Positions 1 to 64,000 of a stretch of 64,000 nucleotides of DNA are shown piece by piece. The notes under the pieces were generated by a model that worked only from the letters and a program-made list of their open reading frames with translations, had not been told where the DNA came from and searched no databases. The translations under genes were made by a program, and so were the position numbers. The DNA comes from Arenicellales bacterium (lineage in GTDB: Bacteria; Pseudomonadota; Gammaproteobacteria; Arenicellales; JAJDZL01), in NCBI GenBank assembly GCA_965220725.1, contig OZ244840.1:2560552-2624551 (forward strand), in the 5' to 3' direction. How positions within the stretch are numbered: position 1 is the first letter of the stretch; the number at the start of each line of letters is the position of its first letter.

Positions 1-45
1 GGACCGGCGACTGATCAGTCATGCACGGATTATTCAGGATATGCT

Positions 46-1083
46 GTGAAACAGAAGTACAAAGCACCCTTGTTGGAAAAGACCCGTTTTTGGAGTGATG
101 TTGATTTTGTCTCTCCAGGTAAGCGCTGTGGAGAATTGCGATTCAAGTATTCAAACAACGAGATTGCGCTGGGCTACATTCCCATTCCTGTCGGAGTGAT
201 TGTGAATGGTGATGGCCCCACCGTATTGATGACGGGTGGTGTGCATGGGGATGAGTTTGAGGGGCCTGTTGCGCTCACCAAGTTCTTTCATCAAATTGAT
301 GTCACTGACATTCACGGTCGCGTAATCATTCTGCCAGCCCTAAATTTTCCAGCCTTCAACATTTCGTCCCGCGTATCGCCGTGGGATGATGGAAATCTGA
401 ATCGGGCGTTTCCGGGCGATCCGGATGGCGGCCCGACACAGATGATCGCCCATCTGGTGGAAAAGGCCATCATGCCGGTGTGCGATGCGGTTCTGGACAT
501 GCACTCCGGTGGAAAGGCAGCTTGGTTTGTGCCTTGTTCCATGGCATTGCAGACCGAGGATCAGGCGCTCTCCAGCCGGAATCTACAACTCGCTGTTGCA
601 TTTGGAACAAGAGTCATCTGGCTGATGGGCAGTTTGAACGATAACCGCAGTGTCAATCATGCCGCTTATCGCAATGGGTTGCCTGTGGTTTCCGTCGAAT
701 TGGGTGGTGGCGGCCAGGTCACACCGGAAGCCCTGTCAATTGGAGAGCAGGGGATCAGAAATTTTCTCAAGGCCTTAAATATGTTGGATGGTGAACTGGT
801 GTCTGGTGAACAGTCTCCTGTATTCTTGAAAATTTCAAGCACGGAACAGTCGATCTATGCGTCACACCGCGGCATATTTGAGCCGACTTTTGAACCGGGA
901 GATTCGGTAGCGAAAGGCAGTATGGTGGGATATATCCATCTCGTTGATGAACTATCCAGGCCATCAACAGAAATCAGATTTCCACTGGATGGTATTGCGA
1001 TGGTCTGTTGTGGACGCGGCCTGGTTGAACGCGGTGAACTGCTAGCGCTGGTCGGTTTGGAAACAACCCCCTCGATTTGTTGA
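46..1083 (+). CDS. succinylglutamate desuccinylase/aspartoacylase (AstE/AspA) family zinc hydrolase
   Basis: 345-aa ORF. It has a GGVHGDEFEGP (H-x-x-E zinc ligand) motif and a later DMHSGG motif, both typical of the AstE/AspA deacylase fold. The substrate cannot be assigned. Confidence 0.6.
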   Translation: MKQKYKAPLLEKTRFWSDVDFVSPGKRCGELRFKYSNNEIALGYIPIPVGVIVNGDGPTVLMTGGVHGDEFEGPVALTKFFHQIDVTDIHGRVIILPALNFPAFNISSRVSPWDDGNLNRAFPGDPDGGPTQMIAHLVEKAIMPVCDAVLDMHSGGKAAWFVPCSMALQTEDQALSSRNLQLAVAFGTRVIWLMGSLNDNRSVNHAAYRNGLPVVSVELGGGGQVTPEALSIGEQGIRNFLKALNMLDGELVSGEQSPVFLKISSTEQSIYASHRGIFEPTFEPGDSVAKGSMVGYIHLVDELSRPSTEIRFPLDGIAMVCCGRGLVERGELLALVGLETTPSIC

Positions 1084-1111
1084 CGGGAGAGATTCAGTAC
1101 CAGGCAATCGC

Positions 1112-1732
1112 TCAGTGTCCTGGAGTCAGCCAGGTTTCTGAAATAGCCAGAAACGCGGTGCTCATTTCTTGTCCTAAAAAGTTTCTTGAAGTCACGTTGC
1201 CCTGCATGGCGCGGCCGTTGACTGCAATGCTTGCTGATTTTGCCTCGATGAAGACGCTGTACATCTCGTGTTCCCCGGTGGCTGAGGCCTCAACCGCCAC
1301 TTCCGCCGCGAAGGGTTCACCAAGATCGCTCCATGTCATTGCAACCTCGAGATCACCTGACTTGACCAATTCGGTCCTGGATTCGCGTAAGTCGCCGATT
1401 GATTGAGCAGAGTCGATACCCAGGGTGGTCATGGACTGCAAGCCTTTGCGTCCTCGAAATGAGGGAAACTTTGACATGTAGTCATTGATCAGGTATTGAG
1501 TCAGGGCCTCATTGTCAGTCAGGCAGATGTTGTTGGCGTCGGGCAGTCCGAGTGCGTCATCGGGTTTTTCCAATACGATCATGGTGCAACCGGCGCCGTG
1601 AGGGGACAGACTGACACGAAAGAAGATTCCGAGTGAACTCCAGTCTCCATCCGGGTCGACTTTCAGATAGATTCCGGGATTGTCTCCCGACCATTCGACT
1701 TTTCCGGGATTTCTAGGGTTTTGCGGGTCCAT
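1112..1732 (-). CDS. hypothetical protein
   Basis: 206-aa ORF convergent with the previous gene that fills the gap cleanly. No family recognised. The overlapping + strand ORF 1077..1406 looks spurious. Confidence 0.45.
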   Translation of the reverse strand: MDPQNPRNPGKVEWSGDNPGIYLKVDPDGDWSSLGIFFRVSLSPHGAGCTMIVLEKPDDALGLPDANNICLTDNEALTQYLINDYMSKFPSFRGRKGLQSMTTLGIDSAQSIGDLRESRTELVKSGDLEVAMTWSDLGEPFAAEVAVEASATGEHEMYSVFIEAKSASIAVNGRAMQGNVTSRNFLGQEMSTAFLAISETWLTPGH

Positions 1733-2312
1733 GAGCCTTCTCCATTCAATCTAGGTGGCTGAGTATCATTCACTCGAATGAACGGAATTATACAGTGCCA
1801 AGTGTGACTGGAATGGCAGGCGATGTCGAAAGTCATATTCAAGTGAACCGGGATTTAATCAGTGAAGCATGGATTGGAGAGGCACGAGTAGTGGACGCAC
1901 AAGCGAGATGAGAATTCTGGGAACTGCACCATAGTGCATCCATATCCAAGAAGTAGTTTGTTCTGGAGTTTGCCCATTGAAGTGAAGGCGATTAGGAAGT
2001 TGCAAAAATTTTCTTTCTCAAGCGAGCATCCATTTCCTGTAAAATTTCTCGCTTATCAGAAAATCTACAAAATCAAATAGTCGTATTTTCGGACTTGCTG
2101 AATTGACTGGAGACCAGCTTTGGATATGAGTCAGGCGTGGTGATTGGATCAATTCTTTTCCTGGGGATATGACAAAACAATATTCGTTGAATACGCAAAT
2201 AGTCTGTGTGCTAAGCACAATGTGCTGACTATGGAGACTGTGGCGTATGTTCTGATTTGAGTTTATTTTATTATCCGGCGCACGGATGCGCTTTCAGTTG
2301 GAGGTTAAAGTT

Positions 2313-5201
2313 ATGCAATTCAATTTGCTCACAGTACGACTGTCGTTGATCGTCGGGTGTCTTTTGGTTTTTGTATGGGGAGGGGCAAGCAGTAACGAGA
2401 GGGAGTTGTACTTTTATTTCCATGATGACGGTACCAACAGTACGATCACTCCTGTCGGGCAAGCATTGGATCTCGTTGGTTTGAGCCGATGTACAGACCA
2501 ATTTAAACAAGTCGGGAACGATGGTTACAAGTTTCAGGTGCAAGATACGGTTAATGAGGGAACTGGCACCAATCCAGATAATAAGGTAATTTACGCAATT
2601 CATATACAAAATCCTCTTCACCCCAACACTACACCAGGAACTTGCTATGCACCCACTTCGGGTGAAGTCAAGGTTATAAAGAGTTTCGATGGTGCTTCAA
2701 GGTACACACCCGCAAGTGGTGCAAATTGGCGAAATGATCCGGATAGTGGTTTTGCACTCGTTCCAGATTATGCGCACTGGGAATACAACCACACCGATAC
2801 AACTCTGCACTTGAATCGGGTGACTTGGCAAGATACTTGGTGGAAGTGGAATGGAACCCTAGCCAATACGATTGGTGATGCTGATTTCCACATTGACTTC
2901 TATTTTGAATGGAACAACAAGCCTTATGTGGTGATTTTCTCGACGGATGATCCGGCAGAAAGGATTCCGGTTAAACCCATCGAGCTGACTGCAACCCCGG
3001 GCGACGGGCAGGCAACCCTGAACTGGAAACCACAGATCTACAATATAGCCATCACCAAATTTCAGTTTCAGCAGAAGCAGGACAACGGCCAGTATAGCGC
3101 CTGGGAGGACATGACCGGTAGCGATGGTTCAACCGTCAGTTACTCGGTGGATGAACTGGCCAACGGCCATACGTACAGTTTCAAGATCCGGGCAGTGAAT
3201 GACAAAGGCGACGGTGCCGAGTCCAACGAAGCATCGGCAGAGTTGGACGGAGTGCCGAGTTTCAGCGGTGCGATTGCCAATCAGAATTATGTGATAGGCC
3301 AAGCGATCACAACACTGCAGTTACCAACAGCAACCGGCGGCAACGGTAGACTGACGCACACGCTTACACCCACAACGATGCCGGCAGGGCTAAGATTTGA
3401 TCCAACAACTCAGCAGATCAGCGGTAATCCGACGACAGAGACTGTGAATCCGATGTCCTACACTTGGAAAGCGGTGGACTCAGATACCAATACAGCCGAT
3501 ACGGATGCGGCCATATTGACGTTCACGATTGCTGTGGCACAAGACATGCCGCCCACATTTGGCACTCAGACGATTGAGGACAAGACGTACTGGCACGGCC
3601 TGGATGTTCGCACGCAATTACCGGCGGCGACTGGAGGTAATGGTACACCGCTGGAATACACACTCACACCACAACTGCCGGATGGCCTGAGGTTTGATGC
3701 TTCGACGCGTCGGATTCTCGGTGAGACGAAGGAATCGGCGATGCAGAATGCCGTAGAGTACACCTACAAAGTCCACGATACGGACAGCAACCGGGCGGAT
3801 AGCGATGCGGCCACATTGACATTCAATATCTCGGTGACTGAACCGCCAGCGGAGGTGACGGCCTTGATAGACCAGAGCATGGAGCTGATTCTTTCGGAGA
3901 AAGCCCGGATCATTGGGGGTGAGACCATGACCGGCATCCGCTCCAGGGTAGAGAACTTCATGGGACCGCAGGCTGGTGGCAACACCGGCATGAGCGTGAA
4001 TTCAAACGCAGTGATGTCATCGGGTTCATGGCGGGAGCCGGTGCGTATAGATGCTCCGAATTTTGTGTACAGTGACCGCTTTCCTGCCCTGGTGAACGCG
4101 TTCACCGAGGGTGGTTTGGGGCGAAACTCATTCTCCGTATGGAGCAACGCTTCACACAATCGGTTTGAGAATGACAATTCCGCGCTGAGTTACGATGGCA
4201 AGGTGTCGGGGTTCAGTTTCGGAGTGGATACTCCGCTCGGCGATGGCATGGTGGGTGGTGTCACGCTTTCGCGTTTTTCCGGTGAGGCTGATTTCCGTGA
4301 CGGTGACGACAGAACGGGCTGGCAGGAGATTGAGGCAACCAGCGTGACTCCATACTTCGGGATACGGACATCGGATTATATGATGTGGTCGTTTATCGGG
4401 ATAGGTTCGGGTGATTTCGACATCAAGGTTGACGATTACAGCGAGTCCAGTGATCTGTCACTGAATTCCGTGGGAGTCGGTGCCAGCGGAGAGGTGTGGC
4501 GCGATGACAAGACCGAACTGCACCTGATCGGTGATTTCGCACTGACCGAGTTGAGTGTGGATGCGTCGGAACTGATTCCTAAAAAGGATGTCAGCGTGCA
4601 GCGTACCCGTCTGGTTGTCGAGGCGAGTCAGCGCCATCAATCATCCGATGGCGGTGTATTGAAGCCATCGGCTGAGATCGGAGTCGTGGTCGACAGCGGT
4701 GATGGTGTCACCGGTACCCGGTTGGAGGTCGGAGCAGGGGTGAATTACCTGACACCTTCGCAACGCATGACTTTGTCGCTGTCATCCTACGGGCTGGTCA
4801 AGCGCAACAGCTCCGGTGAGTGGGGTGTTCGGGGCAGTATCCGCATGCAGCCGAAAGCAGGCGAGCAGGGACTGTCATTCAGCGTTCGGCCGTCGTATGG
4901 TGCGTCGGTGCGCAGTGTTGACCGTATCTGGGATAACGGACGTACCGATGATGTTGCCGGCCAACGTCGTTATCGGCCTCGGTTGGAAGCGGGTCTGAGT
5001 TACGGCTTCCGAATAGCAGGTGATCGGACGTCGCTGACACCGTACAGCGAGATTTCGATGTCGGGTAACAATCGCACTGTTCGAGTCGGTGCACGACTTG
5101 GATATGACTCCAAACTTGAGATGAAACTGCTCGGAGAAAGAGAGAAGTCTGCAGATGATGTCGAGAACTCGATTCATCTGCAAGGCGGGATTCGATTCTG
5201 A
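2313..5201 (+). CDS. autotransporter outer-membrane protein, paralog 1 (unrecognised N-terminal module, FN3, 2x Ig-like/He_PIG-type, beta-barrel)
   Basis: GGAGG lies 8 nt upstream of the ATG at 2313; the track ORF starts at 2286, but the internal ATG aligns with the paralog starts. Signal peptide is MQFNLLTVRLSLIVGCLLVFVWGGA. The FN3-like segment runs PIELTATPGDGQATLNW...YSFKIRAVNDKGDG. There are two LPxATGGNG...LPxGLRFD Ig-like repeats. The C-terminal ~300 aa have the alternating beta-strand pattern of an autotransporter barrel and end LQGGIRF. Confidence 0.85.
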   Translation: MQFNLLTVRLSLIVGCLLVFVWGGASSNERELYFYFHDDGTNSTITPVGQALDLVGLSRCTDQFKQVGNDGYKFQVQDTVNEGTGTNPDNKVIYAIHIQNPLHPNTTPGTCYAPTSGEVKVIKSFDGASRYTPASGANWRNDPDSGFALVPDYAHWEYNHTDTTLHLNRVTWQDTWWKWNGTLANTIGDADFHIDFYFEWNNKPYVVIFSTDDPAERIPVKPIELTATPGDGQATLNWKPQIYNIAITKFQFQQKQDNGQYSAWEDMTGSDGSTVSYSVDELANGHTYSFKIRAVNDKGDGAESNEASAELDGVPSFSGAIANQNYVIGQAITTLQLPTATGGNGRLTHTLTPTTMPAGLRFDPTTQQISGNPTTETVNPMSYTWKAVDSDTNTADTDAAILTFTIAVAQDMPPTFGTQTIEDKTYWHGLDVRTQLPAATGGNGTPLEYTLTPQLPDGLRFDASTRRILGETKESAMQNAVEYTYKVHDTDSNRADSDAATLTFNISVTEPPAEVTALIDQSMELILSEKARIIGGETMTGIRSRVENFMGPQAGGNTGMSVNSNAVMSSGSWREPVRIDAPNFVYSDRFPALVNAFTEGGLGRNSFSVWSNASHNRFENDNSALSYDGKVSGFSFGVDTPLGDGMVGGVTLSRFSGEADFRDGDDRTGWQEIEATSVTPYFGIRTSDYMMWSFIGIGSGDFDIKVDDYSESSDLSLNSVGVGASGEVWRDDKTELHLIGDFALTELSVDASELIPKKDVSVQRTRLVVEASQRHQSSDGGVLKPSAEIGVVVDSGDGVTGTRLEVGAGVNYLTPSQRMTLSLSSYGLVKRNSSGEWGVRGSIRMQPKAGEQGLSFSVRPSYGASVRSVDRIWDNGRTDDVAGQRRYRPRLEAGLSYGFRIAGDRTSLTPYSEISMSGNNRTVRVGARLGYDSKLEMKLLGEREKSADDVENSIHLQGGIRF

Positions 5202-5230
5202 CGGTATTTTGAATTCTTGATTCTATGATG

Positions 5231-5264
5231 ATGCCGGTACGGATTCCATACCGGCATTCTTTTT
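5231..5264 (+). terminator. rho-independent terminator of paralog 1
   Basis: ATGCCGGTA / TACCGGCAT 9-bp stem followed by TTCTTTTT. Confidence 0.75.
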
Positions 5265-5839
5265 CCATTTCAGGTATCTAGACAGTCTGTGATCGCAAGA
5301 GAGCATCAGCTGCAACCTGCTGGTGTAGGGAACTGAATAGATGAGGTTATTGCATTAAGAAGAGATTTTTAGGAATTTCTTCCGTAGAAATCTATTAGCC
5401 AGCGCGTATTTGTCTTGTGCCGCCATCAAGATTCATTGGACTTCCGAGTTCGAAGCAGATTCGCCTTGCACAAAGCAGGTACGACGCAGTGGGAAGGTTG
5501 AACTTGTATTTGCGTTTCAATTGAGGGCGGTGCAAAAGTTTCAAAAATTTCTTTCTCAAGCGAGCATTCATTTCTTGTAAAATTACTTACTTATCAGAAA
5601 ATAAAAAGGTTGCATTCTCGGAATCGCCGAATTGACAGACGTCCGGCTTTGATATTTAGTCAGGCGTGGCAATCGGATCAATTCTTTCCGGGTATTTGGC
5701 AACAAAATTAACGTGAAGTACGGAAATGATCTGTGTGCTTGGTACAGTGTGCTGGCAATAACAGGCTGTGCCGTATGTTCAGATTTGAATTCAATTTTTC
5801 CGGCACAGGGACGCGCTCATTTTTTTTGAGGTTAAAGTT

Positions 5840-8686
5840 ATGACATTAAATTTGCTCACAATACGACTGTCGTTGGTCGTCGTGTGTCTAATGGTATGGG
5901 GGGAGGCAAGCAGTAACGAGAGGGAGTTGTACTTTTACTTCCATGATGATGGTACCAACAGCACGGTCACTCCTGTCGGGCAATCAGTATATCCCCCTAG
6001 CTCGATCCGATGCGGCGACAAGGATAAACAAGTCGGGAACGATGGTTACAAGTTCCAAGTGGCAGATACGGCTGACCAAATTTATGCGATTCATATACAA
6101 AATCCTCTTCACCCCAACACTACACCAGGAACTTGCTATGCACCCACTTCGAGTGAAGTCAAGGTAATCAAGAGTTTCGATGGTGCTTCAAGGCACACAC
6201 CGGCAAGCGGTGCAAATTGGCGTAATAAACCCGGTACCTTTGTTCCGTCATATGCACACTGGGAATACAATCATACCAACAAAACTCTGCACATCAATCG
6301 GTTTCACTGGGAAAACGGTACTTGGTGGAAATGGAACGGAACCCTGAAAGATACGCTGGGTGATGAGGAGTTCCACATTGACTTCTATTTCGAATGGAGC
6401 AACCAACCCTATGTCATGATTTTCTCGACGGATGACCCGGCAGAAAGGACTCCGGTTAAACCCATTGAGCTGACAGCGGCTCCAGGCGACGGGCAGGCAA
6501 CCCTGAATTGGAAACCGCAAATCTACAATATTGACATCACTAAATACCAGTACCAGAAAAAGCAGGACAGTGGCAATTTTGGTGCCTGGGAGGACATGGC
6601 AGGTTCTGGCAAGACGACCACTTCGTTCACCGTGACGGATTTGCCCAACGGCCATACGTACACATTCAAAATTCGGGCGGTTAATGGCAAGGGTGACGGC
6701 GTCGACTCCGACACAGCGTCGGCAGAGTTGGACGGAGTGCCGAGTTTCGGTACTGTGATTACCAACCAGAATTTCGTGATAGGCCAAGCGATCACAACGC
6801 TGCAGCTACCAACGGCAACCGGCGGCAACGGTAGACTGACGCACACGCTTACACCCACAACGATGCCGGCAGGGCTAAGATATGATCCAACAACCCAGCA
6901 GATCAGCGGTAATCCGACGACAGAGACTGTGAATCCGATGTCCTATACCTGGAAGGCAGTGGACTCAGACACCAACACAGCAGATACCGATGCGGCCATA
7001 ATGACGTTCACGATTGCTGTGGCACAAGACATGCCGCCCACATTCGGCACACAGACGATTGAGGACAAGACGTACTGGCATGGCCAAGATGTCCGCACGC
7101 AATTGCCGGCGGCGACCGGAGGCAATGGTACACCGCTGGAATACACACTCACGCCGCAACTGCCGGACGGTCTGAGGTTTGATGCTTCGACGCGTCGGAT
7201 TCTCGGTGACCCGAAGGAATCGGCGATGCAGAGTGCGGTGGAGTACACCTACAAGGTTCACGATCCGGACAACAACCGGGCGGATAGTGATGCGGCCACA
7301 CTGACATTCAATATCTCGGTGACCGAACCGCCGACGGAGGTGACGGCTCTGATCGACCAGAGCATGGATCTGATTCTGTCGGAGAAAGCCCGGATCATCG
7401 GAGGTGAGATCATGAGCGGTGTCCGCTCCAGGGTACAGAACTTCACGGGACCACAGGCTGGCGGTAACACCGGTATGAATGTGAATTCAAACGCAGGGAT
7501 GTCAGCGGGTTTATCGCGGCAGCCGGTGCGTATGGATTTACAGCAGTTTGTGTACAGTGATCACTTCCCAGCGCTCGTGAATGCGTTTTCCGAAGGAGGT
7601 CCGGCTCTAAATTCGTTCTCAGTTTGGAGCGATGCCACGCACAGTCGGTTTGAGAATGACAGTTCGGCGCTGAGTTACGATGGCAAGGTATCAGGTTTCA
7701 GTTTTGGACTGGACACCCCGCTGGGTGAGGACGTTGTTGGCGGTGTTACCCTTTCGCAATATTCCGGTGAGGTTGATTACCAAAGCAGTGATGGTCGAAG
7801 CGGCACGCAGCAGATCAAGGCGACGAGTGTGAGTCCTTATTTAGGATTGAGGACCTCCGACTATGTGATGTGGTCGTTCGTTGGAATCGGCTCGGGTGAT
7901 TTCGAGGTTGATCAGGGTGACTACAGCGAGTCCAGTGATCTGTCACTGAATACCGTGGGAATCGGCGCCAGCGGAGAGGTGTGGCGCGATGACAAGACCG
8001 AGTTGCACCTGATCGGTGATTTCGCGCTGACTGAGTTGAGTGTGGATGCTGCGGGTCTGATCCCCGACAAGTATGTGAGCGTGCATCGTACCCGTGTGGT
8101 GGTCGAGGCGAGTCAGCGCTATCAATCGTCTGATGGCGGTGTATTCAAGCCGTCGGCCGAGGTCGGAGTCGTGATCGACAGCGGTGATGGTGTCACCGGT
8201 ACCCGGTTGGAGGTCGGAGCAGGCGTGAATTACCTGACACCTTCGCAACGCCTGACGTTGTCGCTGTCGTCTTACGGATTGGTCAAGCGCAACAGCGCTA
8301 GTGAATGGGGTGTTCGGGGCAGTATCCGCATGCAGCCGGAAGCCGGCGAACAGGGACTGTCATTCAGCGTGCGACCGTCTTATGGTGCGTCGGTGCGCGG
8401 TGTTGACCGCATCTGGGATAACGGCCGTTCCGATGATGTTGCCGGAGAACGTCGTTATCGGCCTCGGTTGGAAGCGGGTCTGAGTTACGGTTTCCGAGTT
8501 GCAGGTGACCGGGTGTTGCTGGCACCGTTCAGCGAGATTTCGATGTCGGGTAACAATCGCACTGTTCGAGTCGGTACCCGACTTGGATATGACTCCAAAC
8601 TTGAGATGAGCCTGCTCGGAGCAAGGGAGGAGTCTGCGGATGATGTTGAAAATTCGCTCCACCTGCAAGGTGGGATTCGATTCTGA
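5840..8686 (+). CDS. autotransporter outer-membrane protein, paralog 2
   Basis: GAGG RBS then ATG at 5840. Same architecture as paralog 1, with a type-B FN3 (TKYQYQKKQDSGNFGAWEDM). Ends LQGGIRF. Confidence 0.85.
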   Translation: MTLNLLTIRLSLVVVCLMVWGEASSNERELYFYFHDDGTNSTVTPVGQSVYPPSSIRCGDKDKQVGNDGYKFQVADTADQIYAIHIQNPLHPNTTPGTCYAPTSSEVKVIKSFDGASRHTPASGANWRNKPGTFVPSYAHWEYNHTNKTLHINRFHWENGTWWKWNGTLKDTLGDEEFHIDFYFEWSNQPYVMIFSTDDPAERTPVKPIELTAAPGDGQATLNWKPQIYNIDITKYQYQKKQDSGNFGAWEDMAGSGKTTTSFTVTDLPNGHTYTFKIRAVNGKGDGVDSDTASAELDGVPSFGTVITNQNFVIGQAITTLQLPTATGGNGRLTHTLTPTTMPAGLRYDPTTQQISGNPTTETVNPMSYTWKAVDSDTNTADTDAAIMTFTIAVAQDMPPTFGTQTIEDKTYWHGQDVRTQLPAATGGNGTPLEYTLTPQLPDGLRFDASTRRILGDPKESAMQSAVEYTYKVHDPDNNRADSDAATLTFNISVTEPPTEVTALIDQSMDLILSEKARIIGGEIMSGVRSRVQNFTGPQAGGNTGMNVNSNAGMSAGLSRQPVRMDLQQFVYSDHFPALVNAFSEGGPALNSFSVWSDATHSRFENDSSALSYDGKVSGFSFGLDTPLGEDVVGGVTLSQYSGEVDYQSSDGRSGTQQIKATSVSPYLGLRTSDYVMWSFVGIGSGDFEVDQGDYSESSDLSLNTVGIGASGEVWRDDKTELHLIGDFALTELSVDAAGLIPDKYVSVHRTRVVVEASQRYQSSDGGVFKPSAEVGVVIDSGDGVTGTRLEVGAGVNYLTPSQRLTLSLSSYGLVKRNSASEWGVRGSIRMQPEAGEQGLSFSVRPSYGASVRGVDRIWDNGRSDDVAGERRYRPRLEAGLSYGFRVAGDRVLLAPFSEISMSGNNRTVRVGTRLGYDSKLEMSLLGAREESADDVENSLHLQGGIRF

Positions 8687-8715
8687 CCTTGTTTTGAATT
8701 CTTGATTCCTTGATG

Positions 8716-8749
8716 ATGCCGGTACGGATTCCGTACCGGCATTCTTTTT
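8716..8749 (+). terminator. rho-independent terminator of paralog 2
   Basis: Near-perfect palindrome ATGCCGGTACGG-ATT-CCGTACCGGCAT followed by TCTTTTT. Confidence 0.8.
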
Positions 8750-9326
8750 CCATTTCAGGAATGTAGACGATCTGCAATCACAAGTGAGCATCACCTGCAA
8801 ACTGCTGGTGTAATTAACTGAACCTATGAGGTTATTGCTTTAAGAAAAACACCATACAGATGTCTTTTGTTGAAATTTAGTAGCCAGCGCGTATTACTTT
8901 TGTGTCGCCATCGCAATTCATTGGACCTCTGAGTTCAAAACAGATTCACCTTGCACAAAGCAGGTGCGACGCAGTGGGAAGGTTGACCTTGTATTTGCGT
9001 TTCAATTGAGGGCGGTGCAGAAGTTACAAGATTTTTCTATCAAGCGAACATTCAAGTTTTTGTACAATTTTTGATTAATCAGAAAATCATGAAGTTGTAT
9101 TCTCGGAATCGCTGAATTGACTGACGTTCCGCTTTGAAAATTGGCAGGCGTGGTTAGTGGATCAATTCATTCCCCGGGTATTCGACATCAAAATAATCGT
9201 GAAGTACGGAAATGGCCTGTGTGTTTGGCGCAATGTGCTGAAAAATAAGAGGCAATGACGTATGCTCTGATTTGGATTCGATTTTTTCCGGCACAGGGAT
9301 GCGCCTTATTTTTGGAGGTTAAAGTT

Positions 9327-12210
9327 ATGAAATTAGGTTCGCTCGCAATGCGGCTGTCGTTGATCGTTGGGTGTCTGTTAGTTTTTGTCTGGGGGGGGGG
9401 CAAGCAGTAACGAGAGGGAATTGTACTTTTACTTTCATGATGATGGTACCAACAGCACGATCACTCCTGTCGGACAAAGATTAGACCACGAAGGTTTGAA
9501 CAGGTGCCCGAACAAAAATAAAAATGTCGGGTACGGTTATGCTTACAAGTTCCAGGTGCAAGATACGGTCAATGAGGGAACTGTATCCAATCCAGATAAC
9601 AAAGTAGTTTATGCAATTCATATACAAACTCCTAGTCAAAACAATGTCACACCCGGAACTTGCCATGCACCCACTTCGAGTGAAGTCAAAGTCATAAAGA
9701 GTTTTGATGGTGCTTCAAGGCACACACCGGCAAGCGGTGCAAATTGGCGTAATAAACCCGGTACCTTTGTTCCGACGTATGGACACTGGGAATACAACCA
9801 CACCGATGGAACCTTGATCATCAATCGATATTCTTGGGACCGAACTTGGTGGAAATGGAACGGAACCTTGAAAGATACACTGGGTGACGATGATTTCCAC
9901 ATAGATTTCTATCACGAATGGAACGACAAACCTTATGTGGTGATTTTCTCGACGGATGATCCGGCAGAAAGGATTCCGGTTAAACCCATTGAGCTGACTG
10001 CAACCCCGGGCGACGGGCAGGCAACCCTGAACTGGAAACCACAAATCTACAATATAGCCATCACCAAATTTCAGTATCAGCAGAAGCAGGATAACGGCCA
10101 GTATAGCGCCTGGGAGGACATGACCGGTAGCGATGGTTCAACCGTCAGCTACTCGGTGGATGAACTGGCCAATGGCCATACGTACAGTTTCAAGATCCGG
10201 GCGGTGAATGACAAAGGCGACGGTGCCGAGTCCAACGAAGCATCGGCAGAGTTGGACGGAGTGCCGAGTTTCGGTACTGTGATTACCAACCAGAATTTCG
10301 TGATAGGCCGAGCGATCACAACGCTGCAGCTACCAACGGCAACCGGCGGCAACGGTAGACTGACGCACACGCTTACACCCACAATGATGCCGGCAGGGCT
10401 AAGATTTGATCCAACAACTCAGCAGATCAGCGGTAATCCGACGACAGAGACTGTGAATCCGATGTCCTATACCTGGAAGGCAGTGGACTCAGACACCAAC
10501 ACAGCAGATACCGATGCGGCCATAATGACGTTCACGATTGCTGTGGCACAAGACATGCCGCCCACATTCGGCACACAGACGATTGAGGACAAGACGTACT
10601 GGCACGGCCAAGATGTCCGCACGCAATTGCCGGCGGCGACCGGAGGTAATGGTACACCGCTGGAATACACACTCACGCCGCAACTGCCGGATGGTCTGAG
10701 GTTTGATGCTTCAACGCGTCGGATTCTCGGTGACCCGAAGGAATCGGCGATGCAAAGTGCGGTGGAGTACACCTACAAGGTTCACGATCCGGACAACAAC
10801 CGGGCGGATAGCGATGCGGATATATTGACATTCAATATCTCGGTGACCGAACCGCCGACGGAGGTGACGGCTCTGATCGACCAGAGCATGGATCTGATTC
10901 TTTCGGAGAAAGCCCGGATCATCGGAGGTGAGATCATGACCGGTGTCCGCTCCAGGGTACAGAACTTCATGGGACCGCAGGTTGGTGGCAACACCGGTAT
11001 GGGCGTCAGTTCAGGCGCAGTGATGTCATCGGGTTCATCGCGTCAGCCGGTGCGTATGGATGCACAGCAGTTTGTGTATAGTGATCATTTCCCAGCGCTC
11101 GTGAATGCGTTTTCCGAAGGAGGTCCGGCTCGAAATACGTTCTCGGTGTGGAGCGATGCCACGCACAACCGGTTTGAGAACGACGATTCGGCGCTGAGTT
11201 ACGATGGCGAGGTGTCAGGCTTCAGTTTTGGACTGGACACCCCGCTGGGTGAGGACGTTGTTGGCGGTGTTACCCTTTCGCAGTATTCCGGTGAGGTAGA
11301 TTACCAAAACAGTGATGGACGAAAAGGCACGCAGCAGATCAAGGCGACGAGTGTGAGTCCTTATTTAGGATTGAGGACCTCCGACTATGTGATGTGGTCG
11401 TTCGTTGGAATCGGCTCGGGTGATTTCGAGGTGGATCAGGGTGACTACAGCGAGTCCAGTGATCTGTCACTGAACACTGTAGGCATCGGCGCCAGCGGAG
11501 AGGTGTGGCGCGATGACAAGACCGAGTTGCACCTGATCGGTGATTTCGCGCTGACTGAGTTGAGTGTGGATGCTGCGGGTCTGATCCCCGACAAGTATGT
11601 GAGCGTGCATCGCACCCGACTGGTGGTCGAGGCGAGTCAGCGCTATCAATCGTCTGATGGCGGTGTATTCAAGCCGTCGGCCGAGGTCGGAGTCGTGATC
11701 GACAGCGGTGATGGTGTCACCGGTACCCGGTTGGAGGTCGGAGCAGGCGTGAATTACCTGACACCTTCGCAACGCCTGACGTTGTCGCTGTCGTCTTACG
11801 GATTGGTCAAGCGCAACAGCGCTAGTGAATGGGGTGTTCGGGGCAGTATCCGCATGCAGCCGGAAGCCGGCGAACAGGGACTGTCATTCAGCGTGCGACC
11901 GTCTTATGGTGCGTCGGTGCGCGGTGTTGACCGCATCTGGGATAACGGCCGTTCCGATGATGTTGCCGGAGAACGGCGTTATCGGCCTCGGTTGGAAGCA
12001 GGTCTGAGTTACGGTTTCCGAGTTGCAGGTGACCGGGTGTTGCTGGCACCGTTCAGCGAGATTTCGATGTCGGGTAACAATCGCACTGTTCGAGTCGGTA
12101 CCCGACTTGGATATGACTCCAAACTTGAGATGAGCCTGCTCGGAGCAAGGGAGGAGTCTGCGGATGATGTTGAAAATTCGCTCCACCTGCAAGGTGGGAT
12201 TCGATTCTGA
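9327..12210 (+). CDS. autotransporter paralog 3, interrupted by a +1 frameshift at a G10 tract (phase-OFF as sequenced)
   Basis: An intact GGAGG RBS and ATG at 9327 encode the signal peptide MKLGSLAMRLSLIVGCLLVFVW. This frame hits TAA at 9408-9410. The long ORF (track 9385..12210) is in the +1 frame, and a G9 tract would fuse the two frames as W-G-G-A-S-S-N-E, as in paralog 1. Confidence 0.8.
9391..9400 (+). repeat. homopolymeric G10 tract (candidate slipped-strand phase-variation switch)
   Basis: Ten consecutive G read directly from the sequence. The other paralogs have interrupted versions at this position: GGGGAGGGG, GGGGGGAGG and GGGAGGGGG. Confidence 0.9.
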
Positions 12211-12239
12211 CCTTGTTTTGAATTCTTGATTCCTTGATG

Positions 12240-12273
12240 ATGCCGGTACGGATTCCGTACCGGCATTCTTTTT
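12240..12273 (+). terminator. rho-independent terminator of paralog 3
   Basis: Identical to the terminator at 8716-8749. Confidence 0.8.
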
Positions 12274-12847
12274 CCATTTCAGGAATGTAGACGATCTGCA
12301 ATCACAAGTGAGCATCACCTGCAAACTGCTGGTGTAATTAACTGAACCTATGAGGTTATTGCTTTAAGAAAAACACCATACAGATGTCTTTTGTTGAAAT
12401 TTAGTAGCCAGCGCGTATTACTTTTGTGTCGCCATCGCAATTCATTGGACCTCTGAGTTCAAAACAGATTCACCTTGCACAAAGCAGGTGCGACGCAGTG
12501 GGAAGGTTGACCTTGTATTTGCGTTTCAATTGAGGGCGGTGCAGAAGTTACAAGATTTTTCTATCAAGCGAACATTCAAGTTTTTGTACAATTTTTGATT
12601 AATCAGAAAATCATGAAGTTGTATTCTCGGAATCGCTGAATTGACTGACGTCCGGCTTTGAAAATTGGTCAGGCGAGGCGATTGGATCAGTTCCTTTCCG
12701 GGTATTTGACAACAATATAAACGTGAAATACGCAAATGCTCTGTGTGCTTGGTACAGAGTGCTGGCAAAAACAGGCTGTGACGTATGTTCAGATTTGGGA
12801 TCAATTTTCCGGCGCAGGGATGCGCTAATTTATTCGAGGTTAAAGTG

Positions 12848-15718
12848 ATGAGATTAAATTTACTCACATTACGGCAGTCGTTGATCGTCGGGTGTCTGTT
12901 GTTTTTTGTATGGGAGGGGGCAAGCAGTAACGAGAGAGAGTTGTATTTTTATTTCCATAATATTGAGGAGAACGGCGTTCAAAAAAGCAGAATCACTCCC
13001 CACACTCCCGGTGGTGGAGTATTTGACCTTACTAACATAAAACGTTGCAGCTTTCCTCCTGGTGATGATGGAGGACGAGGAACCGATCCAGAAAAAATTC
13101 AGATAGGGGATGGAAGCAATAATGATATTTTTATCATTCATGCCGCGGACGATGTACCAGGGACTTGCACTAAACCGGACTCAATGAGTCATTCCGTAGT
13201 AGAAGCCTTCACGGGGACTACTAAGTTCGTACCGGGAGCCAGTGGCGGATACGAAAATCCAAATTATTCTTTCAATCAAGGGCGTGCACATTGGGCATAC
13301 GACGCTACCGATGGAACTTTGATCACCAACCAGATTTGGTATGACGGCAGACTCTGGTGGAAATGGAACGGGACCCTGAAAGATACGCTGGGTGATGATA
13401 AGTTCCATATTGATCTAATTATGGAATGGAACAGCAAGCCTTATGTGGTGATTTTCTCGACAAATGATCCGGCAGAAAGGGTTCCCGTGAAGCCTATCGA
13501 TTTGGAAGCGACTCCCGGCGATGGGCAGGCGACTTTGGACTGGAAGCCGCAAATCTACGGTATAGACATCAAAAAATACCAATACCAGAAAAAGCAGGAC
13601 AGTGGCAATTTCGGTGCCTGGGAAGACATGAAGGGTAGTGATGATTCGACCACTTCGTACATAGTAGATAATTTGACCAACGGTCATATGTACACATTCA
13701 AAATCCGGGCGGTTAATGACAAGGGTGACGGCGTCGAGTCCGATACCGCGTCGGCAGAGTTGGACTCAGTGCCGAGTTTCGGTACTGCGATTGCCGACCA
13801 GAATTTTGTGGTAGGCCAAGTGATCACAACGCTGCAGTTACCAACGGCAACGGGCGGTAACGGTGCTCTGACTCACACGCTTACACCTACAACGGTGCCT
13901 GCAGGGCTCAGATTCGATCCAGCAACGCGGCAGATCAGCGGTACTCCGACGACAATGACCCAGAATCCGATACCCTTTACTTGGAAGGCAGTGGACTCGG
14001 ACGCCATTACAGCCGATACGGATGCGGCCATAATTACGTTCACAATTGCGGTGGCACAAGACACGCCACCCTCATTCGGGACACAGACGATTGAGGACAA
14101 GTCGTACTGGCCTGGCCTGGATGTCCACACGCAGTTGCCGGCGGCGACCGGAGGTAATGGAACTCCGCTGGAATACACGCTCACACCACAACTGCCGGAT
14201 GGTTTGAGTTTTAATGCTTCGACGCGACGGATTCTCGGTGACCCGAAGGAATCGGCGATGCAGAGTGCGGTGCAGTACACCTACAAGGTTCACGATGCGG
14301 ACAGCAACCGGGCGGATAGTGATGCGGCCACACTGACATTCAATATCTCGGTGACCGAACCGCCGGCGGAGGTAGCAGCCTTGATAGACCAGAGCATGGA
14401 TCTGATACTTTCGGAGAAGGCCCGAATAATCGGAGGTGAGATCATGACCGGTGTCCGCTCCAGGGTGCAGAACTTCATGGGACCGCAGGTTGGCGGCAAC
14501 ACCGGTATGGGTGTGAATTCAAGTGCAGTGATGTCAGCGGGTTCATCGCGGGAGCCGGTGCGGATGGATGCACAGCAGTTTGTGTACAGTGATCACTTCC
14601 CAGCGCTCGTGAATGCGTTTTCCGAAGGAGGTTCGGCTCGAAATACGTTCTCGGTGTGGAGCGATGCTACACACAATCAATTTGAGAACGACGATTCGGC
14701 GCTGAGTTACGATGGCGAGGTGTCAGGTTTCAGTTTCGGACTGGACACCCCGTTGGATGAGGACGTCATTGGCGGTGTGGCCCTTTCGCAATATTCCGGC
14801 GAGGTTGATTACCAAAGCAGTGATGGTCGAAAAGGCACGCAGCAGATCAAGGCGACGAGTGTGAGTCCTTATTTCGGCTTGCGGACATCCGACTATGTGA
14901 TGTGGTCGTTCGTCGGAATCGGCTCGGGTGATTTCGAGGTGGATCAAGGTGACTACAGCGAGTCCAGTGATCTGTCACTGAATACCGTGGGAATCGGCGC
15001 CAGCGGAGAGGTGTGGCGCGACGACAAGACTGAACTGCACCTGATCGGTGATTTCGCGCTGACTGAGTTGAGTGTGGATGCTGCGGGTCTGATCCCCGAC
15101 AAGTATGTGAGCGTGCATCGTACCCGACTGGTGGTGGAGGCGAGTCAGCGCCATCAATCGTCTGATGGCGGTGTATTCAAGCCGTCGGCCGAGGTCGGAG
15201 TCGTGATCGACAGCGGCGATGGTGTCACCGGTACCCGGTTGGAGATCGGAGCAGGTGTGAATTACCTGACACCTTCGCAACGCCTGACGCTGTCACTGTC
15301 ATCGTACGGGCTGGTCAAGCGCAACAGTTCCAGTGAGTGGGGTGTTCGGGGCAGTATCCACATGCAGCCGGAAGCCGGCGAACAGGGACTGTCATTCAGC
15401 GTACGACCGTCGTATGGTGCGTCGGTGCGCAGTGTTGACCGCATCTGGGATAACGGCCGTTCCGATGATGTTGCCGGCCAACGGCGTTACCGACCTAGGT
15501 TGGAAGCGGGTCTGAGTTACGGCTTCCGAATCGCAGGTGATCGGATAACGCTGAAACCGTACAGTGAGATTTCGATGTCGGGTAACAATCGCACTGTTCG
15601 AGTCGGTACCCGACTTGGATATGACTCCAAACTTGAGATGAGCCTGCTCGGAGAACGGGAGGAGTCTGCGAGTGATGTCGAAAGTTCGCTCCACTTGCAA
15701 GGTGGGATTCGATTCTGA
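12848..15718 (+). CDS. autotransporter outer-membrane protein, paralog 4 (most divergent N-terminal module)
   Basis: The ATG at 12848 aligns with the other paralog starts (MRLNLLTLRQSLIVGCLLFFVWEGA); the track ORF starts at 12785. Same FN3, Ig-like and barrel architecture. Ends LQGGIRF. Confidence 0.85.
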   Translation: MRLNLLTLRQSLIVGCLLFFVWEGASSNERELYFYFHNIEENGVQKSRITPHTPGGGVFDLTNIKRCSFPPGDDGGRGTDPEKIQIGDGSNNDIFIIHAADDVPGTCTKPDSMSHSVVEAFTGTTKFVPGASGGYENPNYSFNQGRAHWAYDATDGTLITNQIWYDGRLWWKWNGTLKDTLGDDKFHIDLIMEWNSKPYVVIFSTNDPAERVPVKPIDLEATPGDGQATLDWKPQIYGIDIKKYQYQKKQDSGNFGAWEDMKGSDDSTTSYIVDNLTNGHMYTFKIRAVNDKGDGVESDTASAELDSVPSFGTAIADQNFVVGQVITTLQLPTATGGNGALTHTLTPTTVPAGLRFDPATRQISGTPTTMTQNPIPFTWKAVDSDAITADTDAAIITFTIAVAQDTPPSFGTQTIEDKSYWPGLDVHTQLPAATGGNGTPLEYTLTPQLPDGLSFNASTRRILGDPKESAMQSAVQYTYKVHDADSNRADSDAATLTFNISVTEPPAEVAALIDQSMDLILSEKARIIGGEIMTGVRSRVQNFMGPQVGGNTGMGVNSSAVMSAGSSREPVRMDAQQFVYSDHFPALVNAFSEGGSARNTFSVWSDATHNQFENDDSALSYDGEVSGFSFGLDTPLDEDVIGGVALSQYSGEVDYQSSDGRKGTQQIKATSVSPYFGLRTSDYVMWSFVGIGSGDFEVDQGDYSESSDLSLNTVGIGASGEVWRDDKTELHLIGDFALTELSVDAAGLIPDKYVSVHRTRLVVEASQRHQSSDGGVFKPSAEVGVVIDSGDGVTGTRLEIGAGVNYLTPSQRLTLSLSSYGLVKRNSSSEWGVRGSIHMQPEAGEQGLSFSVRPSYGASVRSVDRIWDNGRSDDVAGQRRYRPRLEAGLSYGFRIAGDRITLKPYSEISMSGNNRTVRVGTRLGYDSKLEMSLLGEREESASDVESSLHLQGGIRF

Positions 15719-15740
15719 CAGAAGACTGGAGGTTTTGCAC

Positions 15741-15769
15741 GATGCCGGTGCGGGTGACGCACCGGCATC
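15741..15769 (+). terminator. terminator hairpin closing the array
   Basis: Perfect 12-bp stem GATGCCGGTGCG / CGCACCGGCATC with a 5-nt loop. The downstream T tract is weak (CAATTTAT). Confidence 0.55.
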
Positions 15770-15914
15770 CAATTTATCCCGGGATGCATACAGGCGATAG
15801 CAGCAAGTGAGCGTTGCCTGGTGCCTTTTTAGGCAAATTTTTGAAGCGAGGTTACCAGTCCATCATTGTTATGGACAAGAGAACTGATCAGGTTTATCCT
15901 ACCAAATCTTTCAA

Positions 15915-16340
15915 TCAGTTCTGCTGAGACATCTGCTGCCGGGTTTGAATCAGCCGAATGATGGCAAAGATCAACCAGATCGGCAGTGAGGCCAGCACAA
16001 CCGCGAATACGATCCCGATTCCACCAAACAACCCGCCAAACAGAACAAGAATGGCAGTCAGCGGAACGGTGAAAACAGCCGCAAAGAATGCTGCCTTGCG
16101 AGATCGTTTGAACAGCATCTGCAGCGCCAGTGTGATGACCATTCCGCAAACCCAGGAAACCAGCAACAGCATGATCGATTGAAAGTTCAGGAACGTCACT
16201 GACATCGACGGGTGATCCGCAGGTTCCAGAGTCGAGAACAGACCAATTCGGACCCAGGCAATGAACATGACCGAGACAGGTACCCAGACCGAATACAGAA
16301 AGTTTCTCAGCAGTGACTTGATAATATTCGTTGGATTCAT
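15915..16340 (-). CDS. small integral membrane protein (about 4 TM helices), function unknown
   Basis: 141-aa ORF with four long hydrophobic stretches. Preferred over the overlapping 180-aa ORF 15829..16371 in another frame, which has no membrane or family signal. Confidence 0.55.
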   Translation of the reverse strand: MNPTNIIKSLLRNFLYSVWVPVSVMFIAWVRIGLFSTLEPADHPSMSVTFLNFQSIMLLLVSWVCGMVITLALQMLFKRSRKAAFFAAVFTVPLTAILVLFGGLFGGIGIVFAVVLASLPIWLIFAIIRLIQTRQQMSQQN

Positions 16341-16539
16341 TAAGACCTTCCGAACGCAGTCTTGATTTCAATCATACGACCGATAGCAGACAGATCATTG
16401 GCGACTCGGTAAACTGCCTTTATACAACACATCGGATGCAGGCAATCGAACGACGCGCATCAATCATTTACATCGGCACAACTGGATTTAAGGCATAATC
16501 AAACGGATTCACAAGGACACGAGGATATTTCCGAAGCAA

Positions 16540-17646
16540 ATGCAGCAAGCCATACAAGATCGTCAGATTGCCGTCAGTGTCAAAGACACCACCAAGATAT
16601 TCGGCAGTGGTGCAGATTCAGTCACAGCACTGGAGCAGATCAATCTTGACATTCAGGAAAATGAGTTTTTCACGCTTCTCGGGCCATCCGGATGCGGGAA
16701 AACAACGCTGTTGCGACTGATTGCCGGCTTTGAACATCCGACGGCAGGCACAATCAGCCTGTACGACGAGGACATTACCTTCCTTCCGCCATACCAGCGT
16801 CCGGTCAATACGGTGTTTCAAAGCTATGCCCTGTTTCCGCACATGACGGTGGCCCAGAACATCCAGTTTGGACTGGAAATGCTCGGCAAGCCAAAATCTG
16901 AAATCAAACAGACGCTGGACTCGGTCCTGAAGCTGGTTCGAATGGAGGAGCTCGCCCAACGCAAAACCAGCGACATCTCGGGTGGCCAGCAACAGCGTGT
17001 GGCCCTGGCCCGGGCACTGGCACCTCGACCGAAAGTCCTGTTGTTGGATGAATCACTCTCAGCATTGGATTACAAGCTCAGACAGGACATGCAATTGGAG
17101 TTGAAAAGGCTGCAGCACGAAACCGGTATCACCTTCATTTTCGTCACACATGATCAGGAAGAGGCGCTGACCATGTCCGACCGCCTGGCCGTGATGAACA
17201 ATGGACGGGTGCTGCAAGTGGGAAAACCCAGCGAAATCTACAACTTCCCAAAAGAAAGATTTGTTGCTGAGTTTATCGGCGATTCCAATTTTCTTGAAGC
17301 CGAGGTTGTTTCAGTGAATCGCGACAACGCCGTGATCCGGCTTTACTCGGGAGGCGAATATCAGGTTTCGGCGAATCCGAACCTGAATGGAGGTGGAACG
17401 GTGACCGTCGCGGTGCGACCGGAGCAGGCGACGCTGAGTTCATCAACCGAAGATGCGTCGATTTCCGGAGTTGTCCAGAACACGGTCTATCTGGGTACGC
17501 ACACCCACTATGTCATCGAGCTGGGTAATGGCGTAGAGTTCACCGCACACGTCCAGAACCTTCGCGGGCATGAGATGCAGTTTGAGATGGGATCCTCGGT
17601 CGGAATCATTCTCGACCCCTCAACCTTGCAGATACTCAACGACTGA
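16540..17646 (+). CDS. potA: spermidine/putrescine ABC transporter ATP-binding protein
   Basis: Walker [10 protein letters not shown], signature [15 protein letters not shown], Walker B LLLDE, and a C-terminal TOBE-like regulatory domain. First gene of an ATPase-permease-permease-binding protein operon. Confidence 0.9.
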
Positions 17647-17656
17647 TCCCATCATC

Positions 17657-18607
17657 ATGCCAGCCTCAGACCACACGGACTTGACCGGCAAGGATCACCG
17701 GAACGCAATCGAACACGCGCGCGAGCGTCGAATTCGCAGCTACCGACTTCAATGCCTTCCCGCATTGATTGTCTTGGCGGTTGGTGCTGCCGGACCTTTG
17801 CTGATCATGCTGCTCTATTCGTTCCTGAAGGCGGGGCCTTATGGCGGCGTGATCTGGCAGCCATCGCTCGATGGCTGGTTCGGCGTATTCCTGAAACGCG
17901 ATATTTTCGATGGAACGATATCGATCGCCGGCGCACACCTGTCAATTCTGTGGCGTTCCGTCAATCTGTCTATCCAGTCAACCCTGCTTGCACTTGTGCT
18001 CGGATTCCCGACCGCCTACTTCATTGCAACCCGACCAGCCCATACCCGCAATCTGTGGTTGTTTCTGATTACCATCCCGTTTTGGACCAATCTTCTGATT
18101 CGAACATTCGCCATCATGCAGGTGATCCGCGATCAGGGCATCATCAACAACTTCCTGATCGGAATGGGATTGATCGACAGTCCGATCGAGATGCTGTACA
18201 CCGACTTTGCCATCATGCTGGGCATGACCTACGTATACCTGCCATTGATGGTACTGCCGCTTTATGCCAGCATCGAAAAGCTGGACTTCAGGTTGGTCGA
18301 GGCGGGTTATGATCTGTATGCCACACGTCTCAAGGTACTGCTGCGGGTCATCATCCCACTGGTCAAGCCTGGCATCGTCGCCGGTTCAATCTTGGTGTTC
18401 ATCCCCTCACTGGGTGCTTATGTCACACCCCGGGTACTGGGTGGCGGCAAGCACCTGATGCTTGGCAATCTGATTGAGTTGCAGTTTGGTCAAGGCAGGA
18501 ACTGGCCACTGGGTGCGGCGCTTTCCATCTTTCTGCTGGTTGTTGTGATGGGGGCGCTTTTGATCTACGTGCGCGCAGTGCAACGCGCCGATACGAAAAA
18601 TGCCTGA
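17657..18607 (+). CDS. potB: polyamine ABC transporter permease
   Basis: Multi-TM permease. The ATG at 17657 lies just after the potA stop; the track ORF 17570 overlaps potA. Confidence 0.85.
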   Translation: MPASDHTDLTGKDHRNAIEHARERRIRSYRLQCLPALIVLAVGAAGPLLIMLLYSFLKAGPYGGVIWQPSLDGWFGVFLKRDIFDGTISIAGAHLSILWRSVNLSIQSTLLALVLGFPTAYFIATRPAHTRNLWLFLITIPFWTNLLIRTFAIMQVIRDQGIINNFLIGMGLIDSPIEMLYTDFAIMLGMTYVYLPLMVLPLYASIEKLDFRLVEAGYDLYATRLKVLLRVIIPLVKPGIVAGSILVFIPSLGAYVTPRVLGGGKHLMLGNLIELQFGQGRNWPLGAALSIFLLVVVMGALLIYVRAVQRADTKNA

Positions 18608-19412
18608 GCTCAATTCCAGCAAAAAGTCTTTTTCTGTCCGCAAGTTACCGGGCTTTGCATCGACTGCGGTATTGTGTTTCTTTCTGCTGTACGCCCCCAT
18701 TGCAGCGTTGGTGATTTATTCGTTCAATGCCGGAACGAACATTGCGCTTTGGGAGGGATTTTCCGTCAAGTGGTATGCCATCGCCTGGGAAAACGAGCAG
18801 GTCCGGGAAGTGACATTGCGTTCATTCATCGTCGCGAGTGTTGCATCATTCTCCTCGACGGTGCTGGCAACACTAGCCGCGTTGGGCACAACAAGAACTG
18901 ATAACTACCGCGGAAGAACAGCGATTTATGCAGCCATCAACCAACCGCTGATGGTGCCCGAGATCGTAACCGGCGTGGCGCTTTTGATATTCTTCGCCAT
19001 CATCAAGACGGTGACCGGCTACCATGGATTGTTTTACCTGATGCTGGCTCATACCGCATTTTGCATTCCGTTTGCCTATCTGCCGATCCGCGCCCGGCTG
19101 GAAGTCATGGATACCTCATTGGAAGCAGCCGCACAGGATCTTTACGCGACGCCCTGGAAGACCTTCCGTTATGTGACCTTGCCCTTGATGTGGCCGGGCA
19201 TACTCGGCGGTGTGATGCTTTCATTTGTGATCTCGCTTGATGATGTCGTCATCACCGAATTGGTCAAGTCGGCTGGTCAGGATACACTGCCGACCTATAT
19301 GCTCGGTCAGTTGCGGCGGGGGATCACGCCGGAAGTGAATGCCATATCCAGTGCATTGCTTGGCATATCGATTCTGCTGGTGACCGCGTTTTACCTGTTG
19401 CGAAACAGGTAG
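18600..19412 (+). CDS. potC: polyamine ABC transporter permease
   Basis: 270-aa multi-TM permease. Its start overlaps the potB stop by 8 nt (ATGCCTGA), suggesting translational coupling. Confidence 0.85.
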   Translation: MPELNSSKKSFSVRKLPGFASTAVLCFFLLYAPIAALVIYSFNAGTNIALWEGFSVKWYAIAWENEQVREVTLRSFIVASVASFSSTVLATLAALGTTRTDNYRGRTAIYAAINQPLMVPEIVTGVALLIFFAIIKTVTGYHGLFYLMLAHTAFCIPFAYLPIRARLEVMDTSLEAAAQDLYATPWKTFRYVTLPLMWPGILGGVMLSFVISLDDVVITELVKSAGQDTLPTYMLGQLRRGITPEVNAISSALLGISILLVTAFYLLRNR

Positions 19413-19560
19413 GAATTCCATGAAATTTCGCCATCGGCGGCAGTTGAGTATAGAATATACCTGCCGAAGGGCGGATGCGGTCGCTCCGATTGAATTGCAA
19501 TTCGGGCGGCTTTGAGTTTTGTTTTGAGTTATGTTGCTGATACAACGAAGGAGGACGGAA

Positions 19561-20595
19561 ATGGTAAAACTCGTAAGAAACAGTCTGATTGCGGCAGTCA
19601 CAATACTGTTTGCACATTCAGTTCATGCTGCCGGTGAGTTGCATATCTTCAATTGGGGTGACTACACCAATCCGGATTTGGTGGCGAAATTTGAGCAGAT
19701 GTATGACGTCAAGGTCACCATCACGGATTATGACTCGAATGAGACCGCACTGGCGAAAGTCCGGCCCGGCGGGCACGGCTTTGACATCGTCGTGCCGACT
19801 TCGACCCATATGCCGATTTGGATTGAGGAAGGGTTGCTGATGAAGACCAATCCCAACCAGATGGACAACTTCGCCAATGTCGCCGACCAGTGGAAAGATC
19901 CCGACTGGGAACCCGGCCGACAGTACAGCGTGCCCTGGACCTGGGGCAGCACCGGAATCTCAGTCAATACCGCCATGTATGGTGGTGACATCAATACATC
20001 GGAGCTGTTCTTCAATCCGCCGGCTGAACTGCATGGCAAGATCAACATCGTGCCCGAGATGGGTGATGTGATGTTCATGGCGATCATGTATCACGGTGGA
20101 GAGCCCTGCACCAGCGACAAGGATGTGCTGCGAAAGGTCAGGGACACCCTGATGTCAGCCAAGGGGACCTGGAAGTCCATTGACTACGGAACGAAAGAGA
20201 AACTGGTCAGCGGTGATGTTGCCGTGTCCATGAACTGGAACGGTTACAGCAAGCGTGCACGCGAGGAGAACAACGACATCGCCTACGGCTATCCCCGGCA
20301 GGGATATCCGCTCTGGATGGACAATGTCGTGGTGTTGGCCGATGCGAAGAACGTCGAGAATGCCAAGCTGTTTCAGAATTTCCTGATGGCGCCTGAAAAC
20401 GCAGCCATGATTTCCGCATTTGCTCAGTATGCAAACGGTATTGCGGGATCAGAAGCGTATATGCCGGCAGATCTTGCACAGGCACCCGAGATTGCTATTC
20501 CCGATGACTTGAAATCTGCGGGTGTGTTTGTGCCGCCCTGTCCACCGGAAGCACAACAGTTGTATACCGCTATTTGGACCGAAGTCCAAAAGTAA
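19561..20595 (+). CDS. potD: periplasmic polyamine (spermidine/putrescine)-binding protein
   Basis: AGGAGG RBS upstream of the ATG at 19561. Signal peptide ...AHSVHA, then LHIFNWGDYTNPDLV, typical of the PotD/PotF family. Confidence 0.85.
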   Translation: MVKLVRNSLIAAVTILFAHSVHAAGELHIFNWGDYTNPDLVAKFEQMYDVKVTITDYDSNETALAKVRPGGHGFDIVVPTSTHMPIWIEEGLLMKTNPNQMDNFANVADQWKDPDWEPGRQYSVPWTWGSTGISVNTAMYGGDINTSELFFNPPAELHGKINIVPEMGDVMFMAIMYHGGEPCTSDKDVLRKVRDTLMSAKGTWKSIDYGTKEKLVSGDVAVSMNWNGYSKRAREENNDIAYGYPRQGYPLWMDNVVVLADAKNVENAKLFQNFLMAPENAAMISAFAQYANGIAGSEAYMPADLAQAPEIAIPDDLKSAGVFVPPCPPEAQQLYTAIWTEVQK

Positions 20596-20605
20596 GCGAG
20601 GTTGG

Positions 20606-20648
20606 CACTGCCGGAGTCGCTGGATTGATTCCGGCAGTGTTTTTATTT
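20606..20648 (+). terminator. rho-independent terminator after potD
   Basis: CACTGCCGG / CCGGCAGTG 9-bp stem followed by TTTTTATTT. Confidence 0.8.
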
Positions 20649-20713
20649 GGGTTTTAGATTTGATCCCACGTTGAACACGGTCTGAACAACAACGAGATAT
20701 TGAGGAGTCGGTC

Positions 20714-21748
20714 ATGAAGGTTTATCGCAGCGAAAAGCACAAACTGCACTTTCCAAAGGGTGAGTTGTATGGCGGCGAATTGGTCAGGCCGTTTGAATGT
20801 CCCGAACGATGGGATTATGTGGTTGACCGATTGTCCGAACAGGGTTATTCGGAGTTTCTGGAGCCCGGTGACTTCGAGGTCGGACTCGTCCAGAGAATCC
20901 ACTCACCGGATTTTCTTGAGTTTCTGGAGACCGCCTGGGACAGTTGGCATGCAGAGGGCATGAGCGGGGAGGCGATTCCCACCGTCATTCCGGCCAGGCG
21001 CATGCAGAGCGACCGAATCCCCAATCACATCGACGGCAAACTGGGTTACTATTGCATGGCGATAGAAACCGCGATCACATCGGGCACCTGGGAAGCCGCC
21101 AAGTCCGCTGCTGCATGCGCGATTTCCGCGCAGCGTGCCGTTGCGAGTGACCGAACCGCATTTGCATTGTGCCGGCCACCCGGACACCATGCAGGCAAGG
21201 ACCTTTATGGTGGGTATTGCTTCATGAACAATGCCGCCATTGCGGTGGAGGGATTCCTGCAAAGCGGTGCCGGCCGCGTGGCGTTGCTGGATGTGGATTT
21301 CCATCATGGAAACGGCAGTCAGGACATTTTCTACGACCGGAACGATGTGCTGTTTTGTTCATTGCACGGCCAGCCCGAGGATGCCTTCCCGCATTTTCTG
21401 GGATACACCGATGAAACCGGAGCTGGAAATGGCGAGGGATTCAATCGCAACTACCCATTGCCACCCAACACGCAGTTCTCGGTTTGGTTTGATGCCATGC
21501 AGGATGCCTGTCGCCGTATCCGGGATTTTGCACCGGATGCGCTTGTGGTATCGCTGGGCGTGGATACCTTCAAGGATGATCCGATCAGTTTCTTCAAGCT
21601 GGACAGCGACGATTTCACTCGATATGGCGAGGAGATCGGCCGGCTTGGACTTCCGACCCTGTTCATCATGGAAGGGGGTTATGCCGTGTCGGAAATCGGA
21701 CTCAATACTGTCAATGTGCTCGACGGCTATCGGATGACCGCAAATTAA
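20714..21748 (+). CDS. histone deacetylase-family enzyme, likely acetylpolyamine amidohydrolase
   Basis: 344 aa with the RPPGHHA and DVDFHHGNG motifs of the arginase/HDAC fold. Its size and position next to the polyamine transporter fit an APAH. Confidence 0.75.
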   Translation: MKVYRSEKHKLHFPKGELYGGELVRPFECPERWDYVVDRLSEQGYSEFLEPGDFEVGLVQRIHSPDFLEFLETAWDSWHAEGMSGEAIPTVIPARRMQSDRIPNHIDGKLGYYCMAIETAITSGTWEAAKSAAACAISAQRAVASDRTAFALCRPPGHHAGKDLYGGYCFMNNAAIAVEGFLQSGAGRVALLDVDFHHGNGSQDIFYDRNDVLFCSLHGQPEDAFPHFLGYTDETGAGNGEGFNRNYPLPPNTQFSVWFDAMQDACRRIRDFAPDALVVSLGVDTFKDDPISFFKLDSDDFTRYGEEIGRLGLPTLFIMEGGYAVSEIGLNTVNVLDGYRMTAN

Positions 21749-21826
21749 TTCTACCCTGAAAGCGGTTTGATTGGCCGTAAGTCTGTCGTCTGCGCCCGAC
21801 AGTCAACAGTAACAAGAAATCCATCA

Positions 21827-22627
21827 ATGAATCGGTATCTCGACCTCGACCGATATCCACTCCATCAGGCTGGCAGTCAGGCCCTCAAGGATCTTGTTGT
21901 TCGCTGTCGTTGCGAATTTCATACAACCGGGATGTTCAATCTCGCTGAAATGGTTCGGCCGGACACAGTCCGACAATCGGTTCGGGAAATGGAGCCACTG
22001 TTTGAAACCAGCGCATACCTGCACCGCAGGCAGCATAACATCTATTTCGATGACGAATTCAGTGAGCTGGAGCCCGACCATCCGGCATTGCGTACACTGC
22101 GAACAGAAAATCGCAAGCTGTGTGCCGATCAGATTGCATTCAGTGCCGTCACAAAAATCTACGAGTGGCAGCCACTGATTGATTTCCTGGCTGCAGTCCT
22201 GGAAAAACCTGCACTGTATACGATGGACGATCCGCTTGCGCGAATCAATGTGATGACGTATGCGCCAGGACAGGTGCTGAACTGGCATTTCGACCGGGCG
22301 GAGTTCACCACCACCTTGCTGTTGCAGTCTGCGACCGTGGGTGGTGAGTTTCAGTACCGAAGTGACCTCAGAAGCGACATGGACGCAAATTATCAAGGCG
22401 TGGCGCAGTTGCTTGCGGGTGAGGACCCTGAGGTCAGGACGCTGCCACTCTCACCTGGTACGTTGAACGTATTCAAAGGCCACAATTCAGCGCACCGCAT
22501 CACTCCTGTCGGACCTGGTCAGCCTCGCATTGTTGTTGTATTCAGTTATTTTGAGAAAGAAAACGCGAACTTCAGCGATGCTGAACGATTGTATTTCTAT
22601 GGACGAACGGGGCAGGAGTTATCGTAG
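21827..22627 (+). CDS. putative Fe(II)/2-oxoglutarate-dependent oxygenase-like protein
   Basis: NWHFDRAE (H-x-D) and a distal NSAHRITPV (H..R) are spaced as in 2OG oxygenases. Family assignment is tentative. The ATG at 21827 is preferred over the track start 21767. Confidence 0.45.
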   Translation: MNRYLDLDRYPLHQAGSQALKDLVVRCRCEFHTTGMFNLAEMVRPDTVRQSVREMEPLFETSAYLHRRQHNIYFDDEFSELEPDHPALRTLRTENRKLCADQIAFSAVTKIYEWQPLIDFLAAVLEKPALYTMDDPLARINVMTYAPGQVLNWHFDRAEFTTTLLLQSATVGGEFQYRSDLRSDMDANYQGVAQLLAGEDPEVRTLPLSPGTLNVFKGHNSAHRITPVGPGQPRIVVVFSYFEKENANFSDAERLYFYGRTGQELS

Positions 22628-22862
22628 TGCTGACTGGGCTTGCCAATTTGCTTCGTGAATTGAAACAATCAAGCCAAAGAGATCGAGTTGCTGGAGGAAT
22701 ATTCGTCAGTTATTTCATTGACCTTTAAAGTCGGTTCGCTGTTTGCATCTACATACGGTGAGAACGTAGTCCTCTTTATCGTTTCGTCATTGAGTAAAAT
22801 AGATTTACCAGAGATTTCATTCAACCAAAGCCGAGTCAGTTTTCAATTCTGTAGATAACGCC

Positions 22863-24428
22863 ATGCGCAAGTTCAACACTGCAGGCCCCATCAAACCAAA
22901 GAAACACTATTTCATTCCTCCGTTGGAGCGTCTTGACCTTGAGTTTGTACTTGATCTGATAGATCAGATGAAGTTTTTTGTATTGCATGCGCCGCGTCAG
23001 ACAGGAAAAACCACAATCTTACGTGCGTTGCGTGATGAATTGAACCGCTCTGGACAATACCGTTGCGTATATTTTAATATTGAAGCAGGTCAAGCGGGCA
23101 GAGATGATATTCAAACAGCGATGAGAGCGATCTTGAGTCGATTAGCATTCGCCGCAGAAACTACCCTTGATGACTTTTTCATTGAGGACAATTATCAGAA
23201 ACTCTTAAAAAAATCCGGACCGCTTGAAGCACTGAGTCTAATCCTCAGCAGGTGGGCAAATAAGTCTGACAAGCCGTTGGTTTTGCTGATTGATGAAGTC
23301 GATGCCTTGGTGGGTGATACCCTGATTTCAGTACTTCGTCAATTACGCAGTGGTTATGCCGAACGTCCAGAATATTTTCCACAAACTGTAGTGCTGTGTG
23401 GTGTTCGGGATATCCGGGATTATCGAATTCATTCCCAATCAGAGAAGGAAATCATAACCGGTGGCAGTGCGTTTAATGTGAAGGCAGAGGTGCTGCGGTT
23501 GGGAGATTTCAGTTTTGAAGAGACTAGTTCACTGCTTGAGCAGCATACAAAGGAAACTGGACAGCATTGGTCTGAAGGAACAATTGAAGAAGTGTGGAGA
23601 CTGACCCAGGGTCAGCCTTGGTTGGTAAATGCATTGGCGTACCAAGTATGTGAAAGTGTAAGCGACGTTAACCAGCCGATTGAAATAAACGACATTGTAG
23701 AAGCAAGAGAAAAGCTGATTCTCCGCCGGGACACGCACTTGGATCAGTTGGCAGAAAAACTCAAGGAGCAGCGCGTCCGAAGCGTCATTGAACCACTGTT
23801 GACTGGTAATTTAGACTCGGTCAGGCATCCAAGCCATGATCTTGAGTATGTTCGAGATCTTGGTTTGATCAAACTTGATATGCCAATCCGTATCGCCAAT
23901 CCGATCTATCAGGAGGTCATTCCTCGAGAGTTGTCATGGGAAAGAGAACAGGAATTTCCGCAGAATACCGCTTGGTATATCGATGATGGCGTGATCAGGG
24001 TGGACAAGTTGCTGACGGACTTTCAGGAATTTTTCCAAATGCATTCCGAGCATTGGGTCGAGCGGTTTGAGTACAAGGAAGCCGGTCCGCAATTGCTGTT
24101 ACAGGCTTTCTTACAGCGCGTCGTCAATAGCGGCGGGCGGATCGAACGGGAATACGGAATGGGACATAGGAGGACGGACCTGCTGATCATTTGGCCAAGT
24201 GAGAACGGTACAACGAAAACAGTCATAGAATGCAAACTTATGCATGGCAGTTTGGAAGGCACCATCAAAAAGGGGCTTGAGCAGACTTACGCCTATATGG
24301 ACCGATGTAGTGCGGAGCAAGGTCATCTGGTTATCTTTGATCGATCTGAAGACAAGCTCTGGGGCGAAAAAATATTCTGTCGAAGTGAGACTGTCAATGG
24401 TGCTTCAATCACTGTTTGGGGAATGTGA
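22863..24428 (+). CDS. AAA-like ATPase with C-terminal PD-(D/E)XK nuclease-like domain
   Basis: The N-terminal FNTAGPIKPKKHYFIPP is typical of orphan AAA-like ATP-binding proteins. Walker A is PRQTGKTT and Walker B is LVLLIDEVD. The C-terminal ...RTDLLIIWP...KTVIECKL resembles a D...E-x-K nuclease core. Confidence 0.5.
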   Translation: MRKFNTAGPIKPKKHYFIPPLERLDLEFVLDLIDQMKFFVLHAPRQTGKTTILRALRDELNRSGQYRCVYFNIEAGQAGRDDIQTAMRAILSRLAFAAETTLDDFFIEDNYQKLLKKSGPLEALSLILSRWANKSDKPLVLLIDEVDALVGDTLISVLRQLRSGYAERPEYFPQTVVLCGVRDIRDYRIHSQSEKEIITGGSAFNVKAEVLRLGDFSFEETSSLLEQHTKETGQHWSEGTIEEVWRLTQGQPWLVNALAYQVCESVSDVNQPIEINDIVEAREKLILRRDTHLDQLAEKLKEQRVRSVIEPLLTGNLDSVRHPSHDLEYVRDLGLIKLDMPIRIANPIYQEVIPRELSWEREQEFPQNTAWYIDDGVIRVDKLLTDFQEFFQMHSEHWVERFEYKEAGPQLLLQAFLQRVVNSGGRIEREYGMGHRRTDLLIIWPSENGTTKTVIECKLMHGSLEGTIKKGLEQTYAYMDRCSAEQGHLVIFDRSEDKLWGEKIFCRSETVNGASITVWGM

Positions 24429-24600
24429 TCGACAGTCAAGTCTGCTGTCGGATTTGAATCTATGAATCAAACCCAGTTGAGGAAATTCTTCCTTCCAATG
24501 CTGACAGCAATCGCCAAACGCAGCGAAAATCTCAATGACGGGGTTTTATGATTTTGAATATAATCCGCGCTTTTATCGGAATTCTTGGAGAATTGAATCA

Positions 24601-24852
24601 ATGGTCGTAATCCGACTGGCCCGTGGTGGTGCGAAGAAAAGACCTTTTTATTCGGTCGTTGTGGCGGATAGCCGACGTGCCTCAACAGGGAAATTCATTG
24701 AGCGGATAGGGTTTTTCAACCCGATTGCCAGTGCACATGAGGAAAGCCTGAAAATTGATCTTGATCGGGTGGATTACTGGGTTGCCAATGGCGCGCAGTT
24801 GTCCGACCGCGTTGGCAAGCTGGTGCGATCCCTCAGAGCCAGCGCAACCTGA
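24601..24852 (+). CDS. rpsP: 30S ribosomal protein S16
   Basis: [17 protein letters not shown]... is the canonical S16 N-terminus. First gene of the rpsP-rimM-trmD-rplS operon. Confidence 0.95.
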
Positions 24853-24857
24853 ATCTG

Positions 24858-25370
24858 GTGTCACGCGGCGCCGATCAACACCTGATTGTCGGCCGCGTTC
24901 TCGATGCTTTTGGGGTCAAGGGACAGATCAAGGTTCGAGCGTTCACCGACCCGCCGCAAAATCTGCTTTCCTACGAGAATTGGATACTGTCGACCGCCGA
25001 CAGCGCCGAGCGGTCATTTACAGTAACAGCAGGCAAAGTCCAGAAAAACAACGTCATCGTATCCTTGCAGGACGTGAGCACGCGTGATGAGGCGCTGGCG
25101 CTGAAAGGTGCGGACGTTCGCGTTCCTTATTCGCTCTTGCCCGAACTGCCTCCCGGAGAATACTATTGGTGTGAACTGCTTGAGCTCAAAGTCACCGATG
25201 TTGACGGGACTGAGTATGGTGTAGTCAAGGATATCATCGAAACCGGTGCCAACGACGTGTTGGTGGTCAATGGTGATAAAACGCACCTGATTCCCTACAT
25301 CAACCAGGTGATCCTGGAAGTGGACCTGGAACAGGGCACAATGCGCGTTGATTGGTTTGAGGAATTCTAG
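24858..25370 (+). CDS. rimM: 16S rRNA processing protein RimM
   Basis: GTG start. The GRVLDAFGVKGQIKV motif and the operon position support the call. Confidence 0.9.
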   Translation: MSRGADQHLIVGRVLDAFGVKGQIKVRAFTDPPQNLLSYENWILSTADSAERSFTVTAGKVQKNNVIVSLQDVSTRDEALALKGADVRVPYSLLPELPPGEYYWCELLELKVTDVDGTEYGVVKDIIETGANDVLVVNGDKTHLIPYINQVILEVDLEQGTMRVDWFEEF

Positions 25371-25401
25371 GCGCACCTTGGAATGAAACGACTGTACGGC
25401 T

Positions 25402-26157
25402 ATGCGGATTTCAGTAGTCAGTATTTTCCCTCAGATGTTTGCTGCGGTGTCAGATTACGGTGTGGTCGGACGTGCGGTACACAGCAATCTGGTTTCGATC
25501 GATTCGGTTGACCTTCGGGAATACGGTCAGGGAGCGCACAGGCACCTGGATGACCGGCCATTTGGAGGCGGTCCGGGCATGGTCATGCTGGCGCAGCCTG
25601 TGATTGAGTGCATTGCGGACTTAAGACAGAAGTCGTCAGACGACGTACCGGTCATCTACCTGAGTCCACAGGGAAAAAGGCTGGATCATGAGAACATCTG
25701 CGAACTGGCTGAATTACCTGAAATGATTCTTTTGTGTGGAAGATATGAAGGCATCGATCAGCGTGCTTTGGATATAATTGGCGCGCAAGAGTGGTCAATC
25801 GGCGATTATGTCCTGTCTGGTGGGGAACTTGCAGCCATGGTTTTGATTGATGCTGTGGTCAGGCAGATTCCGGGCGTTCTGGGAAACCAGCAATCGCATG
25901 CCCAGGAATCCTTCACGGATGGGTTGTTGGATTGTATCCACTATACCCGCCCACAAACCATAGCAGGACATCAGGTCCCGGAGGTATTGCTGTCCGGTGA
26001 CCATGAGGCAATCCGCTACTGGCGGTTGAAACAGTCAATTGGCCGAACCTGGTTACGGCGGCCTGATCTGCTGGATAGGCAGGAGCTGAGTGAGGAACAG
26101 CAGCAGGCATTGGAAGAATTTCAGAAAGAATATGAAAAGGAGCAAACACGATGGTGA
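25402..26157 (+). CDS. trmD: tRNA (guanine37-N1)-methyltransferase
   Basis: 251 aa with conserved TrmD motifs ([22 protein letters not shown]) and the expected operon position. Confidence 0.95.
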
Positions 26158-26498
26158 ATGTGATTGAATCAATTGAGGCGGAACAGATCCGGGATGACAT
26201 TCCCGACTTTTCCCCTGGCGACACCGTTCGGGTGATGATTGTTGTGCGCGAAGGTAACCGAGAGCGCCAGCAGGCATTCGAGGGTGTTGTCATCGCCAAA
26301 CGGAATCGAGGCTTGAATTCCTCATTTACCGTTCGCAAGATTTCCTATGGAGAGGGCGTTGAACGGGTTTTCCAGACGCATAGCCCCCTGATCCACAGTA
26401 TTGAGGTCAAAAGACGGGGCGCAGTTCGAAGAGCCAAGTTGTATTACTTGAGGGATCGCACAGGAAAATCTGCGAGAATCAAGGAAAAAATAAAATAA
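26151..26498 (+). CDS. rplS: 50S ribosomal protein L19
   Basis: [28 protein letters not shown] matches the L19 N-terminus. Overlaps the trmD stop. Confidence 0.95.
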
Positions 26499-26621
26499 AC
26501 AGTTAAATATCACCAATCGTTAATGTAATGGGTCTTCTATCGGCCCCATTGTGGCTTTCGGGGTGGAGCAGCCATCAATCCTAAGTTTCTCCATTTGAAG
26601 AAACAGTTTCAGGCGAAAGGG

Positions 26622-28886
26622 ATGGTTTCGGCGTGTCTGCGCTGTGCAAATATCCGTCTATCGTCGATTTCGCTTTCCAAACATCTTTTGGCTGTTGTGG
26701 GCTGCCTGTTTGTGGTGCTGACTGCCAACGCACAGGAGACCGACGACAATCTGGCTGCTGCAAGTGAATCAGAGGTGGTGGAAATCCTGACTATTTCAAT
26801 CTCGGACTCATCAACCGAAGCTCCTGAAGCAGCTTCCACTCCAATCTCGAATACGTCAACTGACGAACCCGAAGCGGCATCCAAACAAGTCTTGGATGCG
26901 CCAACCGAAGCGCCTGAAACGACATCCATTCCAGTCTCGGACGTATCAACCGAAGCCCCTGACACGGCGTCCACCCCTGTCTTGGACTCATCAACCGAAG
27001 CCCCCGAAACCGCATCCACTCCGGTTATGGACGCGTCAACTGAAGCCCCTGACACGGCGACCACCTCAATCTCGGACGCGTCAACTCGAGACCCCGACGC
27101 GGTGTCCGCTCCTGTTTTGGACGCAACAACCCAAGTTCCTGACTTGTCATCCATTCCAACCATTGAGCTGACGGTTGACACATTTGTCGAATTTCCGTCA
27201 CGCACCACACTCGAAGAAATCGAGTCTTTGGTTGAACTGGGAATGACGCAGCTCGCACACTCGATCCTGATTCAATCCCGACCCGATTACGAGTCCTCCG
27301 ATCAGCGTGCTGAGTGGGAAAGCCTGTTTTTCGCTGTTGCCAAAACGGAAGAGGACTGGACGGGTATAGTCGAACGCGCCGAAGCGCTGTCGGATTCCAG
27401 CAATATTGAGCTCTACGCGCATGCACAGACCCAGGCCGTTGAAGCCAGGCTCCAGATGGGAGAAGTTGAGCTGGCCAAGGCAACGCTGCGGCAGTTGATC
27501 TGGGAACTCCCCTACGACCAGGACCGCATGGTGCATTGGCGGGAGCTCATGGTCCAGTGCTATCTTGCCGAAAAGTCACTTGATCAGGCGCGCATCGCGA
27601 TGTCCGTCTACGATCAGGACTATCGTCCGGGCACACCGCAGTGGGAACATCGTTATGCCAGAACCCTGTTCAATACCGGTAATCTGCAACAGGCATACGG
27701 ACGCATCGCATCGCTGCAGACGACCGAAAGCAGACTGCTGGCGCTGTACGCGGATTACAGGTCGGAAGTTCTGACACCCTTGGAGGTGGTTCATACCGGA
27801 CTGGCCATGGTATCTGAACTGAGCAATCGTCCGCTGCTTGAGGTGGAAATGTGGGCCTTGATTGAATCGGCCGCCCGCAATATCAACGACCTGGAAATAC
27901 AGGTGACCGCAATCGAAAGCGCACTGTCACTTCAATTGGACTCCGAAGTCCTTGAAACCAGACACTGGGTGATCCCACCGAATACGCTGGAACAATTGCT
28001 GGCTGCCTATGACGATCTTGCGATTTCAGTCGGCAATGATTTCAATCTCGTGGTTGGAGATGACCCGAGCTGGTATGGACTGGCGCAGGAATTTGACATT
28101 ACCGCTCCGGTCGTTGCCCGGGCCATCTATGCCTTCCTGGCACGCCAGACATCGGATACCCAGGTGTATCAGGCCGGCGTCTACGGCCTGGCCGACAGTC
28201 TGAATGGGGCGAGACTGGACAGACTGATGGAGTCGTTGTTTGTCGATTCCGAGCAGTTTGAAATCACCACCACACCGACTGCAGTGCGCACGAAGCTTGC
28301 CAACCGTGCACTTCGCCGCAAGGACTTCAAGTCCGCGCTAAGCATCATGAACACCTTGGAAGAACCTGAAGAGGCTGATCGGTTGCTCTCCTGGCGACTG
28401 CGGCGCGCGCGCGTGGCGATTGCGGTCAAGGAGTACATCGCGGCGTTTCAGCTGATTTCCCAGATGATCGACGCGTTGCATCCGGAATCCGAACCGTCGT
28501 CGATCGACCGCATCATGCAGGTGGTTTTTGACCTGCAGGAGAATGGCGTTCACGAGTTTGCGGTCACACTGTTCGAGCAGCTATACCCTAAGACGGCTAA
28601 CGTCCAGACAAGACGGGAGATTCTTCGATGGGTGTCGGAGTCGCTCGCAGAGCAGGACCGGAACGTTGAGGCTTCTGAAATGCTGATCCGTTCAGCCCGG
28701 ATGGATGGCGGATGGGACGACAATTGGGGAAAATCGGCCCGCATGCAGGCCGCGGATGAACTGGCTGTTGCCGGCCTGTATGATGACGCCAGGGTGCTTT
28801 ACACCGAACTTCGCGAGAGTTCACTTGATCCAAGAAGCAAGGCACTGATTTCGAATCGGTTGAAACTCTTGCCGGACCCGCAGTAA
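26622..28886 (+). CDS. secreted repeat-containing, helical-repeat (TPR-like) protein of unknown function
   Basis: Signal peptide ...VVLTANAQE, then 8 x 15-aa acidic S/T/P-rich repeats, then ~550 aa that are alpha-helical-repeat-like. An ATG at 26622 with an AAGGGA RBS is preferred over the TTG at 26595. Confidence 0.6.
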   Translation: MVSACLRCANIRLSSISLSKHLLAVVGCLFVVLTANAQETDDNLAAASESEVVEILTISISDSSTEAPEAASTPISNTSTDEPEAASKQVLDAPTEAPETTSIPVSDVSTEAPDTASTPVLDSSTEAPETASTPVMDASTEAPDTATTSISDASTRDPDAVSAPVLDATTQVPDLSSIPTIELTVDTFVEFPSRTTLEEIESLVELGMTQLAHSILIQSRPDYESSDQRAEWESLFFAVAKTEEDWTGIVERAEALSDSSNIELYAHAQTQAVEARLQMGEVELAKATLRQLIWELPYDQDRMVHWRELMVQCYLAEKSLDQARIAMSVYDQDYRPGTPQWEHRYARTLFNTGNLQQAYGRIASLQTTESRLLALYADYRSEVLTPLEVVHTGLAMVSELSNRPLLEVEMWALIESAARNINDLEIQVTAIESALSLQLDSEVLETRHWVIPPNTLEQLLAAYDDLAISVGNDFNLVVGDDPSWYGLAQEFDITAPVVARAIYAFLARQTSDTQVYQAGVYGLADSLNGARLDRLMESLFVDSEQFEITTTPTAVRTKLANRALRRKDFKSALSIMNTLEEPEEADRLLSWRLRRARVAIAVKEYIAAFQLISQMIDALHPESEPSSIDRIMQVVFDLQENGVHEFAVTLFEQLYPKTANVQTRREILRWVSESLAEQDRNVEASEMLIRSARMDGGWDDNWGKSARMQAADELAVAGLYDDARVLYTELRESSLDPRSKALISNRLKLLPDPQ
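26802..27161 (+). repeat. 8 x 45-nt in-frame tandem repeat (consensus xDxSTEAPExASTPV)
   Basis: Read directly from the sequence. The units are SDSSTEAPEAASTPI, SNTSTDEPEAASKQV, LDAPTEAPETTSIPV, SDVSTEAPDTASTPV, LDSSTEAPETASTPV, MDASTEAPDTATTSI, SDASTRDPDAVSAPV and LDATTQVPDLSSIPT. Confidence 0.9.
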
Positions 28887-28895
28887 GTGCCACAA

Positions 28896-29810
28896 ATGTC
28901 AAAATCCGAGACCGAGAGCATCCTGCCTGATGATTCGAGACTGATCGATCAGTTCACCGATACAGTGTGGTCGGAATCCGGACTGGCCGAGACAACGCTG
29001 GAAGCGTATCGCTTTGATCTGATCGCACTCGCGCAATGGCTGCATTCTAACAAACGTTCCCTATTGAAAATCAACCGCAGCGACATCATGGGCTATCTGG
29101 CCAGCCGTTCGGGTTACAGTGCGCGCTCGGTCGCGCGACAGTTGAGCACTTACAGGCGCTTTTACCGCTACTGCCTGATGGAGGAACTGGTCAGACAGTC
29201 ACCGACTGAGAATATCGCCTCGCCATTTATCGGCAGACCATTGCCGAAATGCCTGACCGAGGACGAGGTTGAGGCGCTCATCAATGCGCCGGATACGACG
29301 ACTGCGTTGGGTGTGCGCGATCGTTCGATGCTGGAAACCCTGTACGGCGCCGGATTGCGCACCTCGGAACTGATCTCACTGACGGTCAATTCTGTCAGCC
29401 TGCAAAATGGCTGGGTGCGGCTGACCGGAAAGGGCGCCAAGGAACGGCTGGTACCCCTGGGTGAATACGCGGTGGAGTGGCTGGAGACCTACCTTGACGG
29501 GCATCGTATGCGGATACTCAACAACAAGACCAGCAATGATTTGTTTGTCACCAAACGGGGAGGCAGAATGACCCGTCAGGCGTTCTGGATGAATATTCGC
29601 AAATACTCACAAATCGCAGGCATCGAGTCAGAACTGACGCCGCATACCCTGCGTCATTCTTTTGCGACGCACCTGTTGAACAACGGGACCGACTTGCGAA
29701 CGATCCAGCAGCTGCTGGGGCATAGTGATCTGTCTACAACACAGATCTACACCCACGTCTCGAAACAGCGTCTGACTGATCTGCTCAGACAACATCATCC
29801 GAGGGGCTAG
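28896..29810 (+). CDS. xerD: site-specific tyrosine recombinase XerD
   Basis: The C-terminal HTLRHSFATHLL...LLGHSDLSTTQIYTHV catalytic region and the protein length support the call. The ATG at 28896 is preferred over the GTG at 28887. Confidence 0.9.
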   Translation: MSKSETESILPDDSRLIDQFTDTVWSESGLAETTLEAYRFDLIALAQWLHSNKRSLLKINRSDIMGYLASRSGYSARSVARQLSTYRRFYRYCLMEELVRQSPTENIASPFIGRPLPKCLTEDEVEALINAPDTTTALGVRDRSMLETLYGAGLRTSELISLTVNSVSLQNGWVRLTGKGAKERLVPLGEYAVEWLETYLDGHRMRILNNKTSNDLFVTKRGGRMTRQAFWMNIRKYSQIAGIESELTPHTLRHSFATHLLNNGTDLRTIQQLLGHSDLSTTQIYTHVSKQRLTDLLRQHHPRG

Positions 29811-30682
29811 TTGAGCATGCGCGCCAGCAGATTACGGTATTTCGGGACCAGTTCGCTGTCGGGTCCGAGCATGTCGAACGCCTTGATCATCCCCTTTCGG
29901 CCGGCATCGTCACCAAAAGACCGATTCTGCCGGACGATCTCCAGCAGTGCATCCAGGGCGGTTTCAGCATGACCATGCACCAGGTTCAGCACCGCGAGTT
30001 GGTATCGGGCATCCCAATCCTCGGGATTTTCAGCGACTCGGTTTTCGAGCTCGCTTTCGGACGGGGCACTGCTGACAACATCAATGAATTCGAGCTGGGC
30101 GGCAACGGCCTTGTATTCGGGTTTGTTTTTCGATTCCTTGGCCTTTGCAAGCGTTTCCCTGGCGTTGTCCAGATCGTTTTGATGAAGGTAGAGTCCGGCC
30201 AGGCGGATGTTTGACTCATCCGTATTTTCTGATTCAAGTATTCTGATGGCTTCAGCAACGTTACCGTGGTTCAACAACAGGTCAACCGGGTCGTCTGACT
30301 GCGGTTCGGCAGCGGCTGTCACATGCTTTGACAGGAATTGCTCGATTGCGCTTTTCGGTTGTGCACCCATGAATCCATCGATGACCTCGCCATGCTTGAC
30401 GAGGTAGACTGTCGGAACACTGCGTATGCCAAATTGTCCTGCAAGCTCCTGGTTTTCATCAATGTTGATTTTCACAAGTTGGAGTGCATCACCGTACTCC
30501 TGTGCAATCTCTTCCAGCAAGGGTGTGAGCGTCTTGCACGGTCCGCACCAGGGTGCCCAGAAGTCCACCAGTACCGGTACTGTGTTGGACTTCTCCACCA
30601 CCTCGGCCATGAAGTTGCCGGCATTGGCGTCTACGACATTAGAAGTTTGAGATGAAGGATTTTCGCCACCAATTTGTAACAC
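29807..30682 (-). CDS. ybbN: thioredoxin-domain plus TPR co-chaperone (YbbN/CnoX family)
   Basis: FWAPWCGPCK thioredoxin motif followed by a TPR-like C-terminal half. GTG start preceded by AGAGGAAG. Confidence 0.8.
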   Translation of the reverse strand: MLQIGGENPSSQTSNVVDANAGNFMAEVVEKSNTVPVLVDFWAPWCGPCKTLTPLLEEIAQEYGDALQLVKINIDENQELAGQFGIRSVPTVYLVKHGEVIDGFMGAQPKSAIEQFLSKHVTAAAEPQSDDPVDLLLNHGNVAEAIRILESENTDESNIRLAGLYLHQNDLDNARETLAKAKESKNKPEYKAVAAQLEFIDVVSSAPSESELENRVAENPEDWDARYQLAVLNLVHGHAETALDALLEIVRQNRSFGDDAGRKGMIKAFDMLGPDSELVPKYRNLLARMLN

Positions 30683-30714
30683 TGGACTTCCTCTTGTTGA
30701 TGATGCAATTGGTT

Positions 30715-30789
30715 TGGCGCTCCCTAGGGGAATCGAACCCCTGTTCCCGGCTTGAGAGGCCGATGTCCTGACCGCTAGACGAAGGGAGC
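30715..30789 (-). tRNA. tRNA-Glu (anticodon CUC)
   Basis: The reverse complement reads GCTCCCTTCGTCTAGCGGTCAGGACATCGGCCTCTCAAGCCGGGAACAGGGGTTCGATTCCCCTAGGGAGCGCCA. It folds as a cloverleaf with a 7-bp acceptor stem, a TTCGATT T-loop, an encoded CCA and an anticodon loop CTCTCAA. It closely resembles E. coli tRNA-Glu. Confidence 0.9.
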
Positions 30790-30851
30790 AGCGCTTGAGT
30801 TCAAAATGGTATCACAAATCGTTCGGTGTATGTGAGTAGGGTGATGTTGGA

Positions 30852-32126
30852 ATGACAGAACCGCGGATAATTGAACAGTCGATTCATGGCATCACGCGTG
30901 ACCGCCTCAGTCGGAAGGCGGTCGAGGTGATTGAGGAATTGCATCGTGCCGGCTTTTCAGGAGAGCTGGTCGGCGGGTGCGTTCGCGACCTGCTGTGTGG
31001 CAAGCGGCCAAAGGACTTCGATGTCGCGACCAAGGCCACACCCGAACAGGTGCAGAACCTGTTCAAGCGAAGCTACATCATCGGTCGGCGCTTTCGCCTG
31101 GTTGAGGTTCTCCTCGGCTTTGAGGTGGTTCAGGTTGCCACCTATCGTGCAGAGCCTGGCAAGGCCCGACGTTACGGCAAATACAGGAACATCTCCACAA
31201 GAGGAAAAATCCTAAGGGACAATAACTATGGGGACATCGAGCAGGATGCCTTCAGAAGGGACCTGACCATCAATTCACTCTACCTGAATCCCGAAGACAT
31301 GAGCATCATCGACTACACAGGTGGATACGAGGACATGCAAAATGGGATCATCCGGGTGATTGGCAATCCATCTCAACGCTACAAGGAGGATCCGGTGCGT
31401 ATCTTGCGTGCGATTCGATTTGCTGCAATGCTGGGCTTTCAAATTGATGACTATTCGCTGAAACCAATTCGCACGGATTGCAGGTTCTTGAAGGATGTCC
31501 CGAACTCGCGGCTTGCAGACGAGATCAAGAAACTGTTTTTTGATGGGTTTGCGCTGTCGATTTTCGAACTGCTGCTGGAAAACGGGGTATTCACCGAACT
31601 GTTTCAGTGCTATTCGACACATCATGCCTTTACGATGGATGACGATGCGCGACGGTGGCTCTCCGCGATATTTGAGGAAGCCGACGATCGAGCCAGAACC
31701 GGCAAGCAGCTCAGTCTGTCGTACCTGCTGGCAACGGTCTTGTGGTTGCCGTACAAACGAGTGAGAGACAAGAGCAAGCGCCAGGCCAATCGCGGCGGGC
31801 CGATCCATCCAAGCCGACTCGCCACCGACCTGCTGAATCTGCAGAATCGAACCACGCGCATCAGCAAACCGCACTTCGACCGGGTCAAGGATATTTGGCA
31901 TATGCAAAGCCGAATGGAGTCAGCCCGGCCGGATGATGTGGTGAGAATCGCCGAAAACCGTAATTTCCGGGCGGCGTTTCGACTGCTGGCCCTGCGGGCG
32001 AGAAACGGTGAGGTGAGTCAGGAACTTTGCGACCGTTGGCGGGAAGTTCGAAATACCCGGCCGAAACCTAGGATCAGGAACAAGCGTTATGGAAAAAGAG
32101 GCCGACGGGCAGTCAGAATGCGATGA
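30852..32126 (+). CDS. pcnB: poly(A) polymerase I
   Basis: GGCVRDLLCGKRPKDFDVAT nucleotidyltransferase motif and a basic C-terminus. Conserved pcnB-folK pairing. Confidence 0.9.
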   Translation: MTEPRIIEQSIHGITRDRLSRKAVEVIEELHRAGFSGELVGGCVRDLLCGKRPKDFDVATKATPEQVQNLFKRSYIIGRRFRLVEVLLGFEVVQVATYRAEPGKARRYGKYRNISTRGKILRDNNYGDIEQDAFRRDLTINSLYLNPEDMSIIDYTGGYEDMQNGIIRVIGNPSQRYKEDPVRILRAIRFAAMLGFQIDDYSLKPIRTDCRFLKDVPNSRLADEIKKLFFDGFALSIFELLLENGVFTELFQCYSTHHAFTMDDDARRWLSAIFEEADDRARTGKQLSLSYLLATVLWLPYKRVRDKSKRQANRGGPIHPSRLATDLLNLQNRTTRISKPHFDRVKDIWHMQSRMESARPDDVVRIAENRNFRAAFRLLALRARNGEVSQELCDRWREVRNTRPKPRIRNKRYGKRGRRAVRMR

Positions 32127-32617
32127 GGCAGGACGGGGTTGTTTCCTATATCGGTGTCGGCAGCAATCTTGACGATCCCCGACAACAGGTTGTATCGGCA
32201 ATGGATCGGATTGGTCGTCTGGATGACTGTGAGATTGTCAAATGCTCGTCTTTGTACCTGTCCAAGCCGATCGGGTTTGCCGACCAGCCGGATTTCATCA
32301 ATGCGGCCTGCGCGGTGACAACGACGCTTGAGCCCGGACAGTTGCTGAAGGAATTGTTGCAGATTGAGGAGAAACTGGGCCGGGTCCGGGTGGATTTGCC
32401 GAATCGACCGCGGCGGGTTGATCTTGACGTGCTGTTGTATGGTACACAGGAAATCGACAGTACAAGTCTGACAGTGCCGCATCCTCGAATGCATGAACGC
32501 CGCTTTGTGCTTGAGCCCTTGGTGGAAATTGACCCGCAGGTGTCCATTCCCCAAAGAGGACTCGCCATTGATCTTCTCGGTGGTTGCATGACACAGTTCG
32601 TGGTACGGCTCGAGTAA
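32123..32617 (+). CDS. folK: 2-amino-4-hydroxy-6-hydroxymethyldihydropteridine diphosphokinase
   Basis: 164 aa with YIGVGSNL...PHPRMHERRFVLEPL, typical of HPPK. Its ATG overlaps the pcnB stop. Confidence 0.9.
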   Translation: MRQDGVVSYIGVGSNLDDPRQQVVSAMDRIGRLDDCEIVKCSSLYLSKPIGFADQPDFINAACAVTTTLEPGQLLKELLQIEEKLGRVRVDLPNRPRRVDLDVLLYGTQEIDSTSLTVPHPRMHERRFVLEPLVEIDPQVSIPQRGLAIDLLGGCMTQFVVRLE

Positions 32618-32684
32618 GTAGGCTGACCGAGCGAAGCTCAGACCGAATGATTGAATTTTTATCTTTGTGGTGGGGACACAATCA

Positions 32685-33908
32685 ATGAACGTTGCTGGAC
32701 AACCTCTTCGCGTGCTTTCCGGCATGCGACCGACAGGCCGATTGCATCTGGGGCATTACCACGGTGTGATCAAGCCTTGGGTCGAGTTGCAGTCCCAACA
32801 CCAGTGTTTTTATTTTGTGGCGGACTGGCATGCGCTGACGACCGAGTTCGAGGCGGTCAGCGACAAGTCCATGAGGGAGAATGTCTGGGATATGATCATT
32901 GACTGGCTTGCTTCCGGCGTCGATCCGGAACTGGCGACGATCTTCATCCAGTCGCGGGTGCCCGAACACGCCGAACTGTACCTGCTGCTGTCGATGATCA
33001 GCCCGCTTGGCTGGCTCGAGCGGGTGCCGAGTTTCAAGGATCAGCAGGAAAAACTCAAAAATAGGGACCTGTCAACTCATGGGTTTCTGGGATATCCGGT
33101 GCTGCAGAGCGCTGACATCCTGATGTACCGTGCCTCACTGGTGCCGGTTGGTGAGGATCAGGTGCCGCATATCGAACTGACCCGGGAAATCGCGCGAAGA
33201 TTCAACTCGGTTTTCGGACGCGAGCCTGACTTCAAGGAGAAGGCGGAATCTTCCATCCGTAAACTGGGTCGGAAGCTGAGCAGACAGTATCGTGAGTATC
33301 GTCAGGCCTACACCGAGCGGGGGGATGAGGACGCATTGCTGAAAGCCCAGGCACTGTTGGAGAATGTCACCAACCTCTCCCGCGGTGATCGGGAGAGACT
33401 GATGGGATATATCGACGGGAGCGGGCGGCAGATTCTAACCGAACCCAAGGAATATCTCACTGAGGCATCCAAGGTGCCCGGAGTCGATGGGCAGAAGATG
33501 TCCAAGTCATACGGCAATGCGATCTATCTGCGGGATGATCCGCAGAGAATCACCAAGTCCATTCGGTCGATGCCCACTGATCCGGCCCGGGTACGCCGCA
33601 ACGATCCCGGCAATCCGGAGAAATGCCCGGTCTGGGAGTTTCACAAGATCTATTCAAGTGATGAGGTGAAAAAATGGGTCTGCGAAGGCTGCACCACGGC
33701 CGCGATCGGTTGTCTGGATTGCAAATCCCCCGTGATCGATGCCTTGCTTGAGGAGCAGGCTCAGCACGCTGAACGGGCCAAACCCTATATCGAGGATCAG
33801 GGATTCTTGAGAAAGGTCATTGCGGACGGATGTGAGCGGGCCGGCGCGGTGGCCGAAGCCACCATGAGCGATGTTCGCCGATATGTGGGTACTGCAGGAT
33901 ACCGGTGA
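32685..33908 (+). CDS. trpS: tryptophan--tRNA ligase (long form with insertion and C-terminal Cys cluster)
   Basis: HIGH-type motif TGRLHLGHY and KMSKS present. The ATG at 32685 is preferred over the GTG at 32667. Confidence 0.9.
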   Translation: MNVAGQPLRVLSGMRPTGRLHLGHYHGVIKPWVELQSQHQCFYFVADWHALTTEFEAVSDKSMRENVWDMIIDWLASGVDPELATIFIQSRVPEHAELYLLLSMISPLGWLERVPSFKDQQEKLKNRDLSTHGFLGYPVLQSADILMYRASLVPVGEDQVPHIELTREIARRFNSVFGREPDFKEKAESSIRKLGRKLSRQYREYRQAYTERGDEDALLKAQALLENVTNLSRGDRERLMGYIDGSGRQILTEPKEYLTEASKVPGVDGQKMSKSYGNAIYLRDDPQRITKSIRSMPTDPARVRRNDPGNPEKCPVWEFHKIYSSDEVKKWVCEGCTTAAIGCLDCKSPVIDALLEEQAQHAERAKPYIEDQGFLRKVIADGCERAGAVAEATMSDVRRYVGTAGYR

Positions 33909-33960
33909 CTTGGACAGGGAGACTGACAAGTCGGAACAGGTCAAGGCGGTGTCGGGCGAG

Positions 33961-34701
33961 ATGGAACTGCCGGGTGACCTCTTTATCCCGCAGGATGCAT
34001 TGGAGATCATCACGCAGGATTTCGAGGGTCCGTTGGACCTGCTGCTGTACCTGATTCGAAAAAACAGGTTTGATGTGCTGAACATCCCGGTGGCCGAGAT
34101 TGCCGAGCAGTACGCAAACTACATTGATCTGATGCAGAAGATACAGTTGGAGTTGGCTGGAGAGTATCTGGCGATGGCTGCGACCCTGGCGCAGATCAAA
34201 TCCAGGCTTTTGCTGCCGCCCAAACACAGTGAGGCGGATGACGATGAGGACATCGATCCGCGTTTGGAACTGGCCCTGCGTCTGCAACAGTATGAGAAGT
34301 TCAGAACTGTTGCCGAACGATTGGATGCCTTGCCCCGTGTCGGACGGGAGATTTTTGTTGTTCACGCCCGGGGCGTGACACGAGATCAAGCACCTGAATT
34401 CGAGTCCATTGAATTATCGGATCTGATCGAGGCGTTTCAGGGTGTGTTGCAACTGGCACAACAAAATGTGTCGATTGTCATGCAACGGGAAACCCTGTCG
34501 GTCAAGGACAAGGTGGACGCCATCATCGAGAGGATGCGAGATGTCCGGCAGTTGAGATTTGAGGAGCTGTTTGACAAGCGCGAAGGCAAGCCGGGCATGA
34601 TTGTGGCGTTTCTCGCACTGCTGGAACTGATCAATGCCAGGAAGGTCTACGCGATCCAGACCGATTCTGACTCTCCCATACATATTCGTCTGAACGACTG
34701 A
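33961..34701 (+). CDS. scpA: segregation and condensation protein A
   Basis: FEGPLDLLLYLIRKN motif. The ATG at 33961 avoids the overlap with trpS that the track start 33871 would create. Start is uncertain. Confidence 0.8.
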   Translation: MELPGDLFIPQDALEIITQDFEGPLDLLLYLIRKNRFDVLNIPVAEIAEQYANYIDLMQKIQLELAGEYLAMAATLAQIKSRLLLPPKHSEADDDEDIDPRLELALRLQQYEKFRTVAERLDALPRVGREIFVVHARGVTRDQAPEFESIELSDLIEAFQGVLQLAQQNVSIVMQRETLSVKDKVDAIIERMRDVRQLRFEELFDKREGKPGMIVAFLALLELINARKVYAIQTDSDSPIHIRLND

Positions 34702-34706
34702 GGGAA

Positions 34707-35282
34707 ATGACCATTCATTTCAGTGAACTGAGAAAGATCGTCGAAGCCGCGGTGCTGACCTCTGACGTGCCGGTTTCGGTCGAGCAACTGGCGAGCCTGT
34801 TTACCGACGATGACAAGGTTCAGGTGCTCGACATCGAACGCGCACTGCTGGATATGGAGCGCGAGTGCGATGCCCGGGGCGTGGAATTGAAAAAGATCAG
34901 CAATGGGTATCGGTATCAGTCCCGCGACGAATATGCGATTTGGCTGCAGCGACTGTCGGAGATCCGACCGCGACGCTATTCAAGGGCACTGATGGAGACA
35001 TTGTCGATTATCGCCTTCCGTCAGCCTGTCACACGCGGTGACATTGAGAACATCCGCGGTGTTTCGGTGTCGACCGAGATCATGCGCACACTGCTGACCA
35101 GTGAATGGATAGAGCAGGCGGGATACAAGCAGGTACCCGGACGTCCTGCACTATTCAAGACCACGCCGAAGTTTCTGGAGTATTTCAATCTTGAGTCCCT
35201 TGACGATCTCCCCGCGCTTGATTTGCTGGAGCGACAGTTGCCATCAGATGATCAGGAGATCGATGACGAAGCCGGTGAGTGA
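34707..35282 (+). CDS. scpB: segregation and condensation protein B
   Basis: 191 aa with ETLSIIAFRQPVTRGDIENIRGV, typical of ScpB. Follows scpA. Confidence 0.85.
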   Translation: MTIHFSELRKIVEAAVLTSDVPVSVEQLASLFTDDDKVQVLDIERALLDMERECDARGVELKKISNGYRYQSRDEYAIWLQRLSEIRPRRYSRALMETLSIIAFRQPVTRGDIENIRGVSVSTEIMRTLLTSEWIEQAGYKQVPGRPALFKTTPKFLEYFNLESLDDLPALDLLERQLPSDDQEIDDEAGE

Positions 35283-35323
35283 ACGTCAGCTGTTTGCTCA
35301 AAGCACGCTCAAGATTACAGGGT

Positions 35324-36049
35324 ATGCGAATCCAGAAATACCTCGCCAGGGTGGGCGTTGCCTCCAGAAGGGAAGTCGAGCGGTGGATCAGTGAAAACCG
35401 GGTTGGATTGAACGGTGTCAGCTGCAAGCCGGGTGACCAGGTGGTATTGGGGGATGTCATCACGGTTGATGGACAGATTTTCAAGGTTACAGATGTTGAA
35501 CCTCCGGTTCGGATCATTGCCTACCACAAGCGACTCGGAGAAATGGTCACCCGCAGCGACCCAGCCAATCGCCCGCTCGCCGTGAATGCGCTACCTCCAA
35601 TTGATATCGGACGATGGATATCGGTCGGGCGACTCGATGTGAATACGACCGGATTGCTTTTGTTCACAAACCATGGTGAGCTCGCGAATGCGCTCATGCA
35701 TCCGGGATCCAATATCGAACGGGAATATCTGTGCCGGGTGTTTGGCAGCGTTTCCGGTAGAGAACTGGAGCGATTGCGAAGGGGCGTGAAGTCAAAGAAT
35801 GAAACGCTGCGTTTCGACGAAATCGATTTCGTCAAGGGAAAAGGACTCAATCAGTGGTATCGGATTGTTTTGAAACGGGGGAAGAATCGGGAAATCCGCC
35901 GCGCGTGGGAAGCAATCGGGTTTCAGGTGAATCGGTTGCAACGGATTCGTTACGGAGAAATCCATCTGGACGATTCTCTCAAACCAGGGGACTGGAAGGA
36001 ACTTGGTCAGCACGCGGTTGACCAAGTTATGCAATCAGTTGAAATTTGA
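35324..36049 (+). CDS. rluB: 23S rRNA pseudouridine synthase (RluB-type)
   Basis: S4 domain MRIQKYLARVGVASRRE plus the catalytic GRLDVNTTGLLLFTN motif. The ATG at 35324 is preferred. Confidence 0.85.
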   Translation: MRIQKYLARVGVASRREVERWISENRVGLNGVSCKPGDQVVLGDVITVDGQIFKVTDVEPPVRIIAYHKRLGEMVTRSDPANRPLAVNALPPIDIGRWISVGRLDVNTTGLLLFTNHGELANALMHPGSNIEREYLCRVFGSVSGRELERLRRGVKSKNETLRFDEIDFVKGKGLNQWYRIVLKRGKNREIRRAWEAIGFQVNRLQRIRYGEIHLDDSLKPGDWKELGQHAVDQVMQSVEI

Positions 36050-36123
36050 GGTTGTAGCATCGTTACATTATCGAGTTTGCGTTTGCGGCATTGCATTCAT
36101 TTCAGCAACATGGATCTTGCAAA

Positions 36124-36792
36124 TCAATCGCAAGATTCCCATAAAATCGAATTGATTTCCTGAACCGAGTCAACGATAAAATCTGCGCCCCATGAGTTCG
36201 GATCATCTCCCGGTGGAATGTATCCGTATGTCACCGCCAGGGTTTCAACACCTGCACCGGATCCTGCCTGAACATCGCGGATGGAGTCTCCGATAAACAG
36301 ACTGTATTCCGGGCCTGTACCGACCAGTTTACAGGCATGCTGGACGGGTAGTGGGTGCGGTTTCCGTTCCGGCAGGGAGTCGCCGCCGATGATACAGGCT
36401 GCCGTGCTGTCCAATCCGAGTTCATTGATCAGTTGCAAGGTCAGGTATTCCGGCTTGTTGGTAACGATGCCCCACTTCATACCGGAATCGTCGCATCGTT
36501 TCAGTAATTCATCCATACCCGGAAACAGTTCAGTATGTACACACACGTTGTTTTCGTAGATATCGAGAAATTGCACACGCAGTTCCTCATAGCGGTCCTC
36601 TCCGGGAGAGCAGTCGAATCCAATTCGAAGAAGTGCGGGGGTGCCGTTGGAAACGTGCGGACGCAGGGTTTCAAAGGGGATCGGTTGCTGATCCCATCGT
36701 TCCATGAGAATGTTCAACGAGTTCACCATGTCCCGGGCCGTATCAGCCAGGGTACCGTCCAAGTCAAACAATGCGAGACGATACTTGTTCAA
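36124..36792 (-). CDS. gph: HAD-family phosphoglycolate phosphatase-like hydrolase
   Basis: LFDLDGTLADT HAD motif I. The likely TTG start at 36792 overlaps the ubiG stop (TTGA). The longer track ORF (to 36915) would overlap ubiG by 127 nt. Confidence 0.7.
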   Translation of the reverse strand: MNKYRLALFDLDGTLADTARDMVNSLNILMERWDQQPIPFETLRPHVSNGTPALLRIGFDCSPGEDRYEELRVQFLDIYENNVCVHTELFPGMDELLKRCDDSGMKWGIVTNKPEYLTLQLINELGLDSTAACIIGGDSLPERKPHPLPVQHACKLVGTGPEYSLFIGDSIRDVQAGSGAGVETLAVTYGYIPPGDDPNSWGADFIVDSVQEINSILWESCD

Positions 36793-37496
36793 GATCGCAC
36801 GCAGTGGACAATGTAATTGACGTCGACACCAGGTGCGAGTCGAAAGGTTTGATTGAGTGGGTTGTAGTGCATACCGACGATTGATTGAATGGTAATTCCG
36901 GCTTGTCTGCACCAATGGTTGAGTTCTGAAGGCTTGATGAAGTTTTTGTGTTGATGGGTACCGCGAGGCAATAGGTTCAGAATATATTCAGCACCGACTA
37001 TGCCGAACAACCAACTCTTGACAGTTCTGTTCAGTGTAGAAAAATAGAGACTGCCACCTGACTTCACCACTTGCGCGCAGGCTTCAATGGTCGATGCCGG
37101 ATCCGGTACATGCTCCAGCATTTCCATACAGGTGAGAATATCGAACTGTTCTTTGCCTTGTTGAACAAAATCCTCAATTGTCGAGTAAATGTAATTGACC
37201 GCCAATTCGCTCTCATGGAGATGTATCTTGGCAACCTGGAGTGATGCTTCGCTGACGTCCAAACCTGTCACAGACGCGCTTTCCATCGCAAGGGACTCAG
37301 CGAGGATGCCACCGCCGCAACCGACATCAATCACTTTCCTTCCGGAAATTGCGGAGTGCTGCTTGATGAAATCCAGTCTCAGCGGATTCAGCATGTGCAG
37401 CGGCCGAAACTTTCCTTCCGGATCCCACCATTGCTCGGCGAGCTTGGAAAACTTCTGCACCTCGGCTTGATCGATGTTTGGTGTTTCCACATTCAT
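36789..37496 (-). CDS. ubiG: bifunctional 3-demethylubiquinol / 2-polyprenyl-6-hydroxyphenol O-methyltransferase
   Basis: The SAM-binding motif VIDVGCGGGIL and the N-terminal ...EVQKFSKLAEQWWDPEGKFRPLH closely parallel UbiG. The ATG at 37496 is preferred over the TTG at 37511. Confidence 0.9.
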   Translation of the reverse strand: MNVETPNIDQAEVQKFSKLAEQWWDPEGKFRPLHMLNPLRLDFIKQHSAISGRKVIDVGCGGGILAESLAMESASVTGLDVSEASLQVAKIHLHESELAVNYIYSTIEDFVQQGKEQFDILTCMEMLEHVPDPASTIEACAQVVKSGGSLYFSTLNRTVKSWLFGIVGAEYILNLLPRGTHQHKNFIKPSELNHWCRQAGITIQSIVGMHYNPLNQTFRLAPGVDVNYIVHCVRS

Positions 37497-37611
37497 AGCG
37501 TAGTTGACCAATTGGAATCAGTAATATAAAGACTGGCAGAATGCTGATTGAGTATGGTATTCAGCCATGCAAGTTCAGGTATCGAAAAGTCCGACGTTGC
37601 GACCAGCCATC

Positions 37612-38949
37612 TCATCCATGTGACAGTTCAATGTCACTTGAAATTCTTGCATGCCATTGGTTTGCCAATTTTACGCATTCTGCGTCATCGATGAATGTCA
37701 ATTTTCCGGAATCCAGTACACGACTGCCACCAATCCAGACATCGGTTACCTGATTGCGTGCCGCTGAATGCACGATTTGAGAAACAGGATTGTAGACAGG
37801 TCTGGATTCCAAGGCGCCAAGATCGATTGCTGTAATGTCGGCAAGTTTTCCCTTCTCAAGGCTTCCAAACAGGTGATCCATACCCAGGCTTTTGGCTCCG
37901 TTGATCGTAGACATTCGCAATGCCTGGTGAACCGATACATTGGCGGGGTTGCCTGAAACGCCTTTTGCGACCAGTGATGCGAAACGCATTTCCTCAAGCA
38001 TGTTCAGGCTGTTGTTGCTGGCGGCGCCGTCAGTACCGATTGAGACATTGACATTCATATTGAGTAAATCACTGACGGGGCAGATGCCACTGGATATCTT
38101 CAAGTTTGACTTCGGGCAGTGCACAACACTGCTTTTAGATTCGCTCAACAAGGCGATCTCATCGTCCAGAAGTTGCGTTGCGTGTACGGCAACAAGATTT
38201 CGATTCACCAGGCCGAGATTGTTCAGGCGTTGAAGTGGTCGGACTCCATATTGTTTCAATGAATCTGTGACTTCCTGTGCAGTCTCGTGTACGTGCATGT
38301 GTACACCCAGATCATGGTCCTCAGAGATTTTGAGAATACTTTCAAATGTCGGATCGAAAACAGTGTAGGGTGCATGTGGCGCAAGAATAGTCGAGACGAG
38401 TTCTGAATCGCCAAACTGCTGATGCAAGTCGAGTCCATTTTCCAGGTACTCTTGCGCGGACTGTGCCCATCTGGTGGGAAACTCGAGGACGATCATGCCG
38501 AGGCAAACGCGCATATTGACTGATTCGGCAACCTCGCCAACCTGTTCGGGAAAGAAATACATATCGTTGATACATGTTGTCCCACTCTTTATGGCTTCTG
38601 CGAAGGCCAGCATTGCGCCGTCCCGCACAAATTCTTGGTCCGCCCATTTTCCCTCAAGCGGCCAGATGTGTTCTTGAAGCCATGCTTCGAGCGGGACATC
38701 CTCCGCAATTCCCCGGAACAACGACATTGATGCATGGGCATGCGAATTTACGAATCCAGGCACAAGCGCGTGATGGTCGCTGAGTGTGACTCTCTGAGAA
38801 GCCTCATACTTTGAGTTCGCTTCGGAAGTAGGCAGGACTTGAAGAATTTTCCCGGATTCGACTACGATGCTGTGGTTATCGAGAATGTTGTTTGAATCAT
38901 CGACAGGAATGACCCATCGGGCGTTGATGATTGTGTCCGTATTTTTCAT
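37612..38949 (-). CDS. mtaD: amidohydrolase, 5-methylthioadenosine/S-adenosylhomocysteine deaminase-like
   Basis: 445 aa with the amidohydrolase metal motif NSHAHASMS and the TRZ/ATZ-MtaD-like length. Adjacent to ubiG, as I recall for Pseudomonas. Confidence 0.75.
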   Translation of the reverse strand: MKNTDTIINARWVIPVDDSNNILDNHSIVVESGKILQVLPTSEANSKYEASQRVTLSDHHALVPGFVNSHAHASMSLFRGIAEDVPLEAWLQEHIWPLEGKWADQEFVRDGAMLAFAEAIKSGTTCINDMYFFPEQVGEVAESVNMRVCLGMIVLEFPTRWAQSAQEYLENGLDLHQQFGDSELVSTILAPHAPYTVFDPTFESILKISEDHDLGVHMHVHETAQEVTDSLKQYGVRPLQRLNNLGLVNRNLVAVHATQLLDDEIALLSESKSSVVHCPKSNLKISSGICPVSDLLNMNVNVSIGTDGAASNNSLNMLEEMRFASLVAKGVSGNPANVSVHQALRMSTINGAKSLGMDHLFGSLEKGKLADITAIDLGALESRPVYNPVSQIVHSAARNQVTDVWIGGSRVLDSGKLTFIDDAECVKLANQWHARISSDIELSHG

Positions 38950-39095
38950 GTTGCGGAAGTATATCGCACGCGTAAAACACTGATATTGAATTTCAGACTC
39001 AGAGACGGTTAAACAGACTTGATCACCTTATATTGAGAGCGCCATCGGGTCATCTCTTTGGCAGCGGAGGTGACTCAGGTGCTCAAAAAGGAGTT

Positions 39096-39410
39096 TTATT
39101 TCGGATGATCCGAAAAAGGATTCGGGCGTTGGGATTCTCTGGACGGAAAATCATCAAGATTTACACCGCGGGGCATGTTTTCAACCAGCCATTGTCCCAA
39201 CGGTTGCCCCGTACTTCTGTGCTGTTCAATTGGCTGCCTCAAGGTTCGGTGCGTCTCCCATTCGCTTGCGGACATTACAATGAACTGACGTCTCTTTCCG
39301 ATCCGTTGTGGACCCTCTTTCTCGGCAAGTCGCAAAATTTCAGACAAACGCGCTTTGGCTTCCGCGACAGTCCAGATTCGGGGAGTGTGCTTTTCTGGAT
39401 AGCTGGTCAT
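39096..39410 (-). CDS. Phd/YefM-type (VapB-like) type II antitoxin, no cognate toxin present
   Basis: IWTVAEAKARLSEILRLAEKEGPQRI..FIVMSASEWE is the typical N-terminal antitoxin fold sequence. The 146 bp downstream, before mtaD, contain no PIN/toxin ORF. Confidence 0.7.
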   Translation of the reverse strand: MTSYPEKHTPRIWTVAEAKARLSEILRLAEKEGPQRIGKRRQFIVMSASEWETHRTLRQPIEQHRSTGQPLGQWLVENMPRGVNLDDFPSRESQRPNPFSDHPK

Positions 39411-39762
39411 ATTTTTCCAAGTTTTCTCGTTTTCATTGCTGTCGGCTATTTTACTGCGGATTGGATTGGTTTGAAATTATGCGGCGATTGCACGTTTACA
39501 CGGACCAAACACTTGTGAATCTATTTTGCTGATGTACAGATGACAGCGAATTGATGGGGCAGGTATTTGCATTGAATTCGCAGTGATGTTCGATGGCTAT
39601 TGATATTTCTAACTTTCGATTCTGGGCTGGATAACATGCTGTCAATGTGCATCTTGTCAATTTTGAACATGAGCCGACTGAATGCGAATTTGGGCCATAA
39701 TTCACAACCTGAAAAACGACAGAATTATTGCAATATCGTGTCAATTCGAGTAACATAAAGAG

Positions 39763-39815
39763 CAATAGAGCCGTCACGCCTCTTAACAATGCGCAACCTT
39801 GGCGGCTATTTTTTT
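39763..39815 (+). ncRNA. candidate ~50-nt structured RNA, module 1 (promoter-hairpin-U tract)
   Basis: TTGCAA (39728-39733), a 17-nt spacer, then TAACAT (39751-39756). The hairpin AGCCGTCA...TGGCGGCT spans 39769-39807 with an inner CGC/GCG helix, followed by A+T7 at 39808-39815. The predicted TSS is inferred, not observed. Confidence 0.35.
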
Positions 39816-39817
39816 GA

Positions 39818-39958
39818 ATGCCAGTGGCTGAAACTTTCAATGGAGTGGAGTTTGTCTGTGAACGGCAAATGCAAGATCTCGCGGACAGAGGGAAAATTGT
39901 TGATGACCCTGAAAAAAAGCGACACGAAATTATTGCAATATCGTGTCAATTCGAGTAA
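39818..39958 (+). CDS. 46-codon mini-ORF paralogous to the Abi N-terminus (copy 1); translation doubtful
   Basis: My translation is MPVAETFNGVEFVCERQMQDLADRGKIVDDPEKKRHEIIAISCQFE. About half of its first 33 residues are identical to the start of the Abi protein, MAETFNEIALSYEQQLQHLKNRGIIVDDDD. No Shine-Dalgarno sequence. Confidence 0.3.
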   Translation: MPVAETFNGVEFVCERQMQDLADRGKIVDDPEKKRHEIIAISCQFE

Positions 39959-39967
39959 CATAGAGAG

Positions 39968-40020
39968 TAATAGAGCCGTCACGCCTCTTAACAATGCGCA
40001 ACCTTGGCGGCTATTTTTTT
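39968..40020 (+). ncRNA. candidate structured RNA, module 2
   Basis: Same elements as module 1 shifted by +205 bp. The hairpin plus T tract at 39974-40020 is identical to module 1. Confidence 0.35.
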
Positions 40021-40022
40021 GA

Positions 40023-40163
40023 ATGCCAGTGGTTGAAACTTTCAATGGAATGGAGTTTGCTTGTGAACGGCAAATGCAAGATCTCAAGGACAGAGGGATA
40101 ATTGTTGATGACCCTGAAAAAAAGCGATACGAAATTATTGCAATCGCGTATCAATTCGAGTAA
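40023..40163 (+). CDS. 46-codon mini-ORF (copy 2); translation doubtful
   Basis: Translates to MPVVETFNGMEFACERQMQDLKDRGIIVDDPEKKRYEIIAIAYQFE, with the same frame and stop position as copy 1. No Shine-Dalgarno sequence. Confidence 0.3.
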   Translation: MPVVETFNGMEFACERQMQDLKDRGIIVDDPEKKRYEIIAIAYQFE

Positions 40164-40172
40164 CATAAAGAG

Positions 40173-40225
40173 CAATAGAGCCGTCACGCCTCTTAACAAT
40201 GCGCAACCTTGGCGGCTATTTTTTT
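40173..40225 (+). ncRNA. candidate structured RNA, module 3
   Basis: Same elements as module 1 shifted by +410 bp. The hairpin plus T tract at 40179-40225 is identical. Confidence 0.35.
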
Positions 40226-40227
40226 GA

Positions 40228-40368
40228 ATGCCAGTGGTTGAAACTTTCAATGGAATGGAGTTTGCCTGTGAACGGCAAATGCAAGATCTCAAGGACAGAG
40301 GGATAATTGTTGATGACCCTGAAAAAAAGCGATACGAAATTATTGCAATCGCGTATCAATTCGAGTAA
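40228..40368 (+). CDS. 46-codon mini-ORF (copy 3); translation doubtful
   Basis: Same peptide as copy 2, with one synonymous difference (GCT to GCC). Confidence 0.3.
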   Translation: MPVVETFNGMEFACERQMQDLKDRGIIVDDPEKKRYEIIAIAYQFE

Positions 40369-40377
40369 CATAAGAAG

Positions 40378-40430
40378 CAATAGAGCCGTCACGCCTCTTA
40401 ACAATGCGCAACCTTGGCGGCTATTTTTTT
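40378..40430 (+). ncRNA. candidate structured RNA / leader-attenuator, module 4 (immediately 5' of abi)
   Basis: TTGCAA at 40343-40348 and TAACAT at 40366-40371. The hairpin plus T7 at 40384-40430 is identical to the other modules and is followed by a GGAG RBS and the ATG at 40440. Confidence 0.35.
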
Positions 40431-40439
40431 GGAGTATCA

Positions 40440-41348
40440 ATGGCTGAAACCTTCAATGAAATAGCGCTTTCCTACGAACAGCAATTGCAGCATCTCAAGA
40501 ACAGAGGAATAATTGTTGATGATGATGATTCTGCATTGTGTAGTCTGAGAACTATCAGTTATTTCCGTATAAACGCCTATTTGTATCCCTTCCGCCACAA
40601 AGTGCAAAAGGATGCGCACTCCGAGCAGTTTATCCCAGGAACTAGACTTAGCGACGCGATTAATCTTCACGAGTTCGATCGTCTTTTGCGGTTAGCGGTT
40701 ATGGATGCTATAGAGCGTTTTGAAGTATGTGTACGAGCACTATTGGCATATAGAATCGCACATTCGTATGGAGTTTTCGGATACACGAATGCAGCGAATT
40801 TTTACCCGGACTTTGATCATTCGACTTGGCAAAGTAAACTGGAAAAAGAGATACATCGTCGGTCCAAAGAAGGCTTCATCGGCCGATTCAAGAATAAATA
40901 TACCGACTATCCCAAATTGCCAATTTGGATGGCGACGGAAGTAATGTCATTCGGTAGTTTATCCATCTGCTTCAATGGACTCAAAATCGACGATAAGCGA
41001 TCAATAGCTTCCAATTTTTCTCTCCCTTACAAGAGACTCCAAAGTTGGTTGCATTTGCTTGTATATATCCGCAATATCTGTTCACATCACGACCGGCTAT
41101 GGAACCGAAGTCTCTCAATTCGATCAATTGTGCCAAGAGATACAAATTGGAACCCACCAATTACACCTCGGAATGACAGGGTATTCTTCGTGCTTCTGGT
41201 TTTAAGGCATTTGCTTCAGTTTGTGCGCGGTGTCGATGACTGGAAGAACTGGTGTGATGAACTAATTTACTCTATATCCGAAGATAGCAAACTACTCAAA
41301 GCAATGGCGGTTCCAGAAAACTGGATTGAGCATCCCTTGTGGAAGTAA
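40440..41348 (+). CDS. Abi_2 family (AbiD/AbiF-like) abortive-infection protein, HEPN-type
   Basis: 302 aa. GGAG RBS 5 nt upstream of the ATG at 40440. The N-terminal ...QQLQHLKNRGIIVDD...ISYFRINAY and the motif YIRNICSHHDRLWNR (R-x4-H) are characteristic of Abi_2/HEPN. The track ORF start 40404 lies inside the hairpin module. Confidence 0.75.
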   Translation: MAETFNEIALSYEQQLQHLKNRGIIVDDDDSALCSLRTISYFRINAYLYPFRHKVQKDAHSEQFIPGTRLSDAINLHEFDRLLRLAVMDAIERFEVCVRALLAYRIAHSYGVFGYTNAANFYPDFDHSTWQSKLEKEIHRRSKEGFIGRFKNKYTDYPKLPIWMATEVMSFGSLSICFNGLKIDDKRSIASNFSLPYKRLQSWLHLLVYIRNICSHHDRLWNRSLSIRSIVPRDTNWNPPITPRNDRVFFVLLVLRHLLQFVRGVDDWKNWCDELIYSISEDSKLLKAMAVPENWIEHPLWK

Positions 41349-41539
41349 TTCAGAAGACAGTCTGGTTTAATGAGGTTGACTCTAAATGGTAAATTCTTGG
41401 ACTCTGAGGTATGAGTAAGACAAGTACGCGAACTGAAATGGAGGCTGTCGAAATGCAGGAAATGCCGATTGAGTCACGCACTCAGGTGCATTAGAATTGA
41501 TCAACTAAATCCACCTTACGATCTGAGGTTCAAGGGACA

Positions 41540-42147
41540 ATGAACGAAACACATACTACAGCAAATGAGAAAGCCTCCCGACCAGCCACCTATCAGGATG
41601 TGATTGACGCACCTATGAACATGGTAGCGGAAATCGTCGATGGTGAGCTACATACCCATACGAGACCCGCTCCGCCACATTTACTTGCCCAATCTGCGCT
41701 TGGGATGCTAATCGGGCATCCTATGATCTCGAAAGCGGTAAACCCGGCGGTTGGATGCTTCTTTACGAGCCCGAAATCCATCTGGGAGAGAATGTTGTGG
41801 TGCCGAACAATGCAGGATGGCGTCTCATTCGAATGCCTGCGCTTCCCGAAACACCGTTTTTCACACTGGCTCCAGACTGGGTCTGCGAGGTGCTATCGCC
41901 CGCAACGCGCGATCTTGACCTAGACGGCAAGCGGGCGGTTTATGCGCGGGCGGGTATTGACCACATGTGGTTGGTCGATCCGGAGGCGAAGTCGTTGGAG
42001 GCATTCGAGTTGCGCGATGGCAATTGGGTTTTGCTCGACTCAATATTCGATGATGTACCAGTTTCGTTGCCACCCTTTGAGGCGGTCAGTTTTAATCTCG
42101 GAGATTTGTGGAAAATTGCGCCACGGAATAACACACGAACAAGTTGA
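41540..42147 (+). pseudogene. Uma2/DUF820 family putative endonuclease, frameshifted
   Basis: ORFs 41540..41923 and 41755..42147 together align along the full length of the intact paralog at 42536..43192. The frame changes near 41712-41722, between ...LIGHP and YDLESGKPGGWMLLYEPEIHLGEN, consistent with one missing base. Confidence 0.7.
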
Positions 42148-42535
42148 CTGCTGAATATGAAGCGGACAGGCTGAACCTGTGCAGTTCAATGGTTTTCGGT
42201 CTTGCTAGTTCAAATCGAAGGTAATACGGCATTTCTGGCTTGGCACAGTCTTGGATTAGCCAGCCATATAGGCACAAATTAGTTAGTTTTGCTCCTTGAG
42301 AATTGAACGAATTGATCGCAGTCCAATATACCTGGACATCGCTCACCTGATGCTGAAACACAGAGCAGACGCTGATTTTGATCAATTGGGATTGAATTGG
42401 TTTTTAGTGCTGAATCTACTTGATCAGACTTGAGAAGCAGAGAATCCGTGGTGACGATTCAGATTGGCTTGCGATATACTCATGAAATAGCATCAAGGTA
42501 ATGACTAAACCTAATCGAAAGAGGGCCAAGGAGCG

Positions 42536-43192
42536 ATGTCCAAGAAACACATCTCAGAGGATGAAGCCTCATCTCGTCCTGAAATCAATCAAGATGTTAT
42601 TGATACGCCTTCCCACTTGGTGGCGGAATTAATTGACGGCAGGCTTTATACTCGCTCGAGACCTGCTTCCCGGCACGCCTTTGCTGAAACGGCACTTGCC
42701 AGCATTCTCAATCCGCCTTTACATTTCAGTCGTGGTGGCCCGGGCGGCTGGTGGATACTCTTTGAACCTGAACTCCAACTGGGTGAAAACATTTTGGTAC
42801 CGGATTTAGCAGGATGGCGGCGCCAGCGCATGTCTCAACTTCCAGATATTGATGAAACCTATATCGTTCCAGACTGGATTTGTGAGGTATTGTCGCCTTC
42901 CACACTAAGTTTTGATCTTGGCCGCAAGAGTGACATTTATGCAAGAGCGGGTGTCGATTACATGTGGTTGGTCGACCCAAACACATACTCGCTGGAAGCG
43001 TTCAAACTGCAAGGTTCAGACTGGGAATTGATTGACTCGCTATACGGCGATGTACCTGTTTCTTTACCTCCTTTTGAGGAAATCAGTTTCGACTTGGGTG
43101 ACTTGTGGTTGCGTACCGTTCATGAAGACTTGCCGGGCATGTTGTTCGCTGAACCTCAAATCGAGCAGATTGGAACATCAACGCAGATGTAG
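42536..43192 (+). CDS. Uma2/DUF820 family putative endonuclease
   Basis: The core PDWICEVLSPST...D..K...YARAGVDYMWLVDP is typical of the Uma2 PD-(D/E)XK-like family. 218 aa. Confidence 0.7.
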   Translation: MSKKHISEDEASSRPEINQDVIDTPSHLVAELIDGRLYTRSRPASRHAFAETALASILNPPLHFSRGGPGGWWILFEPELQLGENILVPDLAGWRRQRMSQLPDIDETYIVPDWICEVLSPSTLSFDLGRKSDIYARAGVDYMWLVDPNTYSLEAFKLQGSDWELIDSLYGDVPVSLPPFEEISFDLGDLWLRTVHEDLPGMLFAEPQIEQIGTSTQM

Positions 43193-43653
43193 TTTCTGAT
43201 TCTCAGGCGCACCTCTCCGTGTGTGATACCTGATTCAGTCTCACGAACAATCTCGCCACTGCCATTTGATCTATTTCAGACTTCTGGCTGAAATCTGACT
43301 CGGCAACTTTCGGTATCGAACCGGCATCTGGAACAATCACGGGCCGGTTAAATGGAACACCGCGTTCCACTATTGGACAGAATGGTTGATGTGTTCGTTT
43401 ACGCTCGCCAACTGTGTTCTTTTGAGTGTCCGCACAGTGTGAATGCGATCATCGTTGGAGACACCGACGATCACTCCAATTGAGTCGGAATCCAGGAAGT
43501 TCTGACACACCAAAAGCGCCCGTGAAGGTTTATTCTGCCGGGCGTTTGTGGTAAAATACGCCGAGAATTATGAACATCCCCACAGTTGATTTTCAAGCGC
43601 TATTTTCGGCGCTTGCTTTCCATTATTTCAAAGTAGATCAATAGGTTGCACAT

Positions 43654-46254
43654 TTGTCAGTTATCGCGAAAAAAACACTGATTGCTGATCTCGAGAACGA
43701 AATGCGCCAGTCCTATCTCGATTACGCCATGAGCGTAATCGTTGGCCGTGCGCTGCCCGATATCAGGGACGGTTTGAAGCCCGTCCACCGTCGGATTCTC
43801 TATGCAATGCATGATCTGAACAATGACTGGAACAAACCCTACAAGAAGTCGGCGCGTATCACCGGTGACGTGATCGGTAAGTATCACCCGCACGGTGATT
43901 CTGCCATCTACGACGCAATTGTCCGCATGGCGCAGGACTTCTCAATGCGGTATCCGCTCATTGACGGCCAAGGAAACTTCGGTTCCGTGGACGGCGATGC
44001 TGCCGCTGCGATGCGATACACCGAGATCCGGCTGTCCAGACTCGCACACGAGCTATTGGCGGATATTGAAAAGGAAACTGTCGATTTCGGCCCCAACTAC
44101 GACGAGACCGAATTTCAGCCCCTGGTATTGCCAACCCGGCTGCCCAATCTGCTGCTGAACGGATCAGAAGGGATCGCCGTGGGCATGGCAACCAAGGTGC
44201 CACCGCATAACCTGACTGAGACAATCAACGCCTGCCTGGCACTGATCGAAAACGAAGACCTGAATATCAATGACCTGATGGAGTTCATGCCAGGGCCGGA
44301 TTTCCCAACGGCTGGAATCATCAATGGACAATCCGGCATCATCCAGGCCTACAGCACCGGTCGCGGATCCATTCGACTGCGCGGAAGAGTCGAGGTCGAG
44401 GCTATAGGCAAGTCCAAAAAACAGGCACTGATCATCACCGAGCTGCCGTATCAGGTACTCAAGGCCAAGCTGATTGAGCAGATCGCTGAACTGGTCAAGG
44501 GTGGAACAATCGATGGAATCAGCATGGTCCGCGATGAGTCCGACAAGTCTGGCATGCGCGTGGTCGTCGAACTCAAGGGCGACGCCAATCCGGAAGTTGT
44601 CGAGAACAACCTCTACAATCACTCGAGATTGGAAGCGAGCTACGGCATCAATCTCGTCGCGCTTGAAAACAACCAGCCGCGCTTGTTTGACCTGAAACAA
44701 CTGCTCAATGGTTTCATCCGCCATCGACGCGAGGTGGTTACCCGAAAACTCGAATTTGAGCTCAGAAAAGCCCAAGCCCGTGCACACATTCTGGAAGGGC
44801 AGGCGGTGGCGCTCTCAAATCTTGATGAGATGATCGCCATCATCAGATCCTCAAAAGGCGGACCGGAAGCCAAGGAACGATTGATGGAACGGACCTGGAA
44901 TCCAGAGTTCGTTGTCCAATTGAAAGCATCAAACGAGACGGTACAGGCGTCCGATGACGGAGAGGGCACTGAGTTTGGACTGACTGCGGATGGCTATCGG
45001 CTATCCGAAGAGCAGGCTGTTGCAATATTGCAGATGCGTCTTCAGAATCTGACGGGTCTGGAGCGCGAAAAAGTGTTCAAGGAGTTCAAGGAGATCTTGG
45101 CCCTGATTCAACGCACTCAGGAAATCCTTGCTTCATCGGAACTGCTGATGAAGGAAATTTCCGACGAACTCATCGAGTTGCGCGAGCAGTACGGCAAGAA
45201 TGATACAAGGCGGACCGAAATCATCGTCAATGCGCTGGATCTGAACAACGAGGATCTGATCAAGCGCGAAGACGTTGTGGTCACCATCTCACACGCGGGT
45301 TATGCCAAGCAGCAGCCACTCACCGAATACAGATCACAGAATCGCGGCGGCAGGGGAAAGACGGCAACAACCCACAAGAACGACGACTTTGTTCATACGA
45401 TGTTTACCGCCAATACGCACGACACATTGCTCTGTTTCACCAATCTCGGCAAGGTATACGCAACCAAGGTCTATCGGCTGGATCGCGCCGGCAGAACCGC
45501 CAGGGGACGGCCGCTGATCAATGTGTTGCCGGCACTGGCGGAAAGCGAGCGGGTTACAGCAGTCTTGCCGATCAGGGAGGGCAATGGCGGAAAATACATC
45601 GTGCTTGCCACGCGTCTGGGCAAGATCAAGAAGTCCCGCAAGGAGATTCTCGCCCATCCAAGAACAAATGGACACCGGGCACTGACTCTGGCCGAAGGTG
45701 ATGAACTTGTCGGTGTGGGTATTACCAGTGGAGATCACGACATCATCCTGGTCAGCGATGCCGGCCGCTTGGTGCGATTCCATGAATCCGATGTTCGGGC
45801 AATGGGTCGCTCTGCCGCAGGCGTGAAGGGCATCAGGTTGAAAAAGAACCAGAACATGATCTCAATGCTTTGCGTCGACCCGGACGATGAGAACCAAACT
45901 GTCTTGCTGGCTTCATCGGACGGATATGGCAAACGAACCAATGTAAGCGAGCTGACCAGAAAATCTCGTGCCATTCAGGGCGTGTACGTGTTGCCTGCCT
46001 CAAAGCGGAGAAAAACGGAAATGGTTGGTGCGATGCTGGTTCAAAACGACGATTACATCATGTTGATTACAAATCGTGGGACGTTGATCAAGACGAAAGC
46101 CAACTCGATATCAACATACGCCAGGAGCGCCGGTGGTGTTCGACTGATCAGCCTGAATGAGGAGGAATCCCTCGTTGGCTTTGCCATCGCATCGGATGAC
46201 GACTTGGACGCTGAATCAGAAGAGATTGCATCCGAAGACAGCCAGTCGGAATAA
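43654..46254 (+). CDS. gyrA: DNA gyrase subunit A
   Basis: [33 protein letters not shown] and the AAAMRYTE active-site Tyr region. 866 aa with an acidic tail. TTG start as in the track. Confidence 0.95.
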
Positions 46255-46277
46255 TCCCACCGCCCATCAGTTCAGAC

Positions 46278-47351
46278 ATGGACCTCAAATCCTTACGCAA
46301 GGAAATCGATGCGATCGATGTCGAGTTGCAGAACCTGATCACTCGACGGGCCGGAATCGGCAAGAAGGTTGCCGAAATCAAGAGCCAACAGGAAAATCCC
46401 CAGTACTTTGTGCCTGAAAGAGAGGCGCAGATACTCAACATGGTTGCGGAGAGAAACAAGGATGGCTTGCTCAGCGACAGGAGCATGGTACATATCTTCC
46501 GCGAGATCATCTCCGCCACGCGGGATTTGGAACAGCCCATTCGAATCGCCATTCTTGGGCCCGAGGGCACATTCACACAGGCCGCTGCCCATCGGCATTT
46601 CGGACACGCATTCGAGGCAGTCTATCGTGATACGATCAACGATGTCTTTGATGCGGTGGAATTCGACAAGGCTGCATACGGTGTGGTGCCAGTTGAAAAC
46701 TCCAATCAAGGCGTAGTCACCAGCACGCTTGACCGCCTGTCTGATTCCGAACTCAAGCTCTGCGGCGAGATTGAAGTCCAGGTGGAGCACGCGCTGATCA
46801 GTCAGGCTGATGAGATCACACAGATCGAGAAGATTCTGGCGCATCCGCAGGCTCTGGCGCAGTGTCAGAAATGGCTGAGCCGGAACTGCCCGAACGCCAA
46901 GCCCATCAAGGTCGAAAGTAATGCACAGGCCGTGCAGAAAATTCGTGATTCAAGGACTTCCGCTGCCATCGCGTCCGAAGCGGCTGCGAACATCTATGGT
47001 GTCAACGTGCTGAAAACCAACATCGAGGATCATGTGGGCAATACAACCCGGTTTCTGGTGATCGGGAAGATCGCGGTTGGCCCGACCGGACAGGACAAGA
47101 CCAGCATCTTGGTCTCAAAGAAGAACGAAATCGGCTCACTGGTCGAACTGCTTGAGCCGTTTGCACGACTGGGTGTCAACATGTCTAAAATCGAGTCGCG
47201 TCCAAGCCGGAAGACGTTGTGGGATTACGTGTTTTTCATTGACTTCGAGGGACACGAATCCGATGAGAATGTTCAGCAACTTTTCGTCGAGTTGCGTGAC
47301 AAGGCACCACTGTTCAAGTTGCTCGGTTCGTATCCCCGCTCCGCACGTTGA
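46278..47351 (+). CDS. pheA: bifunctional chorismate mutase / prephenate dehydratase (P-protein)
   Basis: N-terminal CM helix LRKEIDAIDVELQNLITRRA, a PDT domain, and a C-terminal ACT domain (ESRPS). Confidence 0.9.
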   Translation: MDLKSLRKEIDAIDVELQNLITRRAGIGKKVAEIKSQQENPQYFVPEREAQILNMVAERNKDGLLSDRSMVHIFREIISATRDLEQPIRIAILGPEGTFTQAAAHRHFGHAFEAVYRDTINDVFDAVEFDKAAYGVVPVENSNQGVVTSTLDRLSDSELKLCGEIEVQVEHALISQADEITQIEKILAHPQALAQCQKWLSRNCPNAKPIKVESNAQAVQKIRDSRTSAAIASEAAANIYGVNVLKTNIEDHVGNTTRFLVIGKIAVGPTGQDKTSILVSKKNEIGSLVELLEPFARLGVNMSKIESRPSRKTLWDYVFFIDFEGHESDENVQQLFVELRDKAPLFKLLGSYPRSAR

Positions 47352-48469
47352 TGTCGAATTCATTCAATCCCCTTGATCTCGTCTCACCAGGACTGAGAAG
47401 TCTCAAACCATATGATCCGGGAAAACCGCTCGAAGAACTCGAACGGGAGTATGGCATCTCGGATGCAGTCAAGGTCGCATCGAACGAAAATCCACTCGGC
47501 GCCTCACCGCGCGTCAGGAAACTGCTGGAGACTAACGCAACGAGCATCCATCGGTATCCGGATGGTGCCGGACACGACCTCAGGCAGGTACTGGCACAGC
47601 GCCACAATGTGGACGCTGATCAGATCTGCCTGGGCAACGGATCCAATGATGTTCTCGATATGCTCGCCCGTGCATTTGTCAATCCCGGACAGGCGGGTGT
47701 GATCTCCCAGCATGCGTTCATCGTTTATTATCTTTCGCTGATCTACACACACGCCGAGATTCGGGTCGTTGATGCCCGGGATTATGGGCATGACGCCGCT
47801 TCCATGACCCGCGCGGTTGATGACAATACGGCAATCGTCTATTTCGCCAATCCGAACAATCCGACGGGAACCTGGCTGAGCGCCGGTGAACTGCGTCGAG
47901 TGATGGATCATACACCGCAGTCCGTCATCGTTGTGATTGATGAAGCCTATGCGGAATATGTCGATGAACCCGACTATCCGGACTGCATCACATGGCTACC
48001 CGAATATCCAAACCTGGTGGTGACCCGCACCTTCTCAAAGATTTTCGGCTTGGCAGGACTGCGCATTGGCTACTCGGTGTCCAGTCCCGAGATCTGTGAT
48101 CTATTGAATCGGGTGCGGCAACCGTTTAATTGCAACACACTGTCAATGGCGGCTGCGGTCACCGCATTGGAAGACCAGGAGCATTGCGAGCGCAGTCGGC
48201 GCCTCAATCTCGATCAGATGCAGTTTCTCAAACAGGGATTTACAGATCTGGGATTGAACGTAATTGATTCTGTGGGCAACTTCATATGCGTGGATCTGGA
48301 TCGCCCGGCCGCACCCGCGTACGAGAGACTTCTGCATCTTGGTGTAATCACCCGACCCATTGGCGGCTACGGCATGCCGAATCATCTGCGCGTTTCTGTT
48401 GGAACCGAATCCGAGAATGTCCGCGTGATGAAAGGATTCGAACAGTTGAAGGAGGACGCAGTCATCTGA
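47351..48469 (+). CDS. hisC: histidinol-phosphate aminotransferase
   Basis: NPNNPTG and TFSKIFGLAGLRIGY (PLP lysine) motifs. The ATG overlaps the pheA stop (TGATG). Confidence 0.9.
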   Translation: MSNSFNPLDLVSPGLRSLKPYDPGKPLEELEREYGISDAVKVASNENPLGASPRVRKLLETNATSIHRYPDGAGHDLRQVLAQRHNVDADQICLGNGSNDVLDMLARAFVNPGQAGVISQHAFIVYYLSLIYTHAEIRVVDARDYGHDAASMTRAVDDNTAIVYFANPNNPTGTWLSAGELRRVMDHTPQSVIVVIDEAYAEYVDEPDYPDCITWLPEYPNLVVTRTFSKIFGLAGLRIGYSVSSPEICDLLNRVRQPFNCNTLSMAAAVTALEDQEHCERSRRLNLDQMQFLKQGFTDLGLNVIDSVGNFICVDLDRPAAPAYERLLHLGVITRPIGGYGMPNHLRVSVGTESENVRVMKGFEQLKEDAVI

Positions 48470-49354
48470 GTGATGAACACCACTGAAATCAACAAGCTGC
48501 TGATTATCGGCGTCGGCTTGATCGGTGGGTCACTGGCATTGGCGCTGCGAAAGGCGGGAGTAGTCGGGGAAATCGTGGGCGCCGGACGACGCGTGGCGAA
48601 TCTCGATAAAGCCGTCGAACTGGGTGTCATCGACCGCTATACCCTGAATTTCGCAGATGAGGTCGATTCGTCAGACATGATTGTGGTGGCGACGCCTGTG
48701 TTGTCGATCGATTCAATTTTCGAAAAACTTGCAAGTTGCGATTACCGAAACGCCATCATCACCGATGTTGGCAGCGTGAAGGCACTGATCCTGCAAAGTG
48801 CCGAGCGGCATTTCGATCCTGATTATTCCGGCTTTGTACCGGCGCATCCGATTGCCGGCACCGAACACTCAGGCGTTGAGGCTGCATTCTCAGACCTTTT
48901 TGTCAACCGGCGAACCATCATCACACCAACCGATAGGGCAAACCCCAAGTCAGTGGAAAAAGTCAGAAACATGTGGCAGGCGACGGGTTCAACCATCCAT
49001 GAGATGTCCGTGAGTGACCACGATGAGATCTTGGCCGCCAGCAGTCATCTACCTCACCTGGCTGCTTTCGGACTAGTACACTACATTGCCAATCACGACC
49101 GCAACCAGGCATGCTTTGAGCTGGCGGCATCCGGATTCCATGACTTCACCCGCATTGCATCATCTGATCCCATCATGTGGCGCGACATCTGTGCCTCGAA
49201 TCGCGACTCGGTCATAAGGGAGCTGAATGGTTACATCGCTGAACTCCAGACCATTTCCCAGCGACTGTCCGACAACAACGTCGACAAGATTCAGATGACG
49301 TTCACTGATGCGAAGGCGGCCCGCGATCAATTCCTCTCCAGGTTCACGCGCTAG
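48470..49354 (+). CDS. tyrA: prephenate dehydrogenase
   Basis: Rossmann motif IIGVGLIGGSLALAL and the HPIAG motif. Start is either GTG at 48470 or ATG at 48473. Confidence 0.85.
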   Translation: MMNTTEINKLLIIGVGLIGGSLALALRKAGVVGEIVGAGRRVANLDKAVELGVIDRYTLNFADEVDSSDMIVVATPVLSIDSIFEKLASCDYRNAIITDVGSVKALILQSAERHFDPDYSGFVPAHPIAGTEHSGVEAAFSDLFVNRRTIITPTDRANPKSVEKVRNMWQATGSTIHEMSVSDHDEILAASSHLPHLAAFGLVHYIANHDRNQACFELAASGFHDFTRIASSDPIMWRDICASNRDSVIRELNGYIAELQTISQRLSDNNVDKIQMTFTDAKAARDQFLSRFTR

Positions 49355-49376
49355 AGTCTGCGCGAACGGCAAGGCA

Positions 49377-50690
49377 TTGACTGATTTTGTAGTCACTCCC
49401 AGTGGACCGTTGGCGGGTAGTCCAACGATACCCGGCGACAAGTCAATTTCGCATCGGGCCGTGTTGCTGGGCGCAATCGCCAACGGAACAACGAGAATAC
49501 GCGACATTCTCTATGGTGAGGATGTGCAACGGACAATCAACATCGTTCGTGCCTGTGGCGCAGAGGTCTCAAAGGATGGGGAGTCCATCGACATCACAGG
49601 GAAAGGACTTCACGGGTTGAGTGAACCCGAAGGCGATCTCTATTGCGGTAACTCCGGTACCGCAATGAGACTACTCACCGGATTGTTCGCGGGACAGGAT
49701 TTTCCGGTTCGCCTGATCGGGGATGAGTCACTGTCCAACCGCCCGATGCTGCGCGTGGTTGAACCACTTCGAAAAATGAATGCGCAGATTGGCTTGACTG
49801 AGACCGGCAGTGCACCGATTGAGATCTATCCTGCATTGAGATTGGACCCAATCACTTGGAAACTGCGCGTGGCCAGCGCCCAGGTGAAGTCAGCCATTTT
49901 GCTGGCAGGCCTGTATGCGTCCGGCCATACGACGGTTGTTGAACCAACGCGCACGCGCGATCATACGGAAAATCTGCTTGAGAGTTTTGGCTGTCCGGTT
50001 GATAGAAATGCACAGGCGGTATCCGTCGCGGGTGGATCCGAGCTGGAAGGCCAGCACGTCAGGGTGCCGGCTGATTTCTCGTCCGCCGCGTTCTTCATCG
50101 TTGCGGCGATGCTGATACCCGATTCTGAAATCGTTCTGAAAGGGGTTGGCCTCAATTCAACCCGATCGGCACTGTTGGATGTCTTGCTCGAAATGAATGC
50201 ATCGATTGAGACCGAAAACCATAGACTGACAGGAGCTGAGGAAGTGGCGGATGTTCGGGTGATGCATTCACCTGACCTGACCGGTACCGTTGTCAATCCA
50301 GAGGTGATTCCCTGGATGATCGACGAGATTCCAATCCTGGCAGTTGCCGCGGCGTTCGCTAAGGGAACCACTGTCATCACCGGTTGCGAGGAGCTTCGGG
50401 TCAAGGAAAGCGACCGCATTCACTCGGTTGTCGAGGGATTGAAAAACATCGGGGTTGACGTCCGCGAGCAGCAAGACGGAATGATTATCGAAGGTGGCAG
50501 ACCGGTAGGTGGAACCGTCGACAGTTTCGCCGACCACCGCATCGCCATGGCATTCGCCGTGGCTGGTGCGGCATCCAAAAACGGTGTGAAAGTCGAAAAT
50601 TGCGCTTGTGTCGATACGTCATTTCCCGGATTTGCATCACTCGCAAGAGTGGCAGGCATGGACATCCAGGTTGAAGGTGAAGCGCGGTGA
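49377..50690 (+). CDS. aroA: 3-phosphoshikimate 1-carboxyvinyltransferase (EPSP synthase)
   Basis: IPGDKSISHRA motif. A TTG at 49377 is the probable start. The track ORF (49308) overlaps the tyrA end. Start is uncertain. Confidence 0.88.
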   Translation: MTDFVVTPSGPLAGSPTIPGDKSISHRAVLLGAIANGTTRIRDILYGEDVQRTINIVRACGAEVSKDGESIDITGKGLHGLSEPEGDLYCGNSGTAMRLLTGLFAGQDFPVRLIGDESLSNRPMLRVVEPLRKMNAQIGLTETGSAPIEIYPALRLDPITWKLRVASAQVKSAILLAGLYASGHTTVVEPTRTRDHTENLLESFGCPVDRNAQAVSVAGGSELEGQHVRVPADFSSAAFFIVAAMLIPDSEIVLKGVGLNSTRSALLDVLLEMNASIETENHRLTGAEEVADVRVMHSPDLTGTVVNPEVIPWMIDEIPILAVAAAFAKGTTVITGCEELRVKESDRIHSVVEGLKNIGVDVREQQDGMIIEGGRPVGGTVDSFADHRIAMAFAVAGAASKNGVKVENCACVDTSFPGFASLARVAGMDIQVEGEAR

Positions 50691-51397
50691 ACCGTGACGG
50701 CAAGGTGATCACCATTGATGGACCGGCCGGTTCCGGCAAGGGTACCGTCGGTCAGAAGCTCGCACTGAGACTTGGATGGCACTTCCTTGACAGCGGGGCG
50801 CTGTACCGGGTTTGCGCGCTGATTGCCAGGGAACACTCGTTACACCCTTCCAATCATCAGGACATCATGGAAATGCTCGGTCAGCAGATCTTCCGGACGA
50901 TTCCCCGGGAGGAAGACGCAGAAGCCATGGTCACCCTCCACGGTCGGGATGTCAGCGAACTCATTCGAAGTCCGGCCAGTGCGCAGATGGCGTCTAAATT
51001 GGCGACCAACGGCAGTCTGCGCACCGAGTTGCTGGCTGTACAGCGCAATTATCCACAGCATCCCGGCCTGGTTGCCGATGGTCGGGATATGGGCAGCGTG
51101 GTTTTCCCGGATGCGGATTTGAAGGTGTATTTGGATGCCAGCCCGGAGGCAAGAGCAAAAAGAAAGCATATACAGTTGAATAAACTAGGAAAATGTGTTA
51201 ACTTTGACACTCTGTACGATGAGATCAGACAACGCGACTTGCGTGATTCAACTCGAAGCCACGCTCCGTTGGCGAAACCCGCCGGTGCGTTGGTCATTGA
51301 CACCTCATGCCTGAAGCCGGATGAGGTGTTGAATTGTATACTCGGCAAACTGAATAAAGTGTTCGGGGAGGAGATACAAATTGCAAATGGTACTTAA
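50687..51397 (+). CDS. cmk: cytidylate kinase
   Basis: ITIDGPAGSGKGTV P-loop. GTG start overlapping the aroA stop (GTGA). Confidence 0.9.
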   Translation: MNRDGKVITIDGPAGSGKGTVGQKLALRLGWHFLDSGALYRVCALIAREHSLHPSNHQDIMEMLGQQIFRTIPREEDAEAMVTLHGRDVSELIRSPASAQMASKLATNGSLRTELLAVQRNYPQHPGLVADGRDMGSVVFPDADLKVYLDASPEARAKRKHIQLNKLGKCVNFDTLYDEIRQRDLRDSTRSHAPLAKPAGALVIDTSCLKPDEVLNCILGKLNKVFGEEIQIANGT

Positions 51398-51423
51398 ACT
51401 CGAAGTGGAGTAAATTTTTTAAT

Positions 51424-53106
51424 ATGGAAGAGTCATTCCCTCAACTGTTTGAGGAGAGCATCAAGAACGTAGAGATGCGGGCAGGCGAAGTCGTGCTCGC
51501 CAAGATCGTAGACATTGATCGGGAGTATGTCCTCGTCAATGCCAATCTGAAGTCCGAAGCCGAAATCCCGATTTCACAATTCAAGGACATGAAAGGTGAA
51601 GTCAACCTGAAAATCGGCGATGAGGTAGAGGTTGAGATCGAATCAATTGAAGACGGCAGTGGACGTACCCGACTCTCGCGCGACAAGGCCTGTCGCGTTC
51701 GGGCCTGGGAGAAAATCGAGGCGGCACATGCGTCCCAGTCTGTGATCACCGGCGTGATCACCAGTCGGGTCAAAGGCGGTTTCTCTGTCTCACTGGAACA
51801 CGTAAGAGCCTTTCTGCCCGGTTCCCTCTATGGTGCACGGGTTGCGCCGGAAAACGAAGAATTTGAGTTCGAGACCGATCCGGTTGAACTCAAGATCATC
51901 AAGCTCGACCGGGCGCGCAACAATGTTGTCGTATCCAGGAAAGCCGTTCTGGAGAAGGAACTGTCTGAAGAGCGAGAAGCCCTGCTGGCGAGTCTCGAGG
52001 AAGGCCAGATCATCGAGGGTGTCGTCAAGAACCTGACCGACTACGGCGCATTCGTCAATCTGGGCGGTATTGACGGCTTGCTGCACATTACCGATCTCGC
52101 CTGGCGGCGGGTCAAGCATCCGTCTGAAATACTCACTGTCGATGAGCCGATCACCGTCAAGGTCCTCAAGTGTGATCGGGAACGATCCCGTATCTCACTC
52201 GGACTCAAGCAGTTGACTGAGGATCCCTGGCTGCATATCGACCGTCGATACAAAATCGGTGACAAATTGTTCGGCAACGTGACGAGTCTGACCGACTACG
52301 GCGCATTCGTTGAGATCGAGGACGGCGTGAAGGGACTGGTTCACGTTTCGGAAATGGATTGGACCTCCAAGAATGTCTATCCCGCCAATGTCTGCAGTGT
52401 CGGCGACGAGGTCGAGGTGATGATCCTGTCGATCGATACGGAAAGACATCGCATCTCACTGGGATTCAAGCAGTGTCAGCCCAACCCATGGGTGGATTTT
52501 GCGGCCAATCACGCAAAGGGTGAGCGAATCACCGGCGAGATCAAGTCGTTTACGGATTTTGGAATTTTCGTTTCGCTGGAGAGTGGAATCGATGGACTGG
52601 TGCACAGCAACGATGTTGCCTGGAGTGGCGACAGTGAGGCTGAGATCCGCAAGTACAACAAGGGTGACGATGTTGAGGTTGTGATCCTGACCATTGATGC
52701 TGAACGCCAGCGCATCTCTTTGGGGATCAAGCAGATTCAGGAAGACCCATTCATTTCATATGTCACCCAGAATGGCAAGGGTGCCATCGTGAAAGGAACT
52801 GTGGCACGGTTTGAGGAGAAGCGGGTTGCAGTGACTCTGACCGACGGAGTCGAGGGAATGATCCGGGACAACGAACTGGCCAAGAGCAAGTACAAGGAAG
52901 CCAAGGACGCACTGGAAATCGGGCAGGAGGTCGAGTCCAAGGTGCTGAGCATTGATCGGAAAAACAGGAAAATATCCCTGTCCATCAAGGCCTTGCTGAT
53001 TGACAGTGAGAATCAGGACTATCAGGACTATGCCAAGGAAGACACCGCCCCTGCACGGACACTCAGAGATAAGCTGAAAGAGAAGTTTTTCACCTCAACG
53101 GAATGA
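51424..53106 (+). CDS. rpsA: 30S ribosomal protein S1
   Basis: 560 aa with six S1 repeats (repeated ...G.V....GAFV.. motifs) and the expected synteny. Confidence 0.95.
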   Translation: MEESFPQLFEESIKNVEMRAGEVVLAKIVDIDREYVLVNANLKSEAEIPISQFKDMKGEVNLKIGDEVEVEIESIEDGSGRTRLSRDKACRVRAWEKIEAAHASQSVITGVITSRVKGGFSVSLEHVRAFLPGSLYGARVAPENEEFEFETDPVELKIIKLDRARNNVVVSRKAVLEKELSEEREALLASLEEGQIIEGVVKNLTDYGAFVNLGGIDGLLHITDLAWRRVKHPSEILTVDEPITVKVLKCDRERSRISLGLKQLTEDPWLHIDRRYKIGDKLFGNVTSLTDYGAFVEIEDGVKGLVHVSEMDWTSKNVYPANVCSVGDEVEVMILSIDTERHRISLGFKQCQPNPWVDFAANHAKGERITGEIKSFTDFGIFVSLESGIDGLVHSNDVAWSGDSEAEIRKYNKGDDVEVVILTIDAERQRISLGIKQIQEDPFISYVTQNGKGAIVKGTVARFEEKRVAVTLTDGVEGMIRDNELAKSKYKEAKDALEIGQEVESKVLSIDRKNRKISLSIKALLIDSENQDYQDYAKEDTAPARTLRDKLKEKFFTSTE

Positions 53107-53134
53107 CACAATTTGAAATTACGGAATATTGACT

Positions 53135-53434
53135 ATGACAAAAAAGGATTTGATTGACTCATTGGCCTCGATACACCATGATCTGCACAGGGATGATGTG
53201 CGCGTTGCTGTTGACCTGATTTTGAATTGCATCAGCGATGGTCTGGCTGAGGGCAAGCGTGCGGAGTTTAGGGGATTTGGCAGTTTGCAGTTGCGATACC
53301 GGGAACCGCGACGCGGTCGCAATCCCAGAACCGGTGATTCGGTTGATGTTGAGGGCAAGTATTTCCCGAGATTCAAGGCTGGCAGGATCTTGCGCGAACG
53401 GGTCAACAAGCCTGTTGAGAGTTTGAACGACTGA
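53135..53434 (+). CDS. ihfB: integration host factor subunit beta
   Basis: MTKKDLIDSLA...FGSLQLRYREPRRGRNPRTGDSV matches the HU/IHF fold. The ATG at 53135 is preferred over the TTG at 53129. Confidence 0.92.
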   Translation: MTKKDLIDSLASIHHDLHRDDVRVAVDLILNCISDGLAEGKRAEFRGFGSLQLRYREPRRGRNPRTGDSVDVEGKYFPRFKAGRILRERVNKPVESLND

Positions 53435-53503
53435 GTTTTGCGGCAGGTTTGTGCGCACCGGGTGTGTGGATTCAGATTCTTAAACTGAACCACAGGATTT
53501 TGA

Positions 53504-53752
53504 TTGAATAAGCTGTTAGTTGTCATTGTCGCATTGGTCGCCCTGGTTTTCGGGGTGACGTTCACGATCAAGAATCCCCAGGTCGTAGAGCTATCTTATT
53601 ATTTCGGCATCCACTGGATGGGGCCGCTGTCTTGGCTGGTCATCATCGTGTTCTCACTTGGCCTGCTTGCCGGAATCGTCGTCAGCCTGATTCTGTCGTT
53701 TCGCAAGAAACTGTTTTCCAACACCCGTAGCTCAAAAACCCAAGAGTCTTGA
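53504..53752 (+). CDS. lapA: lipopolysaccharide assembly protein A (DUF1049)
   Basis: 82-aa protein with two TM helices, directly upstream of lapB as in enterobacteria and pseudomonads. TTG start. Confidence 0.7.
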   Translation: MNKLLVVIVALVALVFGVTFTIKNPQVVELSYYFGIHWMGPLSWLVIIVFSLGLLAGIVVSLILSFRKKLFSNTRSSKTQES

Positions 53753-53755
53753 TTC

Positions 53756-54955
53756 ATGGATCCTGGATGGCTGATCGTATTGCTCCCCCTGGCCGCCGCG
53801 TCCGGCTGGCTCGCCTCAAATTCATTCAGGTTGCCGTGGCGACGGCGCAGCAGAATTCCATCGATCTATCTTCAGGGGATCAACTATCTTCTCAATGAGC
53901 AGCACGACAAGGCCATTGAATTGTTCCTGAACATGCTCGAGGTGGACCGGGAGACCATTGAAATTCACCTGACGCTCGGAAATCTCTATCGCCGAAGGGG
54001 CGAGATCGAGCGGGCCATCCTGATCCATGAAAACCTGATTGATCGTTCGGATCTGACCAGTGAGCAGAAAAACCAGGCGATCTACGAATTGGGACATGAC
54101 TTTTACACCGCAGGTATCCTGGATCGGGCAGAACGGATCTTCACCGAGCTGACCGATGATCCGGATTTTGAGGAGCAGGCCCTGGAGGCCTTGAGGGATA
54201 TCTATGAACAGGAAAAAGAGTGGGACAGGTGCATCGAGGTGACCAACAGCCTGATCCGGGCTTCATCGAATGACTATTCGGCATTGCTCGCACAGTATTA
54301 TTGTGAGAAAGCCGAAGAGGCAATTCGCGAGGGACGCTACGACACTGCAGAGGAGAACATCCAGAATTCGCTTGCAGCCGATTCGAACTGTGTGCGCGCG
54401 ATCCTGCAGTCGGGGCGGGTGAAGGCCATTCGCGGCGATCATCAGTCCGCCATTGAGACTTGGAGATCAATTGAGCAGATCGACCCGAAATATGTGCTGG
54501 AGACTGTCGATCTGGTGGCTGAGAGCTACAAGGCGATTGAGCAGACCGGGGAACTGGCAGAGTTTCTCAGATCGACTGCGGAAGCCACTTCCGACACCGA
54601 CCTGGTCGTTGCCTACGTGGACGCACTCGAAGCGCAGGGCATGGACAATGAGGCAGGCGAATGGCTGATCAATTGGACCAGAAGCCATCCATCCCTGCAT
54701 TGTCTGCATCGGTTGATACTGCTCAAGTTGAAGGAATCAGAAGGAAAAAGACCAACCAGGGATTTCATACTGATCGACAGCCTGATCCGGCGCGAAATGG
54801 AATCAACCAGGCACTATGAGTGTCAGCGGTGTGGATACGTTGTCAAGACGCTGCACTGGCAGTGTCCGGGTTGTCGCAGATGGAATTCGATTGTCGCGAC
54901 GCGTCCATTGCGGCAACTCAATCTCGGGCAGAAGCAGATTCAGGCGCAGGGGTAA
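53756..54955 (+). CDS. lapB: lipopolysaccharide assembly protein B (YciM)
   Basis: N-terminal TM helix, TPR repeats, and a C-terminal rubredoxin-like CQRCG...CPGC. Confidence 0.88.
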   Translation: MDPGWLIVLLPLAAASGWLASNSFRLPWRRRSRIPSIYLQGINYLLNEQHDKAIELFLNMLEVDRETIEIHLTLGNLYRRRGEIERAILIHENLIDRSDLTSEQKNQAIYELGHDFYTAGILDRAERIFTELTDDPDFEEQALEALRDIYEQEKEWDRCIEVTNSLIRASSNDYSALLAQYYCEKAEEAIREGRYDTAEENIQNSLAADSNCVRAILQSGRVKAIRGDHQSAIETWRSIEQIDPKYVLETVDLVAESYKAIEQTGELAEFLRSTAEATSDTDLVVAYVDALEAQGMDNEAGEWLINWTRSHPSLHCLHRLILLKLKESEGKRPTRDFILIDSLIRREMESTRHYECQRCGYVVKTLHWQCPGCRRWNSIVATRPLRQLNLGQKQIQAQG

Positions 54956-54961
54956 ACGCCC

Positions 54962-55765
54962 ATGCCATCAAATGTCACCGCAGTGATCGCCGGTTCCGGT
55001 GCCTCATCCTTGATGACGGGCATGGCGCAAGTGGACGAATTCAATATGATGACACCTTACGGTGACCCTTCTTCCTCGATTGTTGAGGCAATTTATCAAG
55101 GAAACAGGGTATTTGTACTCTACAGGCACGGAAGTGACCATGAGATACCACCACACAAGATCAATTATCGAGCCAATATCTGGGCGCTGTCCGAAATCAA
55201 CGTCAATGCAGTCATAGCGATAGCGACAGTGGGTGGGATATCACCCAGACTCAAACCAGGCACGTTGATGCTGCCGGATCAGCTGATCGACTACACGTGG
55301 GGACGGGAGTCCACATTTTACGATGGTGAGGATGGATTGGTCGGGCACTTGGAAATGACGACGCCATACTGTTCAAGTCTCAGGCAGCTGATCAGAAAAG
55401 CCGCAGGGAACCGCAACATTGATTTGGTCGACCAAGGCGTCTATGCGATCGCCCAGGGCCCAAGATTTGAAACCCCGGCCGAAATCAATCGCATGGAAAA
55501 CGATGGCGCTGATGTCGTTGGCATGACCGGCATGCCGGAAGCGGCACTTGCGGCAGAAAAATCGCTTTGCTATGCGTGCCTGAATTTTGTAGTCAATCCC
55601 GCAGCCGGGCGCGGAGACGGGGAGATCGGCATGGACGACATCAGGAAGGCATGGAATTCAGGTCAGGCGAATCTCAATGAGCTGCTGGCTGAGTCATTGG
55701 CGTTGATTGGCGCGTCCGACCTGATCCGTTCGGAATCGTCTGTTCTGAAGATGCAGGAACAGTAA
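54962..55765 (+). CDS. purine nucleoside phosphorylase family, methylthioadenosine/methylthioinosine phosphorylase-like
   Basis: 267 aa with the YRHG....PPHKINYRANIWAL and ADVVGMTGMPEA motifs of the MTAP/PNP-I family. Confidence 0.75.
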   Translation: MPSNVTAVIAGSGASSLMTGMAQVDEFNMMTPYGDPSSSIVEAIYQGNRVFVLYRHGSDHEIPPHKINYRANIWALSEINVNAVIAIATVGGISPRLKPGTLMLPDQLIDYTWGRESTFYDGEDGLVGHLEMTTPYCSSLRQLIRKAAGNRNIDLVDQGVYAIAQGPRFETPAEINRMENDGADVVGMTGMPEAALAAEKSLCYACLNFVVNPAAGRGDGEIGMDDIRKAWNSGQANLNELLAESLALIGASDLIRSESSVLKMQEQ

Positions 55766-55769
55766 TCGA

Positions 55770-56453
55770 TTACTGTATGAAGAATTCTGGATTCTCAGGT
55801 CTGACCATATAGAAAATGACACCGAACTTCGGATGGTCGAAGTAGTGCAACTCGCCGATCTTCACCTGTCGGCGGTCCTCAAGCCGATATTCCGGTGGAA
55901 CCGAATACAGGGTCACGGCTTCAGGCAGATACACGGTATCCTGAATGACTCTGGGTTGTGGACTGTAGGTTGCGTTGATTTCCGTTTGCAGCAGCTGTTG
56001 CACTTCGTACAGCGAAATCTCACCGGACAACAGCAACTGCGGGATGATGAATGAATCGGGATGCTCGATGTCGAGAGACACCGAAATCGTGTCTCTTTTC
56101 CGGACCGGTTCCTGAACCCAGCTGAGGTAGTTCAACAGTTCGTAGTCCGGATGTTCTTCCAGGATTTTGGCTATGTTCGTCAACTCCTTGGATTGCACGG
56201 GTATGGGCTGTTCGGGTCCTTCAACCTCGGGTTCGGCTGTTGTCGGCACATCCAATTCCACGGGTTCGACTACGATGCGTTCGGATTCCCTTTCGAACCA
56301 CTCAGTACTTTGATGCTTTGTCCCTGTATGGGCAAAAACAATGACCTCGATATGCACGGGGGCTGCTTTGACAGTCAGGGGCGCAGCGGTCAGCAGGACC
56401 AGACAGGCAGTTAGTACAGTTTGACGAAAATTCATTTTGAAATTGAAAAACAC
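55770..56453 (-). CDS. secreted hypothetical protein, possibly CsiV-family peptidoglycan-associated protein
   Basis: Signal peptide ...PLTVKAAP. An N-terminal HIEVIVF and a C-terminal HYFDHPKFGVIFYMVRP resemble what I recall of the CsiV family, which often neighbours mfd. Low certainty. Confidence 0.45.
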   Translation of the reverse strand: MFFNFKMNFRQTVLTACLVLLTAAPLTVKAAPVHIEVIVFAHTGTKHQSTEWFERESERIVVEPVELDVPTTAEPEVEGPEQPIPVQSKELTNIAKILEEHPDYELLNYLSWVQEPVRKRDTISVSLDIEHPDSFIIPQLLLSGEISLYEVQQLLQTEINATYSPQPRVIQDTVYLPEAVTLYSVPPEYRLEDRRQVKIGELHYFDHPKFGVIFYMVRPENPEFFIQ

Positions 56454-56553
56454 GCTCGGTTACAATAATTTTAATTGTTCTTCGGCACCTGTTTCAGCCT
56501 AATCCTGTCCAAACCACCAACTTTACTGGAAACGTCACCCAGCTTGAAAGACC

Positions 56554-57108
56554 ATGCCTGTTAAAGAAATTCTGAAAATGGGCGATCCACGATTGCTTCA
56601 AACATCAACGCCGGTGCATGAGAATGAATTCACCGGTCTTGATGCGATCATCAAGGACATGGTGGATACGATGCATGCTGCCGATGGGGCCGGTTTGGCC
56701 GCGCCGCAGATCGGCATCATGAAACGCATTGTGATTTTCGGCGTCGACCAAAATCCCCGATATCCAGATGCAGAGTCGGTGCCGTTTACAGTCCTGATCA
56801 ATCCGACCATTCATATTCTGGCTCCCGATGCGGAATACGGCTGGGAAGGTTGTCTCAGTGTTCCCGGCTTGCGGGGCATGGTGGCACGATACTCACGCAT
56901 CCGGTACACCGGCTTGGATGAGAAGGGCAACAGTATTGACCGTTCGGTCACCGGATTTCATGCCCGAGTGGTTCAACACGAATGTGATCATCTGGACGGC
57001 ATTCTGTATCCCATGCGAATCGACGACATGCAGTATTTTGGATTCGAGGACCAACTCGCAGGGATCGCGATGGATTGCCCGCCAACCCAGATATTGGATG
57101 TGGATTGA
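56554..57108 (+). CDS. def: peptide deformylase
   Basis: All three motifs are present: GLAAPQIG, EGCLSVPG and QHECDHLDG. Confidence 0.92.
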   Translation: MPVKEILKMGDPRLLQTSTPVHENEFTGLDAIIKDMVDTMHAADGAGLAAPQIGIMKRIVIFGVDQNPRYPDAESVPFTVLINPTIHILAPDAEYGWEGCLSVPGLRGMVARYSRIRYTGLDEKGNSIDRSVTGFHARVVQHECDHLDGILYPMRIDDMQYFGFEDQLAGIAMDCPPTQILDVD

Positions 57109-57175
57109 TGGCTTGGGAGGAATTCCGCTTCAGGTGGGTTCATCGGTAAGTTCGTCCACCACAGCCAGGTTTCGA

Positions 57176-60100
57176 TCAGGCTGCTGAGGCTTCGGTCTCT
57201 GTTGCCAGCGTTTTCAGGATCAGAAAGGCTCTTTTGATGCGTTCTTCCTCTGATTTCAAAGAATGTGTAAATTGAAGCGTTGATTCTGCGTCGATCCGCT
57301 TGACTGTTCCCGGATATTCATGGATCAGGTTTCTGATTCCGACAATGTTGATGTTGTCGCGTTCATTGAACACCACGCGTCCCGAGCGTTCCTTGAGACT
57401 CAGCTTCGACACACCCAGCATTTGCGATTTCAGTTTCAGCGCCTTGACAAGAAATAGTGTATTGACTTCGTCAGGGACCTTTCCGAACCGGTCACGCATT
57501 TCATCCTTGAGTTGATTCAACTCGTGCTCGTTCGGTGTGCTGGCGATTTTTCGGTAGAGCATCAATCGCATGTTGACACTGGGCACCCAGATGTCCGGAA
57601 TCAGTGCAGTCACCTGCAACTCGATCTCTACGTCGCTTTTGACTTCAAGCGGGTCATCATTGATTACCATCCCGCCACTTCCCCGCTTCATTGACTCAAC
57701 AGCCTCGTTCAGGTAGTCGGAATAGATTGAATAGCCGATGTCATTGATTGCTCCGCTTTGCTCTTCACCCAACAGCGCACCGGCACCCCTGATTTCCAGA
57801 TCATGGGTGGCGATGATGTAACCGACGCCAAGATGATCGAATGCCTCGATGGCCTCGAGTCTGCGCCTGGCATCGGTACGCAGGTTTTCCTTGCTTGGGA
57901 CCAGCAGATAGGCATAGGCCTGATGATGAGAGCGGCCGACCCGGCCGCGGAGCTGGTGAAGCTGGGCGAGTCCAAACCGGTAGGCCTTGTCGATGATGAT
58001 CGTATTGGCTGTGGCAATGTCAATGCCGCTCTCGATGATGGTTGTGCACACCAGCAGATCGAACTTGTGCATGTAGAAGTCTTTCATGACCTGGTCGAGG
58101 CGCAGTTTTGACATCTGTCCGTGGGCAAATTCAATTTTTGCTTCGGGAACGATTCTGCCGATTTCCTCGGCGACCTTTCGGATTGTCTTGACGTTGTTGT
58201 GCACGTAAAAGATCTGGCCACCCCTTCGCAGCTCGCGCAGACAGGCCTCGCGCACGATCTCCGACTGCCAATTCCTGACAAAGGTGCGGACACTCAACCG
58301 GTTATCCGGCGGAGTTGCTATGATCGAGATGTCGCGTAGCTTGTTCAGCGCCATGCTCAATGTACGGGGGATTGGAGTCGCGGTCAGGGTGAGAAAGTCC
58401 ACGTCGGCGCGGATTTTCTTTAAAAATTCCTTCTGTCTCACACCAAAGCGATGTTCCTCATCGACGATGACAAGACCGAGATTGGAGAATTGGATATCTT
58501 TTTGCAACAGCCGGTGGGTACCGATGGCGATGTCAACCTTGCCGGTTTCCAGGCGTTCCACCACTTTGAGGGTATCCGATCTTGATCTCATTTGCGACAG
58601 CAGTTCAATTTGAATGCCCAGTTCCGAGAAACGGTCAAGGAATACATCATGGTGCTGCTGTGCCAGGGGTCGGGTCGGCACCACAATCGCCACCTGAAAT
58701 CCGTTTGCAACGGCGATCAGGGCGGCTCGCATGGCCACCTCGGTCTTGCCAAATCCCACGTCCCCGCAAACCAGACGGTCCATCGGCCGGCTGGAGCCGA
58801 GATCATCGAGTACGGATTCGATGGCTGATGCCTGATCAGGCGTCTCCGTGTAGCGGAATCTTGAGACAAATTCCTGATACTCCTCAGTGGGAATTGGCAT
58901 GGCATTGCCTTGCCGGGAGTCCCGCAGTGACTGGATGGCGAGCAGCTCTGCGGCAATGTCATAGGCTTGCTTGCGGGCTTTCTGCTTGGCCCTGTTCCAG
59001 GCATTCGAGCCCAAGGCATGGGGAGTGACCTCTTCGGAATTACCGCCGATGTATCGGGTGATGTAGTCAACATTGTGAACCGAGACATACAGGCTTTCAC
59101 CTCCCAGGTATTTGATTTTCACAAACTCTGCAGGCTGGCCGGTCAGATTCATGGTCACCAATCCGTCATAAAGTCCGATGCCATATTGCTCATGTACCAC
59201 GGGTTCTCCGATATTGAGCTCCTGCATCGAGGCGATGATCGATTCGGGATTCCCGGTCCGTTTGGATTTTTTCCGAATGTGCCCTCGATACCCGAACATT
59301 TCCGCGCTGGCGATGACTCGCAGTTGCTCCTGGGGCAGATGCAGTCCAATCTGCAGATCAGACATTGAAATCGCGATGTCGCCGGAGAATTGAAGAAAGT
59401 CACCGAAATCCCTGACACGGGAATACTCAAGGTCCAGTCTGTTCAGAGCGGATTCGACGATTTCCCTTTGACCGAAGTCATTCATCGTGAAGAGGGTTTT
59501 GGTCTTCGACTGTTTCAGGACATGGTCCAGTGCCGCATCGATTTTCTTGAAGCGTTGATCCTGTTCTGGAGCTCGAGAGTGGAAACGATGTGTGGCGACA
59601 TCCAGTGCGTTGTCAATGTGGATGGGGTGACGAAGTTCAATCTGTTCAAATAGTTTCTTTGGAGAAAGGTAGAGCATCTTCGCTGGCAGTGGAAGCCTCG
59701 CCTGGGTCTGGCTGGCCAAGTCGTAGCGTTCCTGGACGTAATCCCAGAATCTGTCGGCGGCGGTATCGAAGTCCTCGATGACGAAAAACGTCGCGCCGGC
59801 CGGTATGTAGTCGAATAGGGAACAAGTGGACTCGAAGAACAATGGCATGTAGAACTCAGCGCCGTTGGGCAGTGATTCAGAGTCGATCTGGCTGTAGACC
59901 TCGTTGTCTCTGGGGTCGCAATCAAGATTCTCGCGGATGCCCTGTCGGAATCGCTGAATGGACTTTGGATCGGTCGGGACCTCATTGCCGGGCAGAATCC
60001 TGATTTTTTCGATTTTCCGAACCGAGCGTTGGTCGCTTATAGAAAAATAACGAAGTGTTTCAATCTCGTTGCCAAAAAGTTCAATTCGAATCGGATCTTC

Positions 60101-60712
60101 AGCTCCGATTGCGAAAAGATCTATGACGCCGCCGCGAATGACGAAATCCCCCGGCGACTGGACTTCATCCACTATGACATAGGAATTTTCCAGTAGCGTC
60201 CGCCTGAATATGTCCAGATCGAGCGACTGACCGACGTCCAGTGACAGACTGTTTACAGCCACGTAGGTTGTCGGGGGAAGTTTTTGCATGGCGTTGTCTG
60301 CAGCGACAATCAGCACGCCGTCAGCCTGGTATTGCAGTTGATTGAGCAGTCTGATTCTCTCGGAAATAATGTCCTTGTGCGGGCTGAAATTGTCGTAGGG
60401 CAGGTTTTCCCATTCGGGAAAGATATCAATCGAAACACCCAGCGAATCCGGGCAGTAGAATTCCAATGCCTCTTTCAGGATTTCCGATTCCTTGCTGTTT
60501 GGAACGAGTACAACAGTCAGGCACTGCCGCCGACCGGCAACCCTGGAAATTGCAAGTGCACCAGCGCTACCCTGCAATCCAGCCCAGATCTGCCGACCAC
60601 CGTCTCGCGAACTATCTGGCGGCTCAAGAGGCGAAAAAAATTCAGATTTGCTCATGTCTGGTGTCAATGTTTTCATGTGCGGTTGCATCAATCCCGCAAA
60701 ACGGCTGCGCAC
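57176..60712 (-). CDS. mfd: transcription-repair coupling factor
   Basis: ~1170 aa with the superfamily-2 helicase motifs GDVGFGKTEVA and DEEHRFG plus the TRCF domain. The true start may be one of the internal Met codons (for example 60655). Confidence 0.93.
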   Translation of the reverse strand: MRSRFAGLMQPHMKTLTPDMSKSEFFSPLEPPDSSRDGGRQIWAGLQGSAGALAISRVAGRRQCLTVVLVPNSKESEILKEALEFYCPDSLGVSIDIFPEWENLPYDNFSPHKDIISERIRLLNQLQYQADGVLIVAADNAMQKLPPTTYVAVNSLSLDVGQSLDLDIFRRTLLENSYVIVDEVQSPGDFVIRGGVIDLFAIGAEDPIRIELFGNEIETLRYFSISDQRSVRKIEKIRILPGNEVPTDPKSIQRFRQGIRENLDCDPRDNEVYSQIDSESLPNGAEFYMPLFFESTCSLFDYIPAGATFFVIEDFDTAADRFWDYVQERYDLASQTQARLPLPAKMLYLSPKKLFEQIELRHPIHIDNALDVATHRFHSRAPEQDQRFKKIDAALDHVLKQSKTKTLFTMNDFGQREIVESALNRLDLEYSRVRDFGDFLQFSGDIAISMSDLQIGLHLPQEQLRVIASAEMFGYRGHIRKKSKRTGNPESIIASMQELNIGEPVVHEQYGIGLYDGLVTMNLTGQPAEFVKIKYLGGESLYVSVHNVDYITRYIGGNSEEVTPHALGSNAWNRAKQKARKQAYDIAAELLAIQSLRDSRQGNAMPIPTEEYQEFVSRFRYTETPDQASAIESVLDDLGSSRPMDRLVCGDVGFGKTEVAMRAALIAVANGFQVAIVVPTRPLAQQHHDVFLDRFSELGIQIELLSQMRSRSDTLKVVERLETGKVDIAIGTHRLLQKDIQFSNLGLVIVDEEHRFGVRQKEFLKKIRADVDFLTLTATPIPRTLSMALNKLRDISIIATPPDNRLSVRTFVRNWQSEIVREACLRELRRGGQIFYVHNNVKTIRKVAEEIGRIVPEAKIEFAHGQMSKLRLDQVMKDFYMHKFDLLVCTTIIESGIDIATANTIIIDKAYRFGLAQLHQLRGRVGRSHHQAYAYLLVPSKENLRTDARRRLEAIEAFDHLGVGYIIATHDLEIRGAGALLGEEQSGAINDIGYSIYSDYLNEAVESMKRGSGGMVINDDPLEVKSDVEIELQVTALIPDIWVPSVNMRLMLYRKIASTPNEHELNQLKDEMRDRFGKVPDEVNTLFLVKALKLKSQMLGVSKLSLKERSGRVVFNERDNINIVGIRNLIHEYPGTVKRIDAESTLQFTHSLKSEEERIKRAFLILKTLATETEASAA

Positions 60713-61113
60713 GCTTGGTGTGTTTCAGTTCCGGGCTGGCAAGCAGCACCAGTCGAGTGAAGCCTGCGGCATGGTCGAATGGCCTTGCGTCCGTTCTTTC
60801 GGTCATACCGATAAGCCAGCAGAATCGGACAAGCGGACGGTAACCGGTCATTGTACTTCGACATCCAGTCTGAAGTTTCCGTAACGACGAACAAAATCCA
60901 TTCGTCCAAATGAGAGCGGCGCGTCATTCAGGACGCGGTTCGCATTTGTTCGGAATTCACAACCGTTCATATAATATTGCCGGAAATGTGCACCATCAGA
61001 CGCGTCTTTCTATCTTTTTTCAATCATCCTCGTAGGGTTTGCTGTAGTGGGAGATTTTGAAATATCTCAAGTACATTCAAACAGCCAAATGTTGAGCGGA
61101 TTGCAGGTGCGAG

Positions 61114-61827
61114 TTGTTGCTCGGAGACAATGTGGTTAGGTATTTTGGCTTGATTCCTGCAGCAGGAGTCGGTCGGAGAATGAAGTCCAACATGCCCAAG
61201 CAGTACATGCATCTGGGTGGCCGCAAGATCATTGACTGGACAGTCCGCTCTCTCGTCGACCATGAGCGCATTGAAGGTGTTTTTGTCGGATTGGCGGCGA
61301 ATGATGATCATCAAGATTGGGTCCGGGCGTTGCACCCAAAGGTGTTGGATGTGTTTGGAGGTGGTGATACCAGGTCGGAGACGGTGCATAATGGCCTTGC
61401 CCATATGCTCAGGCAGGGCTGTTCGGGCGAGGATTGGGTTTTAGTCCATGACAGCAACCGACCATTCCTGTCGTCATCTGAAATCACAGATTTGATCCTC
61501 AAGGTTGGTGACGATGACAACGGTGGCTTGCTGAGCCTGCCGATCCATGATACGGTCAAGCGGGACTCAAGAGGACGGGTATCCGAAACCCTGCCTCGGG
61601 GTGAGTTGTTCCGTGCGCAGACTCCGCAGATGTTCAAGCTGGGATTGTTGAATACCGCACTGGAACAGTGCATCCGCAATGATCAGCAAGTGACCGACGA
61701 ATCCCAGGCCATGGAGATGCTGGGTTACCGGCCCTTGTTGGTGCAGGGCCGAGACTCAAACATCAAGATTACAACGCCGGATGATCTGAGGATAGCCTCT
61801 GCCATCTGCGAACTTGGTGTGGATTAA
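61114..61827 (+). CDS. ispD: 2-C-methyl-D-erythritol 4-phosphate cytidylyltransferase
   Basis: GLIPAAGVGRRM motif and the ispD-ispF pairing. The exact start is uncertain. Confidence 0.9.
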   Translation: MLLGDNVVRYFGLIPAAGVGRRMKSNMPKQYMHLGGRKIIDWTVRSLVDHERIEGVFVGLAANDDHQDWVRALHPKVLDVFGGGDTRSETVHNGLAHMLRQGCSGEDWVLVHDSNRPFLSSSEITDLILKVGDDDNGGLLSLPIHDTVKRDSRGRVSETLPRGELFRAQTPQMFKLGLLNTALEQCIRNDQQVTDESQAMEMLGYRPLLVQGRDSNIKITTPDDLRIASAICELGVD

Positions 61828-61842
61828 GACTGAACTGAGTGG

Positions 61843-62328
61843 GTGAAGCTGTTGGATTATCGGGTTGGATTTGGATTTGACGTGCACGAGCTGGTTGCAG
61901 ACCGCCCGTTGATCCTGGGCGGTGTAACCATCCCTCACGAGACTGGATTACTGGGGCACTCTGATGCGGATGCCGTGATACACGCCATCGTTGATGCCGT
62001 GCTGGGTGCCGCTGCGTTGGGCGACATTGGCAGGCATTTTCCGGACTCTGATCCCGAACACAAGGACAAGGACAGCAGGGTGTTCCTGAAATCTGTGAAT
62101 CAGGCGGTTCGGGACCTCGGTTTTTCGATTTCCAATGTTGATGTCACGATTGTGACGCAGGCTCCCAAAATCAGTCCGCATTCAGACGGCATGAGACAGA
62201 ATATTGCAGCAGACCTTGATGTGTCGGTCGACCGGGTCAATATCAAGGCGACTACGACGGAAAGTATGGGCTTTGTCGGGCGAAAGGAGGGGATTGCAGT
62301 CTGGGCTGTTGCAACTTTGTGCAAGTGA
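61843..62328 (+). CDS. ispF: 2-C-methyl-D-erythritol 2,4-cyclodiphosphate synthase
   Basis: RVGFGFDVH...GHSDADAVIHAI..A...GDIG.HFP motifs. Confidence 0.93.
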   Translation: MKLLDYRVGFGFDVHELVADRPLILGGVTIPHETGLLGHSDADAVIHAIVDAVLGAAALGDIGRHFPDSDPEHKDKDSRVFLKSVNQAVRDLGFSISNVDVTIVTQAPKISPHSDGMRQNIAADLDVSVDRVNIKATTTESMGFVGRKEGIAVWAVATLCK

Positions 62329-62420
62329 GCGGTATGGATTCCGCCATGGAGTTTACTGAAACAAGACGTCGCGCTGCATGCGAATCAACCGCCAGGGTTC
62401 CATCCCGACCGTAGTCTTTC

Positions 62421-62954
62421 TTATCTGTTTTTCTTCAGTAGCGCGTATTTCGCGCCGGCACCGCCGTCTGCCGGCACCGCCTTGCAGTAGGCCAGCACAA
62501 ACTTGTTCAGAGTCAGGGCTTTCTGTGTGTTCAATTTGATAACCGAGACTCCATCCGGAGAGTTCATGCCCTTGCCATGGATGATTTTCACACAACTGTA
62601 ACCTGCGTTGACCGAATCCCGGATGAAGGTTTCCAGTTTCCTGTGGGCCACATCAACGGTATAGCCGCGCAGGTGGATCTCATCCTGTCTCGCAAACTTC
62701 CCCTGCTTGAGTCGTACAAAGTCTTTTCGCTTGAATCCCGGTTTGCAGTATTCCTCATCGCTCTCCCACTGGATGCTTGAATAATGGGGATTTTCCGCCA
62801 TTGTCTCTTCCAAAACCCTGGCTTCATCGGCAGCGGACTGCGCATTGGAAGGAGCCGGTTTGGACACGTCATGCTCGACCTTTCCGCTTCCACCCAGTGG
62901 TGTGACACCCAGTGAACTCATTGCAGATTCGAAACTGGTGTGCTTGCGGTTCAT
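62421..62954 (-). CDS. smrA: Smr domain-containing protein (SmrA-like)
   Basis: C-terminal Smr domain IHLRGYTVDVAHRKLETFI...VKIIHGKG. The ATG at 62954 lies just downstream of the trxB stop. Confidence 0.75.
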   Translation of the reverse strand: MNRKHTSFESAMSSLGVTPLGGSGKVEHDVSKPAPSNAQSAADEARVLEETMAENPHYSSIQWESDEEYCKPGFKRKDFVRLKQGKFARQDEIHLRGYTVDVAHRKLETFIRDSVNAGYSCVKIIHGKGMNSPDGVSVIKLNTQKALTLNKFVLAYCKAVPADGGAGAKYALLKKNR

Positions 62955-62971
62955 TGTCGTAAAACCGTTGT

Positions 62972-63952
<981 letters not shown>

Positions 63953-64000
63953 TCATCAACATCGTTCAGATACAGTTGAATCGGACAACAGACGGTCATT

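What the first reader, a model, noticed from the sequence alone, without database searches (positions are those of the whole stretch)
9327..9410. Uninterrupted G10 tract in the signal-peptide codons puts autotransporter paralog 3 out of frame: candidate phase-variation switch
The start of paralog 3 is intact, with GGAGG, the ATG at 9327 and the signal peptide MKLGSLAMRLSLIVGCLLVFVW. After the G10 run (9391-9400) this frame reads GGC AAG CAG TAA and stops at 9408-9410. The remaining 2.8 kb stays open in the +1 frame. Removing one G (G9) gives W-G-G-A-S-S-N-E, the same junction as paralog 1. The other three paralogs have the equivalent position interrupted by an A (GGGGAGGGG, GGGGGGAGG, GGGAGGGGG), so only this copy has a slippage-prone homopolymer. 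Established knowledge: poly-G/C tracts of about 8 or more inside the 5' ends of surface-protein genes are the classic contingency-locus mechanism in Neisseria, Haemophilus, Campylobacter and Bordetella. A homopolymer sequencing error is the main alternative.
Basis: partly seen in the sequence, partly recalled or inferred. Interest (0 to 1): 0.7.

Follow-up and report, generated by a model that had tools for sequence, protein, structure and literature searches.

The report
Poly-G on/off switch in autotransporter gene
A run of ten G's in the signal-peptide codons of one of four tandem surface-protein (autotransporter) genes puts that copy out of frame, as in classic bacterial on/off phase-variation switches; related genes carry similar runs, so it is a credible, textbook-type switch that still needs read-level proof.

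Summary
G10 lies at 9391-9400. The ATG 9327 frame stops at 9408-9410. The remaining 936 codons are open in the +1 frame. G9 or G12 would give a 960/961-aa autotransporter with a signal peptide.

The paralog has no other lesion, and its unique N-terminal domain evolved under purifying selection (dN/dS 0.26-0.31, as for the intact copies). GGG is the rarest Gly codon here.

The same junction carries an in-frame, uninterrupted G9 in the par4 ortholog of a second strain. It carries a frame-breaking G10 in a fifth family member of the same population. In par1, par2 and par4 the 9-nt tract is interrupted by an A at three different positions.

Distant homologs in other sponge-symbiont MAGs carry C14-C33 tracts at their 5' ends, some in frame and some out.

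Best reading: a slipped-strand contingency locus caught in its OFF phase (confidence about 0.6). No tract-length heterogeneity at this locus could be observed: no reads are available, and the second strain lacks par3. A young pseudogene and a homopolymer consensus error therefore remain open.

Known kind, new member, in an uncultivated gammaproteobacterium that is probably sponge-associated.

The parts
8715..8743 (+). Terminator-like hairpin after par2. It sets the upstream boundary of the par3 transcription unit.
   Evidence: 13-bp stem followed by a T run. An identical hairpin follows par3.
9290..9305 (+). Conserved imperfect palindrome GGCACAGGGATGCGCC followed by a T-rich stretch, just upstream of the ribosome-binding site. 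Role unknown.
   Evidence: Present upstream of every family member. The par4 copy is scored terminator-like. There is no compensatory covariation (my inspection of alignment A2).
9314..9318 (+). Ribosome-binding site GGAGG, 8 nt before the ATG.
   Evidence: The context GAGGTTAAAGTTATG is conserved in all paralogs.
9327..9410 (+). Signal-peptide reading frame, truncated after 27 codons: MKLGSLAMRLSLIVGCLLVFVWGGGKQ*.
   Evidence: n-region with K2/R9, h-region LSLIVGCLLVFVW, c-region GG(A) (inspection).
9391..9400 (+). Uninterrupted G10 tract, the candidate slipped-strand switch. It encodes the Gly-Gly c-region of the signal peptide.
9400..12210 (+). Body of paralog 3 in the +1 frame: orphan N-terminal domain, fn3, He_PIG repeats and autotransporter beta-barrel, ending ...GGIRF. 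936 codons with no lesion.
   Evidence: Gene callers start it at TTG 9385 (941 aa, P0121, no signal peptide).
12239..12267 (+). Terminator-like hairpin after par3.
2313..5201 (+). Paralog 1, in frame. Tract locked by an A: GGGGAGGGG at 2377-2385.
5840..8686 (+). Paralog 2, in frame. Tract GGGGGGAGG at 5898-5906. Its 3' 1.4 kb and the next 400 nt are about 98-100% identical to par3.
12848..15718 (+). Paralog 4, in frame. Tract GGGAGGGGG at 12912-12920. Its ortholog in strain 2 has an uninterrupted G9.

Best explanation
Paralog 3 is a functional type Va autotransporter gene with an Ig-like/fn3 passenger. Its expression is gated by a hypermutable poly-G tract in the codons for the c-region of its signal peptide. 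Slipped-strand mispairing during replication changes the tract by +/-1 G. With G9 (or G12), ATG 9327, the signal peptide and the 936-codon body form one ORF, and the protein is exported and displayed. With G10, as in this consensus, translation ends after 27 codons. The body has no signal peptide and is probably not made, so the gene is OFF in most cells of the sampled population. The array is a small contingency-gene family. Some copies are locked ON by a G-to-A interruption (par1, par2, par4), and some are free to switch (par3, the P0126 locus, par4 in strain 2). What is shown: the tract, the frames, the intactness of the gene, the family-wide pattern. What is inferred: slippage, reversibility, heterogeneity among cells, any benefit.
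For: 1. Anatomy: intact RBS, ATG and signal peptide, then G10, a stop 8 nt later, and a body open in +1. G6/9/12 restore 959-961 aa.
2. Not decayed: no other stop or frameshift. dN/dS for par3 against par1 and par2 in the divergent N-terminal domain is 0.26 and 0.31 at dS 0.47-0.59, the same as par1-par2 at 0.26.
3. Same site, different states in relatives. Strain 2 (ERZ25072236, about 98% identical flanks) has an uninterrupted in-frame G9 in the par4 ortholog, where the window has GGGAGGGGG. A fifth family member has G10 at the same junction, splitting a 29-aa signal-peptide ORF from an 1119-aa body, and G9 would fuse them (L002). The window genome's own copy, P0126, starts MGVCSSLWGGGS, which is the same shifted frame.
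4. The interruptions sit at three different positions, as expected if an ancestral G9 was locked independently.
5. Codon usage does not explain the run. GGG is 10-11% of Gly codons and 0 of 99 other Gly-Gly pairs are GGG-GGG.
6. All four G>=9 runs found in about 115 kb of this species' DNA lie in or next to family genes.
7. General assembly accuracy is good. 18.4 kb of orthologous sequence from the two assemblies shows no 1-nt homopolymer discrepancy, and housekeeping genes in the window are full length.
8. Distant homologs in Nitrospirales and Poriferihabitaceae MAGs carry C14-C33 tracts at their 5' ends, in both in-frame and out-of-frame states.
9. Precedent: G9-G11 tracts inside the Bordetella pertussis autotransporter genes tcfA and bapC change length within 23-30 generations, and bapC is annotated frameshifted at G11 (PMC1891110).
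Against: No tract-length polymorphism was seen at an orthologous locus. par3 has no ortholog in the only other strain found. The P0126-type tract is G10 in the one assembly with DNA (L002), and in the window genome it is inferred only from the protein's shifted frame; the two proteins are 100% identical, so this is probably one population. A G10 arises by composition alone in about 9% of shuffled windows. The sequence is probably a long-read MAG consensus, and long homopolymers are the weakest point of such data (my knowledge). Absence of par3 from strain 2 shows the gene is dispensable, which also fits incipient loss. No expression data, mismatch-repair status or reads are available.
Confidence: 0.6

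Rival explanations
1. Young pseudogene. A one-off +1 G insertion inactivated a dispensable paralog that is on its way to being lost. There is no adaptive or frequent reversible switching.
For: Strain 2 lacks par3 altogether. Its array looks like the window's minus one unit, with the junction inside the 100%-identical 3'/downstream segment. Campylobacter autotransporter genes with poly-G tracts were judged to undergo lineage-specific decay rather than phase variation (PMC7168839). No length variation was observed here.
Against: There is no second lesion in 936 codons and no relaxed dN/dS. The mutation lies exactly in a run that is mutable by nature, so reversion is expected at the same high rate as the forward change (tcfA/bapC). 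The same kind of break occurs in a second family member, and an uninterrupted in-frame G9 exists in another strain.
Confidence: 0.2
2. Homopolymer consensus error. The true tract is G9, the gene is intact, and the frameshift exists only in the assembly.
For: G10 is the longest homopolymer in the window, and long homopolymers are the main residual error class of long-read data (my knowledge). L002, which also shows G10, is a contig labelled '2x'. The same ambiguity was reported for poly-G tracts in Chlamydia psittaci pmp genes (PMC3323650).
Against: Two G9 runs in strain-2 contigs (ERZ25072236) are called as G9, one of them in frame (L001 13556-13564, L091 9686-9694). This argues against systematic over-calling, if that assembly used the same sequencing technology, which I could not check. 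There is no 1-nt homopolymer discrepancy in 18.4 kb compared between the two assemblies, including a T8. No other broken gene was found in the window. Two separate family genes of this genome would both need the same +1 error.
Confidence: 0.12
3. G10 is the working state. A fraction of transcripts or ribosomes corrects the frame, by transcriptional slippage to G9/G12 or by a +1 ribosomal slip of tRNA-Gly on GGG-G. This gives constitutive low-level expression rather than a DNA-level switch.
For: A +1 slip within the run would yield exactly W-G-G-A-S-S-N-E. Two family genes of this population share the 10-nt state: a G10 run in L002, and the same shifted frame inferred from the protein in the window genome.
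Against: The shift is not conserved. Four paralogs or orthologs are in frame with 9 nt. No stimulatory element was found, and Rfam has no hit in the array. Efficient transcriptional slippage is established mainly for A/T runs (my knowledge).
Confidence: 0.05

Closest known systems
Bordetella pertussis autotransporter genes bapC and tcfA (intragenic poly-G tracts)
   Same: Classical autotransporters with a G9-G11 run inside the ORF. bapC is frameshifted at G11 in the reference genome and restored by a one-base contraction. Tract length varies within 23-30 generations (PMC1891110).
   Different: There the tracts lie further into the gene (tcfA codon 130) rather than in the signal-peptide c-region. 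The passenger domains are unrelated. Those genes are single copies, not a tandem array with locked and unlocked members. Switching was measured there and has not been measured here.
Neisseria meningitidis AutB/AutA
   Same: [quoted passage not shown]
   Different: The repeat is a tetranucleotide (AAGC), not a homopolymer. The passenger is unrelated. The host is a human mucosal commensal/pathogen.
Campylobacter CapC/CapD autotransporter families
   Same: Poly-G tracts are associated with autotransporter genes, upstream in capC and in the coding sequence in capD (PMC7168839). This mirrors the coding versus leader positions seen here among the symbiont homologs.
   Different: That study attributed most inactivation to lineage-specific decay with additional lesions. 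No additional lesion is present in par3.
Chlamydia polymorphic membrane protein (Pmp) families
   Same: A multi-copy paralogous autotransporter family in a host-associated bacterium. Some members carry long poly-G tracts that are in frame in one sequencing effort and frameshifted in another, with the same ambiguity between artefact and slippage (PMC3323650).
   Different: Different passenger architecture (Pmp repeats) and different phylum. An obligate intracellular pathogen.
Helicobacter pylori outer-membrane protein genes with CT repeats in the signal-peptide region (recalled from memory, not checked here)
   Same: The repeat sits in the signal-peptide codons of paralogous surface-protein genes and sets ON/OFF by frame.
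   Different: Dinucleotide repeats, and the proteins are not autotransporters.

Membership tests
Type Va (classical) autotransporter | C-terminal autotransporter beta-barrel domain | tested here: met
   PF03797: 33.6 bits for par3 and 35.5 for par1, against a cut-off of 26. C-terminal ...GGIRF ends in an aromatic residue.
Type Va (classical) autotransporter | N-terminal Sec signal peptide joined to a passenger domain | tested here: inconclusive
   A signal peptide is visible by inspection: n-region K2/R9, 13-residue hydrophobic core, small residues G-G-A before the junction. In par3 it is joined to the passenger only at G9/G12. No signal-peptide predictor was available. A lipobox reading (IVGC) was rejected because par2 has VVVC.
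Type Va (classical) autotransporter | Passenger displayed at or released from the cell surface | not testable with these tools
   Needs protein work. Passenger domains are fn3 and He_PIG plus an N-terminal ~185-aa domain with no homolog outside this species.
Simple-sequence-repeat contingency (phase-variable) locus | A repeat long enough to be hypermutable, within the ORF or promoter of the gene | tested here: met
   Uninterrupted G10 in codons 22-25. G9-G11 tracts are experimentally unstable in B. pertussis autotransporter genes.
Simple-sequence-repeat contingency (phase-variable) locus | A change of repeat number alone toggles between a complete and a truncated product, and the gene is otherwise intact | tested here: met
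   960 aa at G9, 27 aa at G10, 52 aa at G11. No other lesion, and purifying selection.
Simple-sequence-repeat contingency (phase-variable) locus | Repeat-length polymorphism at the same locus among cells or strains | tested here: inconclusive
   par3 has no ortholog in strain 2. The metagenome pattern scan gave only chance hits. The evidence is indirect: G9, G10 and interrupted 9-mers at the same site in paralogs and in one ortholog pair.
Simple-sequence-repeat contingency (phase-variable) locus | High-frequency, reversible switching of expression | not testable with these tools
   Needs reads, amplicons or a reporter assay.
Decaying pseudogene | Several independent lesions and/or relaxed selection | tested here: not met
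   A single frameshift. dN/dS 0.26-0.31, the same as between intact paralogs.
Programmed frameshift / transcriptional-slippage gene | The out-of-frame arrangement is conserved among orthologs and paralogs and accompanied by stimulatory elements | tested here: not met
   par1, par2, par4 and the three strain-2 genes are in frame with 9 nt. No known RNA element in the array. Only the P0126-type gene shares the 10-nt state.

The most novel reading that the evidence does not exclude
The G10 is one instance of a wider, undescribed habit. Phylogenetically distant sponge-associated bacteria put homopolymeric G/C tracts at the 5' ends of autotransporters with Ig-like, cadherin-like or Calx-beta passengers, so that each cell displays a random subset of its host-interaction proteins. 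The lineages are this gammaproteobacterium, an Arenicellales 'Ca. Poriferihabitaceae' MAG and a Nitrospirales MAG. In the Poriferihabitaceae MAG the tracts are exceptionally long (C19-C33). They lie 20-35 nt before the main ATG, inside or after a short upstream MNxxRQ... reading frame in which they would read as polyproline. Some copies are fused in frame with the main ORF and some are not, which may be a different, leader-based mode of control.
Probability: 0.4. Interest if true: 0.75.

Novelty: new member of a known kind. Interest (0 to 1): 0.5.

Why it matters
Contingency loci are known mainly from pathogens and commensals of vertebrates. If real, this one shows the same bet-hedging logic in an uncultivated marine gammaproteobacterium, probably a sponge symbiont. 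It is applied to the adhesin-like 'eukaryotic-like' surface proteins thought to mediate host contact (fn3 and cadherin domains are enriched in sponge microbiomes, PMC10947273). That would point to fluctuating selection on these proteins, for example from host phagocytes, phages or neighbours.

It is directly measurable. Long-read metagenomes already contain the ON/OFF ratio in situ.

There is also a practical point. Gene callers turned both frameshifted genes into N-terminally truncated 'proteins' without signal peptides (P0121, P0126). MAG-based inventories of secreted and surface proteins will therefore misclassify such genes.

Tried and rejected
1. Exact-protein look-ups of window genes to find other assemblies (par2, the 941-aa ORF, P0126, the ABC ATPase, the AstE-like gene): not on record. 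Only strain-2 and L002 contigs were retrievable.
2. Scan of metagenome contigs with the conserved post-tract 18-mer: 15 hits, all chance matches with no flanking similarity.
3. The genome-contig scan returned only distant relatives (<=48% identity). The source genome is not in that collection.
4. A protein search with the repaired N-terminal 228 aa gave no scored hit, not even the window's own paralogs. This is a limitation of the word index, not evidence.
5. The exhaustive representative search showed that the N-terminal ~185 aa has no homolog outside this species. All other hits cover only the last ~40 residues.
6. AlphaFold2 on the N-terminal domain with a 4-sequence alignment gave pLDDT 30, which is unusable. 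No fold search was run.
7. Cluster member P0125 (Logan SRR4292262) showed no similarity to the window or the strain loci, although that BLAST query file held several loci, so the check was not clean. I treated its cluster membership as spurious.
8. The sigma-70 consensus scan found no promoter between the par2 terminator and par3. The promoter remains unassigned.
9. A lipoprotein (lipobox IVGC) reading of the signal peptide was rejected, because par2 has V at -1.
10. The conserved palindrome before the RBS was considered as an RNA hairpin or attenuator. The variants break pairs without compensation, so nothing is claimed.
11. A simple recent duplication of par2 was rejected as the origin of par3. 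The first ~600 nt of the body are only 74-81% identical to any paralog.
Full report
**1. The observation.**
The sequence reads ...GTTTTTGTC-T-GGGGGGGGGG-CAAGCAGTAACGAG..., with the G run at 9391-9400. GGAGG lies at 9314-9318, 8 nt before ATG 9327. From that ATG the frame reads MKLGSLAMRLSLIVGCLLVFVWGGGKQ* and stops at 9408-9410. The +1 frame is open from 9385 to 12210. It is closed immediately upstream by TAG 9379-9381, so the body cannot acquire a signal peptide in its own frame.

Rebuilding the gene with other tract lengths gives these products:
- G6, G9, G12: 959, 960, 961 aa (...FVWGGASSNERELYF...).
- G7, G10, G13: 26-28 aa.
- G8, G11, G14: 51-53 aa.

The three neighbouring paralogs have 9-nt tracts, each interrupted by one A at a different position:
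- par1: 2377-2385, GGGGAGGGG.
- par2: 5898-5906, GGGGGGAGG.
- par4: 12912-12920, GGGAGGGGG.

All four genes have fn3, He_PIG and the autotransporter beta-domain above Pfam's cut-offs. Each of par2, par3 and par4 is followed by a terminator-like hairpin, so they are probably separate transcription units.

**2. Is it more than chance?**
By base composition alone, only mildly. Dinucleotide shuffles of the window contain a G10 in 9 of 100 cases. The real sequence, however, avoids G/C runs. There are 19 runs of five, 2 of six, none of seven to nine, and then this one.

The run also sits exactly at the site where every paralog has a G-rich 9-mer. It is built from GGG, the rarest glycine codon here (10-11%). 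None of 99 other Gly-Gly pairs in the window's genes is encoded GGG-GGG.

**3. What kind of gene is par3?**
It is not a fresh copy of par2.
- The first ~600 nt of the body are only 74-81% identical to any paralog.
- A 200-nt stretch matches par1 at 98%.
- The 3' 1.4 kb plus 400 nt downstream are about 98-100% identical to par2.

So it is an old paralog kept partly uniform by gene conversion. Its N-terminal ~185-aa domain has no homolog outside this species among 1.84 billion representative proteins. A structure prediction of that domain failed (pLDDT 30).

In that domain par3 differs from par1 and par2 at dS 0.47-0.59, with dN/dS 0.26-0.31. The value between the intact par1 and par2 is 0.26. 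There is no stop or second frameshift in 936 codons.

**4. Relatives.**
The window comes from a 2.94-Mb genome, whose proteins P0001, P0121 and P0128 match it exactly. Its gene content is gammaproteobacterial: gyrA, aroA, rpsA, lapB, mfd, pcnB. RpsA is 86% identical to that of an 'Acidiferrobacterales bacterium' MAG.

*Strain 2.* A second strain (ENA ERZ25072236) shares 97.6-98.7% identical flanks. It has only three genes in the array: orthologs of par1, par2 and par4. par3 is missing, and the junction lies in the segment where par2 and par3 are identical.

In that strain the par4 ortholog carries an uninterrupted, in-frame G9 (L001 13556-13564), where the window has GGGAGGGGG.

*A fifth family member.* This gene was recovered on a contig from a third assembly (L002). 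It has a G10 at the same signal-peptide junction. A 29-aa ORF (MKINLPAQKLSLVIGCLFFIVGGGQCDRY*) is separated from an 1119-aa body, and G9 would fuse them into 1138 aa.

The window genome's own copy, P0126, is 100% identical over 1118 aa. It starts MGVCSSLWGGGS, which is the translation of the signal-peptide region in the shifted frame. So at least two of six or more family genes of this population are out of frame at the same site. I infer that the tract in the window genome's copy is 10 nt long and most likely a G10 run, but the protein sequence alone cannot show that it is uninterrupted.

*A fourth run.* A G9 lies about 315 nt upstream of another family gene in strain 2 (L091 9686-9694).

All four G>=9 runs seen in about 115 kb of this species' DNA are therefore in or beside family genes.

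**5. Assembly quality.**
In 18.4 kb of orthologous sequence compared between the two assemblies there are only two indels. One is 6 nt in the par2 signal peptide and one is 20 nt in a permease gene. There is no single-base homopolymer discrepancy, and a T8 agrees in both. The window's housekeeping genes match their family models end to end. Two G9 runs in strain-2 contigs are called as G9. This argues against a general or systematic homopolymer problem, as far as different assemblies can be compared. It cannot exclude an error at the single longest run.

**6. Wider family.**
A scan of one genome per species returned only distant homologs (<=48% identity). Nearly all come from MAGs with sponge-symbiont taxon names. 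From this I infer, without proof, that the window's organism is sponge-associated.

These loci contain striking poly-C tracts on the coding strand at the 5' ends of the homologous autotransporter genes. Pfam confirms those genes as autotransporters with cadherin-like, Calx-beta, fn3 and He_PIG passengers.

*Nitrospirales MAG (OY843588.1).* C14-C16 tracts lie in the N-terminal coding region ahead of the hydrophobic core. They are in frame in L008 and L017 and out of frame in both L015 genes.

*'Ca. Poriferihabitaceae' MAG (Arenicellales).* Seven of ten matched genes whose 5' end is within the locus, plus two neighbours, carry C19-C33 tracts 20-35 nt before the main ATG. Each tract lies within or after a short upstream MNxxRQ... 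reading frame. That frame is fused in frame with the main ORF in four cases and out of frame in five.

I found no paper in the searchable library that links sponge symbionts with phase variation or contingency loci.

**7. Mechanism.**
The best-supported reading is a slipped-strand contingency switch caught in the OFF phase.

Shown:
- the tract and the frame arithmetic;
- the intact RBS, ATG and signal peptide;
- the intact and constrained body;
- the coexistence of locked (A-interrupted), open-ON (G9) and open-OFF (G10) versions of the same site across paralogs and strains.

Inferred:
- that the run changes length at high frequency;
- that it reverts;
- that cells differ in tract length;
- that this is useful.

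The inference rests on established behaviour of such runs. G9-G11 tracts inside the B. pertussis autotransporter genes tcfA and bapC vary within 23-30 generations, and bapC is frameshifted at G11 in the reference genome (PMC1891110). N. meningitidis autB has its repeat in the signal-sequence codons and is out of phase but intact in most isolates (PMC5118866).

The tract encodes the Gly-Gly c-region just before the likely cleavage site. An extra Gly (G12) should be tolerated there.

**8. Rivals.**
- *Young pseudogene of a dispensable paralog (0.2).* Supported by the absence of par3 from strain 2 and by the Campylobacter precedent of decay (PMC7168839). Weakened by the lack of further lesions and the intrinsic reversibility of a G10.
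- *Homopolymer consensus error (0.12).* Plausible for the longest run in a long-read consensus, and the same doubt is on record for Chlamydia pmp genes (PMC3323650). Weakened by the points in section 5 and by the need for the same +1 error in two genes.
- *Decoding of G10 by transcriptional or ribosomal slippage (0.05).* Not excluded, but the out-of-frame state is not conserved and no stimulatory element was found.

**9. Comparison, novelty and score.**
It works like the intragenic homopolymer switches of bapC/tcfA, capD and the pmp genes, and like autB in the placement of the repeat.

Membership in 'type Va autotransporter' is met for the beta-barrel domain and inconclusive for the signal peptide (seen by inspection only, and joined to the passenger only at G9/G12).

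Membership in 'phase-variable contingency locus' is met for the structural criteria. It is untested for the defining behavioural ones, namely length polymorphism at the locus and reversible switching.

It is a new member of a known kind. Interest is moderate (0.5). The mechanism itself is textbook. The setting is not: an uncultivated, probably sponge-associated bacterium, a tandem family with locked and unlocked members, and convergent tracts in distant symbionts. The question can also be answered directly from existing long reads.

Noticed in passing
L002 152-3569 (ENA ERZ25067264 ctg150535_2x_l); same gene as P0126 of the window genome: A fifth family member elsewhere in the genome has a G10 (214-223) at the same signal-peptide junction. 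It splits a 29-aa signal-peptide ORF from an 1119-aa body, and G9 would fuse them. Gene callers report it as an N-terminally truncated protein.
   Followed up: yes
L001 13429-16362 (ENA ERZ25072236 contig_8), tract 13556-13564: In a second strain the par4 ortholog has an uninterrupted, in-frame G9 where the window has GGGAGGGGG. That strain has only three genes in the array and par3 is absent. The 5'/signal-peptide segments of the orthologs are mosaic (88-91% identical) while the bodies are 99-100% identical.
   Followed up: yes
L091 9686-9694 and 4887-8936 (ERZ25072236 contig_3): A G9 run (ttctGGGGGGGGGcaaatgagg) lies about 315 nt upstream of the ATG of family member P0005. Directly upstream is a further, 1349-aa family member. 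Whether this intergenic run affects expression is unknown.
   Followed up: partly
L005 1994-2022, L006 654-684, L013 1548-1569 and 5767-5790, L014 1217-1235, L018 322-351, L020 2635-2657, L024 5700-5724, L057 2341-2373 ('Ca. Poriferihabitaceae' MAG CBDBBV010000002.1): Very long poly-C tracts (C19-C33) lie 20-35 nt before the ATG of autotransporter genes with cadherin-like, Calx-beta or fn3 passengers. A short upstream reading frame (MNxxRQ...NVNxT) runs into each tract, which would read as polyproline. It is fused in frame with the main ORF in 4 cases and out of frame in 5. This could be a leader-based or N-terminal-extension switch. It is unexplained.
   Followed up: partly
L004 6496-6511 and 6753-6767, L008 6119-6133, L015 1430-1443 and 7381-7395, L017 532-545 (Nitrospirales MAG OY843588.1): C14-C16 tracts lie in the N-terminal coding region, ahead of the signal-peptide core, of large autotransporter homologs. 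They are in frame in L008 and L017 and out of frame in both L015 genes, which is the pattern of a contingency-gene family.
   Followed up: partly
window 39712-40522 and 40404-41348: Four tandem 205-nt repeats each contain the Rfam abiF RNA motif (RF03085, 40.2 bits). They run into the start of a gene for an Abi_2 (AbiF-like) protein. The layout resembles a repeated-RNA plus abortive-infection/toxin pair. A Uma2-family nuclease gene lies nearby at 42536-43192.
   Followed up: partly
window 9290-9305 (also before par1, par2 and par4; L002 ~120-135; L091 ~9962-9977): A conserved imperfect palindrome GGCRCAGGGAYGCGCY followed by a T-rich stretch lies 8-10 nt before the ribosome-binding site of every family member. 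The par4 copy scores as terminator-like. The sequence variants break pairs without compensation, so it may be a protein-binding site rather than an RNA hairpin.
   Followed up: partly
window 5889 (par2 signal peptide) versus L001 10050: There is a 6-nt in-frame indel in the hydrophobic core of the par2 signal peptide between the two strains (LMVW versus LLVFVW). It is one of only two indels in 18.4 kb compared. The other is a 20-nt insertion that splits an ABC permease gene in strain 2 (window 19199).
   Followed up: no
window 9400-9960 (and the equivalent parts of par1, par2 and par4): The ~185-aa N-terminal passenger domain (ASSNERELYFYFHDDGTN...WWKWNGTL...VIFSTDDP) has no homolog outside this species in 1.84 billion representative proteins. 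AlphaFold2 with the four paralogs gave pLDDT 30.
   Followed up: partly
window 5820-5827: A T8 run lies between the conserved palindrome and the ribosome-binding site of par2. It has the same length in both strains.
   Followed up: no

Follow-up and report, generated by a model that had tools for sequence, protein, structure and literature searches.

AbiF and its antitoxin RNA AbiFr act as a toxin-antitoxin (TA) pair of type III (PMC12373285; Zilberzwige-Tal 2025, as summarised in PMC12737573). In the AbiFCd-RCd22 system of a C. difficile prophage, the antitoxin:toxin ratio is set by a terminator that separates the RNA from the toxin gene, and motif duplication has been proposed by the same authors as a step to larger arrays (PMC12373285). 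ToxI-type antitoxins are encoded by abutting repeats of 34-50 nt that are co-transcribed and that the toxin cleaves into single units (PMC12373285). Defence islands were described by Makarova et al. 2011.

Here we analysed a 64-kb stretch of DNA (the window) from an uncultured marine gammaproteobacterium of the Arenicellales, in which the intergenic site between mtaD (minus strand, end at 38949) and gyrA (start at 43654) is occupied by additional genes. We consider it probable that this segment is a small accessory islet of composite, layered make-up, that it lies at a recombination hotspot flanked by two divergent core genes, and that it carries an AbiF type III TA/abortive-infection module. 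An islet with an RNA-controlled suicide nuclease and relict toxin-antitoxin-type genes is of an ordinary kind. The fourfold tandem antidote-RNA cassette in front of abiF is unusual, and a multi-unit AbiFr array is new among the abiF-motif loci examined.

Gene content of the mtaD/gyrA site

In domain content one flank fits gph/ubiG/mtaD and the opposite flank gyrA/pheA/hisC/tyrA/aroA/cmk/rpsA/ihfB, and the divergent mtaD/gyrA neighbourhood is widely conserved among Gammaproteobacteria, in agreement with the conserved gene order proposed in an earlier sequence-only reading. As the mtaD promoter and the gyrA promoter and leader at the edges are native, the accessory DNA proper is ~39000-43540 (~4.5 kb) between two housekeeping genes. 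The features are as follows.

38950-38999, minus strand: native mtaD promoter region, non-accessory DNA (~40-50 bp adjoining mtaD)
39096-39410, minus strand: phd, orphan Phd/YefM-family antitoxin gene, 104 aa (NCBIfam TIGR01552, Pfam PF02604)
39411-39711, no strand: AT-rich divergent intergenic region between phd and the abiF array, 40.9% GC
39712-40439, plus strand: tandem array of 205-bp units (TRF period 205, 4.0 copies, 93% matches, repeat span 39712-40522); unit 1 39712-39916, unit 2 39917-40121, unit 3 40122-40326, unit 4 from 40327
39770-39807, 39975-40012, 40180-40217 and 40385-40422, plus strand: four copies of the abiF RNA (AbiFr antitoxin motif, Rfam RF03085)
40440-41348, plus strand: abiF, gene for a 302-aa HEPN RNase toxin of the Abi_2 family (Pfam, PADLOC and PDB matches)
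41540-42147, plus strand: uma2a, Uma2/DUF820 PD-(D/E)XK-type gene, frameshifted (Pfam Uma2 3.7e-16, C-terminal ORF)
42148-42535, no strand: non-coding spacer, 94.6% identity between strains
42536-43192, plus strand: uma2b, intact Uma2/DUF820 gene, 218 aa (Pfam 5.9e-22, PADLOC PDC-S03 9.5e-17)
43193-43508, no strand: non-coding spacer, 93.7% identity between strains
43509-43552, no strand: GC-rich hairpin with a CGCCCG/CGGGCG core (43517-43544), bordered by runs of A and of T
43545-43653, plus strand: native gyrA promoter and 5' leader, non-accessory DNA (last ~110 bp before gyrA)

At the mtaD edge the -10 element TATACT (38958-38963) lies just 8 nt ahead of the ATG, so that the mtaD mRNA looks leaderless. 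This element and its spacing are kept in Arenicellales relatives, and 38950-38999 is 100% identical in a conspecific strain. The gyrA edge has an extended -10 element TGgTAAAAT (43549-43557) and, by terminator/promoter scan and folding, a conserved leader hairpin (43594-43615); it is alignable across Arenicellales genera and identical at 113/113 positions in the conspecific strain. Of the 460 bp before gyrA (43193-43653), earlier read as non-coding and as carrying a likely bidirectional terminator, the last ~110 bp are the promoter and leader of gyrA, which all members of the order compared have in alignable form. The GC hairpin is real, unique in the window and stable (extended fold dG -22 kcal/mol, z = -2.8), and overlaps the gyrA -35 region; the terminator scan, however, did not call it, and it is not conserved in other genera. 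A bidirectional terminator or insulator is its possible role.

The Phd protein scored 25.2 bits with TIGR01552 (cutoff 20.8) and 26.4 bits with PF02604, under the gathering score of 29.8. No VapC remnant was found in the 146 bp between phd and mtaD, which agrees with the orphan antitoxin first proposed. A promoter-like site for phd lies at 39475-39448 in the divergent intergenic region. Two Uma2/DUF820 genes, one of them broken, had also been proposed and were both recovered. The frame of uma2a is broken because a G-run at ~41713 is one G short, as shown by reconstruction and by a single-G indel against the conspecific assemblies (L168/L169), in which the gene is intact (202 aa). The uma2b product matched the structures PDB 9Y1L, 6OKH and 3OT2 and is 51% identical to that of uma2a, the two being old paralogues. 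As the spacer at 42148-42535 diverges faster than coding DNA between strains, it is presumably unconstrained, and its 97-aa minus-strand ORF gave no family match in profile searches. At 43193-43508 no gene remnant was detected, and a 55-aa ORF was without family match.

PADLOC matched abiF to AbiD (1.2e-69) and uma2b to PDC-S03, as listed. The description of the segment as a defence-type island held for AbiF, the sole islet member in an experimentally validated defence/TA family, but less so for the rest: Uma2 is a candidate defence gene by its PADLOC match (PDC-S03) only, and Phd is an orphan.

The abiF gene and its array of RNA units

The abiF product matched Pfam Abi_2 (1.7e-51) and the PbAbiF structure (PDB 8VZ6, 1.5e-40), with RNxxxH aligned to R210..H215. 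Its start was set at the ATG at 40440 because of a GGAG 5 nt upstream. The ORF and the HEPN motif are intact, and 2/909 positions differ from the conspecific strain.

Each unit of the array has a -35 TTGCAA (39728, then every 205 bp), a 17-nt spacer and a -10 TAACAT (39751, then every 205 bp), followed after 12 nt by the abiF RNA; behind this come a U7 tract and a relic copy of the 5' end of abiF. Every RNA copy scored 40.2 bits with RF03085 (gathering score 37) and 50.5 bits with a covariance model built in this analysis. In the unit alignment the motif and U-tract were identical at 47/47 positions across all four units, whereas the ORF-derived part was only 71-75/102 identical to the real abiF, a drift of ~27% over 102 nt. 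The relic has 44 open codons from a GTG start, lacks both a Shine-Dalgarno sequence and an ATG, and differs from abiF at 12-13 nonsynonymous versus 4 synonymous codons; the relic ORFs are free of purifying selection. The same motif sequence was found in another locus (L165) though the protein there is just 53% identical, which argues that the RNA is under strong constraint. The unit promoter agrees with the consensus at 8/12 positions only and was missed by the promoter scan. Its register is that of the TTGAAT-17-TATAAT-12 nt-motif layout of homologue loci, and by this positional homology we predict it to be active. None of the 97 other abiF-motif loci examined (0/97) had a multi-unit array, and the copy number is polymorphic, with four units in the window and three in the conspecific strain.

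If it behaves like its homologues PbAbiF/AbiFr and C. difficile AbiF/RCd22, the HEPN RNase AbiF would be bound and neutralised by the small cis-encoded abiF-motif RNA. The amplified unit takes in the promoter, the AbiFr hairpin, the U-tract and the first ~28-44 abiF codons, and each of the four tandem copies would be the source of a separate short antitoxin RNA. To make the toxin mRNA, transcription would have to read through the last hairpin and U-tract, or through several if it started further upstream. If every unit fires and the toxin needs read-through, the antitoxin:toxin ratio would rise about three- to four-fold. By analogy, phage infection or stress that halts transcription or destroys RNA would leave AbiF free to cut RNA, and the infection would be aborted. 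Unit transcription, toxicity, neutralisation and a defence role are predicted; the anatomy and the family memberships were observed.

It is unlikely, in our judgement, that these genes are selfish addiction or junk modules without a defence function and that the array is a product of neutral slippage, with units 1-3 as non-functional relics. The orphan phd, the frameshifted uma2a and the decaying relic ORFs would fit such an origin, as would the weak -10 TAACAT and a copy number that changes between three and four with no obvious consequence. However, motif, U-tract and promoter are intact in all units beside 102 nt that have drifted from the gene, abiF itself is intact and nearly unchanged between strains, and experiments have shown the Abi_2/abiF-RNA family to be toxic and to be neutralised by RNA (PMC12373285). 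Units homogenised by gene conversion could look just as conserved.

Hotspot, composition and spread of the islet

Comparison with relatives revealed an empty site, with 243-360 bp from the gyrA start to the mtaD start, in at least nine Arenicellales species from several clades (L005-L009, L013, L018, L020, L023). Elsewhere in the order the site holds a permease, TauD, type I R-M, AAA_15/21, Fic, Schlafen, PIN/FitA or Uma2 genes, one occupant being PIN/FitA plus Uma2, and IS630-, IS110- and IS3-family transposases in L003, L022 and L021. As it is empty in nine species and carries different cargo in others, the site is a variable hotspot in Arenicellales. We know of no earlier description of it. 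The conspecific strain (L168/L169, 97-98% identity) has the same islet, so that in a literal sense the closest relative shares the segment, while the nearest non-conspecific genomes (~71% MtaD and 79% GyrA identity) lack it and have a permease gene instead. The insertion therefore appears old enough for species-wide presence. No empty site was found in a truly close relative among the genomes compared, so the order and direction of insertion, replacement and differential loss are not precisely polarised.

The proposed AT-richness of the segment was confirmed: 38950-43653 has 45.7% GC against 52.4% in the rest of the window (z = -4.6 versus all same-size windows) and is in composition the most deviant stretch of the window. 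In tetranucleotide usage, 39251-41500 stands out furthest among 2.25-kb windows across the 64 kb. The dip is uneven, with 41-43% GC at 39411-41539, 43-47% in the spacers, 48.6% in uma2b, 50.8% in phd and a genome-like 52.6% in uma2a. At third codon positions abiF (42.5% GC) has a GC3 of 43.9% compared to 52-66% in flank genes. At five of six further loci the abiF homologue lies 3-10 GC points under the DNA around it, L166 showing no offset; AT-richness is thus a trait of the abiF family and does not date the acquisition. The islet is made of layers of different age rather than being a single unit, with the AT-rich abiF module beside older, genome-like Uma2 genes. The older layer would comprise the two diverged Uma2 genes and possibly phd, which are near genome GC. 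Between strains the Uma2 genes differ as much as the genome at large, and homologues of Uma2 (56-59% identity) occur at the same mtaD-proximal site in the Arenicellales species L051 (56% identical to uma2b) and at the contig end of L021. The younger layer would be the AbiF module.

These Uma2 homologues, with the genome-like GC of uma2a and the genome-rate divergence, would also suit differential loss, in which the Uma2/Phd part, if not the entire segment, is ancestral in Arenicellales and was deleted or replaced in most lineages. We regard this as rather improbable: the orientation of Uma2 varies between lineages, cargo differs by clade, the minimal site recurs in several clades, no permease or TauD remnants are present in the islet, and the AT-rich abiF has homologues (52-56% identity) at unrelated sites, beside IS elements (flanking them in L162, L163 and L165), beside TA genes or within the operons of type I R-M systems.

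The IS-flanked homologues, the transposases at the site in other species and ~1 kb of unconstrained spacer within the islet could instead point to a decayed IS-bounded composite or integrative element that lost its mobility genes, the fast-evolving spacers being its remains. This is in our view also rather improbable. The sequence-only reading had reported no integrase, transposase, tRNA or flanking repeats, and rightly so: the islet ORFs tested had no integrase or transposase domain or remnant, the nearest tRNA is tRNA-Glu at 30715, the longest direct repeat at the boundaries (10 bp) is reached by ~16% of shuffles, terminal inverted repeats were not beyond chance, and the sole blastn match among plasmids and phages was 79 bp of phd. 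An assembly artefact (a chimeric join or a collapsed or expanded repeat) is extremely improbable: the source is an uncultured MAG and the repeat copy number differs between assemblies, but three independent assemblies from different samples (the window, L168, L169) agree in gene order and junctions at 97-100% identity.

For the layered islet at a hotspot, exchange between strains would proceed by homologous recombination in the conserved flanks. The two strains share a 3.3-kb tract of low divergence from mtaD to uma2a (38641-41975; 15 mismatches vs 94 expected, Poisson P = 5e-24) that takes in non-coding DNA, while spacers outside it are 5-6% divergent. This tract suggests that homologous recombination, and not an integrase, spread the islet. 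Since similar patches of low divergence occur at 30200-31700 and 48700-49200, it may be an ordinary recombination patch unconnected with defence selection. The tract, the hotspot variability and the copy-number polymorphism are observed.

Comparison with known systems

The islet resembles defence islands and core-genome hotspots, the latter surveyed in E. coli and Pseudomonas, in its variable cargo between core genes, its absence from relatives, its deviant composition and the presence of TA and R-M genes at this site in further species. Unlike defence islands it is very small (4.5 kb), with one recognised defence system and without integrase, tRNA or att site. Its Phd is 52% identical to that of a Phd/YefM-VapC type II TA pair (Acuticoccus plasmid NZ_CP133484), but in the window phd has no toxin gene or remnant after it. 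With ToxIN/AbiQ-type type III TA systems the islet shares an RNA antitoxin encoded by tandem direct repeats that immediately precede the toxin gene; its units are, however, 205 bp and self-contained, and the toxin is a HEPN protein from a family unrelated to ToxN.

With PbAbiF/AbiFr of Prevotellaceae the islet has in common an Abi_2 HEPN protein whose gene is directly preceded, on the same strand, by a cis-encoded abiF-motif RNA. PbAbiF/AbiFr, as summarised in the sources cited above, has one ncRNA, whereas the islet has four complete predicted promoter-RNA-terminator cassettes at a 205-bp period. AbiFCd-RCd22 likewise has more than one abiF motif ahead of the toxin gene (PMC12373285), but RCd22 is one transcript with two motifs 19 nt apart in a prophage. 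In the islet, at a chromosomal hotspot, the motifs are 167 nt apart, each comes with a separate promoter and U-tract, and the 5' end of the toxin ORF is part of what was duplicated.

Composition, flanks and borders of the islet

The windowed composition check showed that the segment 38950-43653 has a GC content of 45.7%, compared to 52.4% in the rest of the window (window mean 51.9%; z = -4.6 against all windows of the same size). The segment between mtaD and gyrA is thus AT-richer than its flanks, as the sequence-only reading had claimed. The top tetranucleotide outlier in the whole 64 kb was a 2.25-kb window at 39251-41500. The GC deviation was uneven, with most of it in the abiF module and in the spacers.

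Features of the islet between mtaD and gyrA
38958-38963, -10 element of mtaD
39096-39410, minus strand, phd (antitoxin gene), GC 50.8%
39411-41539, most AT-rich segment, GC 41-43%
39712-40522, array of four 205-bp units
40440-41348, abiF, 302 aa, GC3 44% (52-66% in flank genes)
uma2a, nuclease-like gene with a frameshift at 41713, GC 52.6%, genome-like
uma2b, second nuclease-like gene, GC 48.6%
internal spacers, GC 43-47%
43509-43552, extended CGCCCG/CGGGCG hairpin
43549-43653, gyrA promoter and leader

Domain searches identified HAD/gph, a ubiG-type methyltransferase and an amidohydrolase/mtaD in the left flank, and gyrA, pheA (CM_2, PDT and ACT domains), hisC, tyrA, aroA, cmk, rpsA (6 S1 domains) and ihfB in the right flank. 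This is the gene order that had been read from the sequence, and divergent adjacency of mtaD and gyrA was found to be widespread in Gammaproteobacteria.

The gyrA-proximal DNA of 16 genomes was aligned and found to be conserved from an extended -10 element, TGgTAAAAT (43549-43557), through a leader of ~100 nt with a conserved hairpin at 43594-43615 (dG -11.8 kcal/mol, z = -2.8). The extended -10, a conserved GAATTATGA box and the leader hairpin in 43549-43653 were all alignable across Arenicellales genera, and this gyrA 5' region may be a regulatory leader. Because promoter and leader are conserved, the last ~110 bp of the 460-bp non-coding stretch (43193-43653) that had been counted to the island are native gyrA control DNA, and only the part before them is accessory. 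The -10 element of mtaD, TATACT, is also conserved and lies 8 nt from the ATG; further upstream no conservation was seen in the alignment of relatives. A -10 (TATACT/TATAAT) ~7-8 nt before the ATG and without a Shine-Dalgarno sequence was observed in the window and across Arenicellales (L005-L027), which suggests that the mtaD mRNA is leaderless. With native control DNA on both sides, the accessory DNA therefore spans about 39000-43540.

The CGCCCG/CGGGCG hairpin at 43517-43544 (extended 43509-43552) had been described as resembling a bidirectional terminator. With a dG of -22 kcal/mol (z = -2.8) the hairpin is stable, and it was not called by the terminator scan. It was absent from other genera in the gyrA-proximal alignment and occurred only once in the window, and a REP-like repeated element was rejected on this ground. 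A candidate role as terminator or insulator is plausible, if unproven.

The remaining low-GC spots (about 1750, 5000-5500, 8750-9000 and 12250-12500) are the AT-rich spacers of four tandem ~3.5-kb paralogues (2286-5201, 5840-8686, 9385-12210 and 12785-15718; 940-977 aa), with nucleotide identities of mostly 75-95% in blocks of 300 nt. A domain scan of one of the four copies, 5840-8686, identified fn3, He_PIG Ig and autotransporter beta domains. The second most deviant patch of the window (44-46% GC) contains a 521-aa AAA_35/AAA_22/NPHP3_N (STAND-like) ATPase gene at 22863-24428 (plus strand), which may be another accessory or defence gene. In addition, a 45-bp tandem repeat of at least 6 copies (66-73% identity) was observed at 26793-27152, and its translation gave a weak extensin-like (proline-rich) match.

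Turnover of the mtaD/gyrA site and probable exchange between strains

Retrieval based on MtaD placed the window in Arenicellales (Gammaproteobacteria), and the closest species representatives had 68-69% identity for MtaD and 79% for GyrA. A search of 5.8 billion proteins with MtaD gave no relative between 71% and 100% identity, and a scan of metagenome contigs gave none above 52%. The start-to-start distance of the two genes was found to vary across Arenicellales.

Gap between mtaD and gyrA in relatives and its content
243-360 bp, nine species (L005-L009, L013, L018, L020, L023): empty
~0.5-0.7 kb, L029 and L030: no ORF of at least 70 aa
1.3-1.4 kb, L011, L014-L016 and L019: TauD gene
2.3-6.3 kb, closest clade (L001-L004, L290-L294): gene of a xanthine/uracil permease, in some loci accompanied by an IS630-type transposase, a PLP decarboxylase or genes of the enolase superfamily
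2.4 kb, L022: IS110
2.4 kb, L027: 493-aa ORF, no family match
3.7 kb, L051: PIN and FitA toxin-antitoxin pair, Uma2 gene, TauD
contig end 3.2 kb upstream of mtaD, L021: TauD, IS3, Uma2 fragment
at least 10 kb upstream of mtaD, gyrA not reached, L010 and L026: type I restriction-modification (R-M), AAA_15/AAA_21 ATPases, Fic, Schlafen/AlbA_2
10 kb upstream of mtaD, gyrA not reached, L012, L024 and L025: mostly housekeeping-type genes, synteny probably broken

The empty site that had been suggested as a check was thus found in nine species with the flank order kept, the nearest non-conspecific relative standing at 71% MtaD identity. The mtaD/gyrA site is a turnover hotspot, and the cargo of the window is species-specific. 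No remnants of the permease, TauD or other cargo of the relatives were found in the spacers.

No integrase or transposase domains were found in the islet ORFs by domain search, the sole tRNA of the window is 8 kb away, and neither direct nor inverted repeats flanking the whole islet or the AT-rich module exceeded the length expected by chance. This agrees with what had been noticed from the sequence alone, and a classical integrative genomic island was rejected because neither integrase or transposase, nor nearby tRNA or att site, nor flanking repeats beyond chance length were detected. Upstream of uma2b, 14 nt nearly repeat the mtaD promoter in inverted orientation; this was attributed to chance, since ~2 pairs of this kind should occur in 5.5 kb and several comparable ones are present. 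In blastn searches of plasmids and phages, the islet gave a 79-bp match to Phd and nothing else.

An AbiF cluster member (P0080, 313 of 314 residues identical) led to L168 and L169, two contigs of a conspecific strain. These were 97-98% identical to the window over 30199-51346, with the same islet in the same place, three 205-bp units as compared to four in the window, and one more G at 41713. That close relatives carry the same segment, named in the sequence-only reading as evidence against insertion, holds for this strain and not for the other Arenicellales compared, in which the site is empty or has other cargo. Similarly, the reported break of one Uma2 gene is present in the sequence of the window and absent from the conspecific strain, in which uma2a is intact (202 aa); the break is either a strain-specific change in a G run or a sequencing error.

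The divergence between the two strains was ~2.8% in the flanks, 2-2.6% in the Uma2 genes, and 5.4% and 6.3% in the spacers 42148-42535 and 43193-43540. The block 38641-41975 had 15 mismatches vs 94 expected (P = 5e-24), non-coding parts included. The low-divergence tract ends inside mtaD and inside uma2a, off the islet borders, a pattern typical of a recent import by homologous recombination, in which phd and the abiF module passed from strain to strain. Homologous recombination mediated by the flanks would offer a mechanism for spread without an integrase. Patches of near-zero divergence to L168 were also observed at 30200-31700 and 48700-49200, and no selection is therefore inferred from the tract. 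A patch in pheA (46700-47199) had 67 mismatches per 500 bp to L168, about 4-5 times the local background, which suggests recombination import from a more distant lineage.

AbiF, its RNA and the 205-bp array

The best start of abiF is the ATG at 40440, with GGAG 5 nt upstream. The protein matched Pfam PF07751 (1.7e-51), PADLOC AbiD (1.2e-69) and the Prevotellaceae AbiF, PbAbiF (PDB 8VZ6, 1.5e-40), and the HEPN R-x4-H motif is kept, with RNICSH aligned to RNSCCH of PbAbiF (R210/H215 in the numbering of PMC12373285). The abiF RNA motif (AbiFr, Rfam RF03085) was found four times, at 39770, 39975, 40180 and 40385, with 40.2 bits each (gathering score 37). The copies are on the same strand as abiF, and the fourth ends 17 nt before its ATG. 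The repeat array and the Abi_2 gene proposed earlier were hereby both recovered, and by every sequence-level criterion the locus genuinely belongs to the AbiF/abiF-RNA family. In PMC12373285 and in PMC12737573 (summarising Zilberzwige-Tal 2025), abiF RNA is described as the antitoxin of a type III toxin-antitoxin system, which inhibits the RNase activity of the HEPN dimer by binding to it. By analogy with these reports, the present AbiF would be toxic, be bound and neutralised by its RNA, and act against phages by abortive infection.

A scan of viral-contig proteins with AbiF gave one distant relative. AbiF homologues were found at unrelated sites beside IS elements, among toxin-antitoxin genes or within an operon of type I R-M, and five of the six other AbiF loci were AT-shifted against their own surroundings, with L166 showing no offset. 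These scattered sites and the AT shift are consistent with a mobile defence gene. In L166 abiF and fic are embedded in the R-M operon (hsdM-hsdS-...-abiF-fic-hsdR), and a second abiF-like motif (4971-5011, 30.3 bits with our own covariance model) was observed between the AbiF stop and the downstream Fic gene. In L162-L164 an extra hairpin of ~35 nt (AAACACAGCAATC...GCTGTTAATGCG) was inserted in the terminal loop of the motif ~100 nt upstream of abiF. These extended motifs were missed by the Rfam model and aligned across 75-76 nt by our own, and the insertion looks like a structural subtype of AbiFr.

Each unit of the array has the order TTGCAA, 17-nt spacer, TAACAT, 12 nt, motif, U7 tract and a relic of the abiF start. 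The unit promoters match at 8 of 12 positions and were not called by a simple sigma-70 scan; they were inferred from positional homology, as the register matches the TTGAAT-17-TATAAT-12 nt-motif-U8 layout in five homologue loci. The motif and U-tract were identical across the four units (47/47). In the next 102 nt, units 1-3 had 70-74% identity to the real gene, with the ribosome-binding site lost (GGAG to GAAT), the ATG now GTG, and 12-13 nonsynonymous vs 4 synonymous codon changes. The identical 38-nt motif sequence was also found in L165, with only 53% identity at the protein level. Strong constraint therefore acts on the RNA, whereas the coding relic duplicated with it is drifting. Unit 3 is like unit 4 in the promoter and like unit 2 in the relic, and this mosaicism, together with the three-versus-four copy-number polymorphism, indicates ongoing unequal exchange, as judged from the aligned units.

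A single motif was found directly upstream of abiF in each of five homologue loci (52-56% identity) and one viral locus (38%). In the motif-core scan at least 120 viral stretches had the motif, with one copy each among the matches listed. The covariance model was run over 91 of the listed viral stretches and six homologue loci, and none of these 97 had two or more strong motifs on the same strand within 1 kb. Among the loci examined with this model, motif arrays occurred only in the window (four) and in L168 and L169 (three each).

The claimed orphan antitoxin was confirmed, as Phd matched TIGR01552 (25.2 bits, cutoff 20.8; Pfam below gathering score), is 52% identical to a plasmid Phd with a VapC partner, and has no VapC-like remnant of a cognate toxin in the 146 bp between the phd stop and the mtaD start. 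The two proposed Uma2/DUF820 nuclease-like genes also held up in the domain searches (PF05685, 5.9e-22 and 3.7e-16), with structure matches to the uncharacterised PD-(D/E)XK proteins PDB 9Y1L, 6OKH and 3OT2, and their only PADLOC match was the candidate family PDC-S03. The reconstructed Uma2a and Uma2b are 51% identical and therefore old paralogues, and each shares 56-59% identity with the Uma2 that L051 has at this hotspot. A literature search found no functional study of Uma2/DUF820.

Interpretation and comparison with known systems

AbiF/AbiD is the only established defence system in the islet, which on present evidence cannot be called a multi-system defence island; it fits the known pattern of a small defence or toxin-antitoxin islet at a core-gene hotspot. 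The Uma2 pair and Phd may be older hotspot residents or debris. As an island this is a routine case, adding a core-gene hotspot (mtaD/gyrA in the largely uncultured marine Arenicellales) with turnover of toxin-antitoxin, R-M and accessory genes, and an islet that probably spreads by flank-mediated homologous recombination without an integrase.

It was not until 2025 that AbiF/AbiFr was recognised as a type III toxin-antitoxin system and ancestor of Cas13. In the present islet the antitoxin RNA cassette is amplified to three or four apparently autonomous copies, with the RNA perfectly conserved and the co-duplicated relic decaying. Each unit would give an AbiFr of ~50 nt ending at the hairpin and U-tract, and abiF mRNA would come from read-through, mostly from the proximal promoter, so that three or four cassettes would increase the ratio of antitoxin to toxin. 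Once the labile RNA is lost during infection, the HEPN RNase would be free and would abort the infection. If the amplification is functional, it would be a simple, testable model for antitoxin dosage tuning and for repeat arrays arising next to HEPN effectors. We consider it unlikely that the three- to four-unit array, whose copy number varies between conspecific strains, is a selected dosage device for the RNA antitoxin. If it were, the number of units could set the threshold at which abortive infection is triggered.

A CRISPR-like array was rejected, since CRISPR repeats are separated by unique spacers, whereas the inter-motif segments here are 92-98% identical and derived from the abiF 5' end and promoter. 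A ToxI-type array was also rejected; its short repeats of 34-50 nt abut in one toxin-processed transcript, whereas the units have a 205-bp period, each with its own promoter-like element and U-tract. The array is closest to AbiF systems, in which PbAbiF has a single ncRNA and C. difficile AbiF two motifs in a single transcript, as compared to three or four self-contained promoter-motif-U-tract cassettes here. If the dosage reading were true, the array would be a natural example of a step, proposed on the way from AbiF toxin-antitoxin systems to the CRISPR arrays of Cas13, in which motif duplication gives rise to larger repeat arrays.

Follow-up and report, generated by a model that had tools for sequence, protein, structure and literature searches.

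Layout of the abiF locus

The window, a stretch of 64,000 nucleotides from an Arenicellales bacterium, contains an Abi_2 family toxin gene (abiF) preceded by a tandem array of four 205-bp units. Tandem Repeats Finder returned one entry for the region (39712-40522; period 205, 4.0 copies, 93 % matches, 0 indels, score 1326), and AATTATTGCAAT was found at 39723, 39928, 40133 and 40338, which confirms the four modules described in the first-pass annotation. The features are listed below.

39712..40522, + strand: tandem array, four 205-bp units (Tandem Repeats Finder and unit alignment)
39728..39756, + strand: module 1 promoter-like site, TTGCAA, 17 nt, TAACAT (sequence; 8/12 consensus positions)
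39761..39815, + strand: module 1 abiF ncRNA (AbiFr-type antitoxin hairpin) and T7 (RF03085 at 39770-39807; model R1, 56.9 bits)
39818..39958, + strand: module 1 remnant of the abiF 5' CDS, 46-aa ORF (ORF list, alignment to unit 4)
39933..39961, + strand: module 2 promoter-like site (sequence; position as in relatives)
39966..40020, + strand: module 2 abiF ncRNA and T tract (RF03085 at 39975-40012; R1, 56.4 bits)
40023..40163, + strand: module 2 remnant of the abiF 5' CDS, 46-aa ORF (ORF list, alignment)
40138..40166, + strand: module 3 promoter-like site, with the spacer variants of module 4 (sequence, unit comparison)
40171..40225, + strand: module 3 abiF ncRNA and T tract (RF03085 at 40180-40217; R1, 56.9 bits)
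40228..40368, + strand: module 3 remnant of the abiF 5' CDS, 46-aa ORF (ORF list; same sequence as the remnant in unit 2 of the sister genome)
40343..40371, + strand: module 4 (gene-proximal) promoter-like site (sequence; position as in relatives)
40376..40430, + strand: module 4 abiF ncRNA and T tract (RF03085 at 40385-40422; R1, 56.9 bits)
40431..40434, + strand: GGAG Shine-Dalgarno of abiF (sequence, alignment; missing in units 1-3)
40440..41348, + strand: abiF, Abi_2/AbiD-F family HEPN toxin, 302 aa (Pfam, PADLOC and PDB matches)
41070..41087, + strand: HEPN R-x4-H motif RNICSH (translation)

The array had been described as abutting the toxin ORF and as a repeated RNA module. When the units were aligned, unit 4 proved to be the native abiF 5' region, and the repeat extends about 83 nt into the coding sequence. 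Because each unit holds a decayed copy of the abiF start, the repeat is a segmental duplication and not a pure RNA module; the duplicated segment consists of the promoter, the ncRNA/terminator and about 30 decayed abiF codons.

The units can be told apart by 7-16 fixed differences. Their hairpins are about 150 nt apart, each preceded by a promoter-like site of its own and followed by a T7 tract, and the inter-hairpin segments, derived from the abiF 5' end, are 93-99 % identical to one another. Units 3 and 4 share 91 of 93 positions from the promoter to the T tract and 71 of 91 downstream of it. Between units 1 and 4, differences in the promoter region are confined to the spacer and the linker from the -10 hexamer to the stem, leaving the hexamers and the RNA unchanged. 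When the five upstream units of two genomes (this one and the sister genome described below) were compared, 0 of 12 variable sites fell in the 64-nt block containing the RNA (P about 0.008).

The abiF gene product

The abiF protein matched Pfam Abi_2 (PF07751; E-value 1.5e-51, 175.7 bits, cut-off 25.6), PADLOC AbiD (E-value 1.1e-69) and the 'Abi family protein' of PDB entry 8vz6, the PbAbiF-ncRNA complex (E-value 1.5e-40). Its sole Pfam match was Abi_2 (HEPN) and not the ToxN/AbiQ fold. All family-invariant residues are present (24/24). The protein contains YIRNICSHHDRLWNR, with R211 to H216 encoded at 41070-41087; R211, N212 and H216 do not vary among 40 homologues. The reading of 40440-41348 as an Abi_2 gene with the HEPN motif RNICSH was thus upheld by the Pfam match and by translation of the motif. 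Residues 211-216 (RNICSH) align to RNSCCH of PbAbiF, in which R210A/H215A is inactive (PMC12373285).

Database gene calls for abiF begin at 40404, within the ncRNA (314-aa and 317-aa calls). Since the gene callers start the ORF inside the ncRNA, the database N-termini of abiF in this clade are wrong, which is a point of practical importance.

AbiF proteins are neutralised by an upstream ncRNA, and both toxicity and neutralisation by direct RNA binding have been reported for PbAbiF and AbiFCd only (PMC12373285, PMC12737573, PMC13064643). By analogy with these homologues, the abiF product in the window would be toxic and would be neutralised by its RNA. The locus lies in a small island with Uma2 and PDC-S03 genes and a Phd-like remnant, a context that is suggestive of phage resistance by abortive infection.

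The hairpin RNA

The hairpins belong to Rfam family RF03085 (abiF RNA), with four matches at 40.2 bits (gathering score 37). The gene-proximal match ends 18 nt upstream of the abiF start codon on the same strand, and the module 4 hairpin lies between promoter and abiF start, in the position of an attenuator. The stem AGCCGTCA/TGGCGGCT with an inner CGC/GCG helix, proposed in the first-pass annotation, was the minimum-free-energy fold, and A + T7 follows directly 3' of the stem in each unit. The identity of hairpin and T tract among modules also held: the stretch of 46 nt running from the stem to the T tract is the same in 4/4 units here and in 3/3 units of the sister genome.

The folding energy of the hairpin was unexceptional in single-sequence folding (z = -0.73); the structure is supported by covariation and not by its stability. 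In 74 aligned hairpins from homologous Abi_2 loci, 95.6 % of cells were paired (33-42 % in slid-partner controls), and compensatory changes, on which the earlier reading of the hairpin depended, were found at 11 of 11 pairs. The outer stem was used to select these 74 hairpins; the inner helix was not, and was 98.6 % paired. The hairpin is identical (39/39) to that of one relative (L002), although the coding sequence of the latter is only 60 % identical. Because a fixed core pattern (GCCTCTNAACNATGC, up to 2 mismatches) detected the RNA in few relatives, it was replaced by a hairpin finder and the covariance model R1.

Stem, A and T7 end 9 nt before the abiF start codon and form a putative intrinsic terminator between antitoxin and toxin, and termination is likewise predicted at the other module hairpins. 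A generic terminator scan listed no terminator at the hairpins, since it permitted loops of 3-8 nt only.

Promoter-like sites

The TTGCAA hexamer, 17-nt spacer and TAACAT hexamer noted earlier are present in every unit, with only 8 of 12 consensus matches, and 12 nt separate the end of the -10 hexamer from the stem. The best promoter of 56 of 70 relatives is placed alike, ending 11-12 nt upstream of the stem. The site was not listed by a generic promoter scan because 8/12 matches fall below its threshold. The scan did list TTAACA-18-TATTTT inside each hairpin, which we regarded as a chance occurrence. From the hexamers and their placement we infer that the module sites could function as promoters and that every module may be transcribed, giving a discrete small RNA.

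Decayed copies of the abiF start in units 1-3

Units 1-3 contain a diverged abiF 5' end in the form of 46-aa ORFs, which the first reading had overlooked. These ORFs have no Shine-Dalgarno where the true gene has GGAG, and the 3' part of the module 1 remnant overlaps the module 2 promoter. The remnant differs from the abiF 5' end by 22 %; manual codon reading of the variable columns gave about 8-9 nonsynonymous to 2 synonymous changes. The residues ETFN...Q.L..RGIIVDD are kept, among them the family-invariant Q15 and L19 together with R22 and G23, which are conserved in at least 90 % of the family.

A foreign abiF allele was considered as the source of the remnant and rejected. The nearest sequence was the resident N-terminus (16/28 identical), with which it has the unusual ETFN and RGIIVDD in common, and for this reason we regard the remnant as an old copy of the resident gene and not as an import. 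Judged from its sequence, the co-duplicated coding piece drifts neutrally and has lost its ribosome-binding site.

A sister genome with three modules

A matching locus with three modules was found in the sister genome L242. It was reached via the cluster member P0080 only; looking up the 302-aa protein and P0001 by exact sequence returned no contig. Gene calls around the L242 locus comprise only ubiG, an amidohydrolase, two Uma2 genes and gyrA. Divergence between the two genomes is low in a shared block at about 39000-42000 (roughly 0.4 % overall, with 0-1.4 % in each 250-nt bin), against 1.6-8.8 % in all but two of the flanking bins. On account of this shared block, the difference between three and four copies is recent and could be neutral.

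Unit 3 in the window is a mosaic, combining the promoter variants of unit 4 with the remnant variants of unit 2. Such a pattern among units indicates unequal crossover and points to an array that would resize by this process between near-identical promoter-ncRNA segments. A history of a single clean unequal crossover was rejected, since the mosaic of unit 3 has three parts and calls for conversion tracts as well. Separately, the identity of the RNA segment among units may stem in part from gene conversion and not from selection.

Survey of homologous loci

The survey upstream of Abi_2 genes that the first-pass annotation had suggested gave a same-strand hairpin just upstream of the gene in 181 of 241 homologous loci. 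A single module was present in 176 of these 181 ncRNA-bearing loci (about 97 %), and 2-3 modules were found in five other lineages, as follows.

L064: Kiritimatiellae MAG
L076: Victivallales MAG
L016: Allochromatium palmeri DSM 15591
L005: Magnetococcales MAG
L160: metagenome

The spacing between hairpin starts in the multi-module loci is 72-243 bp, or 99-243 bp if only the four loci with separate promoter-like sites are taken. By eye, -35/-10-like hexamers precede each hairpin in L064, L076, L016 and L005. L064 has three modules, each with such a promoter-like site (by eye), and its stems show compensatory changes, while L005 also holds a decayed 5' CDS remnant. The copies in L064 and L005 are old and diverged, with promoter-like hexamers (by eye), paired stems and T tracts kept. 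On this sequence evidence, multi-module arrays arose independently in at least five other lineages.

Interpretation of the array

The observations on protein family, RNA family, RNA conservation and covariation, array structure and copy-number polymorphism are probably best explained by an AbiF type III-like toxin-antitoxin/abortive-infection system whose 205-bp control segment was tandemly duplicated, raising the antitoxin dose and insulating abiF. The earlier proposal of a type III-like system, with a HEPN Abi_2 toxin and a cis-encoded 5' structured RNA doubling as terminator, is in agreement with the RF03085 matches and the homology to PbAbiF. According to this model, abiF would encode a HEPN RNase toxin, the upstream hairpin RNA of about 55 nt (AbiFr) would bind the toxin and block its active site, and the hairpin stem and U tract would stop most transcription ahead of the toxin gene. 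Duplication of the control segment would have placed three 'orphan' antitoxin modules before the native one. Promoter hexamers, RNA and T tract would be kept in each module, and the piece of coding sequence without a ribosome-binding site would drift. Antitoxin transcription would go up about four-fold with toxin mRNA little changed, the terminator stack would shield abiF from upstream transcription, and the outcome would be tighter, copy-number-tunable repression of the toxin. The extra antitoxin dose may have been selected for; the doubtful point of such a dosage benefit is that about 97 % of the ncRNA-bearing loci manage with one module.

Neutral segmental duplication through slippage or unequal crossover at short homology, after which modules may fire with no selected benefit, is improbable, though less so than the readings that follow. 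It would fit the change between three and four copies in genomes whose island is about 99.6 % identical, the plainly junk nature of the co-duplicated coding remnant, and the single module at 176/181 loci. It fits less well with a remnant that is 22 % diverged while every unit has kept its promoter hexamers, RNA and T tract intact, from which we conclude that at least two modules have long persisted; tandem repeats are normally unstable. Multi-module states are also independent in at least five other lineages, and the copies of L064 and L005 are old yet intact.

We rejected as very improbable a proto-CRISPR-like array, in which AbiF would cut a read-through multi-hairpin precursor into units with flanking 'spacer' RNA; an array of this kind, no less improbable, would be a step from single-ncRNA AbiF towards Cas13-type arrays. 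AbiF is reported to process its own ncRNA and to be ancestral to Cas13 (PMC12737573), and the link to Cas13 was correctly named in the first-pass annotation. Duplicated abiF motifs were proposed as an intermediate towards arrays by Saunier et al., who observed no intermediates beyond two motifs (PMC12373285), and repeated hairpins (99-243 bp start-to-start) occur in several lineages. However, each hairpin in the window has its own promoter before it and a T7 terminator after it, a design that speaks for short RNAs made separately. The 'spacers' lack diversity, each being nearly the same sequence, and they cannot guide by pairing to abiF mRNA because they have the same sense. No cas1/cas2-type families were found in the five flanking ORFs scanned (39096-43192) or among the L242 genes called.

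Expression of the 46-aa ORFs as N-terminal AbiF peptides with a modulating effect on the toxin, such as that of dominant-negative decoys, was likewise rejected and has hardly any probability. All three ORFs are open and keep the conserved residues given above, but units 1-3 have no Shine-Dalgarno, the substitutions are nearly all nonsynonymous at about the neutral ratio, the ORF tail is the promoter of the next unit read in frame, and the module-2 ORF (40023-40163), the one scanned, had no Pfam match. Tandem repeats are error-prone in assemblies, but the wrong expansion of a single unit was dismissed as negligibly probable, as the units are distinguishable by their fixed differences and the same variants recur in the 3-unit array of the sister genome, which was assembled independently.

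Significance

AbiF-ncRNA systems are recently recognised RNA-antitoxin systems and likely ancestors of Cas13, and the locus touches on the route from a single conserved ncRNA gene to a repeat array. The window locus, its 3-module sister and the five other lineages indicate that whole ncRNA modules are duplicated in nature, with control elements kept while the co-duplicated coding sequence decays. The locus also provides material for asking whether antitoxin gene dosage tunes the threshold at which an abortive-infection toxin fires, and whether AbiF handles multi-unit transcripts.

A broader reading, which we consider doubtful, is that AbiFr module arrays are a recurrent, selected, copy-number-tunable 'antitoxin rheostat' as well as intermediates between single-ncRNA AbiF and Cas13 repeat arrays. 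If this were true, arrays would grow and shrink by unequal crossover, and repeated effector-binding hairpins would come to be separated by non-hairpin sequence, as towards Cas13.

Comparison with known systems

The AbiF-AbiFr system, reportedly described with PbAbiF (PDB 8vz6) by Zilberzwige-Tal et al. in Cell in 2025, shares with the window the protein family, the RNA family and an ncRNA that directly precedes the toxin gene in the same orientation. As described, with the Cell 2025 paper outside the comparison, it has one ncRNA gene per toxin gene, whereas the window has four modules, each complete with promoter, ncRNA and terminator, and the duplication that left three of them orphaned copied the gene start too. 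The first-pass view of the system as novel does not stand: the abiF RNA motif goes back to 2017 and its function to 2025, and since AbiF with its upstream ncRNA was shown in that year to be a type III-like toxin-antitoxin, the core was already known. In Weinberg 2017, abiF is absent from the main text. New here are the 3-module sister, the mosaic unit variants and the multi-module arrays in five lineages.

C. difficile AbiFCd-RCd22 also combines an Abi_2 toxin with an upstream RNA antitoxin that has more than one abiF motif (PMC12373285). [quoted passage not shown] In the window, by contrast, four motifs are 205 bp apart, each with a promoter-like site and each itself a terminator hairpin. The earlier statement that no array-like arrangement had been described must therefore be narrowed, the two-motif RCd22 being known. 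It stands for the four self-promoted modules: both they and the variation in their number between strains are real, and neither is described in the literature searched (the Cell 2025 AbiF paper being outside its scope).

Canonical type III toxin-antitoxin systems (ToxIN, AbiQ/antiQ, CptIN and TenpIN) share a repeated RNA antitoxin upstream of an endoribonuclease toxin, a terminator that sets the antitoxin:toxin ratio and a role in abortive infection. They have head-to-tail repeats of 34-50 nt in a single precursor that is cut by a toxin of the ToxN/AbiQ fold. The window array has a 205-bp period, separately promoted and terminated modules and a HEPN toxin, and is thus not a set of 34-50 nt repeats in one transcript. 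Nor is it a type VI-like CRISPR array with diverse unique spacers, its inter-hairpin segments being 93-99 % identical.

The other multi-module abiF loci share with the window the presence of repeated abiF RNA hairpins (2-3 in their case) before one Abi_2 gene. Their copies are old and diverged, with about 74 % column identity, compared with 93-99 % in the four units of the window. Unlike these loci, the window array has four units, and their number varies between sister genomes.

The repeat array and its units

A single array (39712-40522; period 205, 4.0 copies, 93% matches, 0 indels) was found with Tandem Repeats Finder, and AATTATTGCAAT occurs at 39723, 39928, 40133 and 40338, as expected from the four 205-bp repeats of the first-pass annotation. 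The hairpin proposed there is the minimum-free-energy fold (outer stem AGCCGTCA/TGGCGGCT, inner helix CGC/GCG, then A + T7), and the 46 nt from the stem through the T tract are indeed invariant in 4/4 units. The unit had been described as promoter, hairpin and U tract. These are present, but the alignment of units showed that it also holds a copy of the abiF 5' CDS, as the repeat extends about 83 nt into this gene. Units 1-3 each carry a diverged copy of the first ~30 codons of abiF, which appear in the ORF list as follows:

39818-39958, 46-aa remnant ORF, unit 1
40023-40163, 46-aa remnant ORF, unit 2
40228-40368, 46-aa remnant ORF, unit 3

The remnant protein starts with MPVVETFNGMEFACERQMQDLKDRGIIVDDPEKK..., compared with MAETFNEIALSYEQQLQHLKNRGIIVDDDD at the true AbiF N-terminus. 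The GGAG ribosome-binding site is present at the real abiF and absent from the remnants, and the 3' ends of the remnant ORFs are the promoter of the following unit read in frame. When the variable columns were read manually by codon, remnant-to-remnant changes were approximately 8-9 nonsynonymous to 2 synonymous, a roughly neutral ratio. The remnants are pseudogene debris. An imported allele was rejected as their source because the closest match is the resident abiF N-terminus (16/28 identical, both with the atypical ETFN and RGIIVDD), so that they are copies of this gene. Since units 1-3 include such copies, now debris, the repeat arose by segmental tandem duplication and comprises promoter, ncRNA/terminator and 5' CDS.

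In 4/4 units the -35 hexamer sits within a perfect palindrome, ATTGCAAT (39726-39733, +205n), which could have arisen by chance or could serve as a small operator. Three opposite-strand ORFs, near-copies of one another, also cross the repeat units:

39806-40087, minus strand, 93-aa ORF
40011-40292, minus strand, 93-aa ORF
40216-40440, minus strand, 74-aa ORF

They were not accepted as genes and were taken as mechanical by-products of the repeat.

The toxin gene and its RNA family

The ORF at 40440-41348 (302 aa), previously recognized as Abi_2, was confirmed by Pfam (PF07751, E 1.5e-51), and its RNICSH motif lies at AbiF residues 211-216. The protein matches PADLOC AbiD (E 1.1e-69) and the Prevotellaceae AbiF crystallized with its ncRNA (8vz6, E 1.5e-40), whose RNSCCHH aligns with RNICSHH of the window protein. 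All four hairpins were identified by cmscan against Rfam as RF03085, "abiF RNA" (40.2 bits; gathering score 37). Besides abiF RNA, the sole Rfam match above gathering score in the window is a tRNA gene (30718-30789, minus strand; RF00005, 62.9 bits).

In published work, AbiF is described as an RNase toxin of the HEPN type and is considered ancestral to Cas13. In the AbiF dimer, each monomer is bound by the ncRNA from upstream of abiF, whose single-stranded bulge occludes the active site, and the abiF RNA region also limits toxin transcription (PMC12373285, PMC12737573, PMC13064643). The core of the system, AbiF with abiF RNA, is thus already known from these reports.

The database gene calls P0001 (314 aa; window 40404-41348) and P0002 (317 aa; 4001-4954 of L001, the locus of a 56% relative) begin inside the ncRNA. 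Their start is an ATG within the ncRNA loop, where ATGCGCAACCTTGGCGGC is translated as MRNLGG. Both N-termini are thus mis-annotated, with starts that conceal the ncRNA.

Conservation of hairpin and promoter in homologous loci

A total of 241 loci encoding AbiF relatives were gathered, consisting of a genome set (81 loci, 80 from species-representative genomes and one by exact look-up), a metagenome set (80) and a viral-contig set (80). Most genome loci (of 81) have a promoter, hairpin and T tract 14-77 nt 5' of the start codon. Base pairs were counted in an alignment of 74 hairpins from the genome loci. Paired cells amounted to 95.6%, against 33-42% with partners slid by 1-3 columns, and compensatory changes were observed at 11/11 pairs. 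Because hairpins were selected by their outer stem, the pairing figure for this stem is inflated; the inner 3-bp helix played no part in the selection and is 98.6% paired, with CG, AU, GU and UA variants. The window hairpin is identical to that of locus L002 at 39/39 positions, while the CDS are only 60% identical, and by this comparison the constraint on the hairpin is much stronger than on the abiF gene.

In 56/70 relative loci, 11-12 nt separate the end of the best sigma-70-like site from the stem. The promoter proposed in the first-pass annotation (TTGCAA-17-TAACAT) has an 8/12 match and was not listed by a generic scan, but it ends 12 nt before the stem and, because of this shared offset, is positionally homologous to the better-matching promoters elsewhere.

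In L001 (3939-4027) an extra inner stem-loop of ~34 nt (GCAGCAATCAGCTTCAATCGTTGAAGCTGCTG) is found in the loop of the abiF hairpin. This hairpin is under the Rfam gathering score, yet a covariance model built from our alignment (R1) gives 53.3 bits. HTH/rve transposase genes flank the L001 abiF.

A sister genome with three units

The second member of the 90% cluster of the AbiF protein (P0080) led to L242, a 484-kb contig (ENA ERZ25072236). The window and L242 have ubiG, an amidohydrolase, Abi_2, two Uma2 genes and gyrA in common. GyrA of the window is 98% identical to that of L242, with the next best match at 81% and the closest named match, an Acidiferrobacterales MAG, at 78%. The window organism is an uncultured gammaproteobacterium.

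A pair of Uma2 (PF05685) genes in tandem is located 3' of abiF (41540-43192), and the intact one matches the PADLOC candidate defence family PDC-S03 (E 9.5e-17). These neighbours therefore place abiF in a small island of defence type with housekeeping genes on both sides, ubiG and the amidohydrolase gene upstream and gyrA downstream. The first Uma2 gene (41540-42147) is split into overlapping ORFs (41540-41923 and 41755-42147), whereas it is intact in L242 (4137-4745, 202 aa); the split is probably a frameshift or sequencing error. A 104-aa ORF (39096-39410, minus strand) has a Phd/YefM antitoxin match below threshold (26.4 bits; cut-off 29.8). The space between it and the amidohydrolase gene is too small for a partner toxin, and the ORF may be a type II antitoxin left as an orphan or remnant.

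The L242 array (2514-3119) has three units (period 205, 3.0 copies by TRF) and three R1 matches. Its first unit equals window unit 1 in the promoter part, its second has the promoter variants of unit 2 and a remnant identical to that of unit 3, and its third equals unit 4. Window unit 3 is a mosaic of unit-4 promoter-spacer variants (positions 24, 25 and 29), unit-1-type bases at 47-52 and a unit-2-type remnant. The simplest reading is that module 2 recombined with the gene-proximal module in a single unequal crossover, with small conversion tracts in addition. An assembly artefact was excluded, as L242 has the same unit variants in three units.

The block at ~39000-42000 (Phd-like ORF, array, abiF and first Uma2 gene) differs between the two genomes by 0-1.4% per 250-nt bin, or about 0.4% overall, and abiF by 2/909 nt, whereas all but two flanking bins are 1.6-8.8% diverged. 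This low divergence suggests a recent horizontal exchange or sweep of the island, and the difference of one unit would therefore be very recent.

Constraint within the units

In the five upstream units of both genomes, 12 sites are variable outside the left junction, and 0/12 fall in the 64-nt block that holds the RNA with its T tract (P about 0.008 if sites were uniformly distributed). Between units 3 and 4, identity is 91/93 over the stretch that starts at the promoter and runs through the T tract, compared with 71/91 (78%) in the CDS segment after it. In the promoter segment, the only differences between units 1 and 4 are in the spacer (positions 24, 25 and 29) and the linker (48-49), which is ~17% of the ~29 presumably free positions and similar to the remnant (22%); the -35, -10, RNA and T tract are unchanged. 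Such a pattern is consistent with a first duplication that is old and with functional elements kept in every module by selection and/or conversion.

Multi-module loci

When R1 was run over all collected loci, almost all ncRNA-bearing loci had exactly one match.

Loci with R1 matches
Genome loci: 79/81
Metagenome loci: 73/80
Viral loci: 29/80
L064 (Kiritimatiellae MAG), 1-330: three diverged promoter-hairpin-terminator modules, period 99
L076 (Victivallales MAG): two modules
L016 (Allochromatium palmeri DSM 15591): two modules
L005 (Magnetococcales MAG): two modules
L160 (metagenome), 1731-1860 and 3240-3310: two back-to-back hairpins and a second abiF with its own hairpin
L010: weak second match

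The three L064 copies are ~74% identical by column, with -35/-10-like hexamers seen by eye before each and stems that differ through compensatory changes. This array begins <=45 nt from the contig end, beyond which further copies may lie. The upstream module of L005 precedes a ribosome-binding site, GGAGGG, and a remnant of the 5' CDS in decayed form (..KPFFSFDDQQ.. vs ..KPPLTFDQQ..); the architecture is that of the window array, but much older. One promoter precedes both hairpin-terminators of L160, where the second Abi_2 gene lies ~450 bp past the stop of the first; such tandem abiF systems could be raw material for module arrays. Multi-module loci (5/181 ncRNA-bearing loci) thus arise repeatedly but are rare, in a count where recent amplifications such as that of the window are under-represented since young tandem repeats collapse in short-read assemblies. 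The maximum was four modules, in the window.

Possible role of the amplification

The locus carries an intact AbiF toxin gene and four intact cognate ncRNA copies with promoter-like and terminator-like elements, and the array varies from four (window) to three (L242) copies. By analogy with homologues, the RNA would bind and inhibit the toxin and attenuate its transcription. Modules 1-3 would be additional trans-acting antitoxin genes. With r as the read-through fraction at each terminator, toxin mRNA would scale roughly as 1 + r + r^2 + r^3 and antitoxin as about 4(1 - r), so that more modules would tip the balance strongly in favour of antitoxin. It would also insulate abiF against transcription from upstream, and module copy number could set the threshold at which abortive infection fires. 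Neutrality of the extra copies, the main rival reading, is plausible but made less likely by control elements long kept intact beside decaying CDS debris, and by the independent recurrence of multi-module loci in other lineages.

Comparison with known systems

By every sequence-level criterion, the locus belongs to the type III-like TA family of AbiF and abiF RNA, with putative toxicity and defence. A CRISPR array was rejected because the "spacers" are identical and every hairpin is terminated. A canonical ToxIN-type system was ruled out as well, as neither repeat architecture nor toxin fold agrees. In C. difficile RCd22, one transcript contains two abiF motifs 19 nt apart, and motif duplication was speculated by its authors to be a step towards arrays (PMC12373285). 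The window differs from RCd22 in having four modules, each with its own predicted promoter, and this four-fold, self-promoted and polymorphic amplification of the antitoxin module is what is new here.

What the first reader, a model, noticed from the sequence alone, without database searches (positions are those of the whole stretch)
39818..40368. Three 46-codon mini-ORFs that are diverged paralogs of the Abi protein N-terminus
Each of modules 1-3 is followed by an ATG-initiated 46-codon frame (39818-39958, 40023-40163, 40228-40368). Each frame ends at the same TAA, which overlaps the next module's -10 box. My translations (for example MPVVETFNGMEFACERQMQDLKDRGIIVDDPEKKRYEIIAIAYQFE) align with the Abi start MAETFNEIALSYEQQLQHLKNRGIIVDDDD at about half the positions. 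The DNA is about 70% identical over the first ~90 nt and then diverges completely. So the repeat unit arose by duplicating the promoter, leader and first ~30 codons of the gene. The mini-ORF copies are much closer to each other than to the real gene, which implies an old duplication followed by later amplification rather than a trivial recent artefact. They lack a Shine-Dalgarno sequence, whereas the real gene has GGAG. Differences between copies 1 and 2 are mostly non-synonymous (A/V, V/M, V/A, A/K, K/I, H/Y, SC/AY). Both points argue against a conserved peptide and for an RNA-level or purely structural role. An N-terminal decoy or dominant-negative peptide remains possible.
Basis: partly seen in the sequence, partly recalled or inferred. 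Interest (0 to 1): 0.55.

Follow-up and report, generated by a model that had tools for sequence, protein, structure and literature searches.

The report
Toxin-gene stubs in duplicated antitoxin modules
The three 46-codon frames are real but are most likely dead copies of the first 28 codons of an AbiF toxin gene, carried along when a 205-bp promoter plus antitoxin-RNA module was duplicated in tandem; the working part of each module is the RNA hairpin, not the mini-ORF.

Summary
Three 46-codon ORFs sit at the stated coordinates. Their codons 3-30 are homologous to codons 1-28 of the downstream Abi gene: 76-80% DNA identity over 83 nt, and a protein z-score of 13-17 against shuffles. Similarity stops exactly at a tandem-duplication junction.

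The locus is an AbiF/AbiFr type III toxin-antitoxin system. The toxin is an Abi_2/HEPN protein (TM 0.89 to PbAbiF, PDB 8VZ6). It is preceded by four 205-bp modules. Each module carries a promoter, an Rfam abiF RNA hairpin (RF03085, above the gathering score) and a U7 tract.

The mini-ORFs look like passengers:
- There is no Shine-Dalgarno sequence, and the homologous start is ATG->GTG.
- dN/dS between copies is about 1.1-1.6.
- Neutral simulations reproduce both the open frame (about 50% of runs) and the residual family likeness (p about 0.2).
- The RNA has no excess structure.
- No similar protein turned up in the 5.8-billion-cluster search.
- None of 81 other AbiF loci has a clear N-terminal stub.

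By contrast, the hairpin and U-tract are invariant in all copies. Two sister-strain contigs carry three modules instead of four, so the array is still changing in copy number.

Best reading: antitoxin-gene amplification, with toxin 5' relics as spacers. This is a modestly new variant of a known system.

The parts
39709..40522 (+). Array of four tandem 205-bp modules (M1-M4). The last module runs into codon 28 of abiF.
   Evidence: TRF: period 205, 4.0 copies, 93% matches. In-register listing of the modules.
39728..39756 (+). M1 promoter-like site: TTGCAA, 17-nt spacer, TAACAT. The same site recurs at 39933-39961, 40138-40166 and 40343-40371.
   Evidence: Aligns with the TTGAAx / TATAAT boxes of related AbiF loci. 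The hexamers are invariant in all four modules, while the spacer carries 3 substitutions. At 8/12 matches it falls below the consensus scanner's threshold.
39770..39815 (+). M1 abiF RNA hairpin (39770-39807) plus A-U7 tract: the predicted AbiFr antitoxin RNA and intrinsic terminator.
   Evidence: Rfam RF03085 scores 40.2 bits against a gathering score of 37. My own covariance model scores 50.1 bits. The hairpin appears in both the MFE and the centroid fold.
39975..40020 (+). M2 abiF hairpin plus U-tract.
   Evidence: Identical to M1.
40180..40225 (+). M3 abiF hairpin plus U-tract.
   Evidence: Identical to M1.
40385..40430 (+). M4 abiF hairpin plus U-tract, directly upstream of the live gene.
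   Evidence: Identical to M1.
39818..39958 (+). Mini-ORF 1 (46 aa). 39824-39906 is the relic of abiF codons 1-28; 39907-39958 is the junction plus the next promoter read in frame.
   Evidence: Relative to the sister strain it carries three private nonsynonymous-only changes, at 39881, 39882 and 39894.
40023..40163 (+). Mini-ORF 2 (46 aa). The relic part is 40029-40111.
40228..40368 (+). Mini-ORF 3 (46 aa). The relic part is 40234-40316. It differs from mini-ORF 2 by 1 synonymous nt.
39921..39947 (.). Inverted repeat with 11-nt arms centred on the -35 of M2. It recurs at 40126-40152 and 40331-40357 with a compensatory C/G -> T/A change. It lies inside the tails of the mini-ORFs.
   Evidence: The codon changes H36Y and C43Y of the mini-ORF are the two paired positions 39923 and 39945.
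40431..40434 (+). Shine-Dalgarno GGAG of the live abiF gene. Modules 1-3 lack it.
40440..41348 (+). abiF toxin gene (302 aa; Abi_2/HEPN; RNxxxH motif at residues 211-216, i.e. 41070-41087).
   Evidence: Pfam Abi_2, E=1.5e-51. PADLOC AbiD, E=1e-69. PDB 8VZ6 PbAbiF, E=1.5e-40 by sequence. AlphaFold model with pLDDT 93.5; Foldseek TM 0.89 to 8vz6_A. Invariant R211/N212/H216.

Best explanation
The locus is an AbiF/AbiFr type III toxin-antitoxin (abortive-infection) system whose antitoxin gene has been amplified.

An ancestral 205-bp segment ran from just upstream of the promoter, through the AbiFr hairpin and its U-tract, to codon 28 of abiF. It was duplicated in tandem, and unequal crossing-over later raised it to four copies. 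Each module is an autonomous small-RNA gene: promoter, a ~55-nt hairpin RNA, and a hairpin+U7 terminator. abiF itself can only be transcribed by read-through of at least the last terminator. Extra modules should therefore raise antitoxin RNA roughly in proportion to copy number while adding little toxin mRNA (inferred).

The three mini-ORFs are the truncated 5' stubs of abiF that happened to lie inside the duplicated segment. Each is read on through the junction into the next promoter until a TAA in the -10 box. They are decaying neutrally, are probably not translated, and serve at most as spacers.

Shown: the homology, the junction, the RNA-family membership, the copy-number polymorphism and the lack of coding constraint. 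Inferred: the transcription pattern, the dosage effect and the non-translation.
For: System identity:
- The toxin matches Abi_2/HEPN and AbiD in PADLOC, and matches PbAbiF 8VZ6 by sequence and by fold.
- Four RF03085 hits lie above the gathering score.
- AbiF plus an upstream ncRNA has been shown experimentally to be a type III TA (PMC12373285; reviews PMC12737573 and PMC13064643).

Duplication anatomy:
- 205-bp period.
- Homology to the gene ends at ...GTTGATGA, and the other side of the junction matches the sequence upstream of module 1.
- The relic is closer to the resident gene (16/27 aa, 66/83 nt) than to any of 33 homologues (at most 13/27 aa; at most 48/83 nt among the 7 relatives compared at DNA level).

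Passenger status of the mini-ORFs:
- No SD, and the homologous start is GTG.
- NG86 omega is 1.1-1.55 between copies and 0.46-0.78 against the gene, a comparison that includes the constrained gene branch.
- All 3 differences from the sister strain are nonsynonymous, including I->K at a position that is hydrophobic across the family.
- In neutral simulations 47-52% of sequences acquire a stop. The relics' family-profile score lies inside the neutral distribution (p about 0.2).
- No similar protein was found among 5.8 billion clusters, and the exact peptides are absent from the collection.
- The relic RNA folds no better than shuffles.
- None of 81 other AbiF loci has a stub with z>3.7.
- The retained 28 residues form only a coil, one helix and a turn of a 302-aa fold.

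Constraint lies elsewhere: there are 0 differences in the 46-nt hairpin plus U-tract in all 4 copies here and all 3 in the sister strain, against 8.75% in the relics (P about 0.015).

Dynamics:
- Sister-strain contigs L082 and L083 have 3 modules.
- The variant pattern across modules is mosaic.

Other AbiF lineages carry independent multi-module arrays (L064 x3; L076, L016 and L005 x2), so amplification of the antitoxin module recurs.
Against: - There are no expression data, so promoters, termination and non-translation are all inferred from sequence. The consensus scanner called neither these promoters (8/12 matches) nor these terminators (the loop exceeds its limit).
- All five relic frames examined (3 here, 2 in the sister strain) are still open. 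With about 50% expected per lineage and shared ancestry this is weak evidence, but it does not exclude translation. An in-frame ATG follows a U-rich tract that could support SD-independent initiation.
- The coding tests rest on only 27 codons and a handful of substitutions.
- Modules 1-3 keep a 'TGCC' after the U-tract that is conserved in relatives but missing before the live gene. A simple duplicate-and-decay model does not predict this.
Confidence: 0.8

Rival explanations
1. The mini-ORFs are translated into 46-aa peptides that mimic the AbiF N-terminus. These would act as a protein-level decoy or dominant-negative regulator, for example by interfering with folding, dimerisation or a partner of the toxin.
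For: All relic frames are open in both strains. An in-frame ATG is present. The family-invariant residues Q15, L19 and G23, and the near-invariant R22, are retained in the relics.
Against: - No SD, and the homologous ATG is changed to GTG.
- Omega is about 1.1-1.6 between copies, and the strain-specific changes are all nonsynonymous, including I->K in the conserved RG(I/L)x(I/V) stretch.
- Retention of the conserved residues and of the open frame is reproduced by neutral simulation.
- No homologous small proteins were found anywhere, and there is no clear stub in 81 other AbiF loci.
- The fragment is only a coil plus one helix plus a turn, followed by 16 residues read from promoter DNA.
- The ORF lies downstream of a terminator, so only read-through RNA carries it.
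Confidence: 0.05
2. The relic segment works at the RNA or DNA level. On read-through transcripts it could mimic the 5' end of the abiF mRNA, as a decoy substrate or binding platform for AbiF. Alternatively it could be selected as a spacer of fixed length that keeps each terminator and the next promoter or operator independent.
For: The period is exactly 205 bp in all units and in both strains. An inverted repeat over the next -35, partly inside the mini-ORF tail, shows one compensatory change. AbiF is reported to process its ncRNA (review PMC12737573).
Against: - The relic is the fastest-evolving part of the module: 8.75% against 0% in the hairpin.
- Its predicted folds are not better than shuffles and differ between copies.
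- Independent arrays in L064 and L076 work with 99- and 116-nt periods and have no relic.
- A constant period is expected from recent unequal crossing-over alone.
Confidence: 0.1
3. Same end state, different origin. The stub is what remains of a once-complete second abiF system (whole-system tandem duplication or a recombined-in relative). That system was later deleted from codon 28 to just upstream of the next promoter, so the stub diverged for some time as a working gene.
For: - Omega of relic versus gene is below 1 (0.46-0.78) with dS about 0.33-0.43.
- Modules 1-3 keep the clade-typical 'TGCC' after the U-tract, which the live gene's leader lacks.
- Adjacent abiF paralogues are reported to be common (PMC12373285).
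Against: - An omega below 1 is expected anyway, because one of the two branches is the live gene.
- The relic shares lineage-specific residues (ETFN, RGIIVDD) with the resident gene only.
- This model needs two events where one suffices.
- No second abiF was seen in the sister-strain contigs.
Confidence: 0.15

Closest known systems
AbiF/AbiFr type III toxin-antitoxin (PbAbiF, PDB 8VZ6; Zilberzwige-Tal et al. 2025, as cited in PMC12737573 and PMC13064643)
   Same: The toxin is an Abi_2/HEPN protein with the RNxxxH motif and the same fold (TM 0.89). A cis-encoded hairpin ncRNA of Rfam family abiF lies directly upstream on the same strand.
   Different: Here there are four hairpin genes instead of one. 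They are 205 bp apart, each has its own promoter-like site and U-tract, and they are separated by relics of the toxin's own 5' end.
C. difficile AbiFCd/RCd22 (Saunier et al. 2025, PMC12373285)
   Same: More than one abiF motif sits upstream of abiF. A terminator between antitoxin and toxin sets the RNA:mRNA ratio. The authors explicitly discuss motif duplication as a step towards arrays.
   Different: RCd22 carries two motifs 19 nt apart in one transcript from one promoter. Here the motifs appear to be separate transcription units, and the spacing DNA derives from the toxin gene.
ToxIN / AbiQ / CptIN / TenpIN type III TA antitoxin arrays
   Same: Tandem direct repeats encode the antitoxin RNA upstream of an endoribonuclease toxin, with a terminator in between.
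   Different: Those repeats are 34-50 nt, contiguous, transcribed as one precursor and cut by the toxin. The toxin fold is also unrelated (ToxN/Kid-like, not HEPN).
Truncated 5' gene fragments (pseudogene stubs) left by tandem segmental duplication
   Same: There is a homologous 5' part, an abrupt loss of similarity at a junction, loss of translation signals and neutral substitution patterns.
   Different: Nothing essential differs. The unusual point is only that the stub travels with a functional small-RNA gene and has been co-amplified.

Membership tests
AbiD/AbiF (Pfam Abi_2, HEPN) toxin | Abi_2 domain above the curated threshold | tested here: met
   PF07751, 175.7 bits against a cut-off of 25.6. 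PADLOC AbiD, E=1.1e-69.
AbiD/AbiF (Pfam Abi_2, HEPN) toxin | HEPN catalytic R-x4-H motif | tested here: met
   R211, N212 and H216 (IRNICSHH) are invariant across 34 homologues. They align with the RNSCCHH stretch of 8VZ6.
AbiD/AbiF (Pfam Abi_2, HEPN) toxin | Fold of PbAbiF | tested here: met
   AlphaFold model with pLDDT 93.5. Foldseek against 8vz6_A: E=1.9e-17, TM 0.89/0.90.
AbiD/AbiF (Pfam Abi_2, HEPN) toxin | RNase toxicity neutralised by the upstream RNA | not testable with these tools
   Needs expression assays.
abiF RNA (Rfam RF03085) / AbiFr antitoxin | Covariance-model score at or above the gathering score | tested here: met
   Four hits of 40.2 bits against a gathering score of 37.
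abiF RNA (Rfam RF03085) / AbiFr antitoxin | Located directly upstream of an Abi_2 gene on the same strand | tested here: met
   The proximal hairpin ends 18 nt before the ATG. In 56 of 81 other loci the motif lies upstream on the same strand, mostly ending about 20-45 nt before the gene.
abiF RNA (Rfam RF03085) / AbiFr antitoxin | Hairpin supported by covariation | tested here: met
   6 of 9 pairs show double-sided changes and 99.7% of cells are paired. Caveat: the sequences were picked with a filter that required pairing, so the paired percentage is partly by construction.
Type III TA antitoxin array (ToxI-like) | Tandem repeats encoding the antitoxin RNA upstream of the toxin, with a terminator in between | tested here: met
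   Four tandem units. Each has a hairpin followed by A-U7. The simple terminator scanner misses them because the loop is longer than 8 nt.
Type III TA antitoxin array (ToxI-like) | Short contiguous repeats transcribed as one precursor and cut into units by the toxin | tested here: not met
   The units are 205 bp, each with its own promoter-like site and U-tract. Whether the toxin processes the RNA cannot be tested here.
Translated small-protein gene | Ribosome-binding site and start codon | tested here: not met
   An ATG is present, but there is no GGAG/AGGA-type SD in the 8 nt between the U-tract and the GTG. The live gene has GGAG.
Translated small-protein gene | Purifying selection or conservation of the peptide | tested here: not met
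   Omega 1.1-1.55 between copies. Neutral simulation p about 0.2. No homologues. No clear counterpart in 81 loci. Power is low: 27 codons.
CRISPR array | Short repeats separated by unique spacers, with adjacent cas genes | tested here: not met
   The 'spacers' are 167 nt and nearly identical to each other. No Rfam CRISPR repeat family matched in the window. The adjacent ORFs checked are Abi_2, PhdYefM-like and Uma2.

The most novel reading that the evidence does not exclude
The array could be a natural intermediate between a single-ncRNA AbiF toxin-antitoxin and a repeat-spacer array. In that reading, read-through transcripts carrying AbiFr hairpins separated by 167-nt segments copied from the effector's own mRNA 5' end are bound or processed by AbiF. 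The self-derived 'spacers', as RNA mimics of the abiF leader or as N-terminal peptides, would then tune toxin activity or expression.
Probability: 0.06. Interest if true: 0.7.

Novelty: new variant of a known kind. Interest (0 to 1): 0.3.

Why it matters
AbiF/AbiFr has recently been proposed as the ancestor of Cas13, and duplication of the abiF motif has been suggested as a step towards arrays (PMC12373285). This locus shows such amplification happening:
- It has four autonomous antitoxin modules, the highest count among the roughly 70 motif-positive AbiF loci surveyed here.
- Copy number differs between strains.
- There are signs of recombination between units.
- The duplication breakpoint lies inside the toxin gene.

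The locus is a convenient natural series (3 versus 4 copies) for testing how antitoxin dosage sets the trigger threshold of an abortive-infection system.

For annotation, it is a warning in two ways. The 46-codon frames should not be called as genes. The database start of this AbiF, 'MRNLGGYFF...', lies inside the RNA hairpin.

Tried and rejected
- The exact-pattern scan of JGI metagenome contigs with the gene-start 20-mer returned only an unrelated chance hit (L084).
- The look-up of encoding contigs could not place the 100%-identical protein P0001. The nearest AbiF relatives are gammaproteobacterial MAGs.
- The word-index search with the mini-ORF peptide found no candidates.
- Rfam at the gathering threshold detected the motif in only 6 of 20 related loci. 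A relaxed regular expression gave about 1 false hit per 10 kb and was discarded. It was replaced by a covariance model.
- The 442-bp repeats upstream of L050 do not contain the motif and were set aside.
- ORFs in other frames and on the minus strand of the array (77 and 93 aa, longer than the mini-ORFs) have no Pfam match. They are treated as by-products of the repeat.
- I tested whether the translation-initiation region of the relics is more diverged than the rest. It has about 5 differences in 12 aligned positions, against an expected 20%. My hand-computed binomial p is about 0.07, which is not significant, so no claim of selection against translation is made.
- A foreign AbiF as donor of the relic was rejected, because the relic is closest to the resident gene.
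Full report
**What is in the sequence.** Between 39709 and 40522 the window holds a 205-bp unit repeated four times head to tail (TRF: period 205, 4.0 copies, 93% matches). The last unit runs into a 302-codon gene at 40440-41348. Their stop TAA is the first half of TAACAT. In an alignment with twelve related loci, TAACAT lines up with a conserved TATAAT, and TTGCAA 17 nt upstream lines up with TTGAAx. So each mini-ORF ends in the -10 box of the next module, as claimed.

**Is the similarity to the Abi N-terminus real?** Yes.
- The homologous register puts the GTG at mini-ORF codon 3 opposite the gene's ATG at 40440. Over the next 83 nt, 63 (copy 1) or 66 (copies 2 and 3) bases match, i.e. 76-80%. 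The best ungapped match of shuffled queries anywhere in the gene is 39 at most.
- At protein level the local score is 74-89 against a shuffle mean of 24 (sd 3.8), giving z = 13-17.
- Similarity ends abruptly after ...ATTGTTGATGA, and the following 52 nt match at 11 positions. The sequence after the break (CCCTGAAAAAAAGCGA...ATTATTGCAAT) is instead homologous to the sequence just upstream of module 1 (39709 CCTGAAAAACGACAGAATTATTGCAAT). This is the signature of a tandem duplication whose unit ran from about 20 nt upstream of the -35 to codon 28 of the gene.
- The relic is closer to the resident gene (16/27 residues, 66/83 nt) than to any of 33 homologues (at most 13/27 residues; at most 48/83 nt among the 7 relatives compared at DNA level). 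It shares the lineage-specific ETFN and RGIIVDD strings with the resident gene only. It therefore derives from this gene's own lineage.

**What the locus is.**
- The gene product matches Pfam Abi_2 (E=1.5e-51) and PADLOC AbiD (E=1.1e-69). It also matches the solved PbAbiF-ncRNA complex 8VZ6 by sequence (E=1.5e-40).
- An AlphaFold model (pLDDT 93.5) superposes on 8vz6_A with TM 0.89.
- The HEPN RNxxxH residues (R211, N212, H216) are invariant in 34 homologues.
- Each module contains a 38-nt hairpin that scores above the gathering threshold of Rfam family abiF (RF03085: 40.2 bits against 37), at 39770, 39975, 40180 and 40385. Each hairpin is followed by A-U7.
- AbiF with its upstream ncRNA has been shown to be a type III toxin-antitoxin system in which the RNA blocks the HEPN RNase. 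In C. difficile, a terminator between the RNA and the toxin gene controls their ratio (PMC12373285; reviews PMC12737573 and PMC13064643).
- The hairpin is extremely conserved. It is base-for-base identical in L002, whose protein is only 54% identical.

**Do the mini-ORFs look like genes?** No test supports it.
- They lack a Shine-Dalgarno sequence (U-tract-GAATGCCAGTG), whereas the live gene has U-tract-GGAGTATCAATG. The ancestral ATG is GTG in all relics.
- Nei-Gojobori omega is 1.1-1.55 between copies 1 and 2. Against the gene it is 0.46-0.78, a comparison that includes the constrained gene branch.
- I simulated neutral decay from the gene's first 83 nt with the observed number of substitutions. 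A stop arises in 47-52% of runs, so an open frame is unremarkable. The relics' score against a position-specific profile of the family N-terminus (14.6 and 20.5) lies within the simulated distribution: about 20% of simulations score at least as high.
- The 16 C-terminal codons are junction and promoter DNA read in frame.
- Neither peptide is in the 15-billion-protein collection, and the word-index search found no relative.
- The module also contains longer ORFs in other frames and on the other strand (77 and 93 aa) with no Pfam match. This shows how easily repeats generate ORFs.
- In the structure model the retained 28 residues are a coil, helix 12-21 and the RG turn. The cut falls at the start of helix 29-38, so the stub is not a domain.

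**Does the relic RNA look functional?** No. A whole module folds no better than shuffles (z=+0.5). The mini-ORF stretches alone give z=-0.6 and +0.6, with different predicted folds in copies 1 and 2. The only element present in both the MFE and centroid structures is the abiF hairpin.

The relic is also the fastest-changing part of the unit. Between modules 1 and 2 there are 7 differences in 80 nt of relic, but none in the 46 nt of hairpin plus U-tract, and none in either promoter hexamer. The chance of zero differences at the relic's rate is about 0.015.

**Comparison between strains.** The protein cluster has a second member (1 aa different) on two ENA contigs, L082 and L083, with the same gene neighbourhood. 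These contigs carry three modules, not four.
- The unit missing from L082 and L083 corresponds to a crossover between window modules 2 and 3.
- Their first relic differs from the window's at three positions (39881, 39882, 39894). All three are nonsynonymous (K->A and I->K).
- The variants among modules are mosaic. The promoter spacer groups M1 with M2 and M3 with M4. The leader groups M1 with M3. The relic groups M2 with M3. This indicates recombination or gene conversion within the array.
Relic versus gene gives dS about 0.33-0.43, relic 1 versus relic 2 about 0.06-0.08, and relic 2 versus relic 3 a single base.

**How general is this?** I fetched 80 AbiF loci from species-representative genomes and one more encoding contig (L001), and built a covariance model from 34 hairpins (pair counts).
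- The motif is found on the gene's strand upstream of 56 of these 81 loci. It is nearly always single and mostly ends about 20-45 nt before the start codon.
- Four loci have more than one copy: L064 (three, 99-nt period), L076 (two, 116 nt), L016 (two) and L005 (two). Each copy has its own promoter-like boxes and a T-rich tail.
- Fifteen motif-positive viral contigs all have one copy.
- A six-frame search for N-terminal stubs around all 81 loci gave nothing above z=3.7, against z=14-19 for the window and its sister contigs.
- The one possible second case is L005. Its distal module is homologous from the -10 box through the Shine-Dalgarno sequence, and is then followed by KPFFSFDDQQNIL..., which weakly resembles its AbiF N-terminus KPPLTFDQQLDLL (1% of shuffles score as high).

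So amplification of the antitoxin module recurs, but inclusion of the toxin's 5' end is an accident of where the breakpoint fell.

**Mechanism proposed.** Each module is a small-RNA gene. Transcripts start a few bases after TAACAT and mostly end at the hairpin plus U-tract, giving a ~55-nt AbiFr. abiF mRNA arises only by read-through. Upstream promoters contribute progressively less, because their transcripts must pass more terminators. More modules therefore mean more antitoxin per toxin, and unequal crossing-over between modules lets this ratio change quickly. The relics ride along. These steps are inferred from sequence and from the published behaviour of AbiF systems; no expression data are available here.

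**Open points.**
- Modules 1-3 keep a 'TGCC' after the U-tract that is typical of relatives but absent before the live gene. This may mean that the relic modules preserve an older leader, that the stub came from a once-complete second system, or nothing at all.
- An 11-nt-arm inverted repeat centred on the -35 of modules 2-4 carries a compensatory C/G to T/A change. That change accounts for the H/Y and C/Y 'amino-acid differences' in the mini-ORF tail. It could be an operator.

**Verdict.** The mini-ORFs are best explained as non-functional 5' relics of abiF inside an amplified AbiFr antitoxin array. The system is known. The four-module, relic-spaced, copy-number-polymorphic architecture is a modest new variant.

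Noticed in passing
window 39000-42000 compared with L082: The AbiF island (PhdYefM-like ORF, array, abiF, first Uma2 gene) differs from the sister strain at only ~0.5% of positions, against 2.5-4% in the flanks. abiF has 2/909 differences; the neighbouring amidohydrolase has 51/1338. The array and abiF (about 39500-41500) have ~42% G+C against ~49-50% in the flanks. This suggests recent exchange or acquisition of the island.
   Followed up: partly
window 41540-42147 (+): The first Uma2-family gene is split into two overlapping ORFs by a 1-nt deletion at 41714. The sister strain has an intact 202-aa gene (L082 6137-6745), so this copy is a pseudogene in the window. A second, intact Uma2 gene follows at 42536-43192.
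   Followed up: yes
window 40404-40439: The database protein for this gene (P0001, 314 aa) starts at an ATG inside the abiF hairpin (MRNLGGYFFGVS-). The same 'MRNLGGFF' extension appears in homologues P0002 and P0009. This is probably a recurrent start-site mis-annotation caused by the conserved ATGCGCAACCTTGG of the RNA.
   Followed up: partly
window 39921-39947, 40126-40152, 40331-40357: An inverted repeat (11-nt arms, 5-nt gap) is centred on the -35 hexamer of modules 2-4, with one compensatory change between module 2 and modules 3/4. Module 1 has a defective left arm. It may be an operator.
   Followed up: partly
window 39096-39410 (-): A 104-aa ORF with a sub-threshold PhdYefM antitoxin match (26.4 bits against a cut-off of 29.8) lies next to the array. 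No obvious toxin partner lies downstream of it.
   Followed up: no
L002 2934-2971 compared with window 40385-40422: The 38-nt abiF hairpin is 100% identical between loci whose AbiF proteins are only 54% identical. The RNA is far more conserved than its protein partner.
   Followed up: partly
L064 52-298; L076 2822-2984; L016 2713-2952; L005 2674-2973: These are independent tandem arrays of 2-3 abiF hairpin modules in unrelated MAGs (Kiritimatiellae, Victivallales, Allochromatium, Magnetococcales). Each copy has its own promoter-like boxes. L005 may carry a much older N-terminal relic.
   Followed up: partly
window 39768-40424 and relatives (alignment A2): The -10 box of the window's modules (TAACAT) is weaker than the TATAAT or TATACT of most single-module relatives. 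Several weaker promoters might replace one strong one.
   Followed up: no
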